A DNA stretch of 64,000 nucleotides from an uncultured bacterium (GCA_963804975.1 CAWDSG010000002.1:277015-341014); one strand, 5' to 3'. Shown: positions 1 to 64,000, counted from the first letter of the stretch. Translations and numbers: made by a program. The notes: a model not told the origin generated them from the letters alone.

Positions 1-195
1 TTAGGAGCTACATTTTCCTATATAATTTCAATGATACTGACATCCGCCTTATCGCTCAATTGGCAATTTATATTTCCTTGGAACGCGGCATTTTTAGGAA
101 TTATTGTCGCAAGTATGGTAGGCTTGGTATTCGGAATCTATCCTGCCCGCCAGGCTTCCAAGAAAAGTCCGATGGAAGCGCTCAGGTATGAGTAA
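1..195 (+). CDS. ABC transporter permease (FtsX/MacB family), C-terminal fragment; 5' end cut by window
   Basis: Frame 1 translates to ...[32 protein letters not shown], the conserved hydrophobic TM4 plus ...PARxAxxxxPxEALRYE tail of FtsX/MacB permeases. Stop TAA at 193-195. Confidence 0.6.
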
Positions 196-354
196 GGGCT
201 CGCTCGGCAATGCGATTTTGAGGTACGCATAATTTCTTGCTAGAAATTTGCTCGATACTCGCGCCGACGCGCTCCGTAGCCCTCAAAATCACCTGCCTCG
301 CTCGCTTATGAAATTATGTTATAATTAAACCGTTATAAATAATAATTAAAAAAT

Positions 355-588
355 ATGGCTGGGTTTATTAAAAAATTTATAATGAAGCAGGCAATGAAGT
401 CGCAGACAAAAAACTTGCCCAAAGACCAGCGGGACAGGGTACTCTCGGCCGTTGACAAGGATCCCGAATTTTTTGAAAACATAGCCAAGCAAATCAAGCA
501 GAAAGAAAAAGAAGGAAAAGGCAAGATGGAGGCGTCAATGCTCGTGATGAGGGAAAATCAGGATAAGCTGAGAAAATTGATGCAATAA
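355..588 (+). CDS. hypothetical small Lys/Glu-rich protein (77 aa)
   Basis: ORF in the track; followed at once by a rho-independent terminator hairpin. No recognisable family. Confidence 0.4.
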   Translation: MAGFIKKFIMKQAMKSQTKNLPKDQRDRVLSAVDKDPEFFENIAKQIKQKEKEGKGKMEASMLVMRENQDKLRKLMQ

Positions 589-591
589 TTA

Positions 592-621
592 AAACCCCGA
601 GGTTTAACCTCGAGGTTTTTG
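592..621 (+). terminator. rho-independent terminator; variant of the recurring CCCCGAGG...CCTCG(G/A)GG hairpin family
   Basis: aaaCCCCGAGGtttaaCCTCGAGGttttt directly after the stop of 355..588. Confidence 0.6.
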
Positions 622-629
622 TAAAAGAA

Positions 630-660
630 AAAGGCCGTTCTCAACGAGAGCGGCCTTTGA
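630..660 (-). terminator. rho-independent terminator for the minus-strand gene 676..1443
   Basis: GGCCGttctcaacgagagCGGCC hairpin with a T-run on the minus strand, 15 nt downstream of the minus-strand stop. Confidence 0.55.
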
Positions 661-675
661 TGCGTAATACAAATG

Positions 676-1443
676 TCAGAAATTAATACTTGTTCCAAAA
701 ACCCAGTTGCCATTTTGCTGGAACTCCAATGTGCCGACTCCCGGCAACACAGTATCGAGATTAACCATTCTGACCTCGTAGTACAGGAAACCTCGAAGTG
801 TTTTTCCAAATTCAATCCCGATAGGGATTGCCGGAGTAAAATTATCACCCCCGGAGGTATCGAACTTAAAACCTCCCATGCTGAAACTTCCCTTAACTTT
901 CGTATACTCAGCACGGATACCAAAAAATGGATAAATCGACCAGCTATCGCTGATGCCATCAAGCGGATAGCATTTCAGGGCCAATGCGACCGGAGTGTAC
1001 ACATGAATCGTATCTAAACTCGATCCATATACATCCATTGTGATATCCTGTCCACCCAAGTTCAACAAAGTTTCCAAAGCGATATATTTGTATTTAACAT
1101 GAAGAAAAAATTCAGGTTCAGCCGATTTGGTATTCAGAAATTGAAACCCCATCGGCAAAGTGCCGGCACCGACGGAAGGGAATGATTTCAGATCAAAACC
1201 AAATTGACCTGACCAATCATTTTTCCGCGCAACTTTGGTGGCTGTCGGCGTAACCGTTTTGCTTGGCGTTGGTGTTACCACCTTCGCTGCCGGTTTAATG
1301 ATTTTCTTCTTTTTTGTCGGAGTCGTATGATTCCTTGATACACTTATGGAAGCTTTTGCGGTCAATCCTTGCGCTTCAACTGAAGAAAAAGAAACAGCAA
1401 AAGCAAAAAGTACCAACACGAATAACATCATTAATTTCTTCAT
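676..1443 (-). CDS. secreted beta-rich protein with OMP-like C-terminal signature
   Basis: N-terminal signal peptide MKKLMMLFVLVLFAFAVSFSSVEA|QG, then a Pro/Thr/Lys-rich linker and a beta-strand-like alternating-hydrophobic body. It ends ...NWVFGTSINF with a terminal Phe and hydrophobics at -1, -3, -7 and -9, as in beta-barrel outer-membrane proteins. Confidence 0.45.
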   Translation of the reverse strand: MKKLMMLFVLVLFAFAVSFSSVEAQGLTAKASISVSRNHTTPTKKKKIIKPAAKVVTPTPSKTVTPTATKVARKNDWSGQFGFDLKSFPSVGAGTLPMGFQFLNTKSAEPEFFLHVKYKYIALETLLNLGGQDITMDVYGSSLDTIHVYTPVALALKCYPLDGISDSWSIYPFFGIRAEYTKVKGSFSMGGFKFDTSGGDNFTPAIPIGIEFGKTLRGFLYYEVRMVNLDTVLPGVGTLEFQQNGNWVFGTSINF

Positions 1444-1610
1444 TTTTTCCTCCCAGAAAAAATTTTGTTTTGTAAAACAACAACTAAAAAATCCTTCAAT
1501 AAAGAAGATCTTTAAAGAGGATTAAAAACTACTGGCAGTAGTCTATACCATAATAAAGAAAATGTCAAGTAATTTTATTGATTTTGATGATTGATATAAA
1601 AACTATTTTT

Positions 1611-1670
1611 ATAAAGGACATTGGCTAAATTATAAAGGACATTAGCATAATAAGATAAAATGTCCTTTAG
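1611..1670. promoter_or_regulatory. candidate operator: two direct copies and one inverted copy of TATAAAGGACATT upstream of the giant surface-protein gene
   Basis: ataaaggacatt at 1611-1622 and 1631-1642; reverse complement aaatgtccttta at 1659-1670; then TTGACA at 1679-1684. Confidence 0.3.
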
Positions 1671-1930
1671 AATAAGAACTTGACATTTTTTGAGATAAAT
1701 TTTTCCAATTTGAAAGAAAATTGAATTTTCACTTGACAATAAAATTGTTTATGATACGATGTTGTCATATTAAGCTCTTTCAAAGATTTTTTACAGGAAT
1801 TATGTAAAAAAGTTCTTTATTTTCTACATGTTTTAAGGTTTTTGTTTGAAACTCACGTATTAGTTTTTTTGATATTTTTCAGTATAAGCAACTCATTTAA
1901 AATTAAATTTAGCAAATTAAAAGCACTTTA

Positions 1931-4900
1931 ATGTGCATTCGTTTTTTAGCCAGTAAAATTATTATGTTTAGCCATTATCAAAAAATAAGCAGATTCTTAG
2001 GCAATATCACAACTATTGTCCTTTTGACCATTGTTGTGTCATTTGGCTTTGTTTCTTTTGCGCATGCTGCTACCACAACACTTTCATATACAGGAGATCC
2101 TATAGATTCTTGGACAGTACCTCAGGGTGTTACTAGTTTGACAGTTAGTTTAACAGCTGGCGGAGGGGGTGGCGCTGGCGGTGCATTCACATTTGGCGGT
2201 GGTGGCGGTGGTGGTGCAGGAGCATCATTTTCTCAAACTATTTCAGTATATCCAGGACAAATAATTGCTTATGTCGTTGGTGCCGGAGGCGTTGGCGGAA
2301 CAAGCGGTTTTATAAATTTTGCTGGCGGCAGCGGTAATGACGGAGGATATACTACATTTGGTACCACAACAGCTTTTGGTGGCAAAGGTGGACAAGGAGC
2401 TACATACGGTCATCCAAATGGAGGACAGGGCGGACTTGCTGGTGGAATTGGAGGAAATGCTGGTACAAAAGGTGATGATTACATTGGACAAAGAAGTTGT
2501 GGCGGAAACGGCGGATCATCTCTTATTGGAAATGCTGGACTTGGCGGTTGTGGTGCTAGCGGTTGGTCTACTCTTCCTACAGCTGGAACAAATGGTGCTG
2601 GTGGTGGAGCAGGAAGTGGATGGGCATATTATGAACATCCTGATATTAAAGATGCAGGAGCAAATGGCGGAAATGGCCTTATTGTTCTTTCATATACTCA
2701 AGATCTTGTAGCTCCAATTATTACAATTCTCGGCTCAAATCCTCTTACTTTGGAAGCAAGCTCAACTGAAATATATATTGATGCCGGTGCAACTGCATTT
2801 GATGATGTAGATGGAACAACCACAGCTACCACAACTTTTAATAACGTAAATCTTGCCGCAACAGGAACATATTCTGTTGTTTATTCCGCTACAGATAAAG
2901 CGGGAAATACAGCGACATCCACAAGGATTGTGAATGTTGTAGATGATATTGCGCCGGTTATTACAGCTCCAGATACTCAAGTGTTTGAAGCTACCGGTGC
3001 AACAACAACTCCAATATTAATACAAGCCGTAGCTACTGACGGTTTCGATCCAAACCCAGTTATTACTTATAATCCTCACGATTTTACCTTGGGAACAACC
3101 ACGGTTGTTTGGACTGCCACCGATTCTTCGGGGAATTCAGCCACAACCTCATCTTTAGTGGTTATAAAGGACACAACTGCTCCTGCAATTGTCCTTAATG
3201 GTTCATCAACAATGTCCTTAATGATAGGCGACACCTATACAGAACTTGGAGCAACAGCTTATGATTTGGTAGACGGAACGACAATAGTAAATACTATAGG
3301 AACTGTTGATACAAATGCTACCGGAACATACCAAATTCTCTATACTTCTAGCGACAATTCTGGAAATACAGCTATAACTTCAAGAACAGTAATTGTAACT
3401 GCAACACCAGATACTACAGCTCCGGTTATAACAATTCTTGGAAATAATCCAGAAACTATAACTCTCGGTTCAATTTATACAGACGCCGGTGCAACTGCAC
3501 TTGATAATATTGACGGCGATATCACTTCAAGAATCGCAAGTTCAAGTGATGTAAATACTTCTGCAACAGGAACATATTCTGTGATTTACACAGTTTCTGA
3601 CAATGCAGGGAATGGTGCAACCTCTACAAGAATTGTAGATGTTGTTGCAACAGCACCAATACTTTCATCAATTAGTATTTCACCTTTGAACCCAACACTT
3701 GCGGTAAGCGCAACAACAACGTTTGTCGCAACAACTTTGGATCAGTATGGAAATCCTTTTGCAACGACAACTGCTTGGAATAGCTCAAATACTTCAGTTG
3801 GAACAATAGATGCAAGCGGAATCTTTACCGCGCTTTCAGAAGGAACAACAACAGTTACAGGAACAACCGGAACACTTTCAACATCAACAATGGTAACTGT
3901 AACCCCAGTTTCTGTCCTTGATACAACTGCGCCAACAACCCCTGTGATAACTGGAGTTAGCGCAACAAGCACGATTGTAAATCCAGCGATTATCTCATGG
4001 ACCGATTCAACAGATTCTCAATCAGGACTTGCGGGCTATTTATATGAAATAACTATTGTTCATCCAAGTATGATAGCAACAACAACAGGCGGCTTGACCT
4101 TCATTACTGCAACAACAACGAGTTTTGATCTTGCTTCCATAACTTCTGGAAAACCAAACCCATATTGGTTTAATGTTGCTGCTATTGATAATGCTGGAAA
4201 TATCTCAACAACGACAAGTTACGGTCCGCTTCTTGTGTCTGATTCTCAGGTATTGATTGAAAATTCAAATCTTGGAGGTACATTCTATACAATATATTCA
4301 CCAACACTTGTAAATTCTCTTCTTGCACCAGTTGCAACAACAACAGGTACAACAACAATAACAAATTCCACACTTTCAACATTCTGGGATGTAAATAATT
4401 CAAGCATTACAAACACAACGATCAACGATGTAAATTTGGATGCAGTTACAGTAACGAATTCAACATTAATAAATTCTGATATAGCGAGATGCATCGTCAT
4501 AAATTCTCTTGTAAAAAATTATTATGCTAGAGATTGTCATATTGCATACTCAGTACTTGACCCGTCAACTTTGTACGATTTCATAAATTCAACAAGTACA
4601 AATTCACAAATTTATGCTTCAGATATTTATGATTCTGTAATATCAAATCATTCTTATATTGCTACATCAACAATTACAGGTTCAACAATAGATTCTTCAA
4701 CAATAACTTTGAGTACTATCGCAACCTCAACAATTACAGGTTCGGTTATTGCAAATAGCGACATAACACTTTCAACAATTACTGATTCTACAGTTTCATC
4801 ATCAACACTCACAAACGTTGTTTCCGCAAGCTCAACCATTACAAATACTGTATTGTCAGATGCAACAACCACGAATGCAGTAATACATGATGGTATTATT

Positions 4901-7900
4901 GACAGTGGAACAATAATAATAGGTGGAAACACTTATGTTATTACAACACCAACACTGATAAGTTCACTTGTTCCAACAGTTGTGGTTACTCTTGCATCAA
5001 CCACACCTGTTTCAGGAAATATTACCGTAGGACAATCATCTGTTGATCTTGCAGAATTCACATTTACAAATAATTCTGCGACTTCCGGCGAGATAAACCA
5101 AATTACATTAACGAGAACGGGATCATCAACAGATACGACTTTATCGAATGTATATTTGTATCAAGGGTCAAATCAAATAGCGTCAGGAATATTATCATCG
5201 GGTCAAATTGTTTTCCTTAACAATTCAGGTTTATTTACGATTGCATCAAATACTTCGGTCACGGTGGCGATAAAAGCCGATGTTTCTCCATCTGCTAATG
5301 TTGGTAACACAATCGGATTTTCTCTCACTCAAATTACAGCGCATTCATTAGCGGTATCAGCAGTATTTCCATTAACAGGTTCTTTGATGACTGTTGTAGG
5401 AACAACTTCTGTTCCAGTAACATCTATCTTAGTTAATTGGACAAGTGAAGTAACAACAGTTGATGTTGGTTCAACTTTGCAAATGACCGCAACGGTAAAT
5501 CCATCAAACGCAACAAATAAAAATGTTATATGGTCTGTTGCAAACGGAACCGGATCAGCAACTATCGATTCGACAGGAGTTTTGACTGGCGTCGCAACCG
5601 GAACCGTTATGATTGCAGCTTCATCAACAGATGGCTCTGGTGTTTTTGGAACGACAACAATCACAGTTATCCCAAGCGGAAGTTTGGTACCTGTTATTAC
5701 AGTTATCGCGCCAAACCCATCACCAAACGATAATTCAGTATTATGGATTCACGGAGCTCATTTGGGATTTGCTACTTCTAGCTATACCGCTATCTTTTCT
5801 CAAAACAGCAGTGTTGTAGCAACGACATCTATATCATCTACAAATCCAAGCGGTTCAGATCTTGAAGCTAATTTTCCAATAGGTATTTCAGCCGGAGTTT
5901 ATCAGGTTTCTATTTCTGACCAATATGGTACAAGCAACTCTTTTGATCTTACTGTTACATCATCCGGAACAGTAATTCCAACATTATCAAGCATTACAAT
6001 CACCACTCCGGCAGACAAACTTATCTACACATTAGGCGATTCGCTTGATATCACAGGATTGGTAGTCACAGGAACATATTCGGACGGCTCCACTTCAACC
6101 GAGCCGCTCACTCTTGCCGACGTTTCCGGTTTCGATTCATCTGCCGCATCCTCAAGCGAAACATTAACGGTCACGTATCAAACACAGACAACTTCATACA
6201 ATGTTGCGATTAATCCAACTTTAATGCTCGATTCAATCGCCATCACGCATCCGGCAGACAAACTTATTTATACTGTCGGTGATTCACTTGATATCACAGG
6301 ACTAGTAGTTACAGGAACTTATTCAGACGGTTCAACATCGACTTTGCCGGTCTCAGTTTCAAATATTTTTGGATTTGATTCGTCAATACCAAATCCGAGT
6401 GAAACTTTGACAATTGCTTATGAAGGAAAATATGTAAGCTTGTTTGCTACAGCGACTTATACAATTACAATTAATGCCGGTCCAAGCGGTCCAATTGCGG
6501 TCACAGGAGTTACGGTTAGTCCGACGTCGCTTAATCTTACAGCAGGCGGAGCAACCGGAAATCTGACAGCAAGTGTTATTCCATCAAACGCAACCAATCA
6601 GAATATTTTCTGGAACACTGACAATGCGGAAGTTGCCACAGTTTCAAGCGGAGTAGTCACGCCGATTGCCGCGGGTATAGCAAATATTACAGTCACAACC
6701 GAAGACGGAAGTTTTGTTGCCACAAGCACAGTTACAGTTACAGCAACATCAACACCGCCTCCAACGTTACAAAGCATTGCTATCACTTCGCCTGCAACTA
6801 AACTTTCCTACAACATCGGAGACACTCTTGATATCACAGGACTTGCCGTCACCGGAACTTATTCCGACGGTTCAACTTCAATTGAACCGATCAGCGTTTC
6901 AAACATTTCGGGATTTGATTCTTCAGCTGCAAATCCAAATGAAGTTTTGACCGTTACAGTTAGTGGACTTACAACAAATTATACAGTCGTTATAAATGCA
7001 GGAAGTGTTTCAACTCCGGTCTTATCATCAATTTCCATTTCAGCTTCACCTCTCACTTTGGCAGTCGGTTCAACCACACAATTTACAGCAACAACACTGG
7101 ATCAGTTCGGTGATTCAATACAAGCGACGGTAAATTGGTCAAGCTCAGATACCTTAGTCGGTGATATAGATGCAAGCGGATTATTCACAGCTTCTGCAAC
7201 AGGAACAACTGTTGTTACAGGAACAGCTGGAACATATAGTGCAACTATTACAGTTACAGTATCTGATTTTTCAGACCAAACTCCGGTCCTTTCATCAATA
7301 AGTATTTCGGCTCCATCTTTAACATTAGCTGTCGGTTCAACCACACAATTTACAGCAACAACACTGGATCAGTTCGGTGATTCAATACAAGCGACGGTAA
7401 ATTGGTCAAGCTCAGATACCTTAGTCGGTGATATAGATGCAAGCGGATTATTCACAGCTTCTGCAACAGGAACAACTGTTGTCACAGGAACAGCTGGAGC
7501 AACAACAATATCAGCTACTGTAACAGTATCAGTAATTTCAACAGGAGGAGGTTCAACACCAGTTCCAACATTATCAAGTATTGCAATTACATCACCAGCA
7601 AACAAATTGTCATACAATATTAATGATAGTCTTGATATCACAGACCTTGTTGTCACCGGAACTTATTCCGACGGTTCAACTTCAATTGAACCGATCAGCG
7701 TTTCAAACATTTCGGGATTTGATTCTTCAACAACAACTCCAAGCGAAGTTTTGACAATTAATGTCAGCGGATTGACTACAACTTATACGATTACGGTAAA
7801 TGCCGGTCCAAGCGGTCCAATTGCGGTCACAGGAGTTACGGTTAGTCCGACGTCGCTTAATCTTACAGCAGGCGGAGCAACCGGAAATCTGACAGCAAGT

Positions 7901-8995
7901 GTTATTCCATCAAACGCAACCAATCAGAATATTTTCTGGAACACTGACAATGCGGAAGTTGCCACAGTTTCAAGCGGAGTAGTCACGCCGATTGCCGCAG
8001 GTACAGCGAATATCACAGTCACCACAGTTGATGGAGGATTTGTCGCCACAAGCACAGTCACGGTTTCCGGCGGCAGTTCAACAACCACACCGGTACTCAC
8101 TTCAATAACCATTTCACCTTTGAAGCCAACAATCGTTGCCGGAAATAAAAAAACCTTTACGGGAACTACGCTTGATCAGGACGGCAATCCGTTTGCAACA
8201 GCAATCGCATGGCAAAGTTCCAACACTTCAATCGGCACCATTAATTCAAGCGGAATATTTACAGCGGTTTCAGCGGGAACGACAACAATCACTGCGACTG
8301 CCGGGACACTCTCAGCATCAACAGTTGCAACAGTCACTTCAGCAAGAAATACAAACGGAGGTGGCGGCGCAACAAACAATACTCCTCCTACGATCGTGAT
8401 CATTGGCGATAATCCTGCCACAATCACAGTCGGTGGAACTTACATTGACGCAGGAGCAAATGCATTCGACAGCACAGACAACACAATCACTTCAAGAATA
8501 ATAACTTCAAATAATGTAAACACGGCGATGGCCGGAACATACACGGTGTATTATTCAGTGACCGATAGTTATGGAAATACAACAACAGCAACCCGTATGG
8601 TAAATGTCATTGGTTCAAATAATAACGGAACAAATACAAACAACACTGTAACTTCGGAGACGTCGCAAACTAATGGTGGCGAATCATCAAATTCTTCAGC
8701 AACATTACAAAATAATGGCGGAGGAACAGAAGTCACTTCAGGAACCGGAAACGGAACAATTCCATTCATTGATTTGGGAAATATACTTCCGTCAAAAGTT
8801 TCCACAACGACTTATGTTGCAACAAGCACTGCTTCATCGGGAGTCGCTCAGGTTTCAACCTCAACAAAAGCAGGTTTGCTTGCGGCAGTCGGCCTTGCGC
8901 TCTCAAGCATTCCTAAGAATCTGATTGCGATTATTCTCTCAATTCTTGTGCTGTTGATTGCAGGATATATAATCTACAAGATACAGGAAGATTAA
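1931..8995 (+). CDS. giant membrane-anchored surface protein (2354 aa): Gly-rich N-terminal region, multiple DUF5011-like Ig domains, Big_2 and Big_3-like Ig domains, FN3-like segment, beta-helix-like NST repeat region, C-terminal TM anchor
   Basis: N-terminal TM/signal (ITTIVLLTIVVSFGFVSFAHA). Repeated ILGxNPxTIxxGxxYxDAGATAxDxxDG...ATGTYxVxYxxxDxxGN units (DUF5011-like). Repeated ...LSSISISPL...TTLDQxGNPF...WxSSNTSVGTIDASGxFTA units (Big_2-like). Four Y..GDSLDITGL.VTGTYSDGSTS units. C-terminal hydrophobic anchor LIAIILSILVLLIAGYIIYKIQED. Start uncertain (alternative ATG at 1963). Confidence 0.8.
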   Translation: MCIRFLASKIIMFSHYQKISRFLGNITTIVLLTIVVSFGFVSFAHAATTTLSYTGDPIDSWTVPQGVTSLTVSLTAGGGGGAGGAFTFGGGGGGGAGASFSQTISVYPGQIIAYVVGAGGVGGTSGFINFAGGSGNDGGYTTFGTTTAFGGKGGQGATYGHPNGGQGGLAGGIGGNAGTKGDDYIGQRSCGGNGGSSLIGNAGLGGCGASGWSTLPTAGTNGAGGGAGSGWAYYEHPDIKDAGANGGNGLIVLSYTQDLVAPIITILGSNPLTLEASSTEIYIDAGATAFDDVDGTTTATTTFNNVNLAATGTYSVVYSATDKAGNTATSTRIVNVVDDIAPVITAPDTQVFEATGATTTPILIQAVATDGFDPNPVITYNPHDFTLGTTTVVWTATDSSGNSATTSSLVVIKDTTAPAIVLNGSSTMSLMIGDTYTELGATAYDLVDGTTIVNTIGTVDTNATGTYQILYTSSDNSGNTAITSRTVIVTATPDTTAPVITILGNNPETITLGSIYTDAGATALDNIDGDITSRIASSSDVNTSATGTYSVIYTVSDNAGNGATSTRIVDVVATAPILSSISISPLNPTLAVSATTTFVATTLDQYGNPFATTTAWNSSNTSVGTIDASGIFTALSEGTTTVTGTTGTLSTSTMVTVTPVSVLDTTAPTTPVITGVSATSTIVNPAIISWTDSTDSQSGLAGYLYEITIVHPSMIATTTGGLTFITATTTSFDLASITSGKPNPYWFNVAAIDNAGNISTTTSYGPLLVSDSQVLIENSNLGGTFYTIYSPTLVNSLLAPVATTTGTTTITNSTLSTFWDVNNSSITNTTINDVNLDAVTVTNSTLINSDIARCIVINSLVKNYYARDCHIAYSVLDPSTLYDFINSTSTNSQIYASDIYDSVISNHSYIATSTITGSTIDSSTITLSTIATSTITGSVIANSDITLSTITDSTVSSSTLTNVVSASSTITNTVLSDATTTNAVIHDGIIDSGTIIIGGNTYVITTPTLISSLVPTVVVTLASTTPVSGNITVGQSSVDLAEFTFTNNSATSGEINQITLTRTGSSTDTTLSNVYLYQGSNQIASGILSSGQIVFLNNSGLFTIASNTSVTVAIKADVSPSANVGNTIGFSLTQITAHSLAVSAVFPLTGSLMTVVGTTSVPVTSILVNWTSEVTTVDVGSTLQMTATVNPSNATNKNVIWSVANGTGSATIDSTGVLTGVATGTVMIAASSTDGSGVFGTTTITVIPSGSLVPVITVIAPNPSPNDNSVLWIHGAHLGFATSSYTAIFSQNSSVVATTSISSTNPSGSDLEANFPIGISAGVYQVSISDQYGTSNSFDLTVTSSGTVIPTLSSITITTPADKLIYTLGDSLDITGLVVTGTYSDGSTSTEPLTLADVSGFDSSAASSSETLTVTYQTQTTSYNVAINPTLMLDSIAITHPADKLIYTVGDSLDITGLVVTGTYSDGSTSTLPVSVSNIFGFDSSIPNPSETLTIAYEGKYVSLFATATYTITINAGPSGPIAVTGVTVSPTSLNLTAGGATGNLTASVIPSNATNQNIFWNTDNAEVATVSSGVVTPIAAGIANITVTTEDGSFVATSTVTVTATSTPPPTLQSIAITSPATKLSYNIGDTLDITGLAVTGTYSDGSTSIEPISVSNISGFDSSAANPNEVLTVTVSGLTTNYTVVINAGSVSTPVLSSISISASPLTLAVGSTTQFTATTLDQFGDSIQATVNWSSSDTLVGDIDASGLFTASATGTTVVTGTAGTYSATITVTVSDFSDQTPVLSSISISAPSLTLAVGSTTQFTATTLDQFGDSIQATVNWSSSDTLVGDIDASGLFTASATGTTVVTGTAGATTISATVTVSVISTGGGSTPVPTLSSIAITSPANKLSYNINDSLDITDLVVTGTYSDGSTSIEPISVSNISGFDSSTTTPSEVLTINVSGLTTTYTITVNAGPSGPIAVTGVTVSPTSLNLTAGGATGNLTASVIPSNATNQNIFWNTDNAEVATVSSGVVTPIAAGTANITVTTVDGGFVATSTVTVSGGSSTTTPVLTSITISPLKPTIVAGNKKTFTGTTLDQDGNPFATAIAWQSSNTSIGTINSSGIFTAVSAGTTTITATAGTLSASTVATVTSARNTNGGGGATNNTPPTIVIIGDNPATITVGGTYIDAGANAFDSTDNTITSRIITSNNVNTAMAGTYTVYYSVTDSYGNTTTATRMVNVIGSNNNGTNTNNTVTSETSQTNGGESSNSSATLQNNGGGTEVTSGTGNGTIPFIDLGNILPSKVSTTTYVATSTASSGVAQVSTSTKAGLLAAVGLALSSIPKNLIAIILSILVLLIAGYIIYKIQED
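6481..6672 (+). repeat. about 190-nt intragenic repeat, first copy (near-identical to 7807..7998)
   Basis: tccaagcggtccaattgcggtcacaggagttacggttagtccgacgtcgcttaatcttacagcaggcggagcaaccgg... repeated 1326 nt downstream. The two shadow ORFs 6598..6786(-) and 7924..8112(-) share an identical C-terminal stretch (...VVTVIFA.PAAIGVTTPLETVATSALSVFQKIF). Confidence 0.8.
7064..7507 (+). repeat. tandem duplication (2 x 267 nt) inside the giant gene
   Basis: gtcggttcaaccacacaatttacagcaacaacactggatcagttcggtgattcaatacaagcgacggtaaattggtcaagctcagatacc... occurs at 7064 and again at 7331. About 170 nt are near-identical with single-nucleotide differences. Shadow ORFs 7102..7344(-) and 7369..7656(-) translate identically. 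Confidence 0.8.
7807..7998 (+). repeat. second copy of the 6481..6672 intragenic repeat
   Basis: Near-identical nucleotide sequence; encodes AGPSGPIAVTGVTVSPTSLNLTAGGATGNLTASVIPSNATNQNIFWNTDNAEVATVSSGVVTPIAAG in both copies. Confidence 0.8.
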
Positions 8996-9004
8996 ATTTA
9001 AAAA

Positions 9005-9040
9005 CAAAAAACTGCCCGCCTCACGGCGGGCAGTTTTTTT
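9005..9040 (+). terminator. rho-independent terminator after the giant gene
   Basis: aaaaaaCTGCCCGCCtcacGGCGGGCAGttttttttatttg, followed by a second GC hairpin gcgggcttgcttcgcgcccgc. Confidence 0.7.
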
Positions 9041-9099
9041 TATTTGTGCGGGCTTGCTTCGCGCCCGCCCGCCCAATTTCTTTATTAAATCAATAAAAT

Positions 9100-9981
9100 T
9101 TGCTATCATTCTTCTTTATGGAAATCATTCCTCAACTCATCATGAACAGCATTATCGCCGGAGCGATCTATTCCATAATCGCTCTTGGTTTTAATCTTAT
9201 TTTCAGCACGGTTAAATTTTTTGATCTGGGATACGGGGCGCTTACAGCTGTCGGCGGCTATTCCGTTTTTTTTATTTTTGACAAACTTGGCCTCAATCTT
9301 TGGTTTGCAATAATTGTCGGCATCATAGTCGCTGGACTCATCGGATATCTCATCGACAAGCTCGTTTATAAAAAATTAAGGAAAAGGAAAGCATCGCCGA
9401 TGGTTTTTCTTGTCGCATCACTTGGAGTTTTCACTGTCATTCAAGCGCTTATAGCAATTCTTTTTTCTAGCCAGTTCCAGACATTAAGTCAAGGCAGCGG
9501 AAAAGTTTTCCAGATATTCGGAGCTACTATCACGGAAGTCCAGCTTATTATTTTTATCTGCGGACTTTTGATCATGGGAATTCTCGCAATTGTTTTAAAA
9601 ACCACGAGATTTGGAAAAGCCATAAGGGCGGTGAGCGATGATGAAGAAGTTTCAAAAATCGTCGGCATAAGCACGGACAAAATTATTGGAAAAGTTTTTT
9701 TCATCGGTTCTGCTATCGCTGGACTCTCGGGAATACTCATCGGCTTTGACACCGGAATTGAGCCCACAATGGGCTTTTCACTTCTTTTAAAGGGCGTTAT
9801 CGCTTCCATAATCGGCGGAATAGGGAATATCTACGGCGGAGTTCTGGGAGCTTTTCTTTTGGGTTTTGTGGAAAATTTCGGCATCTGGCAAATCTCCGGC
9901 GAGTGGAAAGATGCCATTGCTTTCGCGCTTCTGATTATCTTTTTACTGTTCAGGCCGAAGGGGATTTTTCCAAAGAAGTGA
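9100..9981 (+). CDS. livH: branched-chain amino acid ABC transporter permease (LivH family)
   Basis: Multi-TM protein; IIPQLIMNSIIAGAIYSIIALGFNLIFSTVKFFDLGYGALTAVGGY matches the LivH/BPD_transp_2 N-terminus. Alternative start ATG at 9118. Confidence 0.75.
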   Translation: MLSFFFMEIIPQLIMNSIIAGAIYSIIALGFNLIFSTVKFFDLGYGALTAVGGYSVFFIFDKLGLNLWFAIIVGIIVAGLIGYLIDKLVYKKLRKRKASPMVFLVASLGVFTVIQALIAILFSSQFQTLSQGSGKVFQIFGATITEVQLIIFICGLLIMGILAIVLKTTRFGKAIRAVSDDEEVSKIVGISTDKIIGKVFFIGSAIAGLSGILIGFDTGIEPTMGFSLLLKGVIASIIGGIGNIYGGVLGAFLLGFVENFGIWQISGEWKDAIAFALLIIFLLFRPKGIFPKK

Positions 9982-10082
9982 TTCAGAATATATCAACAAT
10001 ATAAGTTTGCGTTTGCTATAAAAAATGGTAGATTTTCAATATAAGTTTTAAGTTAAATATTATTAGTTCTAAATTAATTATT

Positions 10083-11216
10083 ATGGAACCAACAAAGAAA
10101 TCTATGAAATGGCTGTGGGGAATAGTTGTGATTATTGCCATTATTATTCTTGCGCTTGCTTCAAGCAAGCCAAAAGAAACAGGACCGATTAAAATTGGGT
10201 TTATTGCTCCTCTTACCGGAGATGCTGCTAGTTTAGGACAAAACTCTCGTGCTGCTGTTGAAATATCAGTAAAAGAAATAAATGATGCAGGAGGTATTAA
10301 TGGCCGTCCGCTTGAAATTATTTATGAAGATGGACAATGTTCAGGCAAGCCAGCATCTGATGCTGCCAACAAACTTATAAATATAGACAAAGTTCCCGTA
10401 ATTATTGGAGGTCTTTGTTCCGGAGAAACCTCTTCTTTCACTGATGCAGCAGAAAAATCAAAAACAGTAGTTCTTTCTTATTGTTCTTCAGCTCCAGCTT
10501 TAACTTTTGCAGGAGATTATATATTCAGAAATTATCCGTCAGATTCTTATCAAGGATCTTTTGCGGCTGATTATATTTATAATAAACTGGGCAAAAGAAA
10601 TGTTGCTGTTCTTTATGTAAATACTGACTACGGAGTTGGTATTAAAGATGTATTTGATAAAAAATTCAAGGAACTTGGTGGGAACCTTCTTGATGAGGAA
10701 AGTTTTAAACAAAACAGTTCGGATTTAAGAACAGAATTAACAAAAATTAAATCTGTCAAACCGGAACTAGTTTATTTTATTGGTTATACTGAAGAAACCA
10801 TACCTGGAATAAAACAAGCAAAAGATTTGGGAATTAATGTGCCGTATTTTGGAGCTGATGCATGGGGTGATTCAAAAATATGGAGTACTCTTGGCTCTTT
10901 GGCTGAAGGAGATATGTATACGATGGTTTATACTCCTTTAAACGATGCTTTCAAATCAAACATGCTGGCAAAAATTGGGAACAATGAAATCACGGTTTGT
11001 ACTCCGCAAGCATATGATGCTGTAAAAATTATAGCTCAAATTATTACAAAAGTAGGTACAAATTCGGAAGCAATAAAAAACGAGCTTTATAAAACAGAAT
11101 ACAAAGGTGGTGTGTCTGCTCCTGACATAAAATTTGATTCAAATGGAGATGTAAATATTCCTTATGTTCTTAAAACTGTTAAAGATGGAAAATTTGTTTT
11201 ACTTCAAAATATTTAA
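10083..11216 (+). CDS. Liv-type (Peripla_BP_6) ABC substrate-binding protein, paralog 1, N-terminally anchored
   Basis: N-terminal anchor/signal MEPTKKSMKWLWGIVVIIAIIILALASS, then IKIGFIAPLTGDAASLGQ...GGINGRPLEIIYEDGQC, typical of LivJ/LivK-family SBPs. Confidence 0.8.
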   Translation: MEPTKKSMKWLWGIVVIIAIIILALASSKPKETGPIKIGFIAPLTGDAASLGQNSRAAVEISVKEINDAGGINGRPLEIIYEDGQCSGKPASDAANKLINIDKVPVIIGGLCSGETSSFTDAAEKSKTVVLSYCSSAPALTFAGDYIFRNYPSDSYQGSFAADYIYNKLGKRNVAVLYVNTDYGVGIKDVFDKKFKELGGNLLDEESFKQNSSDLRTELTKIKSVKPELVYFIGYTEETIPGIKQAKDLGINVPYFGADAWGDSKIWSTLGSLAEGDMYTMVYTPLNDAFKSNMLAKIGNNEITVCTPQAYDAVKIIAQIITKVGTNSEAIKNELYKTEYKGGVSAPDIKFDSNGDVNIPYVLKTVKDGKFVLLQNI

Positions 11217-11245
11217 AATTTATTTATTAATTATTAATTAAAAAC

Positions 11246-12394
11246 ATGGAGCCAAATAAAAATTCAATGAAGTGGGTATGGACAGCGATTGTCATAGTAA
11301 TTGTCGTAATCATTATCGGTGTTTTTACATCCCAAAGTTCGGCAAAGACGGTAAAAATCGGCTTTATCAGTCCGATGAGCGGCCAATCTGCGGCATATGG
11401 AGAATATGCAAGAAGAGCTTTTGAAATCGGCTTGGACGATTGGAATTCAACACATACCTATAAAATGGAAGCGGTTTATGAGGATGGAAAATGCGCTCCG
11501 GCAGATGCCGCCACAGCTGCCAATAAATTGATAAATATAGATAAGGTAAATTTCATAATGACGTTTTGCACGGGGGAAACGAATGCTGTCGTGCCTATAA
11601 CCGAAAGTCATAAGGTTATTCTTTTGACTGCCGGAACCACTGCTCCGAATATCACAAAAGGCAAATATGTTTTCAGGAATATCGGTTCTGTGGGAAGCGG
11701 TCTGCCTAAACTGACGCAGATGGCCTATGACTTCAATAAAAAAATCGCTTTGATATCCGAGAATACCAACTACGCGATTTCATCGAAAGACGCGTTCAAA
11801 CAGCAATTTACTGCTCTTGGCGGAACGGTTGTATTTGATGAATCATTTGACTCAAAAAGTATGGATTTCAGGACAATCATTTCTAAATTAAAGAGTGCCG
11901 GTATTTCCTCTGTTTTTGTCGTTGTTCAAGCACTTGATAATTCTGGATTATTATTCAAGCAGATGAAAGAGCTAAATTATCATCCTCAAATTTTTTCTAC
12001 GGAAGCTGCAATTAGCGACAAATCTCTAGAAAAGTACATAACGGAAGGATATGAGAATATTATTGAAGGAGCAATTCTCATCACTCCTTACTTCGACAGG
12101 ACAAATTCAATAGCGGCTCACTTGTTAGGTGTGTATCAAGACAAATATCAATCAACAAAAGGCCCTATTCCTGAAGAATACCTAGCGACGCATTATGATG
12201 CTGTTTTTTTGCTCGGAGACGCTTCAATGAGTGTCGGGACAAATTCGGATTCAGTCAGGCAATATTTCCTGACAAAAATTAAAAATTGGCAGGGGGCAAT
12301 CGGCAGTTTCAGCTTTGATGCAACCGGCGATGCCGTAACAAGCGTAGTCGCCGAAACCGTTAAAGGCGGAAAAATTGTTCCCCTCACAAAATAA
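11246..12394 (+). CDS. Liv-type ABC substrate-binding protein, paralog 2
   Basis: Same architecture: TM anchor, KIGFISPMSGQSAAYGE...YEDGKCAPADAATAANKLINIDKV. Confidence 0.75.
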   Translation: MEPNKNSMKWVWTAIVIVIVVIIIGVFTSQSSAKTVKIGFISPMSGQSAAYGEYARRAFEIGLDDWNSTHTYKMEAVYEDGKCAPADAATAANKLINIDKVNFIMTFCTGETNAVVPITESHKVILLTAGTTAPNITKGKYVFRNIGSVGSGLPKLTQMAYDFNKKIALISENTNYAISSKDAFKQQFTALGGTVVFDESFDSKSMDFRTIISKLKSAGISSVFVVVQALDNSGLLFKQMKELNYHPQIFSTEAAISDKSLEKYITEGYENIIEGAILITPYFDRTNSIAAHLLGVYQDKYQSTKGPIPEEYLATHYDAVFLLGDASMSVGTNSDSVRQYFLTKIKNWQGAIGSFSFDATGDAVTSVVAETVKGGKIVPLTK

Positions 12395-12419
12395 TTATTA
12401 ATTATTAGTTTAAAATATT

Positions 12420-13550
12420 ATGGACCAAACAAAAAGCAATGCAGGGAAGTGGGTGTGGGGGATTATCATAATAATTATTTTGATTGTAATTTTTTCTCTA
12501 TCCGGTGGGAAAAAAGAAACCGGCCCGATAAAAATTGGGGTTATTACGCCTCTTTCTGGGGACACTGCTTTATATGGGGAGGTGGTAAGAAATAGCATTG
12601 AATTGGCAGTAAAAGACATAAATCTATCTGGCGGAATAAACGGCCGACAAATACAAACGATATACGAAGATAGCAAATGTTCGGGCAAGGAAGCTGCTAC
12701 CGCTGCACAAAAATTAGTTAATATAGATAAGGTTAAATATATCATTGGCGACTTTTGCAGTGGAGGAGTTCTTAGCGAAATTCCAATAACAGATCCGGCA
12801 AAAGTTTTTGTTATATCTCCTTCAGCATCAGCGCCTAAATTGTCAGGAATAAGCAAATATTTTGTCAGAAATTCTCCTAGCGATTCTATCACAGGAATTA
12901 TTCTTGCTGATTATCTTTTAAAAATGAAATATAAATCAGTAGCGATTATATCCGAGCAAACCGATTATGCTCAGGGTATAAGAGATGTATTTATAGCACA
13001 AGCTCAGAAAGATAATCTAACTGTCACAGCTAATGAAAATTTCGTCTCGGGAGTAACCGATTTTCGTTCTCAGCTTTCAAAGATAAAAATTCAAAATCCT
13101 GATGTATTATTTATTAATCCTCAGAGTCCGGTTAGCTTAGTGCAAATTGCCGAGCAAGCAAGGGTACTTGGCATTAAATCTCAATTTGTCGGGTCATTGG
13201 GCGGAACTGATCCAAATCTATATACAAAATACACTCAAGGTATGATTTTTGCCGATTTGACCGGTTTAACAGGTGATAAAGGCAAAGAATATATGAATAA
13301 GTATATTGCAGCGTATAATGTTGCTCCTAATATTCCGTTATATGATGGGGCAGCGTATGATGATGTTTACTTGATTACGCAAGCCATATCTTCTGTTGGA
13401 GATGATTCCACTAAAGTTGCGGAATATTTGCGAGCAATGCCTAGCTACACTGGCGTCCTTGGTACATATCACTTTGATAAAAATGGGGATCTCGTCGGAG
13501 CCGGTATAGTAATGCAAAAAGTATCTGGTAACAAGGTAATTGAATTATAA
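12420..13550 (+). CDS. Liv-type ABC substrate-binding protein, paralog 3 (closest to paralog 1)
   Basis: KETGPIKIGVITPLSGDTALYGE...GGINGRQIQTIYEDSKCSGK. Confidence 0.8.
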   Translation: MDQTKSNAGKWVWGIIIIIILIVIFSLSGGKKETGPIKIGVITPLSGDTALYGEVVRNSIELAVKDINLSGGINGRQIQTIYEDSKCSGKEAATAAQKLVNIDKVKYIIGDFCSGGVLSEIPITDPAKVFVISPSASAPKLSGISKYFVRNSPSDSITGIILADYLLKMKYKSVAIISEQTDYAQGIRDVFIAQAQKDNLTVTANENFVSGVTDFRSQLSKIKIQNPDVLFINPQSPVSLVQIAEQARVLGIKSQFVGSLGGTDPNLYTKYTQGMIFADLTGLTGDKGKEYMNKYIAAYNVAPNIPLYDGAAYDDVYLITQAISSVGDDSTKVAEYLRAMPSYTGVLGTYHFDKNGDLVGAGIVMQKVSGNKVIEL

Positions 13551-13636
13551 AAAATCAAAAACCTCTCAAAAAGAGGTTTTTGATTTGGTAATTTTATGAT
13601 AAAATATGAATTCAATATAAAATTTACACTGTAAAT

Positions 13637-14503
13637 ATGGATTATTTAATTCACCTTGCGATTCTGATAGGAATTTATGTAATACTCGGTATTTCGCTCA
13701 ACCTTGTCGTGGGTTATACCGGCCTGCTTTCTGTTACCCAAGCCGCTTTTTACGGAATCGGCGCTTACACCACGGCGATACTTCTGACGACTACAGGAAT
13801 GAATTTTTTCCTGTCGGTCATTGTCGGAATAATAATCACGGCGATTGCCAGCTTGCTTATCGGCTATGTCTTGTCCAAATTCAAAGACGATTATTATGCA
13901 CTCGGTTCCTTCGGTTTCAATATCATCGTTTACAGCATATTCTTAAATTGGCAAAGTTTTACCAGAGGTCCTCTCGGCATTCCGGGAATAAAAAGGCCGG
14001 AAATTTTCGGTTTCAGTTTCAATGAAAATATTTATTTTCTGATTCTCGTCGTTGTCATTGCGGTGATAATTTATTACATCGCAAAATTCCTAGTGAACTC
14101 GTCTTTCGGCAGAGTTTTGAAAACAATAAGGGAAGACGAAGAAGCGATTCAGGTTTTTGGATACAATACTTTGTTTTTCAAGCTGACTATCTTTGTCATC
14201 GGCGCCTGTATGGCAGCGGTTGCCGGTTCGCTTTTTGCCACATACATCACTTACATTGACCCGTCATCTTTTGCTTTAGCCGAATCAATCTTCATTCTTT
14301 CAATAATTATTTTGGGCGGACTTTCAAATAATAAAGGCGCTGTCATCGGGGCTGTTTTTCTGGTCCTATTGCCCGAAATCCTTCGATTTGTGGGCTTTTC
14401 TTCGGACATTGCAGCCCAAATGCGCCAGGTGACTTATGGCCTGATTTTGATATTATTAATGCTGTACAGGCCGCAAGGTTTGATAGGCGAGTATAAGATT
14501 TAG
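13637..14503 (+). CDS. livM: branched-chain amino acid ABC transporter permease (LivM family)
   Basis: Multi-TM protein; GYTGLLSVTQAAFYGIGAYTTAIL is characteristic of the LivM N-terminus. Confidence 0.75.
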   Translation: MDYLIHLAILIGIYVILGISLNLVVGYTGLLSVTQAAFYGIGAYTTAILLTTTGMNFFLSVIVGIIITAIASLLIGYVLSKFKDDYYALGSFGFNIIVYSIFLNWQSFTRGPLGIPGIKRPEIFGFSFNENIYFLILVVVIAVIIYYIAKFLVNSSFGRVLKTIREDEEAIQVFGYNTLFFKLTIFVIGACMAAVAGSLFATYITYIDPSSFALAESIFILSIIILGGLSNNKGAVIGAVFLVLLPEILRFVGFSSDIAAQMRQVTYGLILILLMLYRPQGLIGEYKI

Positions 14504-14540
14504 TTTAGTAAATTTATTAATTATTAATTTAAACTTTGAT

Positions 14541-15680
14541 ATGAAAAGCGTAAAAATTTGGTTCGGTGTAGTAATTGTAATCTTACTGGTTTTGTTAATT
14601 ATAACTCAAACAAAACAAAGCGCTTCGGACAAAACAATAAAAATCGGTTTCATAGGAGCTTTAAGCGGTAACGCATCGGCATTGGGTATTCCTCCCAAAC
14701 AAGCAATTGAAATTGCTGTTCAAGATATAAACGATAATGGCGGTATAGGCGGAAAAAAATTGGAAATTGTCTATGAAGATGGCAAATGCACCGCAAAAGA
14801 TGCTGTTTCCGCAATAAATAAACTAATTAATATAGATAATATAAATATAATTATCGGCGGACAATGCAGTTCTGAAACACTCGGAGCGGCACCTATTGCA
14901 GAATCAAACCATGTTCTTTTAATCTCTCCTATGGCAATGAGCCCGCAAATTACAGGGTCTGGAGATTTTATTTTTAGAACAGTTTATTCAGATCAATTAA
15001 CAGCAGAAAAGCTTGCGACATACGCAGTACAAAATCTTGGTGTTAAAAAAGTGGCTATGCTATTTGAAAAAACCGATTATTCACAGGACTATAAAAAGGC
15101 ATTCCTGAATAAATTCATTGCTCTTGGCGGAGAAGTCGTTTCAGAAGAAGATTATTCGTCAGATGTAACCGATTTAAAAACCGAAGTATCAAAAATAAAG
15201 GCGTCAAATCCGGACGCTGTTGTATTTGTGCCGCAAACCGAGGCCAAGGAAATACTAGGTTTGAATGTGCTAAACGAATTCACTCCAAAAATGAAAGTTT
15301 TATCAAGTATTGTTTTGGAGAAACAGTCGGTATTGGATTTGTCAAAAAATCTTAACCTTAATCTATATTATTCAATACCGGTTTATGACACAGGATCTGA
15401 TGCCGCCAAAAAACTTTTTAACGAATATACCGCAAAATACGGGAAGGTGGATGGAGTTCCGTTTCAAATGTTAAATTCTTATGACACCGTATATCTCTTG
15501 AAATATTTGGTTGAGAATAACGGAACTGATCCAATTAAACTTAAAAATTCTCTGTACAAAGTTAATGGATGGCAGGGAGCGTCAGGAGTATTTAGATTCG
15601 ATAAGAATGGAGACAGGATTTCAGACAACATCGTAATTAATGGCGTTAAAGACGGTAAAATTGTTAGTATAACGAAATAA
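14541..15680 (+). CDS. Liv-type ABC substrate-binding protein, paralog 4
   Basis: TM anchor plus IKIGFIGALSGNASALGIPPKQAIEIAVQDINDNGGIGGKKLEIVYEDGKC. Confidence 0.75.
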   Translation: MKSVKIWFGVVIVILLVLLIITQTKQSASDKTIKIGFIGALSGNASALGIPPKQAIEIAVQDINDNGGIGGKKLEIVYEDGKCTAKDAVSAINKLINIDNINIIIGGQCSSETLGAAPIAESNHVLLISPMAMSPQITGSGDFIFRTVYSDQLTAEKLATYAVQNLGVKKVAMLFEKTDYSQDYKKAFLNKFIALGGEVVSEEDYSSDVTDLKTEVSKIKASNPDAVVFVPQTEAKEILGLNVLNEFTPKMKVLSSIVLEKQSVLDLSKNLNLNLYYSIPVYDTGSDAAKKLFNEYTAKYGKVDGVPFQMLNSYDTVYLLKYLVENNGTDPIKLKNSLYKVNGWQGASGVFRFDKNGDRISDNIVINGVKDGKIVSITK

Positions 15681-15707
15681 ATCTGGCTTGCCAGTTGAAA
15701 TTAAATA

Positions 15708-16460
15708 ATGCAAGTCCTAAAAACCAAATCAATTACAAAACATTTTAGCGGGGTGCATGCCGTGGATAATCTTTCTATTTCTTTTGAAAGCGGGAAAATC
15801 ACCGGCATCATCGGGCCGAACGGCTCGGGCAAATCCACCTTGGTGAATTTATTTTCCGGAATCGTGCCTATCGATAGCGGAACGGTTGTTTTTGACAATG
15901 CAGAGGAATTAAAAAGCATAAAAACTTATGAAATAGCGGATTATGGAATCGTCAGGACTTTTCAGGAAGTCAGATTGTTTGAGCAGATTCCGGTTTTGGA
16001 TAATATTTTGGCGGTCATCACAAAAAGAAATGTCATCGGTTCTATTTTTGAAAAGCACAAGAAATTCCACTTGGACAGAGCGGAAAATGTGCTGAAAAGA
16101 GTCGGACTTTGGGAAAAAAGGCACGAACTGGCAAAAAATCTTTCTTACGGACAGAGAAAACTTTTGGAAATTGCCAGAGTTCTCGCAATGCTGAGCGGGG
16201 AAGGTGTGGAAGGGGAAATATTTTTGTTTGACGAGCCGTTTGCCGGACTATTCCAAGAAATGAAAGATGTCGTCCTCCAAATCATAAAAGAACTGAAAGA
16301 AAAAGGAAAAACCGTCGTTCTTATAGAACATAATATGGAAATCATCAGAAATATCTGCGACCATGTTTTTGTGCTGGATAGCGGTAAGCTATTGGCGCAA
16401 GGATCGCCCGATGAAGTCCTCTCAAAAAAAGAAGTTATTGAGGCGTATTTGGGGAAGTAA
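15708..16460 (+). CDS. livG: ABC transporter ATP-binding protein (LivG-like)
   Basis: Walker A GPNGSGKST, signature LSYGQRKLLEIARVL, Walker B IFLFDEPFAGL. Confidence 0.8.
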   Translation: MQVLKTKSITKHFSGVHAVDNLSISFESGKITGIIGPNGSGKSTLVNLFSGIVPIDSGTVVFDNAEELKSIKTYEIADYGIVRTFQEVRLFEQIPVLDNILAVITKRNVIGSIFEKHKKFHLDRAENVLKRVGLWEKRHELAKNLSYGQRKLLEIARVLAMLSGEGVEGEIFLFDEPFAGLFQEMKDVVLQIIKELKEKGKTVVLIEHNMEIIRNICDHVFVLDSGKLLAQGSPDEVLSKKEVIEAYLGK

Positions 16461-16495
16461 TTGACAAATAATTTAATAAACCATAATATAAAAAT

Positions 16496-17611
16496 ATGGA
16501 ACAAAATAATTTTTCGTTAAAAAATATCTGGGTCTGGATAGTTATTATATTGGTAATCGTTTTGATTCTGGTTTTCGGCAATAATGCAAATAAAAACGAA
16601 ATAAAAATCGGAATGATTTTACCGTTAACCGGGACAGCAGCTCAATATGGGGAACAGCTGAAAGATGGAGCACAGATTGCAGAAAGTGAATTAAAAAATA
16701 CCGGAGCTAATGTAAAAATTTTCTATGAAGATAGCGCAGCAGATCCGACAACAGGTCTTTCCGCTTACAGAAGATTGGTTGATGTAGATAAAGTTGATTA
16801 CATCGTTTCTGCCATGACTCGATCTACACTGCCTTTGCTTGATTCATTAAATAAGGACAAAATTCCCATGATAATGACTCTTGTCGCCGGAGATTGGGAT
16901 AAAACAAAAACTAAATATGCCTTGCGATTCTATCCTACAGCAAGACAATATGTCAGAGGAGATAATTCCGATAAAATTTTGAACGGACTGAAATCAGTCG
17001 GTGTTATAAATGTTAATGATGCGTACGGTCAATCTGTCGTAAAAGAAGTTCAGACTTTTGCAAAAGAAAAAGGCTTTACAGTCGGAATGGTAGAAAGCTA
17101 TTCGGCAAATAATACCGACTACCGTTCAAGTTTATTGAAATTAAAAAATAGCGGTGTGGATTCGATCTTGATGATATCTTCAAGCCCGGTTGAGCTATCC
17201 GGCATAGCAAAACAATATAAGGAATTGAATATCAAACAAAAGCTTTTTGATGCTTCAGTCGGCTTGTCCAATCCAATAATAAGAGAGCAAAATAAAGATA
17301 TTCTTGAGGGCGTAGTCACTAAAGCGACAAAAGCTGAATTAACCAATAAAGATAAATCAGCCCAAGATTTCTTTGATAAATATGAGAAACTATACAATAG
17401 CGAACCGTATTTTCCCGGAATATTTGGCTATGAATCCATAAGATTGATAAATGACTTTAATTCTCAAAATGGCTCTGATTTTGTTGAAAAAGCTTCCAAT
17501 TTGAAATCTATCTCAACAATAATGGGCGATATAAAGATCGACAATTACCAAGAAATAAATCCACCGATATATAATACTGTCATAAGAAATGGAGAGTTGG
17601 TGGAGTTCTAA
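16496..17611 (+). CDS. Liv-type ABC substrate-binding protein, paralog 5 (divergent)
   Basis: TM anchor plus IKIGMILPLTGTAAQYGEQLKDGAQIAESEL...KIFYEDSAADPTTG. Confidence 0.7.
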   Translation: MEQNNFSLKNIWVWIVIILVIVLILVFGNNANKNEIKIGMILPLTGTAAQYGEQLKDGAQIAESELKNTGANVKIFYEDSAADPTTGLSAYRRLVDVDKVDYIVSAMTRSTLPLLDSLNKDKIPMIMTLVAGDWDKTKTKYALRFYPTARQYVRGDNSDKILNGLKSVGVINVNDAYGQSVVKEVQTFAKEKGFTVGMVESYSANNTDYRSSLLKLKNSGVDSILMISSSPVELSGIAKQYKELNIKQKLFDASVGLSNPIIREQNKDILEGVVTKATKAELTNKDKSAQDFFDKYEKLYNSEPYFPGIFGYESIRLINDFNSQNGSDFVEKASNLKSISTIMGDIKIDNYQEINPPIYNTVIRNGELVEF

Positions 17612-17638
17612 AAGGATATAAAATTAATAATTTAAAAT

Positions 17639-18733
17639 ATGAAAAAAATTTTTACTTGGTTAGTTGGTATTATAGCTGTGATTATTATAATTTTGATTTT
17701 TCAGAATAATACGACAAATCAGTCGGAGATAAAGGTTGGTGTCATCGGTCATTTCAGCGGCAATTACGCAGATTATGGAGTACCGATGAAAAATTCTATA
17801 GAGCTAGCAGCAGACGCGATTAATAAAAGCGGAGGCATAAATAACAGAAAAGTCCAATTGTATATTGAAGATGATGCCAGCAGTGCGTCTACAGCCGCAA
17901 CGGCAATGAACAAATTGATTTCTGTTGACAAGGTAAATTATATTTTATCTGCACAAGCGAGTGCAATAACTGCTGCGATTACTCCCATTGCACAAAGCAA
18001 CAAACGAATCTTGATGATTACATTAGGTTCTGCTCCTGACCTGACGAAAGTCGGCAATTATATTTTCCGTTCTGTTCCGTCCGATAGCTATCAAGGAATA
18101 AAAATGGTTGATTTGATAAATAATGATTTGAAATCCAAAAAAGTTGCCGGTTTGTATATAAATGACACTTATGGCGCGGGAATCAGGGATATCATAAATG
18201 AAAATCAAAAAGTTGCTAATGCAGATACCGAGATGTTTGAATCGCAAGCTACTGACGTAAGAACTCAATTATTGAAAATCAAACAAAGCGGTGCCGATAC
18301 ATTGGTAATCGTCGCTCATACTGAATATCCTGCGATTTTTAAACAGATAAAAGAATTGAGTTTGAATGTAAAAATTATCGCTTCGGAAACATTCAAAGAC
18401 AAAAATATTTTAAAGCAATGCGGTTCTAATACAGAAGGAGCAATGGTTACATTTATGGCGGATCAGAAAGATTATGTTGACTTCAATGATAATTACCAAA
18501 AAATGTTTAATACGGCTCCGTCGGCGTATAGCATGTATGGTTATGACGGGTTTATTGCTTTGGCTAAGGCAATTGAAAATAGCGGAGATAATGTTGAGAA
18601 AGTTAAAAACAATTTATCCAAAGTGCAATTCAACGGAGCTAGCGGTAATGTCGGCTTTGACGAAAATAGGAATAGAACAGGAATCACATATTCTGTTTTT
18701 AAAGTTGTTAATGGAGAATTTGTAAGATTATAA
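17639..18733 (+). CDS. Liv-type ABC substrate-binding protein, paralog 6
   Basis: TM anchor plus IKVGVIGHFSGNYADYGVPMKNSIELAADAINKSGGINNRKVQLYIEDDASSAST. Confidence 0.7.
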   Translation: MKKIFTWLVGIIAVIIIILIFQNNTTNQSEIKVGVIGHFSGNYADYGVPMKNSIELAADAINKSGGINNRKVQLYIEDDASSASTAATAMNKLISVDKVNYILSAQASAITAAITPIAQSNKRILMITLGSAPDLTKVGNYIFRSVPSDSYQGIKMVDLINNDLKSKKVAGLYINDTYGAGIRDIINENQKVANADTEMFESQATDVRTQLLKIKQSGADTLVIVAHTEYPAIFKQIKELSLNVKIIASETFKDKNILKQCGSNTEGAMVTFMADQKDYVDFNDNYQKMFNTAPSAYSMYGYDGFIALAKAIENSGDNVEKVKNNLSKVQFNGASGNVGFDENRNRTGITYSVFKVVNGEFVRL

Positions 18734-18754
18734 TTTTGTGCAATAATAGCAAGA

Positions 18755-19480
18755 ATGAAACAGGAATTTTTGCTAGAAATAAAAGATATCCACGTTCACT
18801 ACGGCGGAGTCAAAGCTTTAGACGGAGTGGGGATTATGCTTGATGAAGGCGAGATCGTTGCGCTTATGGGTCCGAACGGCGCGGGAAAATCCACCATACT
18901 CAAGACAATTTTCGGCCTTGCTCCTATTTATAGCGGAAAAGTTCTCTGGCACGAGAAAGAAATAAATCCCATACCGTATGAAATGGTTGATCGAAGCGTT
19001 TCTTTTGTGCCTCAAGGAAGAAGAGTGTTCAAAAGTCTTACTGTTAAAGAAAATCTGGAAATCGGAGCATATTCCGTGCGCAAGGATGAAGTAAAAGAGA
19101 AATTGGAAGATGTTTTGGATATATTTCCTATGCTGAAAGAAAAGATAAACGAAAAATCAGGGCATTTATCGGGCGGTCAGCAGCAGATGCTTGCAATCGC
19201 AAGGGGACTGATGATAGACCCGAAAGTTTTGCTTTTGGACGAGCCGACCTTGGGGCTTTCGCCAAAAATCGTGAAAGAAGTTTTTGAAAAAATAAAAGAA
19301 ATAAACCAAAGGCACAAAACAGCGATACTTATCGTAGAGCACAATATAAAATCAGTTCTTGATATTGTTGATCGGGCTTATATTTTGGATAAAGGAAAAA
19401 TCGTGGCGGCCGATATTTCAAAAAATATTATCCATAGTGACATTTTAGAAAAGATTTTTACTGGCAAACCAATCAATTAA
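18755..19480 (+). CDS. livF: ABC transporter ATP-binding protein (LivF-like)
   Basis: Walker [10 protein letters not shown], signature [15 protein letters not shown], Walker [13 protein letters not shown]. Confidence 0.85.
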
Positions 19481-19523
19481 GAAAACTGTATTAAATTTTA
19501 AAATCTGCTATTGTATCGATATT

Positions 19524-20622
19524 ATGTCATTATCAATTGGAATTGTCGGGCTTCCGAATGTTGGCAAGAGCACGCTGTTTAACGCTCTTACGAAAAAAGC
19601 GGTGGCTTGCGAGAATTATCCTTTTTGCACCATAGATCCGTCCGTGGGCGTTGTTGCCGTACCTGATGAAAGAATTTGGAAGCTTTCAAAATTTTCAAAA
19701 TCTGCGAAAACGATTCCGGCTGCGGTTGAGTTTGTTGATATCGCCGGACTTGTAAAAGGCGCGTCGGCAGGCGAGGGGCTTGGCAATCAATTTCTCACAA
19801 ATATCAGAGAGACCGATGCTATTGCCGAAGTCGTGAGAATTTTTGAGGATGAAAATATTATTCATGTTGCAAACAAAATAGATCCGCTCTCGGATATTGA
19901 AACCATAAATCTCGAGCTCGTTCTTGCCGACCTGCAGACGGTTTCAAAAAGAATTTCAAATTTAGGAAGCGAAATAAAAAGAGGAAATAAAAATGCTGTT
20001 ATAGAAAATAGCGGGCTTACAAAAATCAAGAACTGCCCTTGAGGCAGGGAAACTTGCGAGCACAGTTGTTTTGGAAGAAAAAGAATTGGTGGAAGTAAAA
20101 AAGCTTTGCCTTCTAACAATGAAGCCGATTCTTTATGTTCTAAACAAAAAAGCCGGAGGAAAAAATCTGGACGAAACAAAGGACGAAAAATTTCAAAAGC
20201 TTTTGAAATTTTTCGCCGACACACATTCTAAATATGTGATCGTAGATGCTGGAATTGAGCAGGAACTCAAAGATCTGGAAGGAACCGACAAAAAGGAAAT
20301 GCGGGAAGGGCTTGGTGTGAAGGACGACGGTATTGATAGTTTGATTAAAGCCGGGTACGATCTGCTCGGACTCATTACATTTCTTACGACAGGAGAAGAC
20401 GAAACTCGCGCCTGGACGATTAAAAAGGGTTGGACCGCACCAGAAGCCGGCACAGCTATTCACGGAGATTTCAAGGAGAAATTTGTCCGTGCAGAAGTAA
20501 TAGAATGGAATAAACTTTTAGAAGCTGGCTCATATGCAAACGCCCGTGAAAAAGGCCTGATACGGACGGAAGGAAAGGAATATATTGTAAAAGACGGCGA
20601 CGTGATTGAATTCAAGATATGA
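19524..20622 (+). pseudogene. ychF: ribosome-binding ATPase YchF (Obg-family GTPase), interrupted by a +1 frameshift near 20030-20042
   Basis: N-terminal [23 protein letters not shown]... in frame 0 ends at TGA 20040-20042. The C-terminal part ...[37 protein letters not shown]...TGEDETRAWTIKKGWTAPEAGTAIHGDF...EFKI continues in frame +1. The two pieces together give a full-length YchF. Confidence 0.7.
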
Positions 20623-21224
20623 TGAATAAAAAAGATATTAAAGATATTCAAGAAAAATATTTGAAAGAAATTAAAATTCCTGATAAAAAACCAGCACAGC
20701 AGATTTTCTTTTGTCCGGTGGGACTTGTCGGCGCCGGCAAAACCACAGTGACAAAACCGATATCGGAGACGCTCGGGCTTGTGCGCATATCAAGTGATGA
20801 ATTGAGAAAAATCTTGAAAGAAAACGGATACGATTATAGTTTTGTCAAGAAAATAGGTTTCAAAATAGCCAGTGAATTCGCAAAAAATGGTTTCAGTGTA
20901 TCTTTTGACATGGACTGTGGCAATCTAATAACGAAAAATTTTGTGGAAAACTTAGCAAAAAAATTGCACGCAAAAATATTTTTTGTCCATATTGATACTC
21001 CGGAAGATTATATTATTGAGAGATTGAAAAGACCTGAACCGTTAGGGCTCGTCAACGATCCTCAAATTATGATAGCCAATTATTACAATCAAAAAGAAAT
21101 ACGGTTGAAACAAAACACGAAATTTGGCTTCTTTTTCACTTTTGATCATTCGCGTCCAGACATAAATAAACAAATTTCCGATTGTATAAAGAAAATAGAA
21201 AAAGTGATCAGTTCAAAAAAATGA
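20619..21224 (+). CDS. P-loop NTPase / small-molecule kinase family protein
   Basis: Walker A FFCPVGLVGAGKTTV; size and layout resemble AAA_33/zeta-like kinases. ATGA overlap with the ychF stop. Confidence 0.5.
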   Translation: MMNKKDIKDIQEKYLKEIKIPDKKPAQQIFFCPVGLVGAGKTTVTKPISETLGLVRISSDELRKILKENGYDYSFVKKIGFKIASEFAKNGFSVSFDMDCGNLITKNFVENLAKKLHAKIFFVHIDTPEDYIIERLKRPEPLGLVNDPQIMIANYYNQKEIRLKQNTKFGFFFTFDHSRPDINKQISDCIKKIEKVISSKK

Positions 21225-22396
21225 AGATGTTCCTTATCGAAAATCTTAAAAAGCGGTATCCAAATAAAAATAAAAAAGTATTTGTTGGGCTTTCGGGCGG
21301 AGTGGATAGCTCTGTTTCTGCCGCATTGCTTAAAAAACAAGGATACAATATAACGGGAGTTTTTATAAAGGTTTGGCAACCGGAATTCCTGCCTACCGGC
21401 CAGGCAGGTTTTAATTGTACTTGGCGGCAAGACAGATTGGACGCAATGCGAGTTTGCGCAAAATTAAATATTCCATTCATCACTTTGAATCTTGAAAAAG
21501 AATATAAAAAAGAAGTGGTGGATTATATGATAAATGAATATAAAGCCGGCAGAACTCCGAATCCTGATGTTATGTGCAATAAATATATAAAATTTGGCCT
21601 GCCCGGCCAGGGCGGTTTTTTTGACTGGGCAATGAAACGCGGAGCGGATTATGTTGCTACCGGTCATTATGCGCGGGTGGAAAAAATTAGCAATAAATAT
21701 CAATTGCTAGCCGGAGAAGACAAAAATAAAGACCAGTCATACTTTCTCTGGACGCTTACACAAAAGCAATTGAGTAAAACTCTTTTTCCAGTGGGCGATT
21801 TGGATAAGCCGGAAGTGCGGAAGCTTGCAAAAAAATATGGCCTAAGCACTGCAGTTAAAAAAGACAGCCAAGGACTTTGTTTTATTGGAAAAGTGGATAT
21901 GAAAGATTTTCTAAAGAATTATATAAAAGAGAAAAAAGGGAAAGTACTTGACGAAAAAGGCAAAGTGATAGGTGGGCATAACGGCGCGTTTTATCTGACA
22001 ATCGGCCAGCGCCACGGCTTTAAAATCTTGGAAAAAAACCCGAATGATTCGCCGTATTACATAATTGATAAAGACATCAAAAACAATACTATTATCGTAT
22101 CGCATAATTCTTTTAAAAAGTTAGAAAACGAATCAAAAATAGTTAAATTAAAAGATTTGAATTGGATTTTGGGAGATGAGCCGGATTTGAAGAAAAAATA
22201 TTCCGCCAGAATACGATATAGAGCTCCGCTTGAAGAATGCGAAGTTCACCATGGCGAACTTGGGAAATACGAGCTTCATTTCACAAATCCGCAAAAAGCC
22301 ATAACAGAAGGCCAATCAGCGGTTATTTATGACGCCCGTCCGAACGGTTCATCCGGGCGGGGAGAAATATGTTTGGGAGGAGGAATAATTGTGTGA
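21221..22396 (+). CDS. mnmA: tRNA-specific 2-thiouridylase MnmA
   Basis: PP-loop VFVGLSGGVDSSVSAALL, then ...EYKAGRTPNPDVMCNKYIKF...DYVATGHYAR...NKDQSYFLW...GQSAVIYD...CLGGGII. The ORF-track start at 21182 overlaps the upstream gene; ATG 21221 gives a 4-nt ATGA overlap. Confidence 0.85.
   Translation: MKMFLIENLKKRYPNKNKKVFVGLSGGVDSSVSAALLKKQGYNITGVFIKVWQPEFLPTGQAGFNCTWRQDRLDAMRVCAKLNIPFITLNLEKEYKKEVVDYMINEYKAGRTPNPDVMCNKYIKFGLPGQGGFFDWAMKRGADYVATGHYARVEKISNKYQLLAGEDKNKDQSYFLWTLTQKQLSKTLFPVGDLDKPEVRKLAKKYGLSTAVKKDSQGLCFIGKVDMKDFLKNYIKEKKGKVLDEKGKVIGGHNGAFYLTIGQRHGFKILEKNPNDSPYYIIDKDIKNNTIIVSHNSFKKLENESKIVKLKDLNWILGDEPDLKKKYSARIRYRAPLEECEVHHGELGKYELHFTNPQKAITEGQSAVIYDARPNGSSGRGEICLGGGIIV
21388..21408 (+). 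repeat. 21-nt GC-rich hairpin element CCTGCCTACCGGCCAGGCAGG, in frame within mnmA (encodes LPTGQAG)
   Basis: Exact 21-mer shared with 50527..50547 and 59063..59083; 19/21 identity with 25892..25912. 7-bp stem CCTGCCT/AGGCAGG with loop ACCGGCC. Confidence 0.85.
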
Positions 22397-22408
22397 TATT
22401 ATTATAAT

Positions 22409-23266
22409 ATGAAATCTTTTTATGTCATAAAAGAGAATGGCGAAAGAGAGCTTTTTGATTACAAAAAGCTCGAAAACTCCCTGCGAAGAATAGGCACCGA
22501 GGAAGAAGTTATAAAAACGGTTGTTTCGGATGTGGAGAAAAATGCGTTTGATGGGATTACCACCTCGGAAATATACAGGAGAGCTTATTCCATACTCCGC
22601 AAAAAACACAGGCCGGCAGCCATAAGATATTCTTTGAAAAAAGCCGTGGCAATGCTCGGACCGACCGGTTTCCCTTTTGAAAAATTCGTCGCCGAGATAT
22701 TCAAAGCGCAAGGGTACGAAACTCTCACGGACCAAGTTGTGAAAGGCAAATGCGTGGATCATGAAATAGATATTGTTGCATGGAAAAAGGACGAACTTAT
22801 TATGGTGGAAGCGAAATTCCATACCGATTTCAATCTGAAATCTGATCTGAAAATCGTGCTTTATGTAAAGGCAAGATACGACGATATTTTCGGCAACAAA
22901 TATGTTTTTGGAGGAACGGAAAGAAAACTTATGGAGGGCTGGGTGATTACAAATACAAAATTCAGCGCTACTGCCATTCAATACGGTTCATGCCAGCCGG
23001 CACTCAGGTTTGTCGGATGGAATTATCCGTACAATAACAATCTGCATCATCTGATAGAACGATACGAGCTGATACCGGTTACAGCGCTTACGACAATCAA
23101 CACTATGGAAAAAGGATTGTTTCTCTCAAGAGGAATCGTACTTTCCAAAACCCTTTTGGATATAAATCTTTTGAAAGAATTCAATTTTGACGACAAAAAA
23201 ATCAAGTCAATACAAGACGAAGTGAATGCTCTTTGCCTGCATTGCAGAAGACAATTTAAAAATTAA
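22409..23266 (+). CDS. ATP-cone domain fused to PD-(D/E)xK (Mrr-like) restriction-endonuclease-fold domain
   Basis: N-terminal YVIKENGERELFDYKKLENSLRRIG resembles the ATP-cone of NrdR/NrdD. The C-terminal FEKFVAEIFKAQGYETLT...DHEIDIVAWKKDELIMVEAKFH matches the Mrr_cat-type D...E.K core. Confidence 0.55.
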   Translation: MKSFYVIKENGERELFDYKKLENSLRRIGTEEEVIKTVVSDVEKNAFDGITTSEIYRRAYSILRKKHRPAAIRYSLKKAVAMLGPTGFPFEKFVAEIFKAQGYETLTDQVVKGKCVDHEIDIVAWKKDELIMVEAKFHTDFNLKSDLKIVLYVKARYDDIFGNKYVFGGTERKLMEGWVITNTKFSATAIQYGSCQPALRFVGWNYPYNNNLHHLIERYELIPVTALTTINTMEKGLFLSRGIVLSKTLLDINLLKEFNFDDKKIKSIQDEVNALCLHCRRQFKN

Positions 23267-23272
23267 AATTTT

Positions 23273-23863
23273 ATGTCAAAAACCGAAGAAATGCGGAAAA
23301 TAAAGGACGAGGTTTTAAATCTAAAGGATTCGCCGCTTTATAAATACAGGACAGAAAACAAATATTTTCCGGTAATAGGCGAGGGAAGCCATGATGCACA
23401 GATTATGTTCATCGGCGAAGCTCCGGGAAGAAACGAGGCGCAGACAGGCAGGCCTTTTTGCGGAGCGGCTGGAAAAATTTTAGACGAACTTTTGGCCCAC
23501 GCCGGCATTGAAAGGAAAAACGTTTATATCACGAATATTGTCAAAGACAGGCCTCAGCAAAACCGCGACCCATTGCCGGACGAAATAAAAATCTATGGGC
23601 CATTTTTAGACAGGCAGATAGAAATCATAAAACCGAAAATCATCGCTACGCTTGGCAGATATTCAATGGATTATATTATGAAGAAATTCGGGCTTAATTC
23701 CGAGCTTCAGCCGATTAGCAGAGCGCACGGCAAAATGTTTGAGGCAGAGGCAAGCTACGGGCCTATAAAAATAGCTGTCTTGTATCATCCGGCAGTCGTG
23801 GTCTATGACCGCTCAAAGATGGGCGAACTGAAAAAAGATTTTGAGATTTTAAAGAAAAAATAA
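23273..23863 (+). CDS. uracil-DNA glycosylase, family 4
   Basis: GEGSHDAQIMFIGEAPGRNEAQTGRPFCGAAGKILDELL and ...VYITNIVKDRP are family-4 UDG motifs. Confidence 0.8.
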   Translation: MSKTEEMRKIKDEVLNLKDSPLYKYRTENKYFPVIGEGSHDAQIMFIGEAPGRNEAQTGRPFCGAAGKILDELLAHAGIERKNVYITNIVKDRPQQNRDPLPDEIKIYGPFLDRQIEIIKPKIIATLGRYSMDYIMKKFGLNSELQPISRAHGKMFEAEASYGPIKIAVLYHPAVVVYDRSKMGELKKDFEILKKK

Positions 23864-23876
23864 TATAATCAGATAA

Positions 23877-24335
23877 ATGAATCAAGAAATCACATTACAG
23901 AAAATTACCGTTAATGATAATAATGTTGACACATATATTGCTTTAGAAGAAGGTGTTGTTGACAAAAAAACGTATTCGGTTATAACTGAACCCAAAAAAG
24001 TTATTGAAGAAATAGAAAATAACGAATGTTTCTTTATCAAAAAAGATGATGAAATAATCGGAAGTATTGAATATCAAATAAAAGGACCGAATCATGCTTA
24101 TATCAGTGGCATAGTAGTGAAGCCCGATTTTCAAGGCCAAGGTATTGCGCGAAAAGCACTGAATATCGTTCTCAATAATTTAAAAGATATGAAAAGGATA
24201 GATCTGGTAGCTCACCCGGATAATATAAAATCACTTAACCTATATCAATCTCTCGGCTTTGTCATTGAATCTCGCAAAGAAAACTACTACGGGGATGGGG
24301 AACCGAGGTTGATGCTGGCTAAAACGATAAAATAA
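23877..24335 (+). CDS. GNAT family N-acetyltransferase
   Basis: Acetyl-CoA binding motif VVKPDFQGQGIARKALN; 152 aa. Confidence 0.7.
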   Translation: MNQEITLQKITVNDNNVDTYIALEEGVVDKKTYSVITEPKKVIEEIENNECFFIKKDDEIIGSIEYQIKGPNHAYISGIVVKPDFQGQGIARKALNIVLNNLKDMKRIDLVAHPDNIKSLNLYQSLGFVIESRKENYYGDGEPRLMLAKTIK

Positions 24336-24365
24336 ACTTTTTTAATTTCAATTTTGTGATATATT

Positions 24366-26279
24366 TTGGTTATGTTATCAAACGAAATTCGCCAAAGATA
24401 CCTGAAATTCTTCGAAAAAAGGGGACATAAAATAATCCCTTCGGCTTCGCTTGTGCCTGAAAATGATCCTTCTTCGCTTTTTATAAGCGCCGGAATGCAG
24501 CCGCTTGTACCTTACCTTTTAGGCGCAAAACATCCTGCCGGCAAAAGGATTGTGGATGTCCAGAAATGCGTCCGTACGATAGATATAGACGAAGTTGGAA
24601 ATAATCGCCATCTGACTTTTTTTGAAATGCTTGGAAACTGGTCTCTTGGAGATTATTTCAAAAAAGAAGCGATTGAATGGAGTATGGAATTTCTGACAAG
24701 CAAGAAAGAGGGGCTCGGCCTTGATCCAAAACGCCTTTATGTAAGTGTATTCAAGGGAGAGGGCGAAATTCCGCGCGATGAAGATTCTATAAAATATTGG
24801 AAGGAAAATTTTGAAAAACATAAGATTACTGCAGATGTTGCTGGAACGGACGAAACGATAAAAAATAATGTGAGAATTATTCCTCTCGGTAAAGATGATA
24901 ATTTTTGGATTGCTGGGAATACCGGTCCGTGCGGCGGAGATACCGAAATGTTTTATGATGTCGTCGGAAAGGGAAAAGTGGAAGGAAAATTCCAAAACCT
25001 GGTAAAATCCGGCCGGATTATTGAAATTTGGAATGATGTTTTTATGGAATTCAATAAAACAGCCAACGGAAAATATGAAAAACTTGCAAAACCGAATGTA
25101 GACACCGGAATGGGACTTGAAAGAACTTCTGTGGTGATGCAAGTAAAAAATAATGTTTATGAAACGGATATTTTTGCGCCGATAATCGCCGAGATAAAAA
25201 AACTTGCGAAAAATTACAACGAAAGATATGCGAGAATAATTGCAGACCATGTCCGCGCCGCGACTTTTATGATTGCCGATGGCGTTACTCCGTCAAATAT
25301 TGAGCAGGGATATGTTCTTCGGAGATTATTGAGAAGAGCAGTCAGATGCGCGGACCAGATAAGTTTAGTTCAAGAAAATAAAACCGAGCGCAGCAATCTT
25401 TCTTATATAGCCCAACTATTTGTAGAACAGAATATGTCTGCATATCCTAATCTTGCAACCGAATCGGAAAGGATTTTCAAGGAAATCGAGGTGGAAGAGC
25501 AAAAGTTCAGAAAAACATTAAAAGATGGATTAAATGCTCTTAAAAAAATATTTAATTTGGCTATAGGAGGAGTGGATCCTGAAAATCTTCCCGCTGGAAT
25601 GAAACTTGAGGGTAATACTATTAGAGTTGATGGTAAAATGATTTTTAATATTTATCAAACTTATGGATTTCCACCAGAACTTTCGCAAGAAATAATGACT
25701 AATTGGGGATTAAAATTTGATGATGAAACTATGAGAGAATGTCAAGAATCTTTTAAAAAACACCAAGAAATTTCAAAAGCTGGTTCGGAACAAAAATTCA
25801 AAGGCGGATTGGCAAGTACCGGTGAAATGGAGACGAAATATCACACAGCTACGCATTTATTGCTCGCATCATTACGAAAAGTTCTTGGTGGCCTGCCTGC
25901 CGGTCAGGCAGGGGAAATTGTGCAGAAGGGAAGCAATATCACGGCGGAAAGGATGCGTTTTGATTTCAATTGGCCGGAAAAATTGACCGCCGAACAACTA
26001 AAAGCTGTAGAAAAACTCGTGAACGAAAAAATTACCGAGAAAATTCCCGTTCAAATGCTTGAATTGCCGAAGGAAGAAGCGAAGAAAATCGTTTCAACCC
26101 TTTCTTTTGACTTGTCCAAATACGGCGATGTTGTGAAAGTTTACAAGATAGGGGATTTCAGCGCAGAATTCTGCGGCGGCCCTCACGTCAAAAATACCGG
26201 CGAATTGGGGCATTTCAAAATCATTAAAGAAGAAGCTTCAAGTGCGGGAGTGAGAAGAATCAAAGCGGTTTTGGAATAG
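24366..26279 (+). CDS. alaS: alanine--tRNA ligase, short form lacking the C-Ala domain
   Basis: N-terminus SNEIRQRYLKFFEKRGHKIIPSASLVPENDPSSLFISAGMQP, editing-domain HxxxH/...CGGPHV motifs, end ...GVRRIKAVLE. 637 aa against about 870 aa for canonical AlaS. Confidence 0.85.
   Translation: MVMLSNEIRQRYLKFFEKRGHKIIPSASLVPENDPSSLFISAGMQPLVPYLLGAKHPAGKRIVDVQKCVRTIDIDEVGNNRHLTFFEMLGNWSLGDYFKKEAIEWSMEFLTSKKEGLGLDPKRLYVSVFKGEGEIPRDEDSIKYWKENFEKHKITADVAGTDETIKNNVRIIPLGKDDNFWIAGNTGPCGGDTEMFYDVVGKGKVEGKFQNLVKSGRIIEIWNDVFMEFNKTANGKYEKLAKPNVDTGMGLERTSVVMQVKNNVYETDIFAPIIAEIKKLAKNYNERYARIIADHVRAATFMIADGVTPSNIEQGYVLRRLLRRAVRCADQISLVQENKTERSNLSYIAQLFVEQNMSAYPNLATESERIFKEIEVEEQKFRKTLKDGLNALKKIFNLAIGGVDPENLPAGMKLEGNTIRVDGKMIFNIYQTYGFPPELSQEIMTNWGLKFDDETMRECQESFKKHQEISKAGSEQKFKGGLASTGEMETKYHTATHLLLASLRKVLGGLPAGQAGEIVQKGSNITAERMRFDFNWPEKLTAEQLKAVEKLVNEKITEKIPVQMLELPKEEAKKIVSTLSFDLSKYGDVVKVYKIGDFSAEFCGGPHVKNTGELGHFKIIKEEASSAGVRRIKAVLE
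25892..25912 (+). repeat. variant copy of the 21-nt hairpin element (CCTGCCTGCCGGTCAGGCAGG), in frame in alaS (LPAGQAG)
   Basis: Two substitutions relative to the other copies; they extend the stem to 8 bp (CCTGCCTG/CAGGCAGG) with loop CCGGT. Confidence 0.8.
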
Positions 26280-26304
26280 TAAGACAGATTGAAGATTTAT
26301 AAAC

Positions 26305-26342
26305 TAAAAAGCGTTTTGTCTTTACAGACAAAACGCTTTTAA
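26305..26342. terminator. bidirectional rho-independent terminator between alaS(+) and 26343..26711(-)
   Basis: aaaaAGCGTTTTGTCtttacaGACAAAACGCTtttaa, with an A-run upstream and a T-run downstream. Confidence 0.65.
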
Positions 26343-26711
26343 TTATTTTTCTACAATCGAAGCCCAAACAAAGCATTTTTCCTGATCGTAATAAAAATTG
26401 AAAAATCCTTTTTTTCCCAATAATTCGTAAAGAGGCTTGGATTTATTATTATTTTCCATTTCGTAAATAATCATATTGCCGCCATAGTTGTCGCAAATAA
26501 AAACAAGAAAAGATATTCCGGTTTCCGATATATTTACAACTTTATGGATTCCTCTTAGATCAGAAAGGTTTTTTGGTTTGCCTGTGCCGTTTTTCTGACC
26601 TATTTTATAAGCTATAACGAAAAGAATAAGAGCTATTAGAAGAACAAAAACGAACATGTTATTCCTCCTTTCTAAAAATTTTTGTAATTGAACCTGTTTA
26701 ATTTTTAACAA
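26343..26711 (-). CDS. small membrane-anchored hypothetical protein
   Basis: N-terminal TM MFVFVLLIALILFVIAYKI; 122 aa. Confidence 0.45.
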   Translation of the reverse strand: MLKIKQVQLQKFLERRNNMFVFVLLIALILFVIAYKIGQKNGTGKPKNLSDLRGIHKVVNISETGISFLVFICDNYGGNMIIYEMENNNKSKPLYELLGKKGFFNFYYDQEKCFVWASIVEK

Positions 26712-26809
26712 ATAATTTAAAATTTGTCAATACAAATAGAAAAAATGATCAAATAAAACATTTTAATTTTATGGACTTTCAACTTTATATTGGTATAATA
26801 TAGCTATAT

Positions 26810-27970
26810 ATGAGTTTTTTTTCTTTCAAAAAGAAACCTGCTTTATCTTTTGTTTTTGATATTCGCGATTCTTCTATTGCCCTTGCTGTCGCCAGAATAG
26901 AAGCATGCGAGAAACCGGAGCTTGTTTTTTGCCATAATTTCCAGATTAAAATCCAAGATACAAGCGACCATCAAAAATATCTCTCTTCTATGCTTGCTAC
27001 ATTTGACCATGCGGTTCTTTCTGCCAGAAAAACACTGATAAAGACCGGCAATGCGGAAAAAATAGAAAAGCATTTCTTTTTTGTCGGTTCCCCATGGAGT
27101 GTTTCTCAAAGCAAGATGATAAAAGTGGCAAAAGACAGGCCGTTTGAGGTCAATAATAGTTTTTTGAAAAAAATAATTACAGATGAAGAAACAAGGGATG
27201 AAAATGAGATGGCGCAAATTTCAGGCGAGGGCGATTGGCGGGTGCTTGAAGAAAAAGTGATCCGGACAAAGCTCAATGGCTACGCGATCGAAAAAATATT
27301 CGGCAAGAAAACAGCCGATTTTGAAGCGGAATTATTCGTTTCCTTCATTCCGCATGAAGTGCAGAATAAAATAAATTCTTTTGCGGACATAAAACTCAAA
27401 AATGGCACGTTCAGACACGCGGGTTCGCCCATACTTTCCTCATATTCATATTTACGGGATGCGTATCCGGAGAAAAGCGATTTTATTTATCTGGATATGG
27501 GAAATTATTTAACGGATGTTTATATCGTCAAAGACAATATTATTTTCGCGATTGCATCGTTTCCTTCCGGCGAGAAAGAAATCCTGAAATCTGCCGCAAA
27601 AAGCGCAAAAACATCTGAGCATCTCGTATCTTCGGCTGCCAATATTTTACGCGATAATAATTATGATGCCGCTGAAAAAAAGAAATTCAAAGACAGCATA
27701 AATCCTGGGATAGAGGCATGGTCAGCCAAACTGAGCGATTTATTATCGAAAATCTGCAAAAATTCCAATATTCCGAGAGATTTATTCATTGTTCCAAAAA
27801 GCGAATTTTCAGAATTCATAATCGGCAATCTAAGCAAAAAAGAGAACGGATTGAAAATACGGATTGTGGAGGAGCAGTCAATGAGTGATCAGATTACGAA
27901 CGGCAAGATGTTTTTAAATGAACAATATGTTAAAATGGATATGATATTCTTAGCTAAAAATATGAGATAG
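26810..27970 (+). CDS. hypothetical protein; possible actin-like ATPase fold (PilM/FtsA-like)
   Basis: SFVFDIRDSSIALAVARIE and FIYLDMGNYLTDVYIVKDNIIFAIASFPSGEKEI resemble the phosphate-1 and phosphate-2 regions of PilM/FtsA-like proteins. Weak, not verified. Confidence 0.3.
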   Translation: MSFFSFKKKPALSFVFDIRDSSIALAVARIEACEKPELVFCHNFQIKIQDTSDHQKYLSSMLATFDHAVLSARKTLIKTGNAEKIEKHFFFVGSPWSVSQSKMIKVAKDRPFEVNNSFLKKIITDEETRDENEMAQISGEGDWRVLEEKVIRTKLNGYAIEKIFGKKTADFEAELFVSFIPHEVQNKINSFADIKLKNGTFRHAGSPILSSYSYLRDAYPEKSDFIYLDMGNYLTDVYIVKDNIIFAIASFPSGEKEILKSAAKSAKTSEHLVSSAANILRDNNYDAAEKKKFKDSINPGIEAWSAKLSDLLSKICKNSNIPRDLFIVPKSEFSEFIIGNLSKKENGLKIRIVEEQSMSDQITNGKMFLNEQYVKMDMIFLAKNMR

Positions 27971-28000
27971 GAATTTATTTATTTTTTAAATTTAATTATT

Positions 28001-36178: not shown

Positions 36179-39100
36179 ATGAAATTTAAGAAATTTCATT
36201 TATTAATATTTTGCCTGATATTTTTTGGATTTTTATTTCAATTCCGTTATTCTTTTGCTGAAGTTATTTTTCAAATTTCTCCATTAGATTATTCTTCATT
36301 TGTAGGTCAAGAAGCAATTGCCTCTAATTATTACAGAGGTTTTTATTCTTGGATTTGCACCGCTACAAACGGTTGTCCCATTGGCAGCACTATCTACAAT
36401 GTCGGGGTGTGGCTGACAAAGGTCGGGAATCCGGACGGATTAGCGATGCAGGAAAATCAAAACTTTATGAGCACAAATTTTAATTCAGTATCAAATATTG
36501 TTGATGCCTCCGATATTCCCAGCGATAATTCAAAGTTAATTTATTTTTATTTTCCACAAGGCGTTACGTTAACTGAAACGACTGCCTTTAACCTTTTTAT
36601 CTCAACAAATTCAAACATTATATATCCGAACGATTTTTATTATATAAAAGTATGGAATGGTCTGTACGGGGAGGATGATTATACTTATCCGCAAAGCTGG
36701 TGTTTTTCCAACTGGGGATGCGCAAGCTCTCGGCCATTCATTTCTCTGGAATCAACTTCTACCGATCTTTTCGCTAAACCGAAAATTACTCTTCTCGGTG
36801 ATAATCCATTAAAAATTTCAGCAAGCACCGCTATGGCTTATACAGATCCCGGCGCAACGGCCCTAGATAATCTCGGTAACGACATTACCGCAAACATATC
36901 GGTATCAAATAATGTCGATATCACTGCGACCGGAACTTACACTGTCGTTTATACCGTATCGGATAAAACCGGTAATATTGCTTCATCAACTAGAGTTGTG
37001 GATGTTGTTGCGCCTGATGCGCCGGAAGCCAAACCAACTTGCTGTTCAAATGTTTTGTTTATTCCGGGGCTTGAAGCGAGCAGATTGTACGATGAAGATG
37101 GAAATCAAATCTGGGAGCCGGGAATTCTTGAAGATAATTCACAACTTGATTTGGATGAAAGCGGTACGCCGATTCGCGATGATATTTATACCAAAGATGT
37201 TATTGATAACGCGTACGTGCCCGTGCTTGGTAATATTTATAAATCTTTCATCGCCAAAATGAATGAGATGAAATCTGCCGGGACGATCAATGACTGGTCT
37301 GCGGCGCCGTATGATTGGCGATTGTCGCTTGACGAGATTTTGAATAACGGAAACGAGGATTCCGCCGGAGATATTTATTATTCCGGAGACAATGGCTCAA
37401 CTTCAAGCCCGTATATCATCACAGAGCTTCGCCGTCTTGCTGAGAGTTCTCAGACGGGCAAAGTGGCGATTATCGCGCATTCAAACGGCGGGCTTGTGGC
37501 AAAAGCTCTGACGGACGCGCTCGGTTCCGATGCATCAAAACTTATTGACAAGATTATTTTTGTCGCCGTGCCGCAAGTCGGAACGCCGAAAGCGATTGGC
37601 GCGATTCTCCACGGTTTTGATTCCGGTTTGCCGATTTCGTGGTTTGGATTTTATTTCTCACCTGAAGACGCAAGAAATCTTGGAGAAAATATGCCGTCAG
37701 TTTACAACTTGCTTCCGTCAGCCGATTATTTTTCAAATGTGAGCGACCCTGCAGTGACTTTTGATAATTCGGATTTTCTTGCGCCATGGCGGAAAAAATA
37801 TGGCAATAAGATTTCATCAGAAAATAAGCTGGAAAATTTTCTGGACGATCAATCGCGGCCGGCCTTGCTGGCATTAGATTCGCTTGCTTTTCCAATTTCT
37901 GCGAATAAAAATCTCTTGAATGATGCGCAAAATCTTCACGACAGCGAGCTTGATGATTGGACTTTGCCTTCGGGAGTCGCGCTCACCGAGATTGCCGGAT
38001 GGGGAGAGGATACGGTCAAATCAATAAATTATTACGAAGGATACGAACTTGATTGTCCTATTTTAAGTATTTTTTCTCTCTTCTGCGCTACTATAAAACC
38101 GACGCTTGAATATGATCCCATTATGACTTCAGACGGCGATGGCACAGTTGTCACGCCAAGCGCGCTTTGGATGGCGACTTCAACTGAAGTAGGAAGGTAT
38201 TGGGTGAACTTAAATCAATATAATGCAGATAATCTTAATATACAAAATGGTTTAGGATTACTTCCTTTTAAACATGCCGATATTCTTGAAGTGCCAAATC
38301 TTACTGATTTCATTAAAAATATAATTATGCAAAATTCGGATTCATTGCCACAATATATTTCCACTTCATCGCCTCTGGATACCGACATTAAAAAACAGCT
38401 TCACTTCATTCTTCATTCGGGCGGATCTTCCGGCGCATCTCTCGCCGTCTATGACAACCTTGGCAATCTCACGGGCTTTTCCACAACAAGCAATCTCGTG
38501 ATGGAAGAAATTCCTGATAGCGATTATCAGACACTCGGATACGTCACATATATCAGTGTTCCGGCAAATATCGCGGCGCATGCAGTGGTGCATAGAGGCG
38601 GAAAAAGCGGAAGCAGTGGAAATAACGGAAGCGAATCATTCACTCTCAATATTCAAGAAACTGAAAGTGAAACAATAATCGCTTCCACCACTTTTGCGGC
38701 GGTGCCTTCAGGCGTAAGTACGACTGCAACGATTGATATTCCCGCGGATGCAAACGGCGGCATTGCAAGCAGTTCGCCTTTGGTCGTGGATGAGAACGGC
38801 AATGGAGAAGCAGAAATCACAATACAGCCGATTCTCAATAGCACAGTATTGCCGGATTTTGCCACGACGACTCTTGCCACAACAACAGATGAATCAAATG
38901 ATAATCAAAGCAATAATCAAAATAATCAAACTAATGGCAATCAAAATGAAACAAACCAAATTAGCGCTGGTATTGGCGCCGGTTCTTCATATTTTGCTCC
39001 TTTGCCGCTTGCTAACAATGAAACATTTTCTGCAATCATAATTCCTGATGTTGTGAATGCGCTGAATAAAATTCAGCCGGTAAAACAAATCGCTAATTCT

Positions 39101-39343
39101 GGAACTATTTTGCCGAATCCAGTTTCAGTCGGCGCAAATAATACAAATCCATATTCCGTTATAAAAACCGTTTCAAATACAAATTCAAGCGCTAGAAATG
39201 CTATTGCCGCAGCCATAAGCGCAAATCCAATCGCTTCAAGCATAAGCGAAGCAGCGGTTGGCAATTTTCCCATCAGTGTTAAGATACTTATTGTGATCGG
39301 CGTGTTGCTTATCGCGCTGATTATCTGGATTAAATTTATTTAA
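36179..39343 (+). CDS. surface-anchored secreted protein: signal peptide, DUF5011-like Ig domain, alpha/beta-hydrolase (lipase/esterase-like) domain, Asn/Gln-rich linker, C-terminal TM anchor
   Basis: Signal MKFKKFHLLIFCLIFFGFLFQFRYSFA. DUF5011-like ITLLGDNPLKISASTAMAYTDPGATALDNLGNDIT...TGTYTVVYTVSDKTGN. Nucleophile elbow VAIIAHSNGGLVA (GxSxG-type AHSxGG, as in lipase/PGAP1-like hydrolases). NDNQSNNQNNQTNGNQNETNQ linker. C-terminal ILIVIGVLLIALIIWIKFI. Confidence 0.7.
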   Translation: MKFKKFHLLIFCLIFFGFLFQFRYSFAEVIFQISPLDYSSFVGQEAIASNYYRGFYSWICTATNGCPIGSTIYNVGVWLTKVGNPDGLAMQENQNFMSTNFNSVSNIVDASDIPSDNSKLIYFYFPQGVTLTETTAFNLFISTNSNIIYPNDFYYIKVWNGLYGEDDYTYPQSWCFSNWGCASSRPFISLESTSTDLFAKPKITLLGDNPLKISASTAMAYTDPGATALDNLGNDITANISVSNNVDITATGTYTVVYTVSDKTGNIASSTRVVDVVAPDAPEAKPTCCSNVLFIPGLEASRLYDEDGNQIWEPGILEDNSQLDLDESGTPIRDDIYTKDVIDNAYVPVLGNIYKSFIAKMNEMKSAGTINDWSAAPYDWRLSLDEILNNGNEDSAGDIYYSGDNGSTSSPYIITELRRLAESSQTGKVAIIAHSNGGLVAKALTDALGSDASKLIDKIIFVAVPQVGTPKAIGAILHGFDSGLPISWFGFYFSPEDARNLGENMPSVYNLLPSADYFSNVSDPAVTFDNSDFLAPWRKKYGNKISSENKLENFLDDQSRPALLALDSLAFPISANKNLLNDAQNLHDSELDDWTLPSGVALTEIAGWGEDTVKSINYYEGYELDCPILSIFSLFCATIKPTLEYDPIMTSDGDGTVVTPSALWMATSTEVGRYWVNLNQYNADNLNIQNGLGLLPFKHADILEVPNLTDFIKNIIMQNSDSLPQYISTSSPLDTDIKKQLHFILHSGGSSGASLAVYDNLGNLTGFSTTSNLVMEEIPDSDYQTLGYVTYISVPANIAAHAVVHRGGKSGSSGNNGSESFTLNIQETESETIIASTTFAAVPSGVSTTATIDIPADANGGIASSSPLVVDENGNGEAEITIQPILNSTVLPDFATTTLATTTDESNDNQSNNQNNQTNGNQNETNQISAGIGAGSSYFAPLPLANNETFSAIIIPDVVNALNKIQPVKQIANSGTILPNPVSVGANNTNPYSVIKTVSNTNSSARNAIAAAISANPIASSISEAAVGNFPISVKILIVIGVLLIALIIWIKFI

Positions 39344-39775
39344 ATGAATAAAACAAAAAATATAGTTTTATTGATTTCTGTGATTATAGGTGGAGGATTG
39401 ATTTTATTGAGTTTTATTACAATATCTGGTTTTTGTGATTTTTTAGACAATATTCATAATCCAAATGTTTTTGATACAACTTGCATAAATTATATTTATA
39501 ACACCAGAATGATATTTTTTATTTTTCCTTTTGTTTTCCTTTTCTCTCTCATTACTTATTTTATGAAAGATGAAATTTTCTCTGCATGGTGGAAATTTAC
39601 CTATAAATGGGCGCTTTTAACTATGATTCTTGTCCTTATAACTCCAGGCGGAAGCGGTTCTTTTTTCCCAAGTTTAATCAGTCCAGGCGTGGTCGCATTC
39701 CTTATGTCCTGCCTTTTCGCCATAATTTCTATTGTTATTATAATTGTTAAACTCATTCAAACCCATAAGAAATAA
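39344..39775 (+). CDS. small polytopic membrane protein (about 4 TM), hypothetical
   Basis: Start overlaps the upstream stop (TAAATG); hydrophobic segments throughout. Confidence 0.45.
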   Translation: MNKTKNIVLLISVIIGGGLILLSFITISGFCDFLDNIHNPNVFDTTCINYIYNTRMIFFIFPFVFLFSLITYFMKDEIFSAWWKFTYKWALLTMILVLITPGGSGSFFPSLISPGVVAFLMSCLFAIISIVIIIVKLIQTHKK

Positions 39776-39887
39776 AAAGTTTAATTAATCTCTTAGGATT
39801 AAAATTATTTCGGTGGAATGAATGTTGATGAAAATATCCATAGGCAAAAGCTCGGGGAATTTGCATATTATGTGTTAAGATAGCAGT

Positions 39888-40361
39888 GTGAATATAGATA
39901 TCAGCAACTTCGAAGAAATTAAAATAAAGGGAGAAGAAATGTACAAAAATATTTCTGATACTTTTTGTCCATATTTAGGAAAAACAGTATCTTTTAATGC
40001 CCAGGGAATAGAACATTTAAAATTCAAAAATAGAGAGCGGGCAAGACCACCGAAAGATCAGTATATGAGATTGAAACTCATTCACCTTGCTCCAGAAGTT
40101 TTAAAAAATTCAAAAACAGTTCAGGGTATATTGGAGACCAAAAAATTTGAAACAATAAAAGTTAATAGCAGAAAAGATACTATTTTAAAACCAGTAAATT
40201 ATTTTGAGTTTATTGCAGTTATAAAAAGAAACAGAGTTAAAGTTATTGTCAAACAAATTGATGGTGGAAATCTTTTCTTTTGGAGTCTGATTCCTTTTTG
40301 GAGAATGAATGATGATACAATGACCAGAATATTACATGATGGAAGTCCAGAAGAAGATTAA
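39888..40361 (+). CDS. hypothetical protein (157 aa)
   Basis: ORF with no recognisable motif; followed by a terminator hairpin. Confidence 0.4.
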   Translation: MNIDISNFEEIKIKGEEMYKNISDTFCPYLGKTVSFNAQGIEHLKFKNRERARPPKDQYMRLKLIHLAPEVLKNSKTVQGILETKKFETIKVNSRKDTILKPVNYFEFIAVIKRNRVKVIVKQIDGGNLFFWSLIPFWRMNDDTMTRILHDGSPEED

Positions 40362-40370
40362 TATAACAAA

Positions 40371-40397
40371 AAACGCCACAGCTGGTGGCGTTCTTTG
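40371..40397 (+). terminator. rho-independent terminator
   Basis: aaaAACGCCACagctGGTGGCGTTctttg. Confidence 0.55.
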
Positions 40398-40455
40398 TTA
40401 GCGTTTGGCTACAGCTTTTAAGCCGTGAGAGGGCGAACCCTCCAAACGCTATTAG
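40398..40455. ncRNA. candidate small structured RNA / tRNA-like three-way junction (not a canonical tRNA)
   Basis: 7-9 bp closing stem AGCGTTT(GG)/(CC)AAACGCT enclosing two hairpins: GGCT-acagctttta-AGCC and GAGGG-cgaa-CCCTC. On the minus strand the second hairpin has a UUCG loop. No anticodon arm. Confidence 0.25.
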
Positions 40456-40518
40456 AAATATAGCAAAATTATTATAAAAAGTCAAAGTTATCAACAGGTA
40501 ATATGATATAATAATCTT

Positions 40519-41286
40519 ATGTCCGAATACTACAAAGCCAATAGAACACGCAATCTTTATGACCCGAAAGCGAAGGAGCCGTTCAAATTGTCGCGGTCAA
40601 AAATAGAGCTTTTTATGAATTGCCCGAAATGCTTTTACTTGGACCGCCGACTTGGCATAGGCAGGCCGCCGGGATTCCCGTTTGCGCTCAATTCGGCGGT
40701 GGATCATTTGCTGAAACTTGAATTTGATATTCACCGGACAAAAGGGGAACAGCATCCTCTGCAAAAAGAATATAAAATAGACGCAATACCGGCAAAACAC
40801 GAAGAGCTTAATGTTTGGCGGGAGAATTTCAAGGGTATGCAGTTTTATCATAAAAAAACAAATTTCATGCTTACCGGCGCCATAGATGATTTATGGATAA
40901 ACAGCAAAGGCGAATATATCGTCGTGGATTACAAATCAACAGCAAAAGAAGAAGCGGTTTCTGTGCTTGATAAGGATTGGCAGGACGGCTATAAAAGGCA
41001 GATGGAAATTTATCAGTGGCTTCTGCGGAATATGGGGTACAAGGTTTCGGATGTCGGATATTTTGTTTATTGCACGGGCAAGTTGGACAGAAAAGCTTTT
41101 GACAAGAAGCTTGAATTTGACGTGAACCTGATAGAATATAAGGGAAGCGATAAATGGATTGAAAAAACAGTGCAGGATATGAAAAAATGCCTGGACGGGA
41201 AAATGCCGAAAGCGGACCCGAAATGCGATTATTGCAATTATCGCGACGCGGCAGGGGAAGTGGAACCTGTCCGGTCAGGAAAATAA
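40519..41286 (+). CDS. PD-(D/E)xK nuclease, Cas4/RecB-like with 4-Cys cluster (stand-alone)
   Basis: N-terminal Cys pair FMNCPKCFY; core IDDLWINSKGEYIVVDYKST (D...DYK); motif QMEIYQWLL...Y (QxxxY); C-terminal KCDYCNY. This is the Cas4/AddB-type Fe-S nuclease layout. Confidence 0.6.
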   Translation: MSEYYKANRTRNLYDPKAKEPFKLSRSKIELFMNCPKCFYLDRRLGIGRPPGFPFALNSAVDHLLKLEFDIHRTKGEQHPLQKEYKIDAIPAKHEELNVWRENFKGMQFYHKKTNFMLTGAIDDLWINSKGEYIVVDYKSTAKEEAVSVLDKDWQDGYKRQMEIYQWLLRNMGYKVSDVGYFVYCTGKLDRKAFDKKLEFDVNLIEYKGSDKWIEKTVQDMKKCLDGKMPKADPKCDYCNYRDAAGEVEPVRSGK

Positions 41287-41290
41287 ATTT

Positions 41291-41692
41291 ATGAAAAATT
41301 ACGAATGGTATCAACAATTGAAAAAGCCGAAGTTTGCTCCGCCAGCGGGGATTTTCGGGCCGGTGTGGACAATTCTCTACATAATCATTCTCATTTCATT
41401 CGGATATGTGGCATATCTGTCTTTCATCAATAAAATTCCCTTTCTTATTTTTCTGCCGTTCATTCTCAATCTGATTTTCAACGTCATTTATACGCCGATA
41501 CAGTTCGGCTTGAAAAATAATTGGCTTGCCGCAGTTGATATACTTTTCGTCCTCGCAACTCTGATATGGTTTATCGTCGCAATCTTTCCATTTGTTTCTT
41601 GGGTCTCCTATGCAAATACCCCATATCTTTTATGGGTTTCTTTTGCCACAATATTGCAACTCACTATCACTTGGATGAATAGAAAGAATTAA
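41291..41692 (+). CDS. TspO/MBR family (tryptophan-rich sensory protein-like) membrane protein
   Basis: WYQQLKKPKFAPPAGIFGPVWTILYIII matches the TspO N-terminal signature; multi-TM; 133 aa, short for the family. Confidence 0.55.
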   Translation: MKNYEWYQQLKKPKFAPPAGIFGPVWTILYIIILISFGYVAYLSFINKIPFLIFLPFILNLIFNVIYTPIQFGLKNNWLAAVDILFVLATLIWFIVAIFPFVSWVSYANTPYLLWVSFATILQLTITWMNRKN

Positions 41693-41907
41693 TGATAATC
41701 TTGTTTATTATCAATAATGACTTGAGCTCGCTTTTTAGCTTCTTCCGGAGTAATTTCGTTGTTATCTAAACTTTCAGTTAAATTAAATAATGCTGGAATT
41801 TCAGAGTCGTTACCTCCCATCTGTACGCAGCGATCAGCTATTTCCAGTATATATTCCTTTGCTTCATTCTTATCTTTTTCTATTTTACCTATATTTTTTT
41901 CATACAT
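41689..41907 (-). CDS. small acidic hypothetical protein (72 aa)
   Basis: ORF only. Confidence 0.3.
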   Translation of the reverse strand: MYEKNIGKIEKDKNEAKEYILEIADRCVQMGGNDSEIPALFNLTESLDNNEITPEEAKKRAQVIIDNKQDYH

Positions 41908-41939
41908 ATCTGTATTATATCATTAAAATTATTAATTAA

Positions 41940-41985
41940 AAACAAAAACCCCAATCTTTCGCATTTCGCTACTTGATTGGGGTCG
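41940..41985 (-). terminator. rho-independent terminator for the minus-strand DnaJ-like gene
   Basis: CCCCAATC...GATTGGGG hairpin with a T-run on the minus strand, immediately after the stop at 41993. Confidence 0.5.
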
Positions 41986-41992
41986 AGGATTT

Positions 41993-42697
41993 TTATTCCT
42001 CCTCTGGATTATTTAAAACCAGCAAACGTCCTTTGGGAAGAACCGGATTATAAATTTTTACCCAGCCCCTTCCTTCGCATTTATGGCATTTTACGGCGTA
42101 GGTCTCGGCAACGATTTTTTCGGTGCCAATGCCGTTTCCCCAGCAGAAAGTACATAATGTTTTAAAGACCGGATGTTTGAATTTCCCGGTTCCTTTGCAA
42201 ACTCTGCAATCAACGATCCTGCCGTTTAACTGCCGAAACTTTCCCGTTCCTTTGCACGGGGGGCAGGGAAATTCTTTTGCTTTTACTCCGGAACCTCCGC
42301 ACTCTTTGCATTCGCATCTTTTAAACCCATAAAATTTTTCAATGCGATAACCACGGTGTTCGCAAACTTCACATTCATAACCGTTCTCGGTTGATTTAAG
42401 TCCGCGGCCAAGCTCCGATAAAGGAGTTCCGTCGGCGGTCTTAACGATATTCGCCAATTTATGATCATTCGGATTGAAAATCACCGAACCTGCTTCGCAA
42501 AACTCTTTCAAAGACGTGAAGTCGCTGAGAAGATCTTTAAAAGCTTCTTCCGAGCCGCCGGCGATATCCGGATGCAATTCTTTGCTCATTTTTCGGTAAA
42601 GATCTTTCAAAACATTGAAATCTACCGGAGGAACAAGGTTAAAGCGGTCTTTCAGAATTTTAATTGCCTGAGCTTCAGTTATAATATTGGTATGCAT
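41993..42697 (-). CDS. DnaJ-like protein: J-domain-like N-terminus plus six CxxCxGxG zinc-finger repeats
   Basis: HPD motif in KELHPDIAGGSEEAFKDL; repeats CEVCEHRG, CKECGGSG, CPPCKGTG, CRVCKGTG, CTFCWGNG, CHKCEGRG. Confidence 0.6.
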   Translation of the reverse strand: MHTNIITEAQAIKILKDRFNLVPPVDFNVLKDLYRKMSKELHPDIAGGSEEAFKDLLSDFTSLKEFCEAGSVIFNPNDHKLANIVKTADGTPLSELGRGLKSTENGYECEVCEHRGYRIEKFYGFKRCECKECGGSGVKAKEFPCPPCKGTGKFRQLNGRIVDCRVCKGTGKFKHPVFKTLCTFCWGNGIGTEKIVAETYAVKCHKCEGRGWVKIYNPVLPKGRLLVLNNPEEE

Positions 42698-42826
42698 TTG
42701 GGCATACCTCCTTTTAATTTAATGAACGACTAATGCTGTTGCTATGGTATCATATAATTTATTTTTTGTCAAATTTAAAAATACAGGCCAATTTTTGGCT
42801 TGTTGGTTATCCACAGCAGATGTGAT

Positions 42827-42854
42827 TTGACATTTTTATATCTTTAGCTATACT
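42827..42854 (+). promoter_or_regulatory. near-consensus sigma-70 promoter, + strand, upstream of rpoB element copy C
   Basis: TTGACA, 16 nt, TATACT. Confidence 0.45.
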
Positions 42855-43057
42855 TTCCATAGCTTTAAACGGAATGAGTTGCGGGCGTAAAGCGCCAAAA
42901 TAGTAAGCTGGATTAATTCGCAAAGGTCTTGCTTAAAAAAATAAGATAAATTTAAAGAGGAATATAGATGCCTTGAAGGGAGAGGTGTCTATTTTGCTTT
43001 GTAAAATTTAACAAACAATCCTTTTTGTACAATCGTTCTTATTTTTTTGTGCGAGAC

Positions 43058-43204
43058 CGGCATATTTTTATAAAATTAATGAACATCGCGAGTGTAATTT
43101 ATAACCCCGTGAAATAGAAAATTTTTAAATTTTCATTTTGCTAAGGCAAAATATTTCACAGGGTGATAATTTTAAAATTCACTTCGCTCATAATAAAATC
43201 AATC
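43058..43204 (+). repeat. long imperfect-palindrome intergenic element, copy C (upstream of rpoB)
   Basis: AAATTAATGAACATCGCGAGTGTAAT...CCCCGTGAAATA(35-nt loop)TATTTCACAGGGTGATAATTTTAAAATTCACTTCGCTCATAATAAAATCAATC|ATG. Confidence 0.7.
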
Positions 43205-46200
43205 ATGACAAAAAAAACAGCTGATATTTTGGCTGACGGAATCACAGGGGGAAAACTTCCGAAAAAATATTTCTCCAGATTCAAGAAGCCGCTTATTGAT
43301 ATTCCTAATCTGGTTGACCATCAGGTGCGCTCATACGATTGGCTTCTTAAAGAAGGCATCAGGGAAGTGCTCAAGGAATTTTCTCCGATCAAGGATTATG
43401 CCGAGAAAAAATTCGAACTTTCTTTCACCAGTTTTGAAATTGGCGCTCCGTCGTACGACGAATTCCAGGCAAAAGAAAAAAAGATTTCATATGAAGGCCA
43501 GCTGAAAGCTAAAATCAAGCTGAAAAACAGGACGCTTAATTCTGAAATAGAGCAGGAAATTTTTCTTTCAGATATTCCGATAATGACAAATCACGGCACC
43601 TTTATCATAAACGGCATTGAAAGAGTCATTGTGCCGCAGCTTGCGCGTTCCTACGGAATATTCTTTACCCTGAATGATTCAAAAGGGAAAAATTATTTTG
43701 GCGCAAAAGTCATTCCGGCGCGAGGCGCTTGGCTTGAAATAGAATCTGATTCCGACGGCGCGATATATGTCAAAATAGACAAGAAAAGAAAATTCGCAAT
43801 TTCTTCATTACTCAGGATTTTCGGCATGAAAACGGAAAAAGAAATCCTTGGCTTATTCAAAGGCGAGGAAGCGGCGCTAAAAGTAATGGAAACGACGATT
43901 CTCAAGGATCATGCGAAGACGCAGGACGATTCGTATGTCGAAATATACAAAAGATTGAGGGACGGCGACCTTGCGGCGGTTGAGAATGCGCGGGAATACA
44001 TAAATTCCATTTTTAATGCGGAAAGGTATGATATTTCCAGAGTCGGAAGATTCAAGTTCAACAAAAGATTCGGAAAGCCGATGGATGAAAAATCGCTTGA
44101 GAACAAGGCGATAATGCTTGACGACCTTGCGCTTATCATCAAAAAAATCGTGGCGCTCAATAACGATCCGGAAGCGGTGGAAGACGATATTGACCATCTT
44201 GGTTCGCGAAGAGTCCGTTTTGTCGGCGAGCTTATGGCCGCAAAAATCAGAGTCGGAATGGCTCAGATGAAAAGGAATATTCAGGACAGAATGTCCACGA
44301 TCGATCCTGACATCAAAATGCCCGTGCAATTTATTTCCGCTCGGCCGCTTCAGGCGAGGATAAAAGAATTTTTCACTACAAACCCGCTCTCACAATTTAT
44401 GGGGCAGGTTAATTTACTTGAGGAAATAGAGCATTTGAGAAGATTGTCGGCTCTTGGTCCAGGCGGCCTTACAAAAGAAAGAGCCGGCTTTGAAGTGCGC
44501 GATGTCCATCCGTCGCATTACGGCAGAGTTTGCCCAATCCATACGCCTGAAGGACAGAACATCGGCCTTATCTTGAACTTGGCCACTTACGCAAAAGTGA
44601 ACGATTTTGGAATGATAGAGACCCCTTATGCAAAAGTGAAAAACGGCGTGATTACCAAGGAAGTAAAATATTTCAATGCAATTGAGGAAGAAAATTTCAG
44701 GATTGCGCATGGAGCGACACCGTATGATGAAAATGGAAAAATAACGGAAAAAGAAGTGGAGGTCCGTGTGAATGGCGCTCCGGCAATCGTAAAGCGGGAA
44801 GATGTTGATCTGATGGATGTTTCGGCAAACCAGGCGTTTTCCGTTGCCACATCCATGATGCCATTTTTGAATCATGACGACGCAAACCGCGCTCTTATGG
44901 GAACAAATATGCAGAAGCAGGCGGTGCCTTGTGTTATTCCTGAAGCTCCCCTTGTTGCCACAGGAATCGAAACCGAAGCGGCCAGATACACCGGAAGAAT
45001 CATTTATGCGGAAGAAGAGGGAACCGTCAGCGCCGTGGACGCAAGAAAAATCTCCGTTAAGAGCGCAAAGTCCGGAAAAGAAAAAGAATACAATCTTGTC
45101 AATTTTTCAAGGACGAACGGCTTCACTCCGTTCCATCAGAGGCCGTCGGTATCGCTCGGACAGAAAATAAAAAAAGGCGATTTGCTTGCGGATACTTCTT
45201 CTTCGGTCAATGGGCAGATGGCAATAGGCCAGAATGCGCTTGTCGCATTCATGACATGGAGAGGCGCGAATTTTGAGGACGCAATTATTCTTTCCGAAAG
45301 GTTGGTAAAAGACAGCAAATTTTCGTCCGTGCATATCGAGGAATTTGTGGTAAACGTCCGCGATACGAAGCTCGGTCCGGAAGTGACGACCCACGATATT
45401 CCGAATGTCGGGGAAGCGAAGCTGAAAGATTTGGATGAAGACGGCATTGTCAGAATCGGCGCGGAAGTGATGACAGGAGATATTCTTGTCGGAAAAATCA
45501 CTCCAAAAGGCGAGACTCAGCTAACTCCGGAAGAAAGATTGTTAAGAAGTATTTTCGGCGAAAAAGCTCGCGATGTAAAAGATACTTCAAAAAGATTGGA
45601 AAGCGGAAAGCGGGGGAGGGTGATTTCCGTAAAAATCCGATCCCGTGAAAATGGAGACAAGCTTGAATCAGGAATCATAAAAACTATTTATATTGAAGTT
45701 GCGCAGCTCCGAAATATTTCAGTCGGAGACAAGCTTGCGGGGAGGCACGGGAACAAAGGCGTTATTTCAAGAATATTGCCGGTTGAAGACATGCCATATA
45801 TGGAGGACGGCACGCCAGTCGATGTTATTTTGACGCCGCTTGGAATCCCAAGCCGTATGAATCTCGGACAGATCCTTGAGCTTCATCTGGGGCTTGCCGC
45901 AAATACGCTTGGCTATCAGGCAATTATCCCGGCATTTATGGGAGCGACGGAAGAAGAAATAAAAGGCGAGCTTGTGAAAGCAGGTTATAAAGAAAGCGGA
46001 AAAATGAAGCTTTATGACGGCAGAGACGGACAGGCATACGACCAGGAAATTTCGGTTGGCTATATGTATATTTTGAAATTGCATCATGAAGTCGAGGATA
46101 AAATCCACATGAGATCGATCGGACCTTACTCAATGATTACCCAGCAGCCGCTCGGAGGCCGGGCGCAGGGAGGTGGACAGAGATTCGGAGAAATGGAGGT

Positions 46201-46426
46201 CTGGGCCCTTCTCGGATACGGCGCCGCATACACGCTTCGCGAAATGCTTACGATAAAATCCGACGATATCGTCGGGAGATCAGCCGCTTTTGATTCGATT
46301 GTCAAAGGAGAAAGAATCAAACAGCCGAATCTGCCGGCTTCGTTTAATGTGCTTTTAAACAGCTTGAGAGGTCTTGGACTTGATGTCGAACTCAAGAATG
46401 AAAAATTGGATGAAAACGAGAAATAA
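43205..46426 (+). CDS. rpoB: DNA-directed RNA polymerase beta subunit
   Basis: Conserved RpoB blocks including [38 protein letters not shown]. Start taken as ATG 43205, placed as in the rpmJ and rpsD element copies; the ORF track extends to 43163. Confidence 0.9.
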   Translation: [1073 protein letters not shown]

Positions 46427-46441
46427 ACAATAAAAAACACC

Positions 46442-49400
46442 ATGAGAACAAAAGAATCCAAAGAACCGTTTAATGTAGTGTCTCTCGGCCTTGCTTCTCC
46501 GGAAGTGATCGCAAAATGGTCATTCGGCGAAGTTACGAAACCGGAGACCATCAATTACCGGACTCAGCGCAGCGAACGCGGAGGGCTTTTTGACGAAAAA
46601 ATATTCGGTCCGGACAAGGATTACGAATGCTATTGCGGAAAATATCGCGGAATAAGGTACAAAGGAATCATCTGCGAGAAATGCGGAGTGGAAATTACCC
46701 GATCAATCGTAAGACGTGAAAGAATGGGGCACATAGAACTCTCAAGTCCGGTTTCCCATATCTGGTTTTTAAGAGGCATGCCTTCGCGGCTCGGACTCAT
46801 TATGGGAATGTCGGTTGCCGATTTGGAAAAAGTCATCTATTTTGCTGGATATATCATAATAAAGGTCTACCAGACGGAAAAAGACAGAATATTGAAAGAA
46901 ATAGAAAATGAATTCAAAAATAAAGTGAAGGCGGTTACCGACGACAAGACCAAGGAAGCTCTCAAAGAAATGGCGACGAACGCCAAAAAAGAAGTGGAAA
47001 GCATTGCCGAGGGGAAAGTGCTCGACGAAGTGATGTTCCATAAATTTTCCATAAAATACGGCGCAGCTTTTGAAGCGGGGATCGGCGGAGAAGTCATTTA
47101 CGAGATTTTGAAAAAAATAAATCTTCACGATCTGGAGAAAAAAATTCTCGCGGGCCTTGAAAAAGCGAATGCAATTGACAGCGAAAAACTGAACAAAAGA
47201 TTATCCCTTGTCAGATCGCTCATTACATCGGGCGCAAGGCCTGAATGGATGTTCTTGACGAAGATTCCGGTAATACCTCCCGCGCTCCGCCCGATGGTTC
47301 CGCTTGATGGAGGAAGATTCGCAACAAGCGACGTGAACGATTTGTACAGAAGAGTCATCAACAGGAATAACCGCCTTTTAAAACTGAAAGAAATAAACGC
47401 TCCGGATGTCATTTTGAGGAACGAAAAAAGAATTCTGCAGGAAGCGGTTGACGCACTCATTGACAATTCCATCAGGCACGGCAATTCGCTTTTTTCCGCT
47501 CTCGGCAACACTTCGCAAAAAAGGCCGCTCAAATCCCTGGCGGACAATCTGCAGGGAAAACGGGGGCTTTTCAGATCCAATCTTTTGGGAAAGCGCGTGG
47601 ATTATTCAGGGCGTTCCGTCATAGTCGTCGGTCCGGAACTTCATCTAGACCAATGCGGTTTGCCGAAGCACATGGCGCTGGAACTTTTCAGGCCATTCGT
47701 CATTTCGGAACTTTTGAAAAAAGAATTTGCATACAATATCCGCGGTGCTGGCCGGCTGATTGACGACGGAGTGCCGGAGGTCTGGGCGATTCTCGAAGAA
47801 ATAATCAAAGACAAATATGTGCTTTTGAACCGCGCTCCTACGCTCCACCGCCTCGGCATTCAGGCATTCAGGCCGATTCTCATTGAAGGCAACGCTATTC
47901 AGGTTCATCCTCTCGTCTGCACCGCTTTCAACGCGGATTTTGACGGAGACCAAATGGCCGTGCATGTTCCGCTCGGCGCCGATGCCCAGCTTGAAGCAAA
48001 AGAAATAATGGCTTCGGATAAAAATATTCTCAAGCCTGGGGACGGCGAACCGATTTCCGTTCCGTCAAAACTTGACGTGCTTCTCGGGTGCTATTGGATG
48101 ACAAAAATAATGGAAGGAGAAATGGGCGAGGGAAAATATTTTTCATCGACCAATGCCGCCATTACGGCCCATGATTTTGGATTCGTCGGATATAGGGCAA
48201 AGATAAAAGTATTGCCTTCGGATAAGCGCAAATACGCTCAATTTAAAGGAGAACTTTTTGAAACAACAGTCGGAAGATTGCTGTTCAACAGCATATTGCC
48301 GGATAATTACCCATACGTAAACAAGGAAATAGTCCAAAAAGAAATGAAAAAAATTATTGACGATCTTATCCTTGAACACGGCCCTGATAAAATAGGTCCG
48401 ATAATGGATAAAATCAAAAATTTCGGCTTTAAATACGCCACTTACTCGGGAATTACCTGGGGAATAGACGATATAAAAGTTCCGGCTGAAAAGGAACTGA
48501 TCGTAAAAAATTCAAAAGAAAAATCGGCAAAAATTACGGCGGAATACAACGAAGGTCTGATTTCCGAGGAGGAAAAATTGAGATTGAATATTGAAATCTG
48601 GCAGAATGCGAAAGCGGAGCTTGAAAAAATCATACCAAAAACTTTTGATCAGAAAGGCTCCGTATACGATATGTGGAAATCCGGCGCAAGAGGGTCTCTC
48701 GGTTCTATCGTTCAGATGGCCGGCATGAAAGGCCTCATCCAAAACGTTTTGGGCGAAACGATAGAATTTCCGGTCATTAATTCCATGAAAGAAGGTTTGA
48801 CGCCCATTGAATATTTCATCACTACGAACGGTTCAAGAAAAGGCCTGACGGATACCGCGCTCAACACCGCAAAAGCCGGATATCTCACAAGAAGATTGTT
48901 TGATGTCGCTCAGGATATCGTTATTACCGAAACCGATTGCGGCACAAAAGACAGCATAGTTATCAGCAGAGCTTCAAGCATGGAAACCGGTTCTCCGATA
49001 GCCAAAAAAATCAGAGGAAGAATTTTGGCGGAAGATATTGCGGGCAAAGACGGAAAAATTATGTTCAAGAAAGGCCAGCTTCTTACCAAAGAAGATGCCC
49101 AGAAAATCGACGAGGCGGAAATCGGGAGCATCATTGTCCGTTCTCCTCTTTCCTGCAAAACTCTTCATGGCATCTGTTCGAAATGTTACGGCATGGATCT
49201 CGGGAAAGGAACACCGATTGATCTCGGAGAAGCTGTCGGCACTATTGCCGCGCAAGCCATTGGCGAGCCGGGAACGCAGCTTACCATGAGAACGATTCAC
49301 GCCGGAGGAACTGCATCGGTTGGCGGAGATATTACCCAAGGTCTGCCGAGAGTTGATGAAATTTTTGAAAAAAGAAGGCCAAAAAACCCGGCTGTGGTTT

Positions 49401-50125
49401 CAACCGTAAACGGCGTTGTCGCTTCCGTCAAAGATTTTGGAAAAGAAAAAATCATCGCGGTCATTCCGGAAATAGAAGACAAAGGCAAATCGAAAAAATC
49501 GGGCGAAATTGAATACATATTCAATCCAAAAAGAGTTTCTTTCGTAAAATCAGGAGACAAGATTGTAAAAGGGCAGACATTGACGGACGGCTCCGCGGAT
49601 ATTGACGAAATATTCAAATATGCCGGAAAAGACAGGGCGATGGAATATATCATCAGCGAGGTCAGCAAGCCCTATGAGCTCCAAGGAGCGGCAGTGGATA
49701 GAAAGCATATAGAAATAATCGTCAAACAGATGTTCTCGAAAAAAATCGTGGTTGAACCGGGCAATTCTAATTATTGCGAAGGGGACATTATCGACGAGCT
49801 TGATCTTGTCGTTGAAAATAAGAAATTGAAAGAAAACAAAAAAGAGCCGCTTATCGGTGAACCTATGGTTATGGGAATCACCGAATCATCGCTATCGCGA
49901 AGAAGTTTCCTTTCTGCCGCATCGTTCCAGCATACGAAAAGAATTCTCATCAATGCCGCCGTCAGAGGCACAAAAGACACACTTGCCGGCCTCAAGGAAA
50001 ATGTCATTATCGGCAGGATCATACCTGCAGGCACTGGTTTCGCCGGAAGCAAAAAATACGAAATGATCCAGGAACTTCACAAAAACGAAGAAGAAACTTA
50101 CGGCTCCAAAGAGTGGAGAGATTAA
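46442..50125 (+). CDS. rpoC: DNA-directed RNA polymerase beta' subunit
   Basis: Zinc finger CYCGKYRGIRYKGIICEKCGVEI; NADFDGDQMAVHVPL catalytic motif; 1227 aa. Confidence 0.9.
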   Translation: MRTKESKEPFNVVSLGLASPEVIAKWSFGEVTKPETINYRTQRSERGGLFDEKIFGPDKDYECYCGKYRGIRYKGIICEKCGVEITRSIVRRERMGHIELSSPVSHIWFLRGMPSRLGLIMGMSVADLEKVIYFAGYIIIKVYQTEKDRILKEIENEFKNKVKAVTDDKTKEALKEMATNAKKEVESIAEGKVLDEVMFHKFSIKYGAAFEAGIGGEVIYEILKKINLHDLEKKILAGLEKANAIDSEKLNKRLSLVRSLITSGARPEWMFLTKIPVIPPALRPMVPLDGGRFATSDVNDLYRRVINRNNRLLKLKEINAPDVILRNEKRILQEAVDALIDNSIRHGNSLFSALGNTSQKRPLKSLADNLQGKRGLFRSNLLGKRVDYSGRSVIVVGPELHLDQCGLPKHMALELFRPFVISELLKKEFAYNIRGAGRLIDDGVPEVWAILEEIIKDKYVLLNRAPTLHRLGIQAFRPILIEGNAIQVHPLVCTAFNADFDGDQMAVHVPLGADAQLEAKEIMASDKNILKPGDGEPISVPSKLDVLLGCYWMTKIMEGEMGEGKYFSSTNAAITAHDFGFVGYRAKIKVLPSDKRKYAQFKGELFETTVGRLLFNSILPDNYPYVNKEIVQKEMKKIIDDLILEHGPDKIGPIMDKIKNFGFKYATYSGITWGIDDIKVPAEKELIVKNSKEKSAKITAEYNEGLISEEEKLRLNIEIWQNAKAELEKIIPKTFDQKGSVYDMWKSGARGSLGSIVQMAGMKGLIQNVLGETIEFPVINSMKEGLTPIEYFITTNGSRKGLTDTALNTAKAGYLTRRLFDVAQDIVITETDCGTKDSIVISRASSMETGSPIAKKIRGRILAEDIAGKDGKIMFKKGQLLTKEDAQKIDEAEIGSIIVRSPLSCKTLHGICSKCYGMDLGKGTPIDLGEAVGTIAAQAIGEPGTQLTMRTIHAGGTASVGGDITQGLPRVDEIFEKRRPKNPAVVSTVNGVVASVKDFGKEKIIAVIPEIEDKGKSKKSGEIEYIFNPKRVSFVKSGDKIVKGQTLTDGSADIDEIFKYAGKDRAMEYIISEVSKPYELQGAAVDRKHIEIIVKQMFSKKIVVEPGNSNYCEGDIIDELDLVVENKKLKENKKEPLIGEPMVMGITESSLSRRSFLSAASFQHTKRILINAAVRGTKDTLAGLKENVIIGRIIPAGTGFAGSKKYEMIQELHKNEEETYGSKEWRD

Positions 50126-50149
50126 AAAAGTAAAAAAGAAAAAGTAAAA

Positions 50150-51907
50150 ATGCCATCCTCATCCGTAGAACAAATAAAAGAAAGATTAAGCATTGAGGAA
50201 GTTGTCGGCTCATACATCAAGCTTGAACGGGCGGGCAACAGTCTCAAAGCAAAATGTCCTTTTCATAATGAAAAAACGCCGTCTTTTTTTGTATCGCCGG
50301 AGAGAGGAAGCTATTATTGTTTCGGCTGCGGAGCCAAAGGCGATATATTCACTTTCGTTGAAAATTTTGAAGGAATCGATTTTGTCGGCGCTCTCAAAAT
50401 GCTTGCGGAAAGAGCCGGCGTAAAGCTTGAGCGTTTCAGCGAAAAAAATACTGACAAAAAGCAAAGATTATACGCTCTGCTTGAAGCCGCAACATTTTTT
50501 TTGGAAAGGAATCTGACAGGCGAAGACCTGCCTACCGGCCAGGCAGGGATCCCGCTTCAATATCTGAAAAAAAGGGGGCTTTCCGATAAGATCATCAAAG
50601 AATGGAGGATAGGGTACGTTCGGGACGAATGGCGTTCAATTTCCGATTATTTGAGCAAGAAAGGATTTACCGAAAGTGAAATGGAGCGCGCCGGCATCAC
50701 CAAAACCGAAGGGAAAAATACCTATGACAGATTCCGCGGCAGGATTATGTTTCCGATTTTTGACGCCGCCGGAAGGGTTATCGCATTTTCGGGAAGAATT
50801 TTAAATGACGACGGAAAGTCCGCGAAATATTTAAACAGCCCGCAGACGGAAATCTTTGATAAATCAAAAGTTCTCTACGGCTATCATGCGGCAAAGCAGG
50901 CCATAAGAAAATTTGATTTTTCCATTCTTGTGGAGGGGCAGATGGATCTGCTCTTGGCCCATCAGGCGGGATTTGAAAATACCGTCGCTTGCTCAGGCAC
51001 TGCGCTTACGGCGGAACATCTGCATCTGCTCAAAAGGATATCAAATAAAATTATCATGACTTTTGACGGTGATGAAGCCGGGGCAAAAGCAGCCGAGCGG
51101 GGATGGGCCCTTGCGCTATCTCTCGGAATGGATGTAAAAATTGCCGAATTGGAGAAAGGAATCGATCCGGCAGACCTGATACTGAAAAACAAAGAGGAAT
51201 TCAAAAATGTCTTAAAAAATTCGGTGCATTTGGTGGATTTTCTGTTGAACAGAATTATGGCAAAGCATGCGGATCAAAGGAAACTTGGTTTGGAATTGAA
51301 AAACAAGGTTCTGCCGTATGTTAAATTGCTTGAAAGCAATATCGAAAGATCTTTTTACGTCTCAAAAATCAGCGAAAAAACGGGAATAAAAGAAGAGGCA
51401 ATATGGGAGGATTTAAAAAATATAAAACTGGACGAGGAATTCCAGCCGAAAGAAAGCGGGGAAAATAAAGCGATAGAAAGGCAGATCGATTCGGAAATTC
51501 TCAAAAAAGGTTCTGTTGAAAGGAGTTTGGCGTCGATCCTGTCAAAGGAAGAAGGGCGGAAAAATGCGAATGCGGATATTTTGAAAAAAGAAATAGAAAA
51601 TATAATCGGCGAGGAAAGATACGGAAAATTTGAAAAGGAAAGGAAGTCCATATCGGGCGAACTGGCGTTTGAAGCGGAAGGATATTACGGCAATTTCCCG
51701 GAATTAAAAATGGGGAAAGAAATTGATTATCTGATATTGAATCTGCGGGAGGAAAATTATAAGAGGGAACTGAATGGCTTGCTGACGGATTTGAAAAAAT
51801 CCGAAAAAAACAGGGAGATCGAAAAAATAAAGGCAATATCAGTGAGATTGAAGGAAATAATGGAAAAATTGAGCAAAATCAAACAGGATAAGAACAAAAT
51901 TTTATAA
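50150..51907 (+). CDS. dnaG: DNA primase
   Basis: Zinc ribbon CPFHNEKTPSFFVSPERGSYYCFGCGAKGDIFTF; Toprim region EGQMDLLLAHQAGFENTVACSGTALT...MTFDGDEAG. Confidence 0.85.
   Translation: MPSSSVEQIKERLSIEEVVGSYIKLERAGNSLKAKCPFHNEKTPSFFVSPERGSYYCFGCGAKGDIFTFVENFEGIDFVGALKMLAERAGVKLERFSEKNTDKKQRLYALLEAATFFLERNLTGEDLPTGQAGIPLQYLKKRGLSDKIIKEWRIGYVRDEWRSISDYLSKKGFTESEMERAGITKTEGKNTYDRFRGRIMFPIFDAAGRVIAFSGRILNDDGKSAKYLNSPQTEIFDKSKVLYGYHAAKQAIRKFDFSILVEGQMDLLLAHQAGFENTVACSGTALTAEHLHLLKRISNKIIMTFDGDEAGAKAAERGWALALSLGMDVKIAELEKGIDPADLILKNKEEFKNVLKNSVHLVDFLLNRIMAKHADQRKLGLELKNKVLPYVKLLESNIERSFYVSKISEKTGIKEEAIWEDLKNIKLDEEFQPKESGENKAIERQIDSEILKKGSVERSLASILSKEEGRKNANADILKKEIENIIGEERYGKFEKERKSISGELAFEAEGYYGNFPELKMGKEIDYLILNLREENYKRELNGLLTDLKKSEKNREIEKIKAISVRLKEIMEKLSKIKQDKNKIL
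50527..50547 (+). repeat. 21-nt hairpin element CCTGCCTACCGGCCAGGCAGG, in frame in dnaG (LPTGQAG)
   Basis: Exact match to the mnmA and pyrG copies; same codon phase (CTG CCT ACC GGC CAG GCA GG). Confidence 0.85.
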
Positions 51908-51925
51908 ATTTTAATAAAATCAATT

Positions 51926-53074
51926 ATGCCCAAGAAAAACAAAACAAAAAAATTTTCCAAAGCAGCTGCAAAAAAACCAAAAGTTGAAAAAATTTCAGCA
52001 AAAAGGAAGGAATGGGAATTGAAGGCCGAAAAGATAATCGCCAAAGGAAGAGAGAGGGGTTTTGTGACATACGACGAAATCCTGAAAGAATTCCCCAGAA
52101 TTGAAGAGGATGTCATTTTTCTTGACGAACTTTACAACAAATTCATATCCGCGGGGCTTGATGTTTTGGAAGGAGGAGGATTGCTTGAAGTTAATGACGA
52201 ACAGGTAAAAAAATACACATATGGCTCACGTTCACCGGATGCAAGCTATGATTCAATCCAGATATATCTGAAGGAAATCGGCCAATATCCTCTGATCAGC
52301 GCCTCAATGGAAAAAGATCTGGCAAGAAAAATATTGGCCGGAGACACGGAAGCGAAAAATCTTTTGGCAAAAGCGAATTTGCGCCTTGTCGTTTCCATCG
52401 CCAAAAAATATGTGGGAAGGAGCGCCGACCTTACGCTTTTGGATCTTATACAGGAAGGAAACCTCGGACTTTTCAAAGCAGTGGACAAGTTTGACTGGAC
52501 AAAGGGCTTCAAGTTTTCCACTTATGCGACATGGTGGATCAGGCAGGCCATCACAAGAGCTTTGGCGGACCAATCAAGGACAATCCGAGTGCCGGTCCAT
52601 ATGGTTGAGACGATTGCGAAATACAAGCAGGTTTACAGGAGATTATCGCAGGATCTGGGCAGGGAACCGCTGCCCGATGAAATCGCAACCGAGATGGGTC
52701 TTGATGTGGAAAAAGTTTTTATGATTGAAAAAATAGACCAGGATACGCTTTCTCTTGAAAACCCCGTCGGCGATGACGATGAAGGCAAGTCCACGCTTGG
52801 CGATTTTGTGGCTGACGACAAAATACTTTCTCCGGACCAGGAGTCATCAAGAAGGATTCTTTCAGACCAAGTGAAGGAAATTTTGAATGATTTGTCTCTG
52901 AAGGAAAGGAAAATTTTGGAAATGAGGCACGGCCTTACGGACGGCATAACCCACACTCTTGAGGAGGTCGGCCTGGAATTCGGCGTTACCCGCGAAAGAA
53001 TCAGGCAAATTGAGGCAAAAGCCCACGAAAAAATCCGCCAGCACGAGAAGATAAACAAGCTTCAAAGCTATTAA
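51926..53074 (+). CDS. rpoD: RNA polymerase sigma factor, sigma-70 family (primary-type)
   Basis: Region 2 ...[40 protein letters not shown]; region 4 [23 protein letters not shown]. Confidence 0.9.
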
Positions 53075-53098
53075 ATTTGCTTGCTATTTTATCCACTA

Positions 53099-53137
53099 TT
53101 GACTTATTGTAGGGGCAGGAAGCATATTGTATAATTA
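53099..53137 (+). promoter_or_regulatory. candidate promoter with consensus -10 upstream of the TIG/Big_2 surface-protein gene
   Basis: TTGACT ... tTGTATAAT (perfect TATAAT preceded by TG at 53131-53136). Spacing to TTGACT is too long, so probably an extended -10-type promoter. Confidence 0.35.
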
Positions 53138-53172
53138 CGGTTGATATTTATAGTCATCTATAAATTTATTAA

Positions 53173-55845
53173 TTGTTAATTTTTAATAAAAAAATGAAAC
53201 ACTCTTTATTTGGAATACGAACCCTCGCGATTGCCGCAGTAGCTTTTGTGAGCGGTCTTTTAATGTTCGCCGGAACCGCATCGGCCGCTTTTCTTGCGCA
53301 TACGGATAGCACTACAGCAAATAGCACTTCTACTTTAGGTTTGATAGGAACGTCAGCCACCTCTTCCGATGCAACAATTGCAACAACTTCAATCACCGGC
53401 GGCGGTACTACCATATCAATTACCTCCGTAGCTTCAGGAACAGCCACAATCATAGTTACGGATGATAGTGACTATACAGCAACTATAGGTGTAGCAGTAG
53501 CTTCCTCCGGAGCAATCACAATCGGAACTATTGCACCAAACGCAGTAACAATTAACGTAACGGGAATTTCTTTGGATAAAATAAGCCAAGCTCTTGCGGT
53601 CGGTAACGGGTATCAGCTTACAGCCACCGTTACCCCTGAAGATGCTTGGGACCCAACTGTAAATTGGTCTTCAAGCGATGAAGATGTTGCAACAGTTGAT
53701 TCCGATGGTCTTATAGATGCAATTGACGTCGGAAACGCAACAATCACAGCGGAAACAGTGGATGGCAGTTTTACCGCTACCGATTATTTAACAATAGATC
53801 CTGAACCGACAATTTCTTCCATTTCTCCGTCTTCTGGCCCTACCGCCGGCGGCACAGAAATAACTATTACAGGAACTGGATTTGAAAATGATGCAGAGGT
53901 ATCGACTTTATATGGTTTGCTGGAGATTATCGCTTCAAGCAGTACAGAAATTATTACAACGACTCCTGCAACAAGTTCGGAAAATATAATGCCTATTTTC
54001 GTTATCAATCCCTATGATGGCGGCATTGCATTTAACTTATTCACTTACGATGACACGAATCCTTCCTTTGGCGCTCACATAGGAACTTCAACAATAATAA
54101 CAGGAGCCACAACAACAATCGGTGTTACTGTAAATGATAATGTATCCGTAGCTTCCGCAGAAATCAGTTTTGATGATGGCGATACATGGCTTCCTATGAC
54201 TGAAACTGCAGCCAGCGCTTTAAGAAATTTAGCTATTCAAAGACGATACACTTATAACGAATATGTTCCGGAAGGATCGCCGGATATTGATTATGAAGTT
54301 CAAGCATTTGATACGGCGGGCAATTCCGCGACATTGAATGATACGCTGATAATATTACCGTCAATTAGCGATATTTCTCCACCTTCCGGCGCAACCATAG
54401 GCGGAACTTCCATAACCATTACAGGAACTGGATTTGTAGACGGTGCGGATGTAACCATCGGCGGCGTCGAAGCAACCGATATCGTGGTGGCTAGCAGCAC
54501 TGAAATTACAGCAACAACTCCTGTGGGCACAGTCGGTCCGGCAGATGTTATCATTACCAATTCTGATGACGGATCAGTTGATGCTTTATCTGCATTCACC
54601 TATACCGATTCGGAAGTGGAAGCAGCTAAAATTACAGCGGAGACCCTCGGGACGATTCACATCGGAGATTCGGTATTGGACAAAGCTCAGGTATTGGTGG
54701 ACGATGAATACGCCGTTTCTATAACCGGTGGTACAGCCGATGACACATATATTGATGATTCAGGCACGGCAATAGCGGCGTCCGGTGGAGAAACAGGGAC
54801 AATCGGTTTTACCGTCACTACTATTACGCCATCAGAGGATACGGCTGATACTGGAGTATTGGATATTTCGGTAATATCCACACCGGTGATTGATACTATT
54901 TCGCCATCTTTTGGCCCAGCTTCAGGAGGAACAGCCATAACTATCATAGGAACTGGCTTTTTGGGCGGTGAAGGCGACGATGTAACTATCGGCGGCACAG
55001 AAGCAACAAATATTGATTTTGTAAGCGATACTGAAATTACAGCCACAACTCCTGCAGGTGCAGGCGGTCCAGCAAATGTTGTTGTTGCTAATTATGATGG
55101 TGGCCGAACTACTTCAGTCGGAGGATTTTCTTATCTTTCCGGTGGGCACCATGCTGCTGTTACAAGTGTTTCTCTCAATGAAACCAGCCGAACTCTTACT
55201 GTCGGCAATACGGATCAGCTTACAGCAACTGTTGTTCCGTCCAATGCTACCAATCAAACTGTAAATTGGTCATCAAGTAATTCCAGCGTTGCAACCGTTT
55301 CTGCTACTGGTTTAATAACTGTCGTTGGAGCCGGTTCGGCGACAATTACTGCAACTACTGCGGATGGCGGTTATACAGCAACCGATGTTTTGACGGTTAA
55401 CTCGGCATCGACAGTTGTGTCGGGCGGCGGAGGAGGCGGAGGAGGATCACCTGTTGTTACAACAACCCCAACGAATACTTCGGCGCTTACGCAAGCGCAG
55501 ATAAGCGCGATTGTCGCATTACTTCAGTCGTTCGGAGCCGATGCGGAAACAGTTGCCAACATCCAGGCGATTCTTTCCGGACAAGCAACACCTGTTTCTT
55601 CGGCAACAGTATCGGCATACATTTTTACCTCGGATCTGACTATAGGAAGCAAAGGCACGGCTGTTGTCGCATTGCAGCAGATTCTTGTTAAGGAAGGATA
55701 TCTTGTAATGCCGGCAGGCGTAGCGGAAGGTTACTTCGGAACGCTTACGCAAGCGGCTCTCGCCAAATTCCAAGTTGCAAACGGTATTTCACCGGCAGCG
55801 GGATATTTCGGCCCTAAGACAAGGGCATTTCTGAACGGCAAATAA
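53173..55845 (+). CDS. secreted surface protein with Big_2 and IPT/TIG Ig-like domains and a C-terminal peptidoglycan-binding (PG_binding_1-like) domain
   Basis: Signal peptide (alternative start 53194, MKHSLFGIRTLAIAAVAFVSGLLMFAGTASA). Big_2-like LAVGNGYQLTATVTPEDAWDPTVNWSSSDEDVATVDSDGLIDAIDVGNATITA. Repeated TIG-like SPSxGPxxGGTxITIxGTGF units. C-terminal TIGSKGTAVVALQQILVKEGYL...EGYFGTLTQAALAKFQVANGISPAAGYFGPKTRAFL. Confidence 0.7.
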   Translation: MLIFNKKMKHSLFGIRTLAIAAVAFVSGLLMFAGTASAAFLAHTDSTTANSTSTLGLIGTSATSSDATIATTSITGGGTTISITSVASGTATIIVTDDSDYTATIGVAVASSGAITIGTIAPNAVTINVTGISLDKISQALAVGNGYQLTATVTPEDAWDPTVNWSSSDEDVATVDSDGLIDAIDVGNATITAETVDGSFTATDYLTIDPEPTISSISPSSGPTAGGTEITITGTGFENDAEVSTLYGLLEIIASSSTEIITTTPATSSENIMPIFVINPYDGGIAFNLFTYDDTNPSFGAHIGTSTIITGATTTIGVTVNDNVSVASAEISFDDGDTWLPMTETAASALRNLAIQRRYTYNEYVPEGSPDIDYEVQAFDTAGNSATLNDTLIILPSISDISPPSGATIGGTSITITGTGFVDGADVTIGGVEATDIVVASSTEITATTPVGTVGPADVIITNSDDGSVDALSAFTYTDSEVEAAKITAETLGTIHIGDSVLDKAQVLVDDEYAVSITGGTADDTYIDDSGTAIAASGGETGTIGFTVTTITPSEDTADTGVLDISVISTPVIDTISPSFGPASGGTAITIIGTGFLGGEGDDVTIGGTEATNIDFVSDTEITATTPAGAGGPANVVVANYDGGRTTSVGGFSYLSGGHHAAVTSVSLNETSRTLTVGNTDQLTATVVPSNATNQTVNWSSSNSSVATVSATGLITVVGAGSATITATTADGGYTATDVLTVNSASTVVSGGGGGGGGSPVVTTTPTNTSALTQAQISAIVALLQSFGADAETVANIQAILSGQATPVSSATVSAYIFTSDLTIGSKGTAVVALQQILVKEGYLVMPAGVAEGYFGTLTQAALAKFQVANGISPAAGYFGPKTRAFLNGK

Positions 55846-55859
55846 AACAGAACAAAACA

Positions 55860-55892
55860 AAACCCCGAGGTTCCACCTCGGGGTTTTTGTCA
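55860..55892 (+). terminator. rho-independent terminator (CCCCGAGG hairpin family)
   Basis: aaAACCCCGAGGttccaCCTCGGGGTTTTTGTCAACA. Confidence 0.7.
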
Positions 55893-55933
55893 ACATTTGC
55901 GTTTGAATTTTTACCCTGTACAATGAATCGCGG

Positions 55934-57043
55934 ATGAAAAAATTTTATATCGCCTTATCATTTATAATTTGCTTTTTGCTATTGTCGCAAAAAGCGCAAG
56001 CCAGTTATCATTTCGCAAATTTCAAGGGCAAGCCGCCGATTCATATCTCGGCAAATTCTTCCAAAACTCCTCAAGGCCTTGCTCCTGACGAAATTAAATC
56101 CGTTTATAATCTGCCCAAAACCGGCGGAAAAGGCACAGTTGCTGTTATTGACGCATATAACGATCAATATGCAGAACACGATCTCAGTGTATTTTCCACA
56201 ACATTCAATCTGCCGGCCTGCACGGTGAAAAACGGCTGTCTGGAAATCCATAAAATGTCCTCATCAATAAAAACGAATTCCGGCTGGCGCGGAGAAACAT
56301 CACTTGATATTGAATGGATCCATGCAATCGCGCCAGACGCAAAAATTCTTCTTGTTGAGGCAACAACCCCGAGCGGGACAAACCTAATCAATGCGGTTGA
56401 TTATGCCGCATCGCGGAAAGATGTAGTTTCCATATCAATGAGCTGGGGCGGAGCGGAATTTCCGGAGGAAGTTTCCATGGACAGCCATTTTATAAGCAAA
56501 TCAGGCGCGGTATTTTTCGCTTCTTCCGGAGATGACGGCGCGGGCGCATCGTGGCCTGCATCATCTCCGAATGTAATCGGTGTCGGCGGCACAACAGTGA
56601 ATTTCACATCGGGCGGAAATTTTCAAAAAGAAACCGCATGGAGCGGAAGCGGCGGAGGAGTCAGCGAATACGAAAAATCTCCGCTGTACCAGAGCAATTA
56701 CAGCATACCGAAATCAAAAAATATGAGGGCGATTCCCGATGTTTCCTACGATGCCGATCCTGTCTCAGGATTTTCAGTGTATTGGTCAAGCTCGGCTAAA
56801 GGCGGCGCATGGCATATCGTTGGCGGAACTTCAGCCGGAGCGCCGCAATGGGCGGCGATTGAATCTCTCGGCCATACCGTGACAAATCAAAAATTATATT
56901 CGGATAAAGCGCAGGAGAATTATTCCGATTATTTCCGCGATATTACTTCCGGCACGAACGGTTCATGCACATATTATTGCACCGCCAGGAAGCATTACGA
57001 CTATGTTACCGGTCTCGGAAGTCCGCTGACGGTTAAATTTTAA
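55934..57043 (+). CDS. secreted serine peptidase, S53 (sedolisin)-like / S8 superfamily
   Basis: Signal peptide. LAPDEIKSVYNLP...GKGTVAVIDAYND...DLSVFSTTFNLP is a sedolisin-type N-terminal block. Catalytic Ser motif GGTSAGAPQWAAI. Confidence 0.65.
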   Translation: MKKFYIALSFIICFLLLSQKAQASYHFANFKGKPPIHISANSSKTPQGLAPDEIKSVYNLPKTGGKGTVAVIDAYNDQYAEHDLSVFSTTFNLPACTVKNGCLEIHKMSSSIKTNSGWRGETSLDIEWIHAIAPDAKILLVEATTPSGTNLINAVDYAASRKDVVSISMSWGGAEFPEEVSMDSHFISKSGAVFFASSGDDGAGASWPASSPNVIGVGGTTVNFTSGGNFQKETAWSGSGGGVSEYEKSPLYQSNYSIPKSKNMRAIPDVSYDADPVSGFSVYWSSSAKGGAWHIVGGTSAGAPQWAAIESLGHTVTNQKLYSDKAQENYSDYFRDITSGTNGSCTYYCTARKHYDYVTGLGSPLTVKF

Positions 57044-57046
57044 TAC

Positions 57047-57817
57047 TTATTTCAATATCGTATCGATTATATTTTTTACATTCGCAAGCGGTATCGCGCC
57101 GTTAAGCGTTATTTCTTTGTTATCCGAAGAAATTAAAATGTTCTGCGCCAAATTCTGATTTGCGGTGTACATATTTATCGTATTTTCCTTGTCACTTGTG
57201 AGAGAAGTTTTCAAAATCATCACGGAGAAAGGAGTACCCTGCGCTCCGGCGGCAACCGCATCGTTTCCTTCCTGCCGTATAAGGCCGGCATAAGTGCTGC
57301 CCGCAAGGCATGCATTGAATTTTGTTACATTAAGTCCGAGTTCGCCGGCAATCATAGGCAATATAGCGGGATTCAAACTGTCGGTTGATGTTGTCGTAGA
57401 GAATATATTATCAATATAGTTCCAGAAAACCGCATTTCCGCCTTGTGCATTTGCGCATTCAATCGCGTCTGCTTCGTTCGGTGAAAGAGAATGGACGGTG
57501 AAATGGCGGTATACCCATGCCACCTGGCCGTCTTTGCCGTAAGTATTCACAACTGTTTGCATTGAATTTTGAAATACTTTGCAATACGGGCATTCGGTGT
57601 CGGAATATTCAACGATGACGATCGGAGCGTTCGGATTCCCAAGAATGTGATCATCTGTATTTATCGGCTTGATTGAAATGCTTGATGCCTGCGCTTGCGC
57701 ATTATTATTTGCCGGTGCGGGAGTATTGCTTTTGTTTGACAGAAGTATCGCGCCGGCTATCAATATGCCAACTACGATAATTGCTCCAGGTATAGATAAA
57801 TTATTTTTTTCTTCCAT
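57047..57817 (-). CDS. DsbA-family thiol:disulfide oxidoreductase, membrane-anchored
   Basis: N-terminal TM; CPYC active site in IVEYSDTECPYCKVF. Confidence 0.7.
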   Translation of the reverse strand: MEEKNNLSIPGAIIVVGILIAGAILLSNKSNTPAPANNNAQAQASSISIKPINTDDHILGNPNAPIVIVEYSDTECPYCKVFQNSMQTVVNTYGKDGQVAWVYRHFTVHSLSPNEADAIECANAQGGNAVFWNYIDNIFSTTTSTDSLNPAILPMIAGELGLNVTKFNACLAGSTYAGLIRQEGNDAVAAGAQGTPFSVMILKTSLTSDKENTINMYTANQNLAQNILISSDNKEITLNGAIPLANVKNIIDTILK

Positions 57818-57848
57818 AAAAGATTATTTTAACATATTATGAAATAGT

Positions 57849-57877
57849 TGCAAAAAATCATATTTTCGTGTAATATA
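57849..57877 (+). promoter_or_regulatory. sigma-70 promoter for rplU, probably giving a leaderless or very short-leader transcript
   Basis: TTGCAA, 17 nt, TAATAT, ending 6 nt before the rplU ATG (57884); no SD. Confidence 0.45.
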
Positions 57878-57883
57878 TCACGC

Positions 57884-58201
57884 ATGGAATTTGCAGTAAT
57901 CAAAACAGGAGGCAAGCAATATAAGGTTAAAAAAGGAGATTCTATAAAGATAGAAAAACTTTCCGATACTGCCAAAATCGGCGATAAAGTCGTTTTTGAA
58001 CAGGTTTTACTCGTAGATAACGGCAAAGACACAAGTATCGGTATGCCATATATAGCTGGCGCAAAAGTAGAGGCAAAAATAGAAAAAATAGGCAAGCTTC
58101 CGACTGTAACAGTCATTCATTACAAACAGAAGAGCAGATATTTCAAGAAAAACGGTCATAGACAGCCATATTTTCAAGTAAAAATTGATGCGATCAAATA
58201 A
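57884..58201 (+). CDS. rplU: 50S ribosomal protein L21
   Basis: MEFAVIKTGGKQYKVKKGDSIKIEKL...VLLVDNGKDTSIGMPYIAGAKVEAKI...VIHYKQKSRYFKKNGHRQPYFQVKI. Confidence 0.85.
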   Translation: MEFAVIKTGGKQYKVKKGDSIKIEKLSDTAKIGDKVVFEQVLLVDNGKDTSIGMPYIAGAKVEAKIEKIGKLPTVTVIHYKQKSRYFKKNGHRQPYFQVKIDAIK

Positions 58202-59849
58202 AACTCACAAATATATTTTCGTCGTTGGAGGCGTCATGTCGGGCGTAGGCAAAGGCATCGCTGTCTCATCTATCGGAACCCTTCTTCAAGCGAAGGGTTT
58301 TTCTGTAAACCTTCTGAAAGTTGATCCATATCTCAATGTTGACGCAGGAACGATGAATCCAGTGGAACACGGCGAAGTATTTGTTTTGAATTCAGGCCTT
58401 GAGACGGACCAGGATATGGGAAACTACGAAAGATTCCTGAACATAGATCTGACAAACGATGATTACATCACTTCCGGCATGGTTTACAAGCATGTCATTG
58501 AAGCGGAAAGGGCGCTTAAATACGGCGGAAAATGCGTGGAAGCCATTCCGCAAATCCGCGATGAAATAATCCACCGCTATGAAAAATCGGCGAGAGTGAG
58601 CAAATCGGATATCACTGTTGTGGAAATCGGCGGCACCATAGGCGACTATCAGAACATTATGTTCATAGAAGCGGCAAGGACGATAAAAGTAAGGCATCCG
58701 AATGACGTGGCTTTTATCATTGTCAGCTATATGCCGGTGCCAACAAAACTCGGCGAGATGAAATCCAAGCCGACTCAAAATGCTCTACGCCAACTCAATT
58801 CTTACGGAGTTAACGCAGATATAATCATTGCGCGCTCGGAGGTGAAAATGGACCAGAAAAGAAAAGAAAAAATAGCTATTTCCTGCAGTGTGCACACGGA
58901 CCATGTCATTTCCGCTCCGGATATAGAAAGTGTTTTTGATGTTCCGCTGAATTTTGAAAAAGATAACTTGAGCAAAATTTTAATAAAACTTTTATATTTG
59001 AAAAAAAAGAAAAATGGAACGGGAATGGGCAAGTGGAAGAGTTTTGCAAATAGCGTGAGAAACCTGCCTACCGGCCAGGCAGGTACCATAAATATCGCAA
59101 TTGTCGGCAAATACTTCAATACGGGCGATTTTGTGCTTACGGACGCTTATGTTTCGGTGCTTGAGGCCATCAAATACTCGGCATATAAGCTCAAGAAAAA
59201 AGCTGTGATCCACAGCGTAAATGCCCGTGATTACGAGAATAGAAAAGCCGATTTCAAAGCACTGGAAAAATTTGACGGGATAATCGTGCCCGGCGGATTC
59301 GGCGAATCAGGAATAGAAGGAAAGCTTGCCGTCATAAAATACGCTCGAGAAAAAAAGATTCCGTATTTCGGACTTTGCTACGGAATGCAGCTTATGGTCA
59401 TAGAATATGCCAGAAATGTTCTGAAGCTCAAAGACGCAAATACGGCTGAAATAAATCCTAAATCAAAAAATCTTGTCATAGATATAATGCCGGATCAGAA
59501 AAAGAAAATTGCGGAAGGTAATTATGGCGGGAGCATGCGGCTCGGCGCTTATCCTGCATTTTTGGAAAACGATACGATAGCCAGCGAGGCCTACGGAAAA
59601 AATAAAATTGAAGAAAGGCACAGGCATAGGTATGAAGTAAATCCTGAATATGCAAAAAAACTGACTAATGCCGGCCTGGTATTTTCCGGAAAATCACCGG
59701 ACGGAATCCTTATGGAAATCGCTGAGCTTCCGAAAAAAGTCCATCCGTTTTTCCTCGGTACCCAATTCCACCCGGAATTCTTAGCGCGACCTTTGAGCCC
59801 GCACCCTCTTTTTACGGAGTTCATAAAAGCAGCAATAAAGAAAAAATGA
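58185..59849 (+). CDS. pyrG: CTP synthase
   Basis: N-terminal KYIFVVGGVMSGVGKGI; GATase domain GLCYGMQLMVIEYARNV...GTQFHPEF. Overlaps the rplU 3' end. Confidence 0.9.
   Translation: MMRSNKTHKYIFVVGGVMSGVGKGIAVSSIGTLLQAKGFSVNLLKVDPYLNVDAGTMNPVEHGEVFVLNSGLETDQDMGNYERFLNIDLTNDDYITSGMVYKHVIEAERALKYGGKCVEAIPQIRDEIIHRYEKSARVSKSDITVVEIGGTIGDYQNIMFIEAARTIKVRHPNDVAFIIVSYMPVPTKLGEMKSKPTQNALRQLNSYGVNADIIIARSEVKMDQKRKEKIAISCSVHTDHVISAPDIESVFDVPLNFEKDNLSKILIKLLYLKKKKNGTGMGKWKSFANSVRNLPTGQAGTINIAIVGKYFNTGDFVLTDAYVSVLEAIKYSAYKLKKKAVIHSVNARDYENRKADFKALEKFDGIIVPGGFGESGIEGKLAVIKYAREKKIPYFGLCYGMQLMVIEYARNVLKLKDANTAEINPKSKNLVIDIMPDQKKKIAEGNYGGSMRLGAYPAFLENDTIASEAYGKNKIEERHRHRYEVNPEYAKKLTNAGLVFSGKSPDGILMEIAELPKKVHPFFLGTQFHPEFLARPLSPHPLFTEFIKAAIKKK
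59063..59083 (+). repeat. 21-nt hairpin element CCTGCCTACCGGCCAGGCAGG, in frame in pyrG (LPTGQAG)
   Basis: Exact match to the mnmA and dnaG copies. Confidence 0.85.
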
Positions 59850-60445
59850 TCAATTCAATAATTGAAGCTTTTTTGTTGGGTTTGGTTGGAGGAGCGACTC
59901 CCGGACCGATTTTAACTGGAACTTTCGCCGAAGTATTAAGATCAAATTTTGTTAGAAGTCTTAAAATAATATTTCAAGCTCTGGTAGCAGAAACTGTAGG
60001 AGCTTTATTGGTGTTATATGTTTTTTATACGGCTGGATTTTCACATACAGCTATACAGATAATATCAGTGTGCGGAGCCATAGTTTTATTTTGGATTGCT
60101 TCAAATATCTGGAAAATAAGAGAAATAAATGCAGAAACAAAGGAAATTTTATCTTTTTCAAAAATAATATTACTGACCGCTTTTAACAGCGGTTATTGGA
60201 TTTTTTGGGTAGCTGTTGGTATTCCTCAGGCATTGGCTTTTGACAAACAGATTGTCGGTGGAAAATTTTTATACTTAATTATTTTTGAAATCGGCTGGCT
60301 TATAGCAACAATGCTTTTGGCTTTTATTTTTTATAAATTCCGTCCGATTTTACAAAGAAAAAATCTTGTCGGTGCCACTTTCAAAATTCTTGCGATTGTT
60401 CTTGTATTTATTGGTATAAAAACATTACTGGGAGTGTTTTTTTAA
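59846..60445 (+). CDS. LysE/RhtB-family amino-acid exporter
   Basis: N-terminal AFLLGLVGGATPGPILTGTFAEVL is the LysE-type motif; about 6 TM. ATGA overlap with the pyrG stop. Confidence 0.6.
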   Translation: MINSIIEAFLLGLVGGATPGPILTGTFAEVLRSNFVRSLKIIFQALVAETVGALLVLYVFYTAGFSHTAIQIISVCGAIVLFWIASNIWKIREINAETKEILSFSKIILLTAFNSGYWIFWVAVGIPQALAFDKQIVGGKFLYLIIFEIGWLIATMLLAFIFYKFRPILQRKNLVGATFKILAIVLVFIGIKTLLGVFF

Positions 60446-60476
60446 ATCTATTTTGAGTAGTAATATTCAACGCCAC

Positions 60477-61430
60477 TTAATCAATAATATTAATTTTAAA
60501 TTTAATAGTTTTATTTTTTAAATTTTCACCTTTTACAAAAGTATCAACATCAAATATTCCTTTATTCAAAAATGTTATATTCATATTACCTTCCATCATT
60601 TTTGTATTTGATTGTATATATTCATGTTTAAATCTAATTATTTTTTCTTTTGTGGTTGTAGAAATTAAAAATTGTTCCTCTTTTTCAAGGATAAATTCTT
60701 TAGGAAATGTAAATCCAAGTTCTGCTGTTTTAAAAATATAAGAACTCAAATTTTCAAGTGAAATTTCTATTTTATGTGATCTATTTACCGAGTAAGAATA
60801 TACTTTGTTTTCTACAATTTTTTGTTCATCAAAAGTAATTTGTATTTGTTCTTGTTTGATAAACAATGATTCGCTGTCCTTTTTGCCATTATCAGCAATT
60901 GTATTTAAAAGTTGAAGTGTTTTTTCCTCAATTGAATTTCTCATATCATGAACGGCATATGAAGCATCTGTAATGGTTTTAATCGAGTTCGAAAAAATTA
61001 TTAGCGAAGAGATAAGAAATATGATACTCAATATCATAAATATATACGATACTATAAGTAAATTTGTATAAAAAAACAGGCTGCTCAAGAAAAATATTAA
61101 CGAAAAACCTAGGGCAAAAAGACTTCTAGACAAAATATTATTAGTGCTTAGATAAAATAACTTTCTTTCAACTCTTTTTTTTGTTAATTTAAGCAATTTG
61201 AGATTTTTATCTAAAAAAGCCACATCCATAGATTTATCGTTGCCTTGTTTCTTTTTTAACATCTCGTTTTCTATGTTTTCTTCTACTTGTTTTTGCTCAT
61301 TTTTATAATTTTGACTTAATATTTTTATTCCATCAGGAAATGAAGAAAGAGCTATTGTTAAAATAGGCAAAACAAAACTAATCAATGTTAAAATAAGTGT
61401 GCCGTAAATTTGAAAAATAATCTGTTCCAT
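60477..61430 (-). CDS. hypothetical membrane protein (several TM, C-terminal soluble domain)
   Basis: ORF with hydrophobic N-terminal half; no recognisable motif. Confidence 0.4.
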   Translation of the reverse strand: MEQIIFQIYGTLILTLISFVLPILTIALSSFPDGIKILSQNYKNEQKQVEENIENEMLKKKQGNDKSMDVAFLDKNLKLLKLTKKRVERKLFYLSTNNILSRSLFALGFSLIFFLSSLFFYTNLLIVSYIFMILSIIFLISSLIIFSNSIKTITDASYAVHDMRNSIEEKTLQLLNTIADNGKKDSESLFIKQEQIQITFDEQKIVENKVYSYSVNRSHKIEISLENLSSYIFKTAELGFTFPKEFILEKEEQFLISTTTKEKIIRFKHEYIQSNTKMMEGNMNITFLNKGIFDVDTFVKGENLKNKTIKFKINIID

Positions 61431-61472
61431 TGTTTAATTATATATTAAGCTTACTAAGTATATTTGTAAAGT

Positions 61473-62090
61473 TTACCTCCTATTTTTCAACGCATTCTTA
61501 ATTGTTTCTGGATCAGAATATTCCAATTCGGTGCCGGTGGAAAGTCCGCGGCCAAGCTCGCTTATTTTTATTCCATATTTTTTGACAAGAGGGGAAAGGG
61601 CTTTTTTGACCAAATCCGCCGTATATTCTCCCTCGGCATTTGCATCAAGCCCGAGGATTATTTCTTTAAGTCCCTTTTCAGCCATTTTGTTTACAAGAGC
61701 AAGCAATTCATTCAAACGGATTCTTTGCTCTGGATTTTTATCAAGCACAGGCACAAGCCCGCCAAGCACGAAATATTTTCCACCGAATAAATTGCTCTTT
61801 TCAATATTGTTCAAATCAACATCCAACCCGACAATCATAAGAGATTTATTATCGCGTGCATCGTCGGCGCAGATATCGCAGACTTTTTTATTGTCTTTAT
61901 TCTTCAAAAAATATCTCCTGCATTCGGCGCAAGATGCAATTTCCGATTTAAGCTCGGTTATTTCTTTTTTAAAATCTTCAATAAAATAGTCGTTTTTTGC
62001 CATCAAAAAGTAAACAAACCTTCTGGCTTGTTTCGGTCCGATTCCCGGAAACTCTGAAAATATTTTTATAAGTTTATCTATGCTGTTCAT
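61473..62090 (-). CDS. recR: recombination protein RecR
   Basis: HhH GIGPKQARRFVYFLM; C4 zinc finger CAECRRY...CDICADDARD; Toprim region LMIVGLDVD...EGEYTA. Confidence 0.85.
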   Translation of the reverse strand: MNSIDKLIKIFSEFPGIGPKQARRFVYFLMAKNDYFIEDFKKEITELKSEIASCAECRRYFLKNKDNKKVCDICADDARDNKSLMIVGLDVDLNNIEKSNLFGGKYFVLGGLVPVLDKNPEQRIRLNELLALVNKMAEKGLKEIILGLDANAEGEYTADLVKKALSPLVKKYGIKISELGRGLSTGTELEYSDPETIKNALKNRR

Positions 62091-63472
62091 TAAAATTTCT
62101 CTTCAGAACTTTTGTTAAAATCCCCATAATCCGACTTATCCATTGAAAGAAAAGACGATTTATCCTGGTCAAAGTAAAGCTCCACTCTTCCGGTTGGGCC
62201 ATTTCTGTGCTTTTCAATGAGTATTTCGGCTATTTGTTTCTTGCCGCCGCCTTCCTCATTTTGCTCGCGATGGATAAACATAACCACATCGGCGTCTTGC
62301 TCAATAGAGCCCGAATCTCTCAAATCAGAAAGGCGCGGCTTGCCTCCGCGTGATTCCACGGCACGGGATAGCTGTGAGAGCGCAAGGACAGGGATATCAA
62401 ATTCTTTGGCGAGCTGTTTCAGTGAATGGGAAATTTCCGTTATCTGCTGAACCATATTTTCATTTCCTTTGGCGTGTATCGGGGTCATAAGCTGCAAGTA
62501 ATCCACGATGACAAGTCCGAGATTTTTTTCGTGCTTCAATCGCCTTACCACGGCGCGCATTTTCAAGATATTATTTGCTGCCTGGTCATCTATGAAAAGG
62601 GGAGCTTTTGAAAGCGGATCAAGCGATGCGCGGATCTTGTCAAACTCGCTGTCTAAAGAAAGTTTCCCTGTGCGAAGCTTCCAGGCATCCACTCTTGATT
62701 CTGCTGCAAGCATTCTGTCCACCAATTGCTGCGTCGCCATTTCAAGAGAAAAAATTGCGGTAGGAATATTGTGCCTGATTGCGGCGTTTCTTGCGATATC
62801 CAAAGCAAGAGAAGTTTTTCCCATAGAAGGACGGGAGGCGAGAATCACCAGATCGGAATTCTGAAATCCGGAAAGCTTGAAATCCAAATCTTTGAATCCT
62901 GTCGGCACGCCCCTTATCTCTCCCTTGCTGTTGTGAAGCCGGTCAAGCCGGTCCATTGCCGTACCAAGCACGTCTTTCAGTTCTATGTATTTTCCGGAAA
63001 GATTTTTGCTTGTAACTTCATAAATTTTATTTTCTGCTTTATCCAAAAGTTCTTCCAGTTCATTTGTTTCATCATAGCCGAGATTGCTGATATGCTCTGA
63101 AGCTTCTATAAGCCGGCGCATTATATATTTTTTCTGGATTATTTCCGCATAGTGTTCGGCGTTTGATGAAGAGGGGACTGTGTTCACGATTTCGGTCAGA
63201 TAGCTCATTCCGCCGATCCTGTCCAAATCGCCGTTTTCTTTCAGTTTTGACGAGAGAGTGAGAATGTCTATCGGTTCCCGTTTTTCGTAAAGCTTCATCA
63301 TCGCGACAAAAATTGTCTTGTGCTTGTCTGAATAAAATGCCTCCGGGGAAAGTACGTCCATAATTTCCGGCAGTGCCTCAGGACGGAGCATAATAGAGCC
63401 GAGAAGCGCCTGCTCCGATTCAATATTTTGCGGAGGAATCCTGATATTTATTTTTCTTGTTTCGATTGGCAT
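62090..63472 (-). CDS. dnaB: replicative DNA helicase DnaB
   Basis: N-terminal PPQNIESEQALLGSIML; Walker A LASRPSMGKTSLALDIA; motifs VIVDYLQLM and SRGGKPRLSDLRDSGSIEQDADVVMFIHRE. Confidence 0.85.
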   Translation of the reverse strand: MPIETRKINIRIPPQNIESEQALLGSIMLRPEALPEIMDVLSPEAFYSDKHKTIFVAMMKLYEKREPIDILTLSSKLKENGDLDRIGGMSYLTEIVNTVPSSSNAEHYAEIIQKKYIMRRLIEASEHISNLGYDETNELEELLDKAENKIYEVTSKNLSGKYIELKDVLGTAMDRLDRLHNSKGEIRGVPTGFKDLDFKLSGFQNSDLVILASRPSMGKTSLALDIARNAAIRHNIPTAIFSLEMATQQLVDRMLAAESRVDAWKLRTGKLSLDSEFDKIRASLDPLSKAPLFIDDQAANNILKMRAVVRRLKHEKNLGLVIVDYLQLMTPIHAKGNENMVQQITEISHSLKQLAKEFDIPVLALSQLSRAVESRGGKPRLSDLRDSGSIEQDADVVMFIHREQNEEGGGKKQIAEILIEKHRNGPTGRVELYFDQDKSSFLSMDKSDYGDFNKSSEEKF

Positions 63473-63620
63473 GTTTTCGTTGATTCAATTCTAGCACAGC
63501 GCAAAAACCCATCGCAATATCAAATATTGGAACAATATGTGGTTAAATTGTGGAGAAAAAATTGACAGGTTATTTAAAATAATATACTATTAAAATAGAT
63601 TTAAAAACAAAGGAGGGTTT

Positions 63621-63869
63621 ATGTTTAAATGCAATGTTCTTTTAATTTTTGGTTTCATTTCTTACATATTATTTGGTCTTTTCTTGGCTTTTGTCGGAAT
63701 TGGTGGAGTTAATATGATTTTTAACTGGCTTCATCCAAAAATCGGACCATTAGCTTTTGTTCCTGTATTATGCTTTGCAGTAATGTTTATTATTTTTGCG
63801 TCCTTTGTTGTTGAACAAACATTTTCGTGGTTTAAGAAAAAAGTTCCAGAAAAATTACTGAGAAATTAG
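63621..63869 (+). CDS. small membrane protein (2 TM), hypothetical
   Basis: Strong SD AAAGGAGGG 5 nt upstream; two hydrophobic helices. Confidence 0.4.
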   Translation: MFKCNVLLIFGFISYILFGLFLAFVGIGGVNMIFNWLHPKIGPLAFVPVLCFAVMFIIFASFVVEQTFSWFKKKVPEKLLRN

Positions 63870-63879
63870 CTTCCTCAAA

Positions 63880-63925
63880 ACCAAAACCTCAACTATATTT
63901 ATTTAAAATAAGTTGGGGTTTTTTA
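63880..63925. terminator. bidirectional terminator between 63621..63869(+) and the minus-strand gene ending at 63923
   Basis: AAAACCTCAACT...AGTTGGGGTTTTTT hairpin; A-run and T-run on opposite sides. Confidence 0.45.
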
Positions 63926-64000
63926 TATTTTCTTTATTTCTTGTCCTTTGTCAGTGTCTTTAACTTCATACCCAAGTTTTGCAATTTCATCTCTCAATTC
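63923..64000 (-). CDS. C-terminal fragment of a minus-strand gene (5' part beyond the window); possibly a class-I aminoacyl-tRNA synthetase C-terminus
   Basis: Reverse-strand translation ...ELRDEIAKLGYEVKDTDKGQEIKKI* ends at TAA (63923-63925). Weak resemblance to CysRS-type C-termini only. Confidence 0.25.
   Translation of the reverse strand, partial: ELRDEIAKLGYEVKDTDKGQEIKKI

Follow-up and report, generated by a model that had tools for sequence, protein, structure and literature searches.

A gene for a putative surface-anchored serine hydrolase of the LCAT family, assigned from its open reading frame, Pfam matches and homologues, occupies positions 36179..39343 of the 64,000-nucleotide stretch of DNA from an uncultured bacterium that we analysed (the window), and is followed without a gap by a gene for a small integral membrane protein (39344..39775). 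Both genes, the elements described within them, the hairpins upstream and the tspO-like gene downstream are on the plus strand. The hydrolase gene is a genuine open reading frame that translates from ATG to TAA into 1054 amino acids, and the homologue search returned an identical protein (P0001) already in the database, encoded on a 606-kb contig. Between it and an upstream OMP-decarboxylase-like gene (PF00215), sequence inspection and RNA folding reveal two strong hairpins (36032..36105), and a U-run comes after each of them; the region folds at -42.1 kcal/mol (z = -5.6 relative to shuffled sequences), and neither hairpin was listed by a simple terminator scan. Both are likely terminators, so the hydrolase gene would begin its own transcription unit. 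A promoter scan round the gene found 21 candidates as compared with 14.9 ± 3.9 in shuffled sequences, which is not clearly above expectation, and searches of the window for tRNAs and Rfam elements were negative.

The predicted protein is modular. Hydropathy and sequence rules predict a Sec-type signal peptide at residues 1–27 (36179..36259), with a hydrophobic core at residues 8–26 and a cleavage site between YSFA and the following EV. Next come an N-terminal module of about 170 residues with four cysteines, recognized by BLASTP (residues 28–200; 36260..36778), and a Bact_surface_Ig-like/DUF5011 domain (residues 203–276; 36785..37006; PF16403, E = 1.2e-17). An LCAT/LPLA2-type alpha/beta-hydrolase domain with helical cap-like insertions (residues ~287–725; 37037..38353) is delimited by PF02450, the AF2 model and Foldseek, and a C-terminal beta-sandwich of about 155 residues (residues ~738–893; 38390..38857) by the AF2 model and conservation. 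A low-complexity spacer or stalk identified by composition (residues 894–1031; 38858..39271), with an Asn/Gln-dense core (residues 901–930; 38879..38968), leads to a C-terminal transmembrane helix (residues 1032–1052; 39272..39334) whose Kyte-Doolittle hydropathy reaches 3.1; an AAVG motif comes before this helix, and KFI separates it from the stop codon. From the signal peptide and this helix, the enzyme is predicted to be exported by Sec and anchored at its C-terminus. The original prediction had named the signal peptide, the DUF5011-like Ig domain, an alpha/beta-hydrolase with an AHSNGG elbow, an N/Q-rich linker and the C-terminal transmembrane helix, and we recover every one of these elements; its layout omitted the N-terminal module and the beta-sandwich. 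It was also silent on the conserved membrane protein encoded downstream.

The DUF5011 match covers the full domain (HMM positions 1–71 of 71) and scores 64.1 bits, well above the cut-off of 27. That this domain is common to the giant adhesin encoded at 1931..8995 (2354 aa, four DUF5011 copies) had been proposed from the outset, and pairwise comparison bears it out, with 59% identity to adhesin residues 498–573, one of the four copies. In its place, other family members have beta-helix, CBM96, chitobiase-type or other N-terminal modules, and DUF5011 is just one among many interchangeable N-terminal modules, accessory and variable. The N-terminal module, for which there is no Pfam match above threshold and no paralogue within the window, is common only to some family members; BLASTP aligns it at 32–35% identity to P0036 (E = 3e-13), P0043 (2e-15) and P0077 (2e-06), and P0088 aligns from residue 64 onward as a single long segment. 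The 138-residue spacer is rich in Asn, Ala, Ser and Thr, and 15 of the 30 residues of its core are Asn or Gln. It is not conserved across the family and the tails of homologues differ. A C-terminal transmembrane tail of the kind seen here is present in P0002, P0005 and the giant adhesin.

We interpret the hydrolase as a member of the LCAT/LPLA2 family, from its sequence profile match and its modelled fold. Residues 317–659 match positions 29–353 of the 392-position LCAT model (PF02450) at 43.6 bits, against a cut-off of 21, and nearly all homologues carry precomputed PF02450 matches. The earlier description as lipase- or PGAP1-like thus holds for its first half, with lipid-active fold neighbours, and not for its second, as PGAP1 (PF07819) scores 19.2 bits against a cut-off of 24.3 and aligns only over the approximately 50 residues surrounding the nucleophile (residues 422–473). 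DUF7379 (PF24096) is likewise below its cut-off (29 bits against 33, residues 421–471 only) and weak in precomputed matches, and an NCBIfam scan of the protein gave no meaningful match. Searched singly against PDB sequences, the protein matched through its Ig domain and otherwise gave just two weak lipase matches, and a profile of 69 sequences returned nothing at E <= 0.01. Sequence identity to LPLA2 and LCAT is just 12–16%, and it is therefore the Pfam HMM and the fold that carry the family assignment.

An AF2 model of residues 282–898 (pLDDT 86.6, pTM 0.90) was compared to the PDB with Foldseek. Ranks 1–5 and 7–11 are all LPLA2 or LCAT (E = 1e-9 to 3e-6, probability 1.0, target TM-scores 0.53–0.64), led by LPLA2 (4x97; E = 1e-9, target TM-score 0.64) and including LCAT (5bv7); Tle4 (4r1d), a type VI secretion system (T6SS) phospholipase, matches with E = 1e-8, followed by the lipase BlEst2 and the phospholipase PlaB. 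All significant structural neighbours are lipid-active lipases or phospholipases, in line with the lipase fold foreseen for this region.

The alignment and the strand–Ser–helix pattern point to an intact, complete Ser-Asp-His triad. In an alignment of 69 homologues (A1), Ser435 (codon 37481..37483; AHSNGG, residues 433–438), Asp654 (38138..38140; DGDGTV) and His699 (38273..38275; KHADILE) are invariant, the invariant columns being H153-S154-x-G156-G157 at the nucleophile, G372-D373 at the aspartate and H418 at the histidine. The AF2 model places Ser435 between a strand and a helix, in agreement with the predicted nucleophile elbow. The same 69 sequences also share conserved PG[IL]E and YDWR blocks. 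The residue immediately following PG is leucine in the enzyme described here; in LPLA2 a hydrophobic residue is the norm at this position, next to the oxyanion hole (PMC6027918). Model residues 458–609 are all-beta and correspond to the C-terminal sandwich, which contains an invariant Asp871 in a DENGNG loop (A1). Conservation extends to residue ~895 in all 119 homologues, and by sequence the conserved unit is the hydrolase plus beta-sandwich (residues ~287–895, 610 aa).

This unit is widespread. Most of 120 homologues among the matches listed are 45–59% identical over the 610 residues, and at E <= 1e-30 the family forms 1,554 clusters at 50% identity and is present in at least 336 species genomes, with several paralogues that have differing N-terminal modules per genome. 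The named records among the matches examined are all Patescibacteria, bar a few doubtful automatic MAG labels. The source organism is a tiny, probably lipid-dependent member of the Patescibacteria, and we assume from the phylum that it is host-associated or episymbiotic. The literature searched contained no papers linking PF02450 or LCAT to Patescibacteria.

The most informative feature of the locus, and the main new finding, is the partner gene. It encodes a 143-residue, four-helix integral membrane protein, defined by the gene junction, synteny, alignments and AF2, and its ATG directly abuts the hydrolase stop codon (TAAATG), such that the two are probably translationally coupled. A partner homologue lies directly downstream of the enzyme gene in all five loci inspected initially and then in 69 of 72, and reverse look-ups from partner to enzyme agree (3/3); the pairing is near-obligate. 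Each enzyme paralogue has its own partner, and several loci contain tandem copies of the partner gene. Proteins of the partner family are about 140 residues long, and the AF2 model has four helices over nearly the whole length (pLDDT 78); together with the alignment, it indicates very short outside loops of ~10–25 residues. The best-conserved segment, SLITYxMKDEVFxAWWxFAxWW, is at the predicted cytoplasmic membrane interface. A Pfam scan assigned the window copy to no family and gave scattered noise only across 58 partner members (e.g. a 3-TM holin model matched by 8 of the 58, best E = 0.0085), Foldseek found no fold match to the partner model in the PDB, and the protein has no recognizable catalytic residues. 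Identity matrices for enzyme and partner are correlated (r = 0.67, Mantel p = 0.001), although shared descent alone could explain this, and the partner diverges faster, with a median identity of 29% versus 46% for the enzyme.

Beyond the partner, a gene for a TspO/MBR-family membrane protein (41291..41692; PF03073, E = 3.6e-27) recurs downstream in some of the lineages as a more loosely associated neighbour. In nine lineages it is downstream of the partner and on the same strand, and in three (L013, L039 and L043) it is directly adjacent to the partner. The intervening 157-aa open reading frame (39888..40361) and PD-(D/E)XK nuclease gene (40519..41286) are not conserved beside the module in other loci and are therefore not parts of it. 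In the window and in homologous loci the enzyme gene is found among housekeeping genes in varied contexts. There is no secretion-system or mobile context in the window or the homologous loci examined, and the window and five homologous loci lack T6SS components.

Comparison with characterized systems places LPLA2 (PLA2G15) and LCAT closest to the enzyme, which has in common with them a PF02450 match above cut-off, the best fold matches, a Ser-Asp-His triad, an (A/G)HSxG elbow, a GDGTV motif at the aspartate and large insertions in the hydrolase core. It differs from them (12–16% identity) in being bacterial, membrane-tethered and multi-domain, with an additional beta-sandwich in its core, variable N-terminal binding modules and a near-obligate four-helix membrane partner gene. 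Tle4–Tli4 (4r1d) offers another parallel, as Tle4 is a membrane-targeting lipase encoded beside a dedicated small partner gene and matches the hydrolase in fold (E = 1e-8), but its target TM-score is lower than that of LPLA2 (0.46 versus 0.64), and the partner in our locus is polytopic, spanning the membrane with very short loops. Tli-type immunity factors are soluble or lipoproteins. Membership in a T6SS is further disfavoured by the absence of T6SS components from the window and five homologous loci, and by the Sec signal peptide.

BlEst2 of Bacillus licheniformis (PDB 6wpx) and Thermoanaerobacter EstA3 also have an alpha/beta-hydrolase followed by a beta-sandwich, a likeness of fold order rather than established homology; the Foldseek match to BlEst2 (E = 2.7e-5) has low TM-scores of 0.27 and 0.36. 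The beta-sandwich of these lipases packs on the catalytic domain and is needed by EstA3 for long-chain substrates, and the BlEst2 C-terminal domains are described as inhibitory (PMC10816834). Neither lipase has a reported membrane partner, an anchor or variable N-terminal modules. In LipA–LipB/Lif (PDB 9g8u), as here, the gene for a secreted lipase precedes one for a helper bound to the membrane, and LipA is among the weak Foldseek matches. Lif crosses the membrane once and wraps round the lipase with a large helical domain in the periplasm. With just 143 residues, four helices over nearly its whole length and outside loops of ~10–25 residues, the partner described here is therefore unlikely to act as a steric chaperone (Lif-type foldase). 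The biological idea of lipid capture has already been proposed for CPR bacteria: in the predator Vampirococcus lugosii a secreted phospholipase is suggested to disrupt the host membrane and supply lipids (PMC8080830). That case concerns one gene, from another lineage (Absconditabacteria), for which no conserved partner was described.

Taking the sequence and model evidence together, we favour, with somewhat better than even confidence, an active serine hydrolase of the phospholipase A/acyltransferase type that forms a surface unit with its four-helix partner and scavenges or attacks foreign membrane lipids. The enzyme would be exported by Sec and held outside the cell by its C-terminal helix and flexible spacer of ~140 residues, with the variable N-terminal binding modules (here the N-terminal module and the DUF5011 Ig domain) bringing the core to a foreign surface. 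We infer that the substrate is a membrane glycerolipid, from which Ser435, Asp654 and His699 would remove an acyl chain via an acyl-enzyme intermediate; LPLA2 and LCAT form an acyl-Ser intermediate that is resolved by hydrolysis or transacylation (PMC6027918). A lipid-auxotrophic Patescibacterium may thereby gain acyl lipids, the host membrane may be weakened, or both. The partner, in the producer's own membrane, could shield that membrane from the tethered lipase, gate the lipase, or receive its lipid products. A more specific proposal, which we consider unlikely as it stands, is that enzyme and partner (with TspO in some lineages) constitute a dedicated lipid-acquisition machine, in which the LCAT-type transacylase at the surface would draw acyl chains directly from host phospholipids and pass these chains, or the lysolipids left behind, to the partner in the symbiont's own membrane. 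If so, a membrane could be built without fatty-acid synthesis, ACP or acyl-CoA, which would account for the lipid pathways that CPR bacteria lack as well as for their lysolipid-rich membranes.

An alternative explanation, to which we assign a rather low probability, is that the genes are a toxin–immunity pair, in which a contact-dependent phospholipase lyses hosts or competitors in the manner of T6SS Tle effectors, the partner confers immunity and nutrition is secondary. The strict pairing with a separate partner for each paralogue, the tandem partner duplications and the faster divergence of the partner (29% versus 46% median identity) all agree with this, as does the presence of Tle4, from the Tle4–Tli4 complex, among the best fold matches (E = 1e-8); one preprint describes effector and immunity genes as characteristically adjacent (bioRxiv 10.1101/2023.03.28.534661). 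However, the catalytic core is constant and unusually conserved (45–59%) and it is the N-terminal modules that vary. Polymorphic toxins have the opposite arrangement. The neighbours are housekeeping genes without secretion-system or mobile context, and the best-conserved partner segment is at the predicted cytoplasmic interface rather than in an exposed loop able to plug an extracellular active site. The constant core, variable N-terminal modules and housekeeping setting are more in keeping with an enzyme for nutrition and targeting than with a mobile toxin. Lysis of other cells and scavenging of their lipids are compatible, not exclusive.

The enzyme might instead act in cis on the outer leaflet of its own cell, where making lysolipids from diacyl lipids, or acyl shuffling, would ease the curvature stress of an ultrasmall cell, with the partner regulating or positioning the enzyme. 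Enzymes of the LCAT family act as transacylases and not just as lipases (PMC6027918), relief of curvature stress has been proposed for the lysolipid enrichment of CPR cells (PMC7242380), and the enzyme is predicted to be tethered to its own membrane and is paired with an integral membrane protein. We nonetheless regard such self-remodelling as quite unlikely, as the long spacer and the highly variable, adhesin-type N-terminal modules point outward to other surfaces, and multiple paralogues per genome with different N-terminal modules are hard to square with a housekeeping role. Deacylation or deacetylation of cell-wall polymers, polysaccharides or polyesters at the host surface, guided by carbohydrate-binding modules, is suggested by the parallel beta-helix, CBM96/DNRLRE and chitobiase-type modules of family members, several of which are carbohydrate-associated; moreover, alpha/beta-hydrolase triads are chemically promiscuous. 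Yet the significant structural neighbours are without exception lipases and phospholipases, LCAT alone among hydrolase Pfam models passes its threshold, and a large helical insertion resembling a cap, as seen here, is a usual feature of interfacial lipases, making a non-lipid esterase very doubtful. We find it scarcely credible that the hydrolase fold is a catalytically dead binding scaffold within an adhesin; adhesin-type domains are present, including the DUF5011 domain common to the giant adhesin, but invariance of Ser, Asp, His and the GxSxG-type elbow in 69 diverse sequences is unexpected for a pseudo-enzyme.

The favoured reading, an outward-acting lipid hydrolase with a membrane partner, bears on a general question in these organisms. 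Patescibacteria form a large share of bacterial diversity, yet are unable to make their own membrane lipids, and a 2024 review of these bacteria without lipid synthesis noted that no mechanism of lipid uptake or breakdown had been identified (PMC11665869). Lipidomics shows that CPR cells are enriched in lysolipids (PMC7242380), and it is lysolipids that phospholipase A-type enzymes yield. The constant-core, variable-head design suggests how separate lineages or paralogues might be directed to different host surfaces. Since the two genes are short enough for expression and assay, the question of lipid acquisition becomes directly testable, and the locus is a widespread, strongly conserved candidate for the acquisition of lipids by Patescibacteria from other cells.

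The ORF at 36179..39343 (+) runs from ATG to TAA and encodes 1054 aa; an identical protein is on record (P0001, on a 606-kb contig), homologues score up to E = 0, and by these comparisons it is a genuine gene rather than a chance ORF. The original prediction described its product as a surface-anchored lipase fused to a DUF5011 Ig domain, and all of the parts that it listed are present: a signal peptide (hydrophobic aa 8–26, ending SFA/EV), a DUF5011 (Bact_surface_Ig-like) domain at aa 203–276 (Pfam PF16403, E 1.2e-17), an AHSNGG nucleophile elbow at aa 433–438, an Asn/Gln-rich stretch at aa 901–930 (15 Asn/Gln per 30 residues, within a 138-aa N/A/S/T-rich spacer), and a strongly hydrophobic predicted membrane anchor at aa 1032–1052, after which come KFI and the stop codon. 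The proposed sharing of DUF5011 with the giant adhesin, a 2354-aa surface protein (1931..8995) with four copies, also holds, with 59% identity to one copy. Two domains were overlooked, however: an N-terminal module of ~170 aa (aa 28–200) between the signal peptide and DUF5011, and a beta-sandwich of ~155 aa (aa ~738–893) after the hydrolase. Both large surface proteins have similar tails, '...LLAAVGLALSSIPKNLIAIILSILVLLIAGYIIYKIQED' in the adhesin (8870..8995) and '...SEAAVGNFPISVKILIVIGVLLIALIIWIKFI' in the lipase (39245..39343), and in the homologues P0002, P0005, P0009 and P0014 the final hydrophobic helix is preceded by TAVVGN, SATVGSFP, VASVGNIP or TASIGSVS. The shared motif may serve as a C-terminal signal for sorting or anchoring that is specific to the lineage.

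The hydrolase had been called lipase/PGAP1-like, and the lipase part of that assignment is supported by its fold neighbours, but the family is that of lecithin:cholesterol acyltransferase (LCAT). PF02450 is the sole hydrolase model in Pfam above its curated threshold (43.6 bits versus 21, aa 317–659); PGAP1 (19.2 versus 24.3 bits) and DUF7379 (29 versus 33 bits) fall below theirs, each match being limited to ~50 residues around the nucleophile. BLASTP comparison with 119 homologues defines a conserved unit of hydrolase plus beta-sandwich (aa ~287–895), across which most are 45–59% identical to the enzyme. An AlphaFold2 model of this core (aa 282–898), with an alignment of 69 sequences as input, has high confidence (pLDDT 86.6, pTM 0.90), and its closest PDB neighbour in Foldseek is lysosomal phospholipase A2 (LPLA2; 4x97, E 1e-9, target TM-score 0.64), followed by human LCAT, the T6SS phospholipase effector Tle4 (4r1d, E 1e-8), the Bacillus lipase BlEst2 and the Legionella phospholipase PlaB. 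All significant neighbours act on lipids, and no non-hydrolytic fold lies closer. His434-Ser435-x-Gly-Gly, Gly653-Asp654 (in DGDGTV) and His699 are invariant in the alignment, in which PG[IL]E and YDWR blocks are also conserved N-terminally in the core. In the model Ser435 is flanked by a strand and a helix, and we infer that Ser435, Asp654 and His699 have the geometry of a triad; the triad of LPLA2 is Ser165, Asp327 and His359 (PMC6027918). Beside the oxyanion hole, where LPLA2-related lipases as a rule have a hydrophobic residue (PMC6027918), the enzyme has Leu297.

Relatives of the enzyme are numerous, with 1,554 clusters at E <= 1e-30 and 2,674 at E <= 1e-3 in a phmmer search of 1.84 billion representative proteins, the best matches spanning the whole core. 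With each species represented by a single genome, the family is found in at least 336 genomes, titled as Paceibacteria-type Patescibacteria (Kaiserbacteria, Moranbacteria, Nomurabacteria, Lloydbacteria and Minisyncoccota). Among third-party MAG records with a family member, many bear the title 'uncultured Candidatus Saccharibacteria' or 'Bdellovibrionales' despite nearest relatives of Paceibacteria type; such automatic naming is probably unreliable, and therefore unfit for inferring distribution. Several genomes have two or three copies, and at one locus (L074) two enzyme genes lie in tandem. The N-terminal modules differ among homologues (parallel beta-helix, CBM96/DNRLRE, DUF5011, chitobiase-type and others), and at loci L008–L087 the tails after the beta-sandwich fall into at least three classes: a membrane or amphipathic helix, as in the window; a ~170-aa domain ending '...PGLVI....T..G.....Y'; and a domain ending 'NWSTKGL..GYWY.I.AKLDDG...SV.VGLR'. 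Because both ends vary, the family design, as read from these sequences, combines an unchanging catalytic core with heads and tails that can be swapped, and the DUF5011 fusion, although present, is accessory. Some members are already labelled "lipase/acyltransferase domain-containing protein" by NCBI, and our literature search found no paper tying LCAT or PF02450 to Patescibacteria.

The earlier reading is extended by a conserved partner gene beyond the enzyme ORF and, in some lineages, by TspO. At the junction TAAATG the start codon of a 143-aa ORF (39344..39775, +) immediately follows the enzyme stop codon. At the first four homologous loci a 134–144-aa gene without a Pfam domain lies 0–17 nt downstream of the enzyme, in flanks that are otherwise unlike, and all four are homologous to this ORF. 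Among species-genome loci, a family member comes directly after the enzyme ORF in 69 of the 72 cases in which the sequence extends at least 450 nt further downstream; the three exceptions include one that is the 5' half of a split gene and one with a weak match in an overlapping frame. Reverse look-ups from the partner led in three of three cases to a position just downstream of an LCAT-family gene; in two of these cases two small genes stand in tandem and the query was the latter. The partner accompanies all three tail classes, is tandemly duplicated at several loci (L002, L008, L055, L065, L088, L090), and occurs with the enzyme as two or three pairs in several genomes (e.g. DDWQ01000005, JACROD010000005/12/24). 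Pairwise identities of enzyme and partner are correlated (r = 0.67, Mantel p = 0.001), suggesting inheritance as a unit, although shared descent alone could also yield this correlation.

The partner family comprises at least 346 clusters, named "hypothetical", the sole exception being a name assigned automatically by JGI, "general stress protein CsbA". The protein has no Pfam relative, and its AlphaFold model, four long helices (pLDDT 78), has no PDB fold match. Conservation is found in two paired Cys residues of the first loop, in SLITYxMKDEVFxAWWxFAxWW from the end of helix 2 to the start of helix 3, and in a Gly-rich loop joining helices 3 and 4; by the positive-inside rule both termini and the Trp-rich block would face the cytoplasm, and the Cys and Gly loops would face outward. 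The gene is under-called publicly, one assembly having only an 88-aa product (L001 3431..3697), and a collection of 15 billion proteins lacks an exact copy of the 143-aa sequence; homologue alignments back the longer version, which includes helix 1 and the Cys pair. At 57047..57817 (-) the window encodes a DsbA-like thioredoxin-fold protein (PF13462, PF01323), consistent with extracellular disulfide formation and relevant to the conserved pairs C626/C636 of the enzyme and C31/C47 of the partner.

The surroundings are of housekeeping type, with ribosomal proteins encoded on the upstream side and rpoB/rpoC on the downstream side. Between the enzyme gene and an OMP-decarboxylase-like gene upstream lie two strong hairpins with U-runs (36032..36105; -42 kcal/mol, z = -5.6), so enzyme and partner probably start their own transcript. 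A TspO/MBR gene (41291..41692, +) follows 1.5 kb downstream; it recurs downstream of the partner on the same strand in nine lineages (the window, L002, L009, L010, L013, L016, L027, L039 and L043), directly adjacent in three, and the link is confined to a subclade of the family. TspO proteins bind hydrophobic ligands, and a functional link with the enzyme–partner module is therefore possible. The interval between partner and TspO holds a 157-aa ORF and a PD-(D/E)XK nuclease gene in the window (39888..41286) and a DpnI-like gene with two ORFs at L002 (11786..14140), which look like restriction/nuclease-type genes inserted at one spot. Elsewhere in the window are a branched-chain-amino-acid-type ABC transporter cluster (9100..19480) with two permease genes, two ATPase genes and an unusually large set of apparently six paralogous ~370-aa substrate-binding protein genes (the Pfam check covers 10083..11216 alone), and an 890-aa surface protein (53173..55845) with three IPT/TIG, two Big_2 and a C-terminal peptidoglycan-binding domain.

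These comparisons show a predicted exported and anchored LCAT-family hydrolase, its triad intact, whose gene is nearly always accompanied by one for a polytopic membrane protein; the observation behind the original prediction stands and its interpretation is supported in part. As the likeliest mechanism we propose that the variable N-terminal modules would bind a foreign surface, that the core would transfer an acyl chain of a membrane glycerolipid onto Ser435 and pass it to water or an acceptor, as LCAT-family enzymes do (PMC6027918), and that the products would nourish a lipid-auxotrophic cell. This fits published reports that Patescibacteria are without lipid synthesis and have no known mechanism of lipid uptake or breakdown (PMC11665869) and show an enrichment in lysolipids (PMC7242380); a secreted phospholipase was earlier proposed to supply lipids in Vampirococcus (PMC8080830). 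The partner could act like an immunity protein, giving protection from the tethered lipase or gating it, or could instead receive lipid products. Its conservation peaks at the predicted cytoplasmic interface, not in the short outer loops, a faint hint that makes us lean slightly towards a membrane-intrinsic role.

An alternative explanation is that enzyme and partner form a toxin–immunity pair, as the Tle4 match, the adjacent genes, the partner's tandem duplication and its faster evolution might suggest; the constant catalytic core beneath variable heads and the housekeeping surroundings make this unlikely. Remodelling of the producer's own membrane would account for the lysolipids but leaves the adhesin-like variable heads unexplained, and we regard it as improbable. 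Carbohydrate-type modules hint at a non-lipid esterase, a reading that all of the structural neighbours oppose and to which we give slightly less credence still, and, its triad being invariant, the protein is very unlikely to be a catalytically dead adhesin. The putative lipid-scavenging enzyme is a known kind of enzyme in a new form, not a novel type of system, and its locus with the partner makes lipid acquisition in CPR bacteria experimentally approachable.
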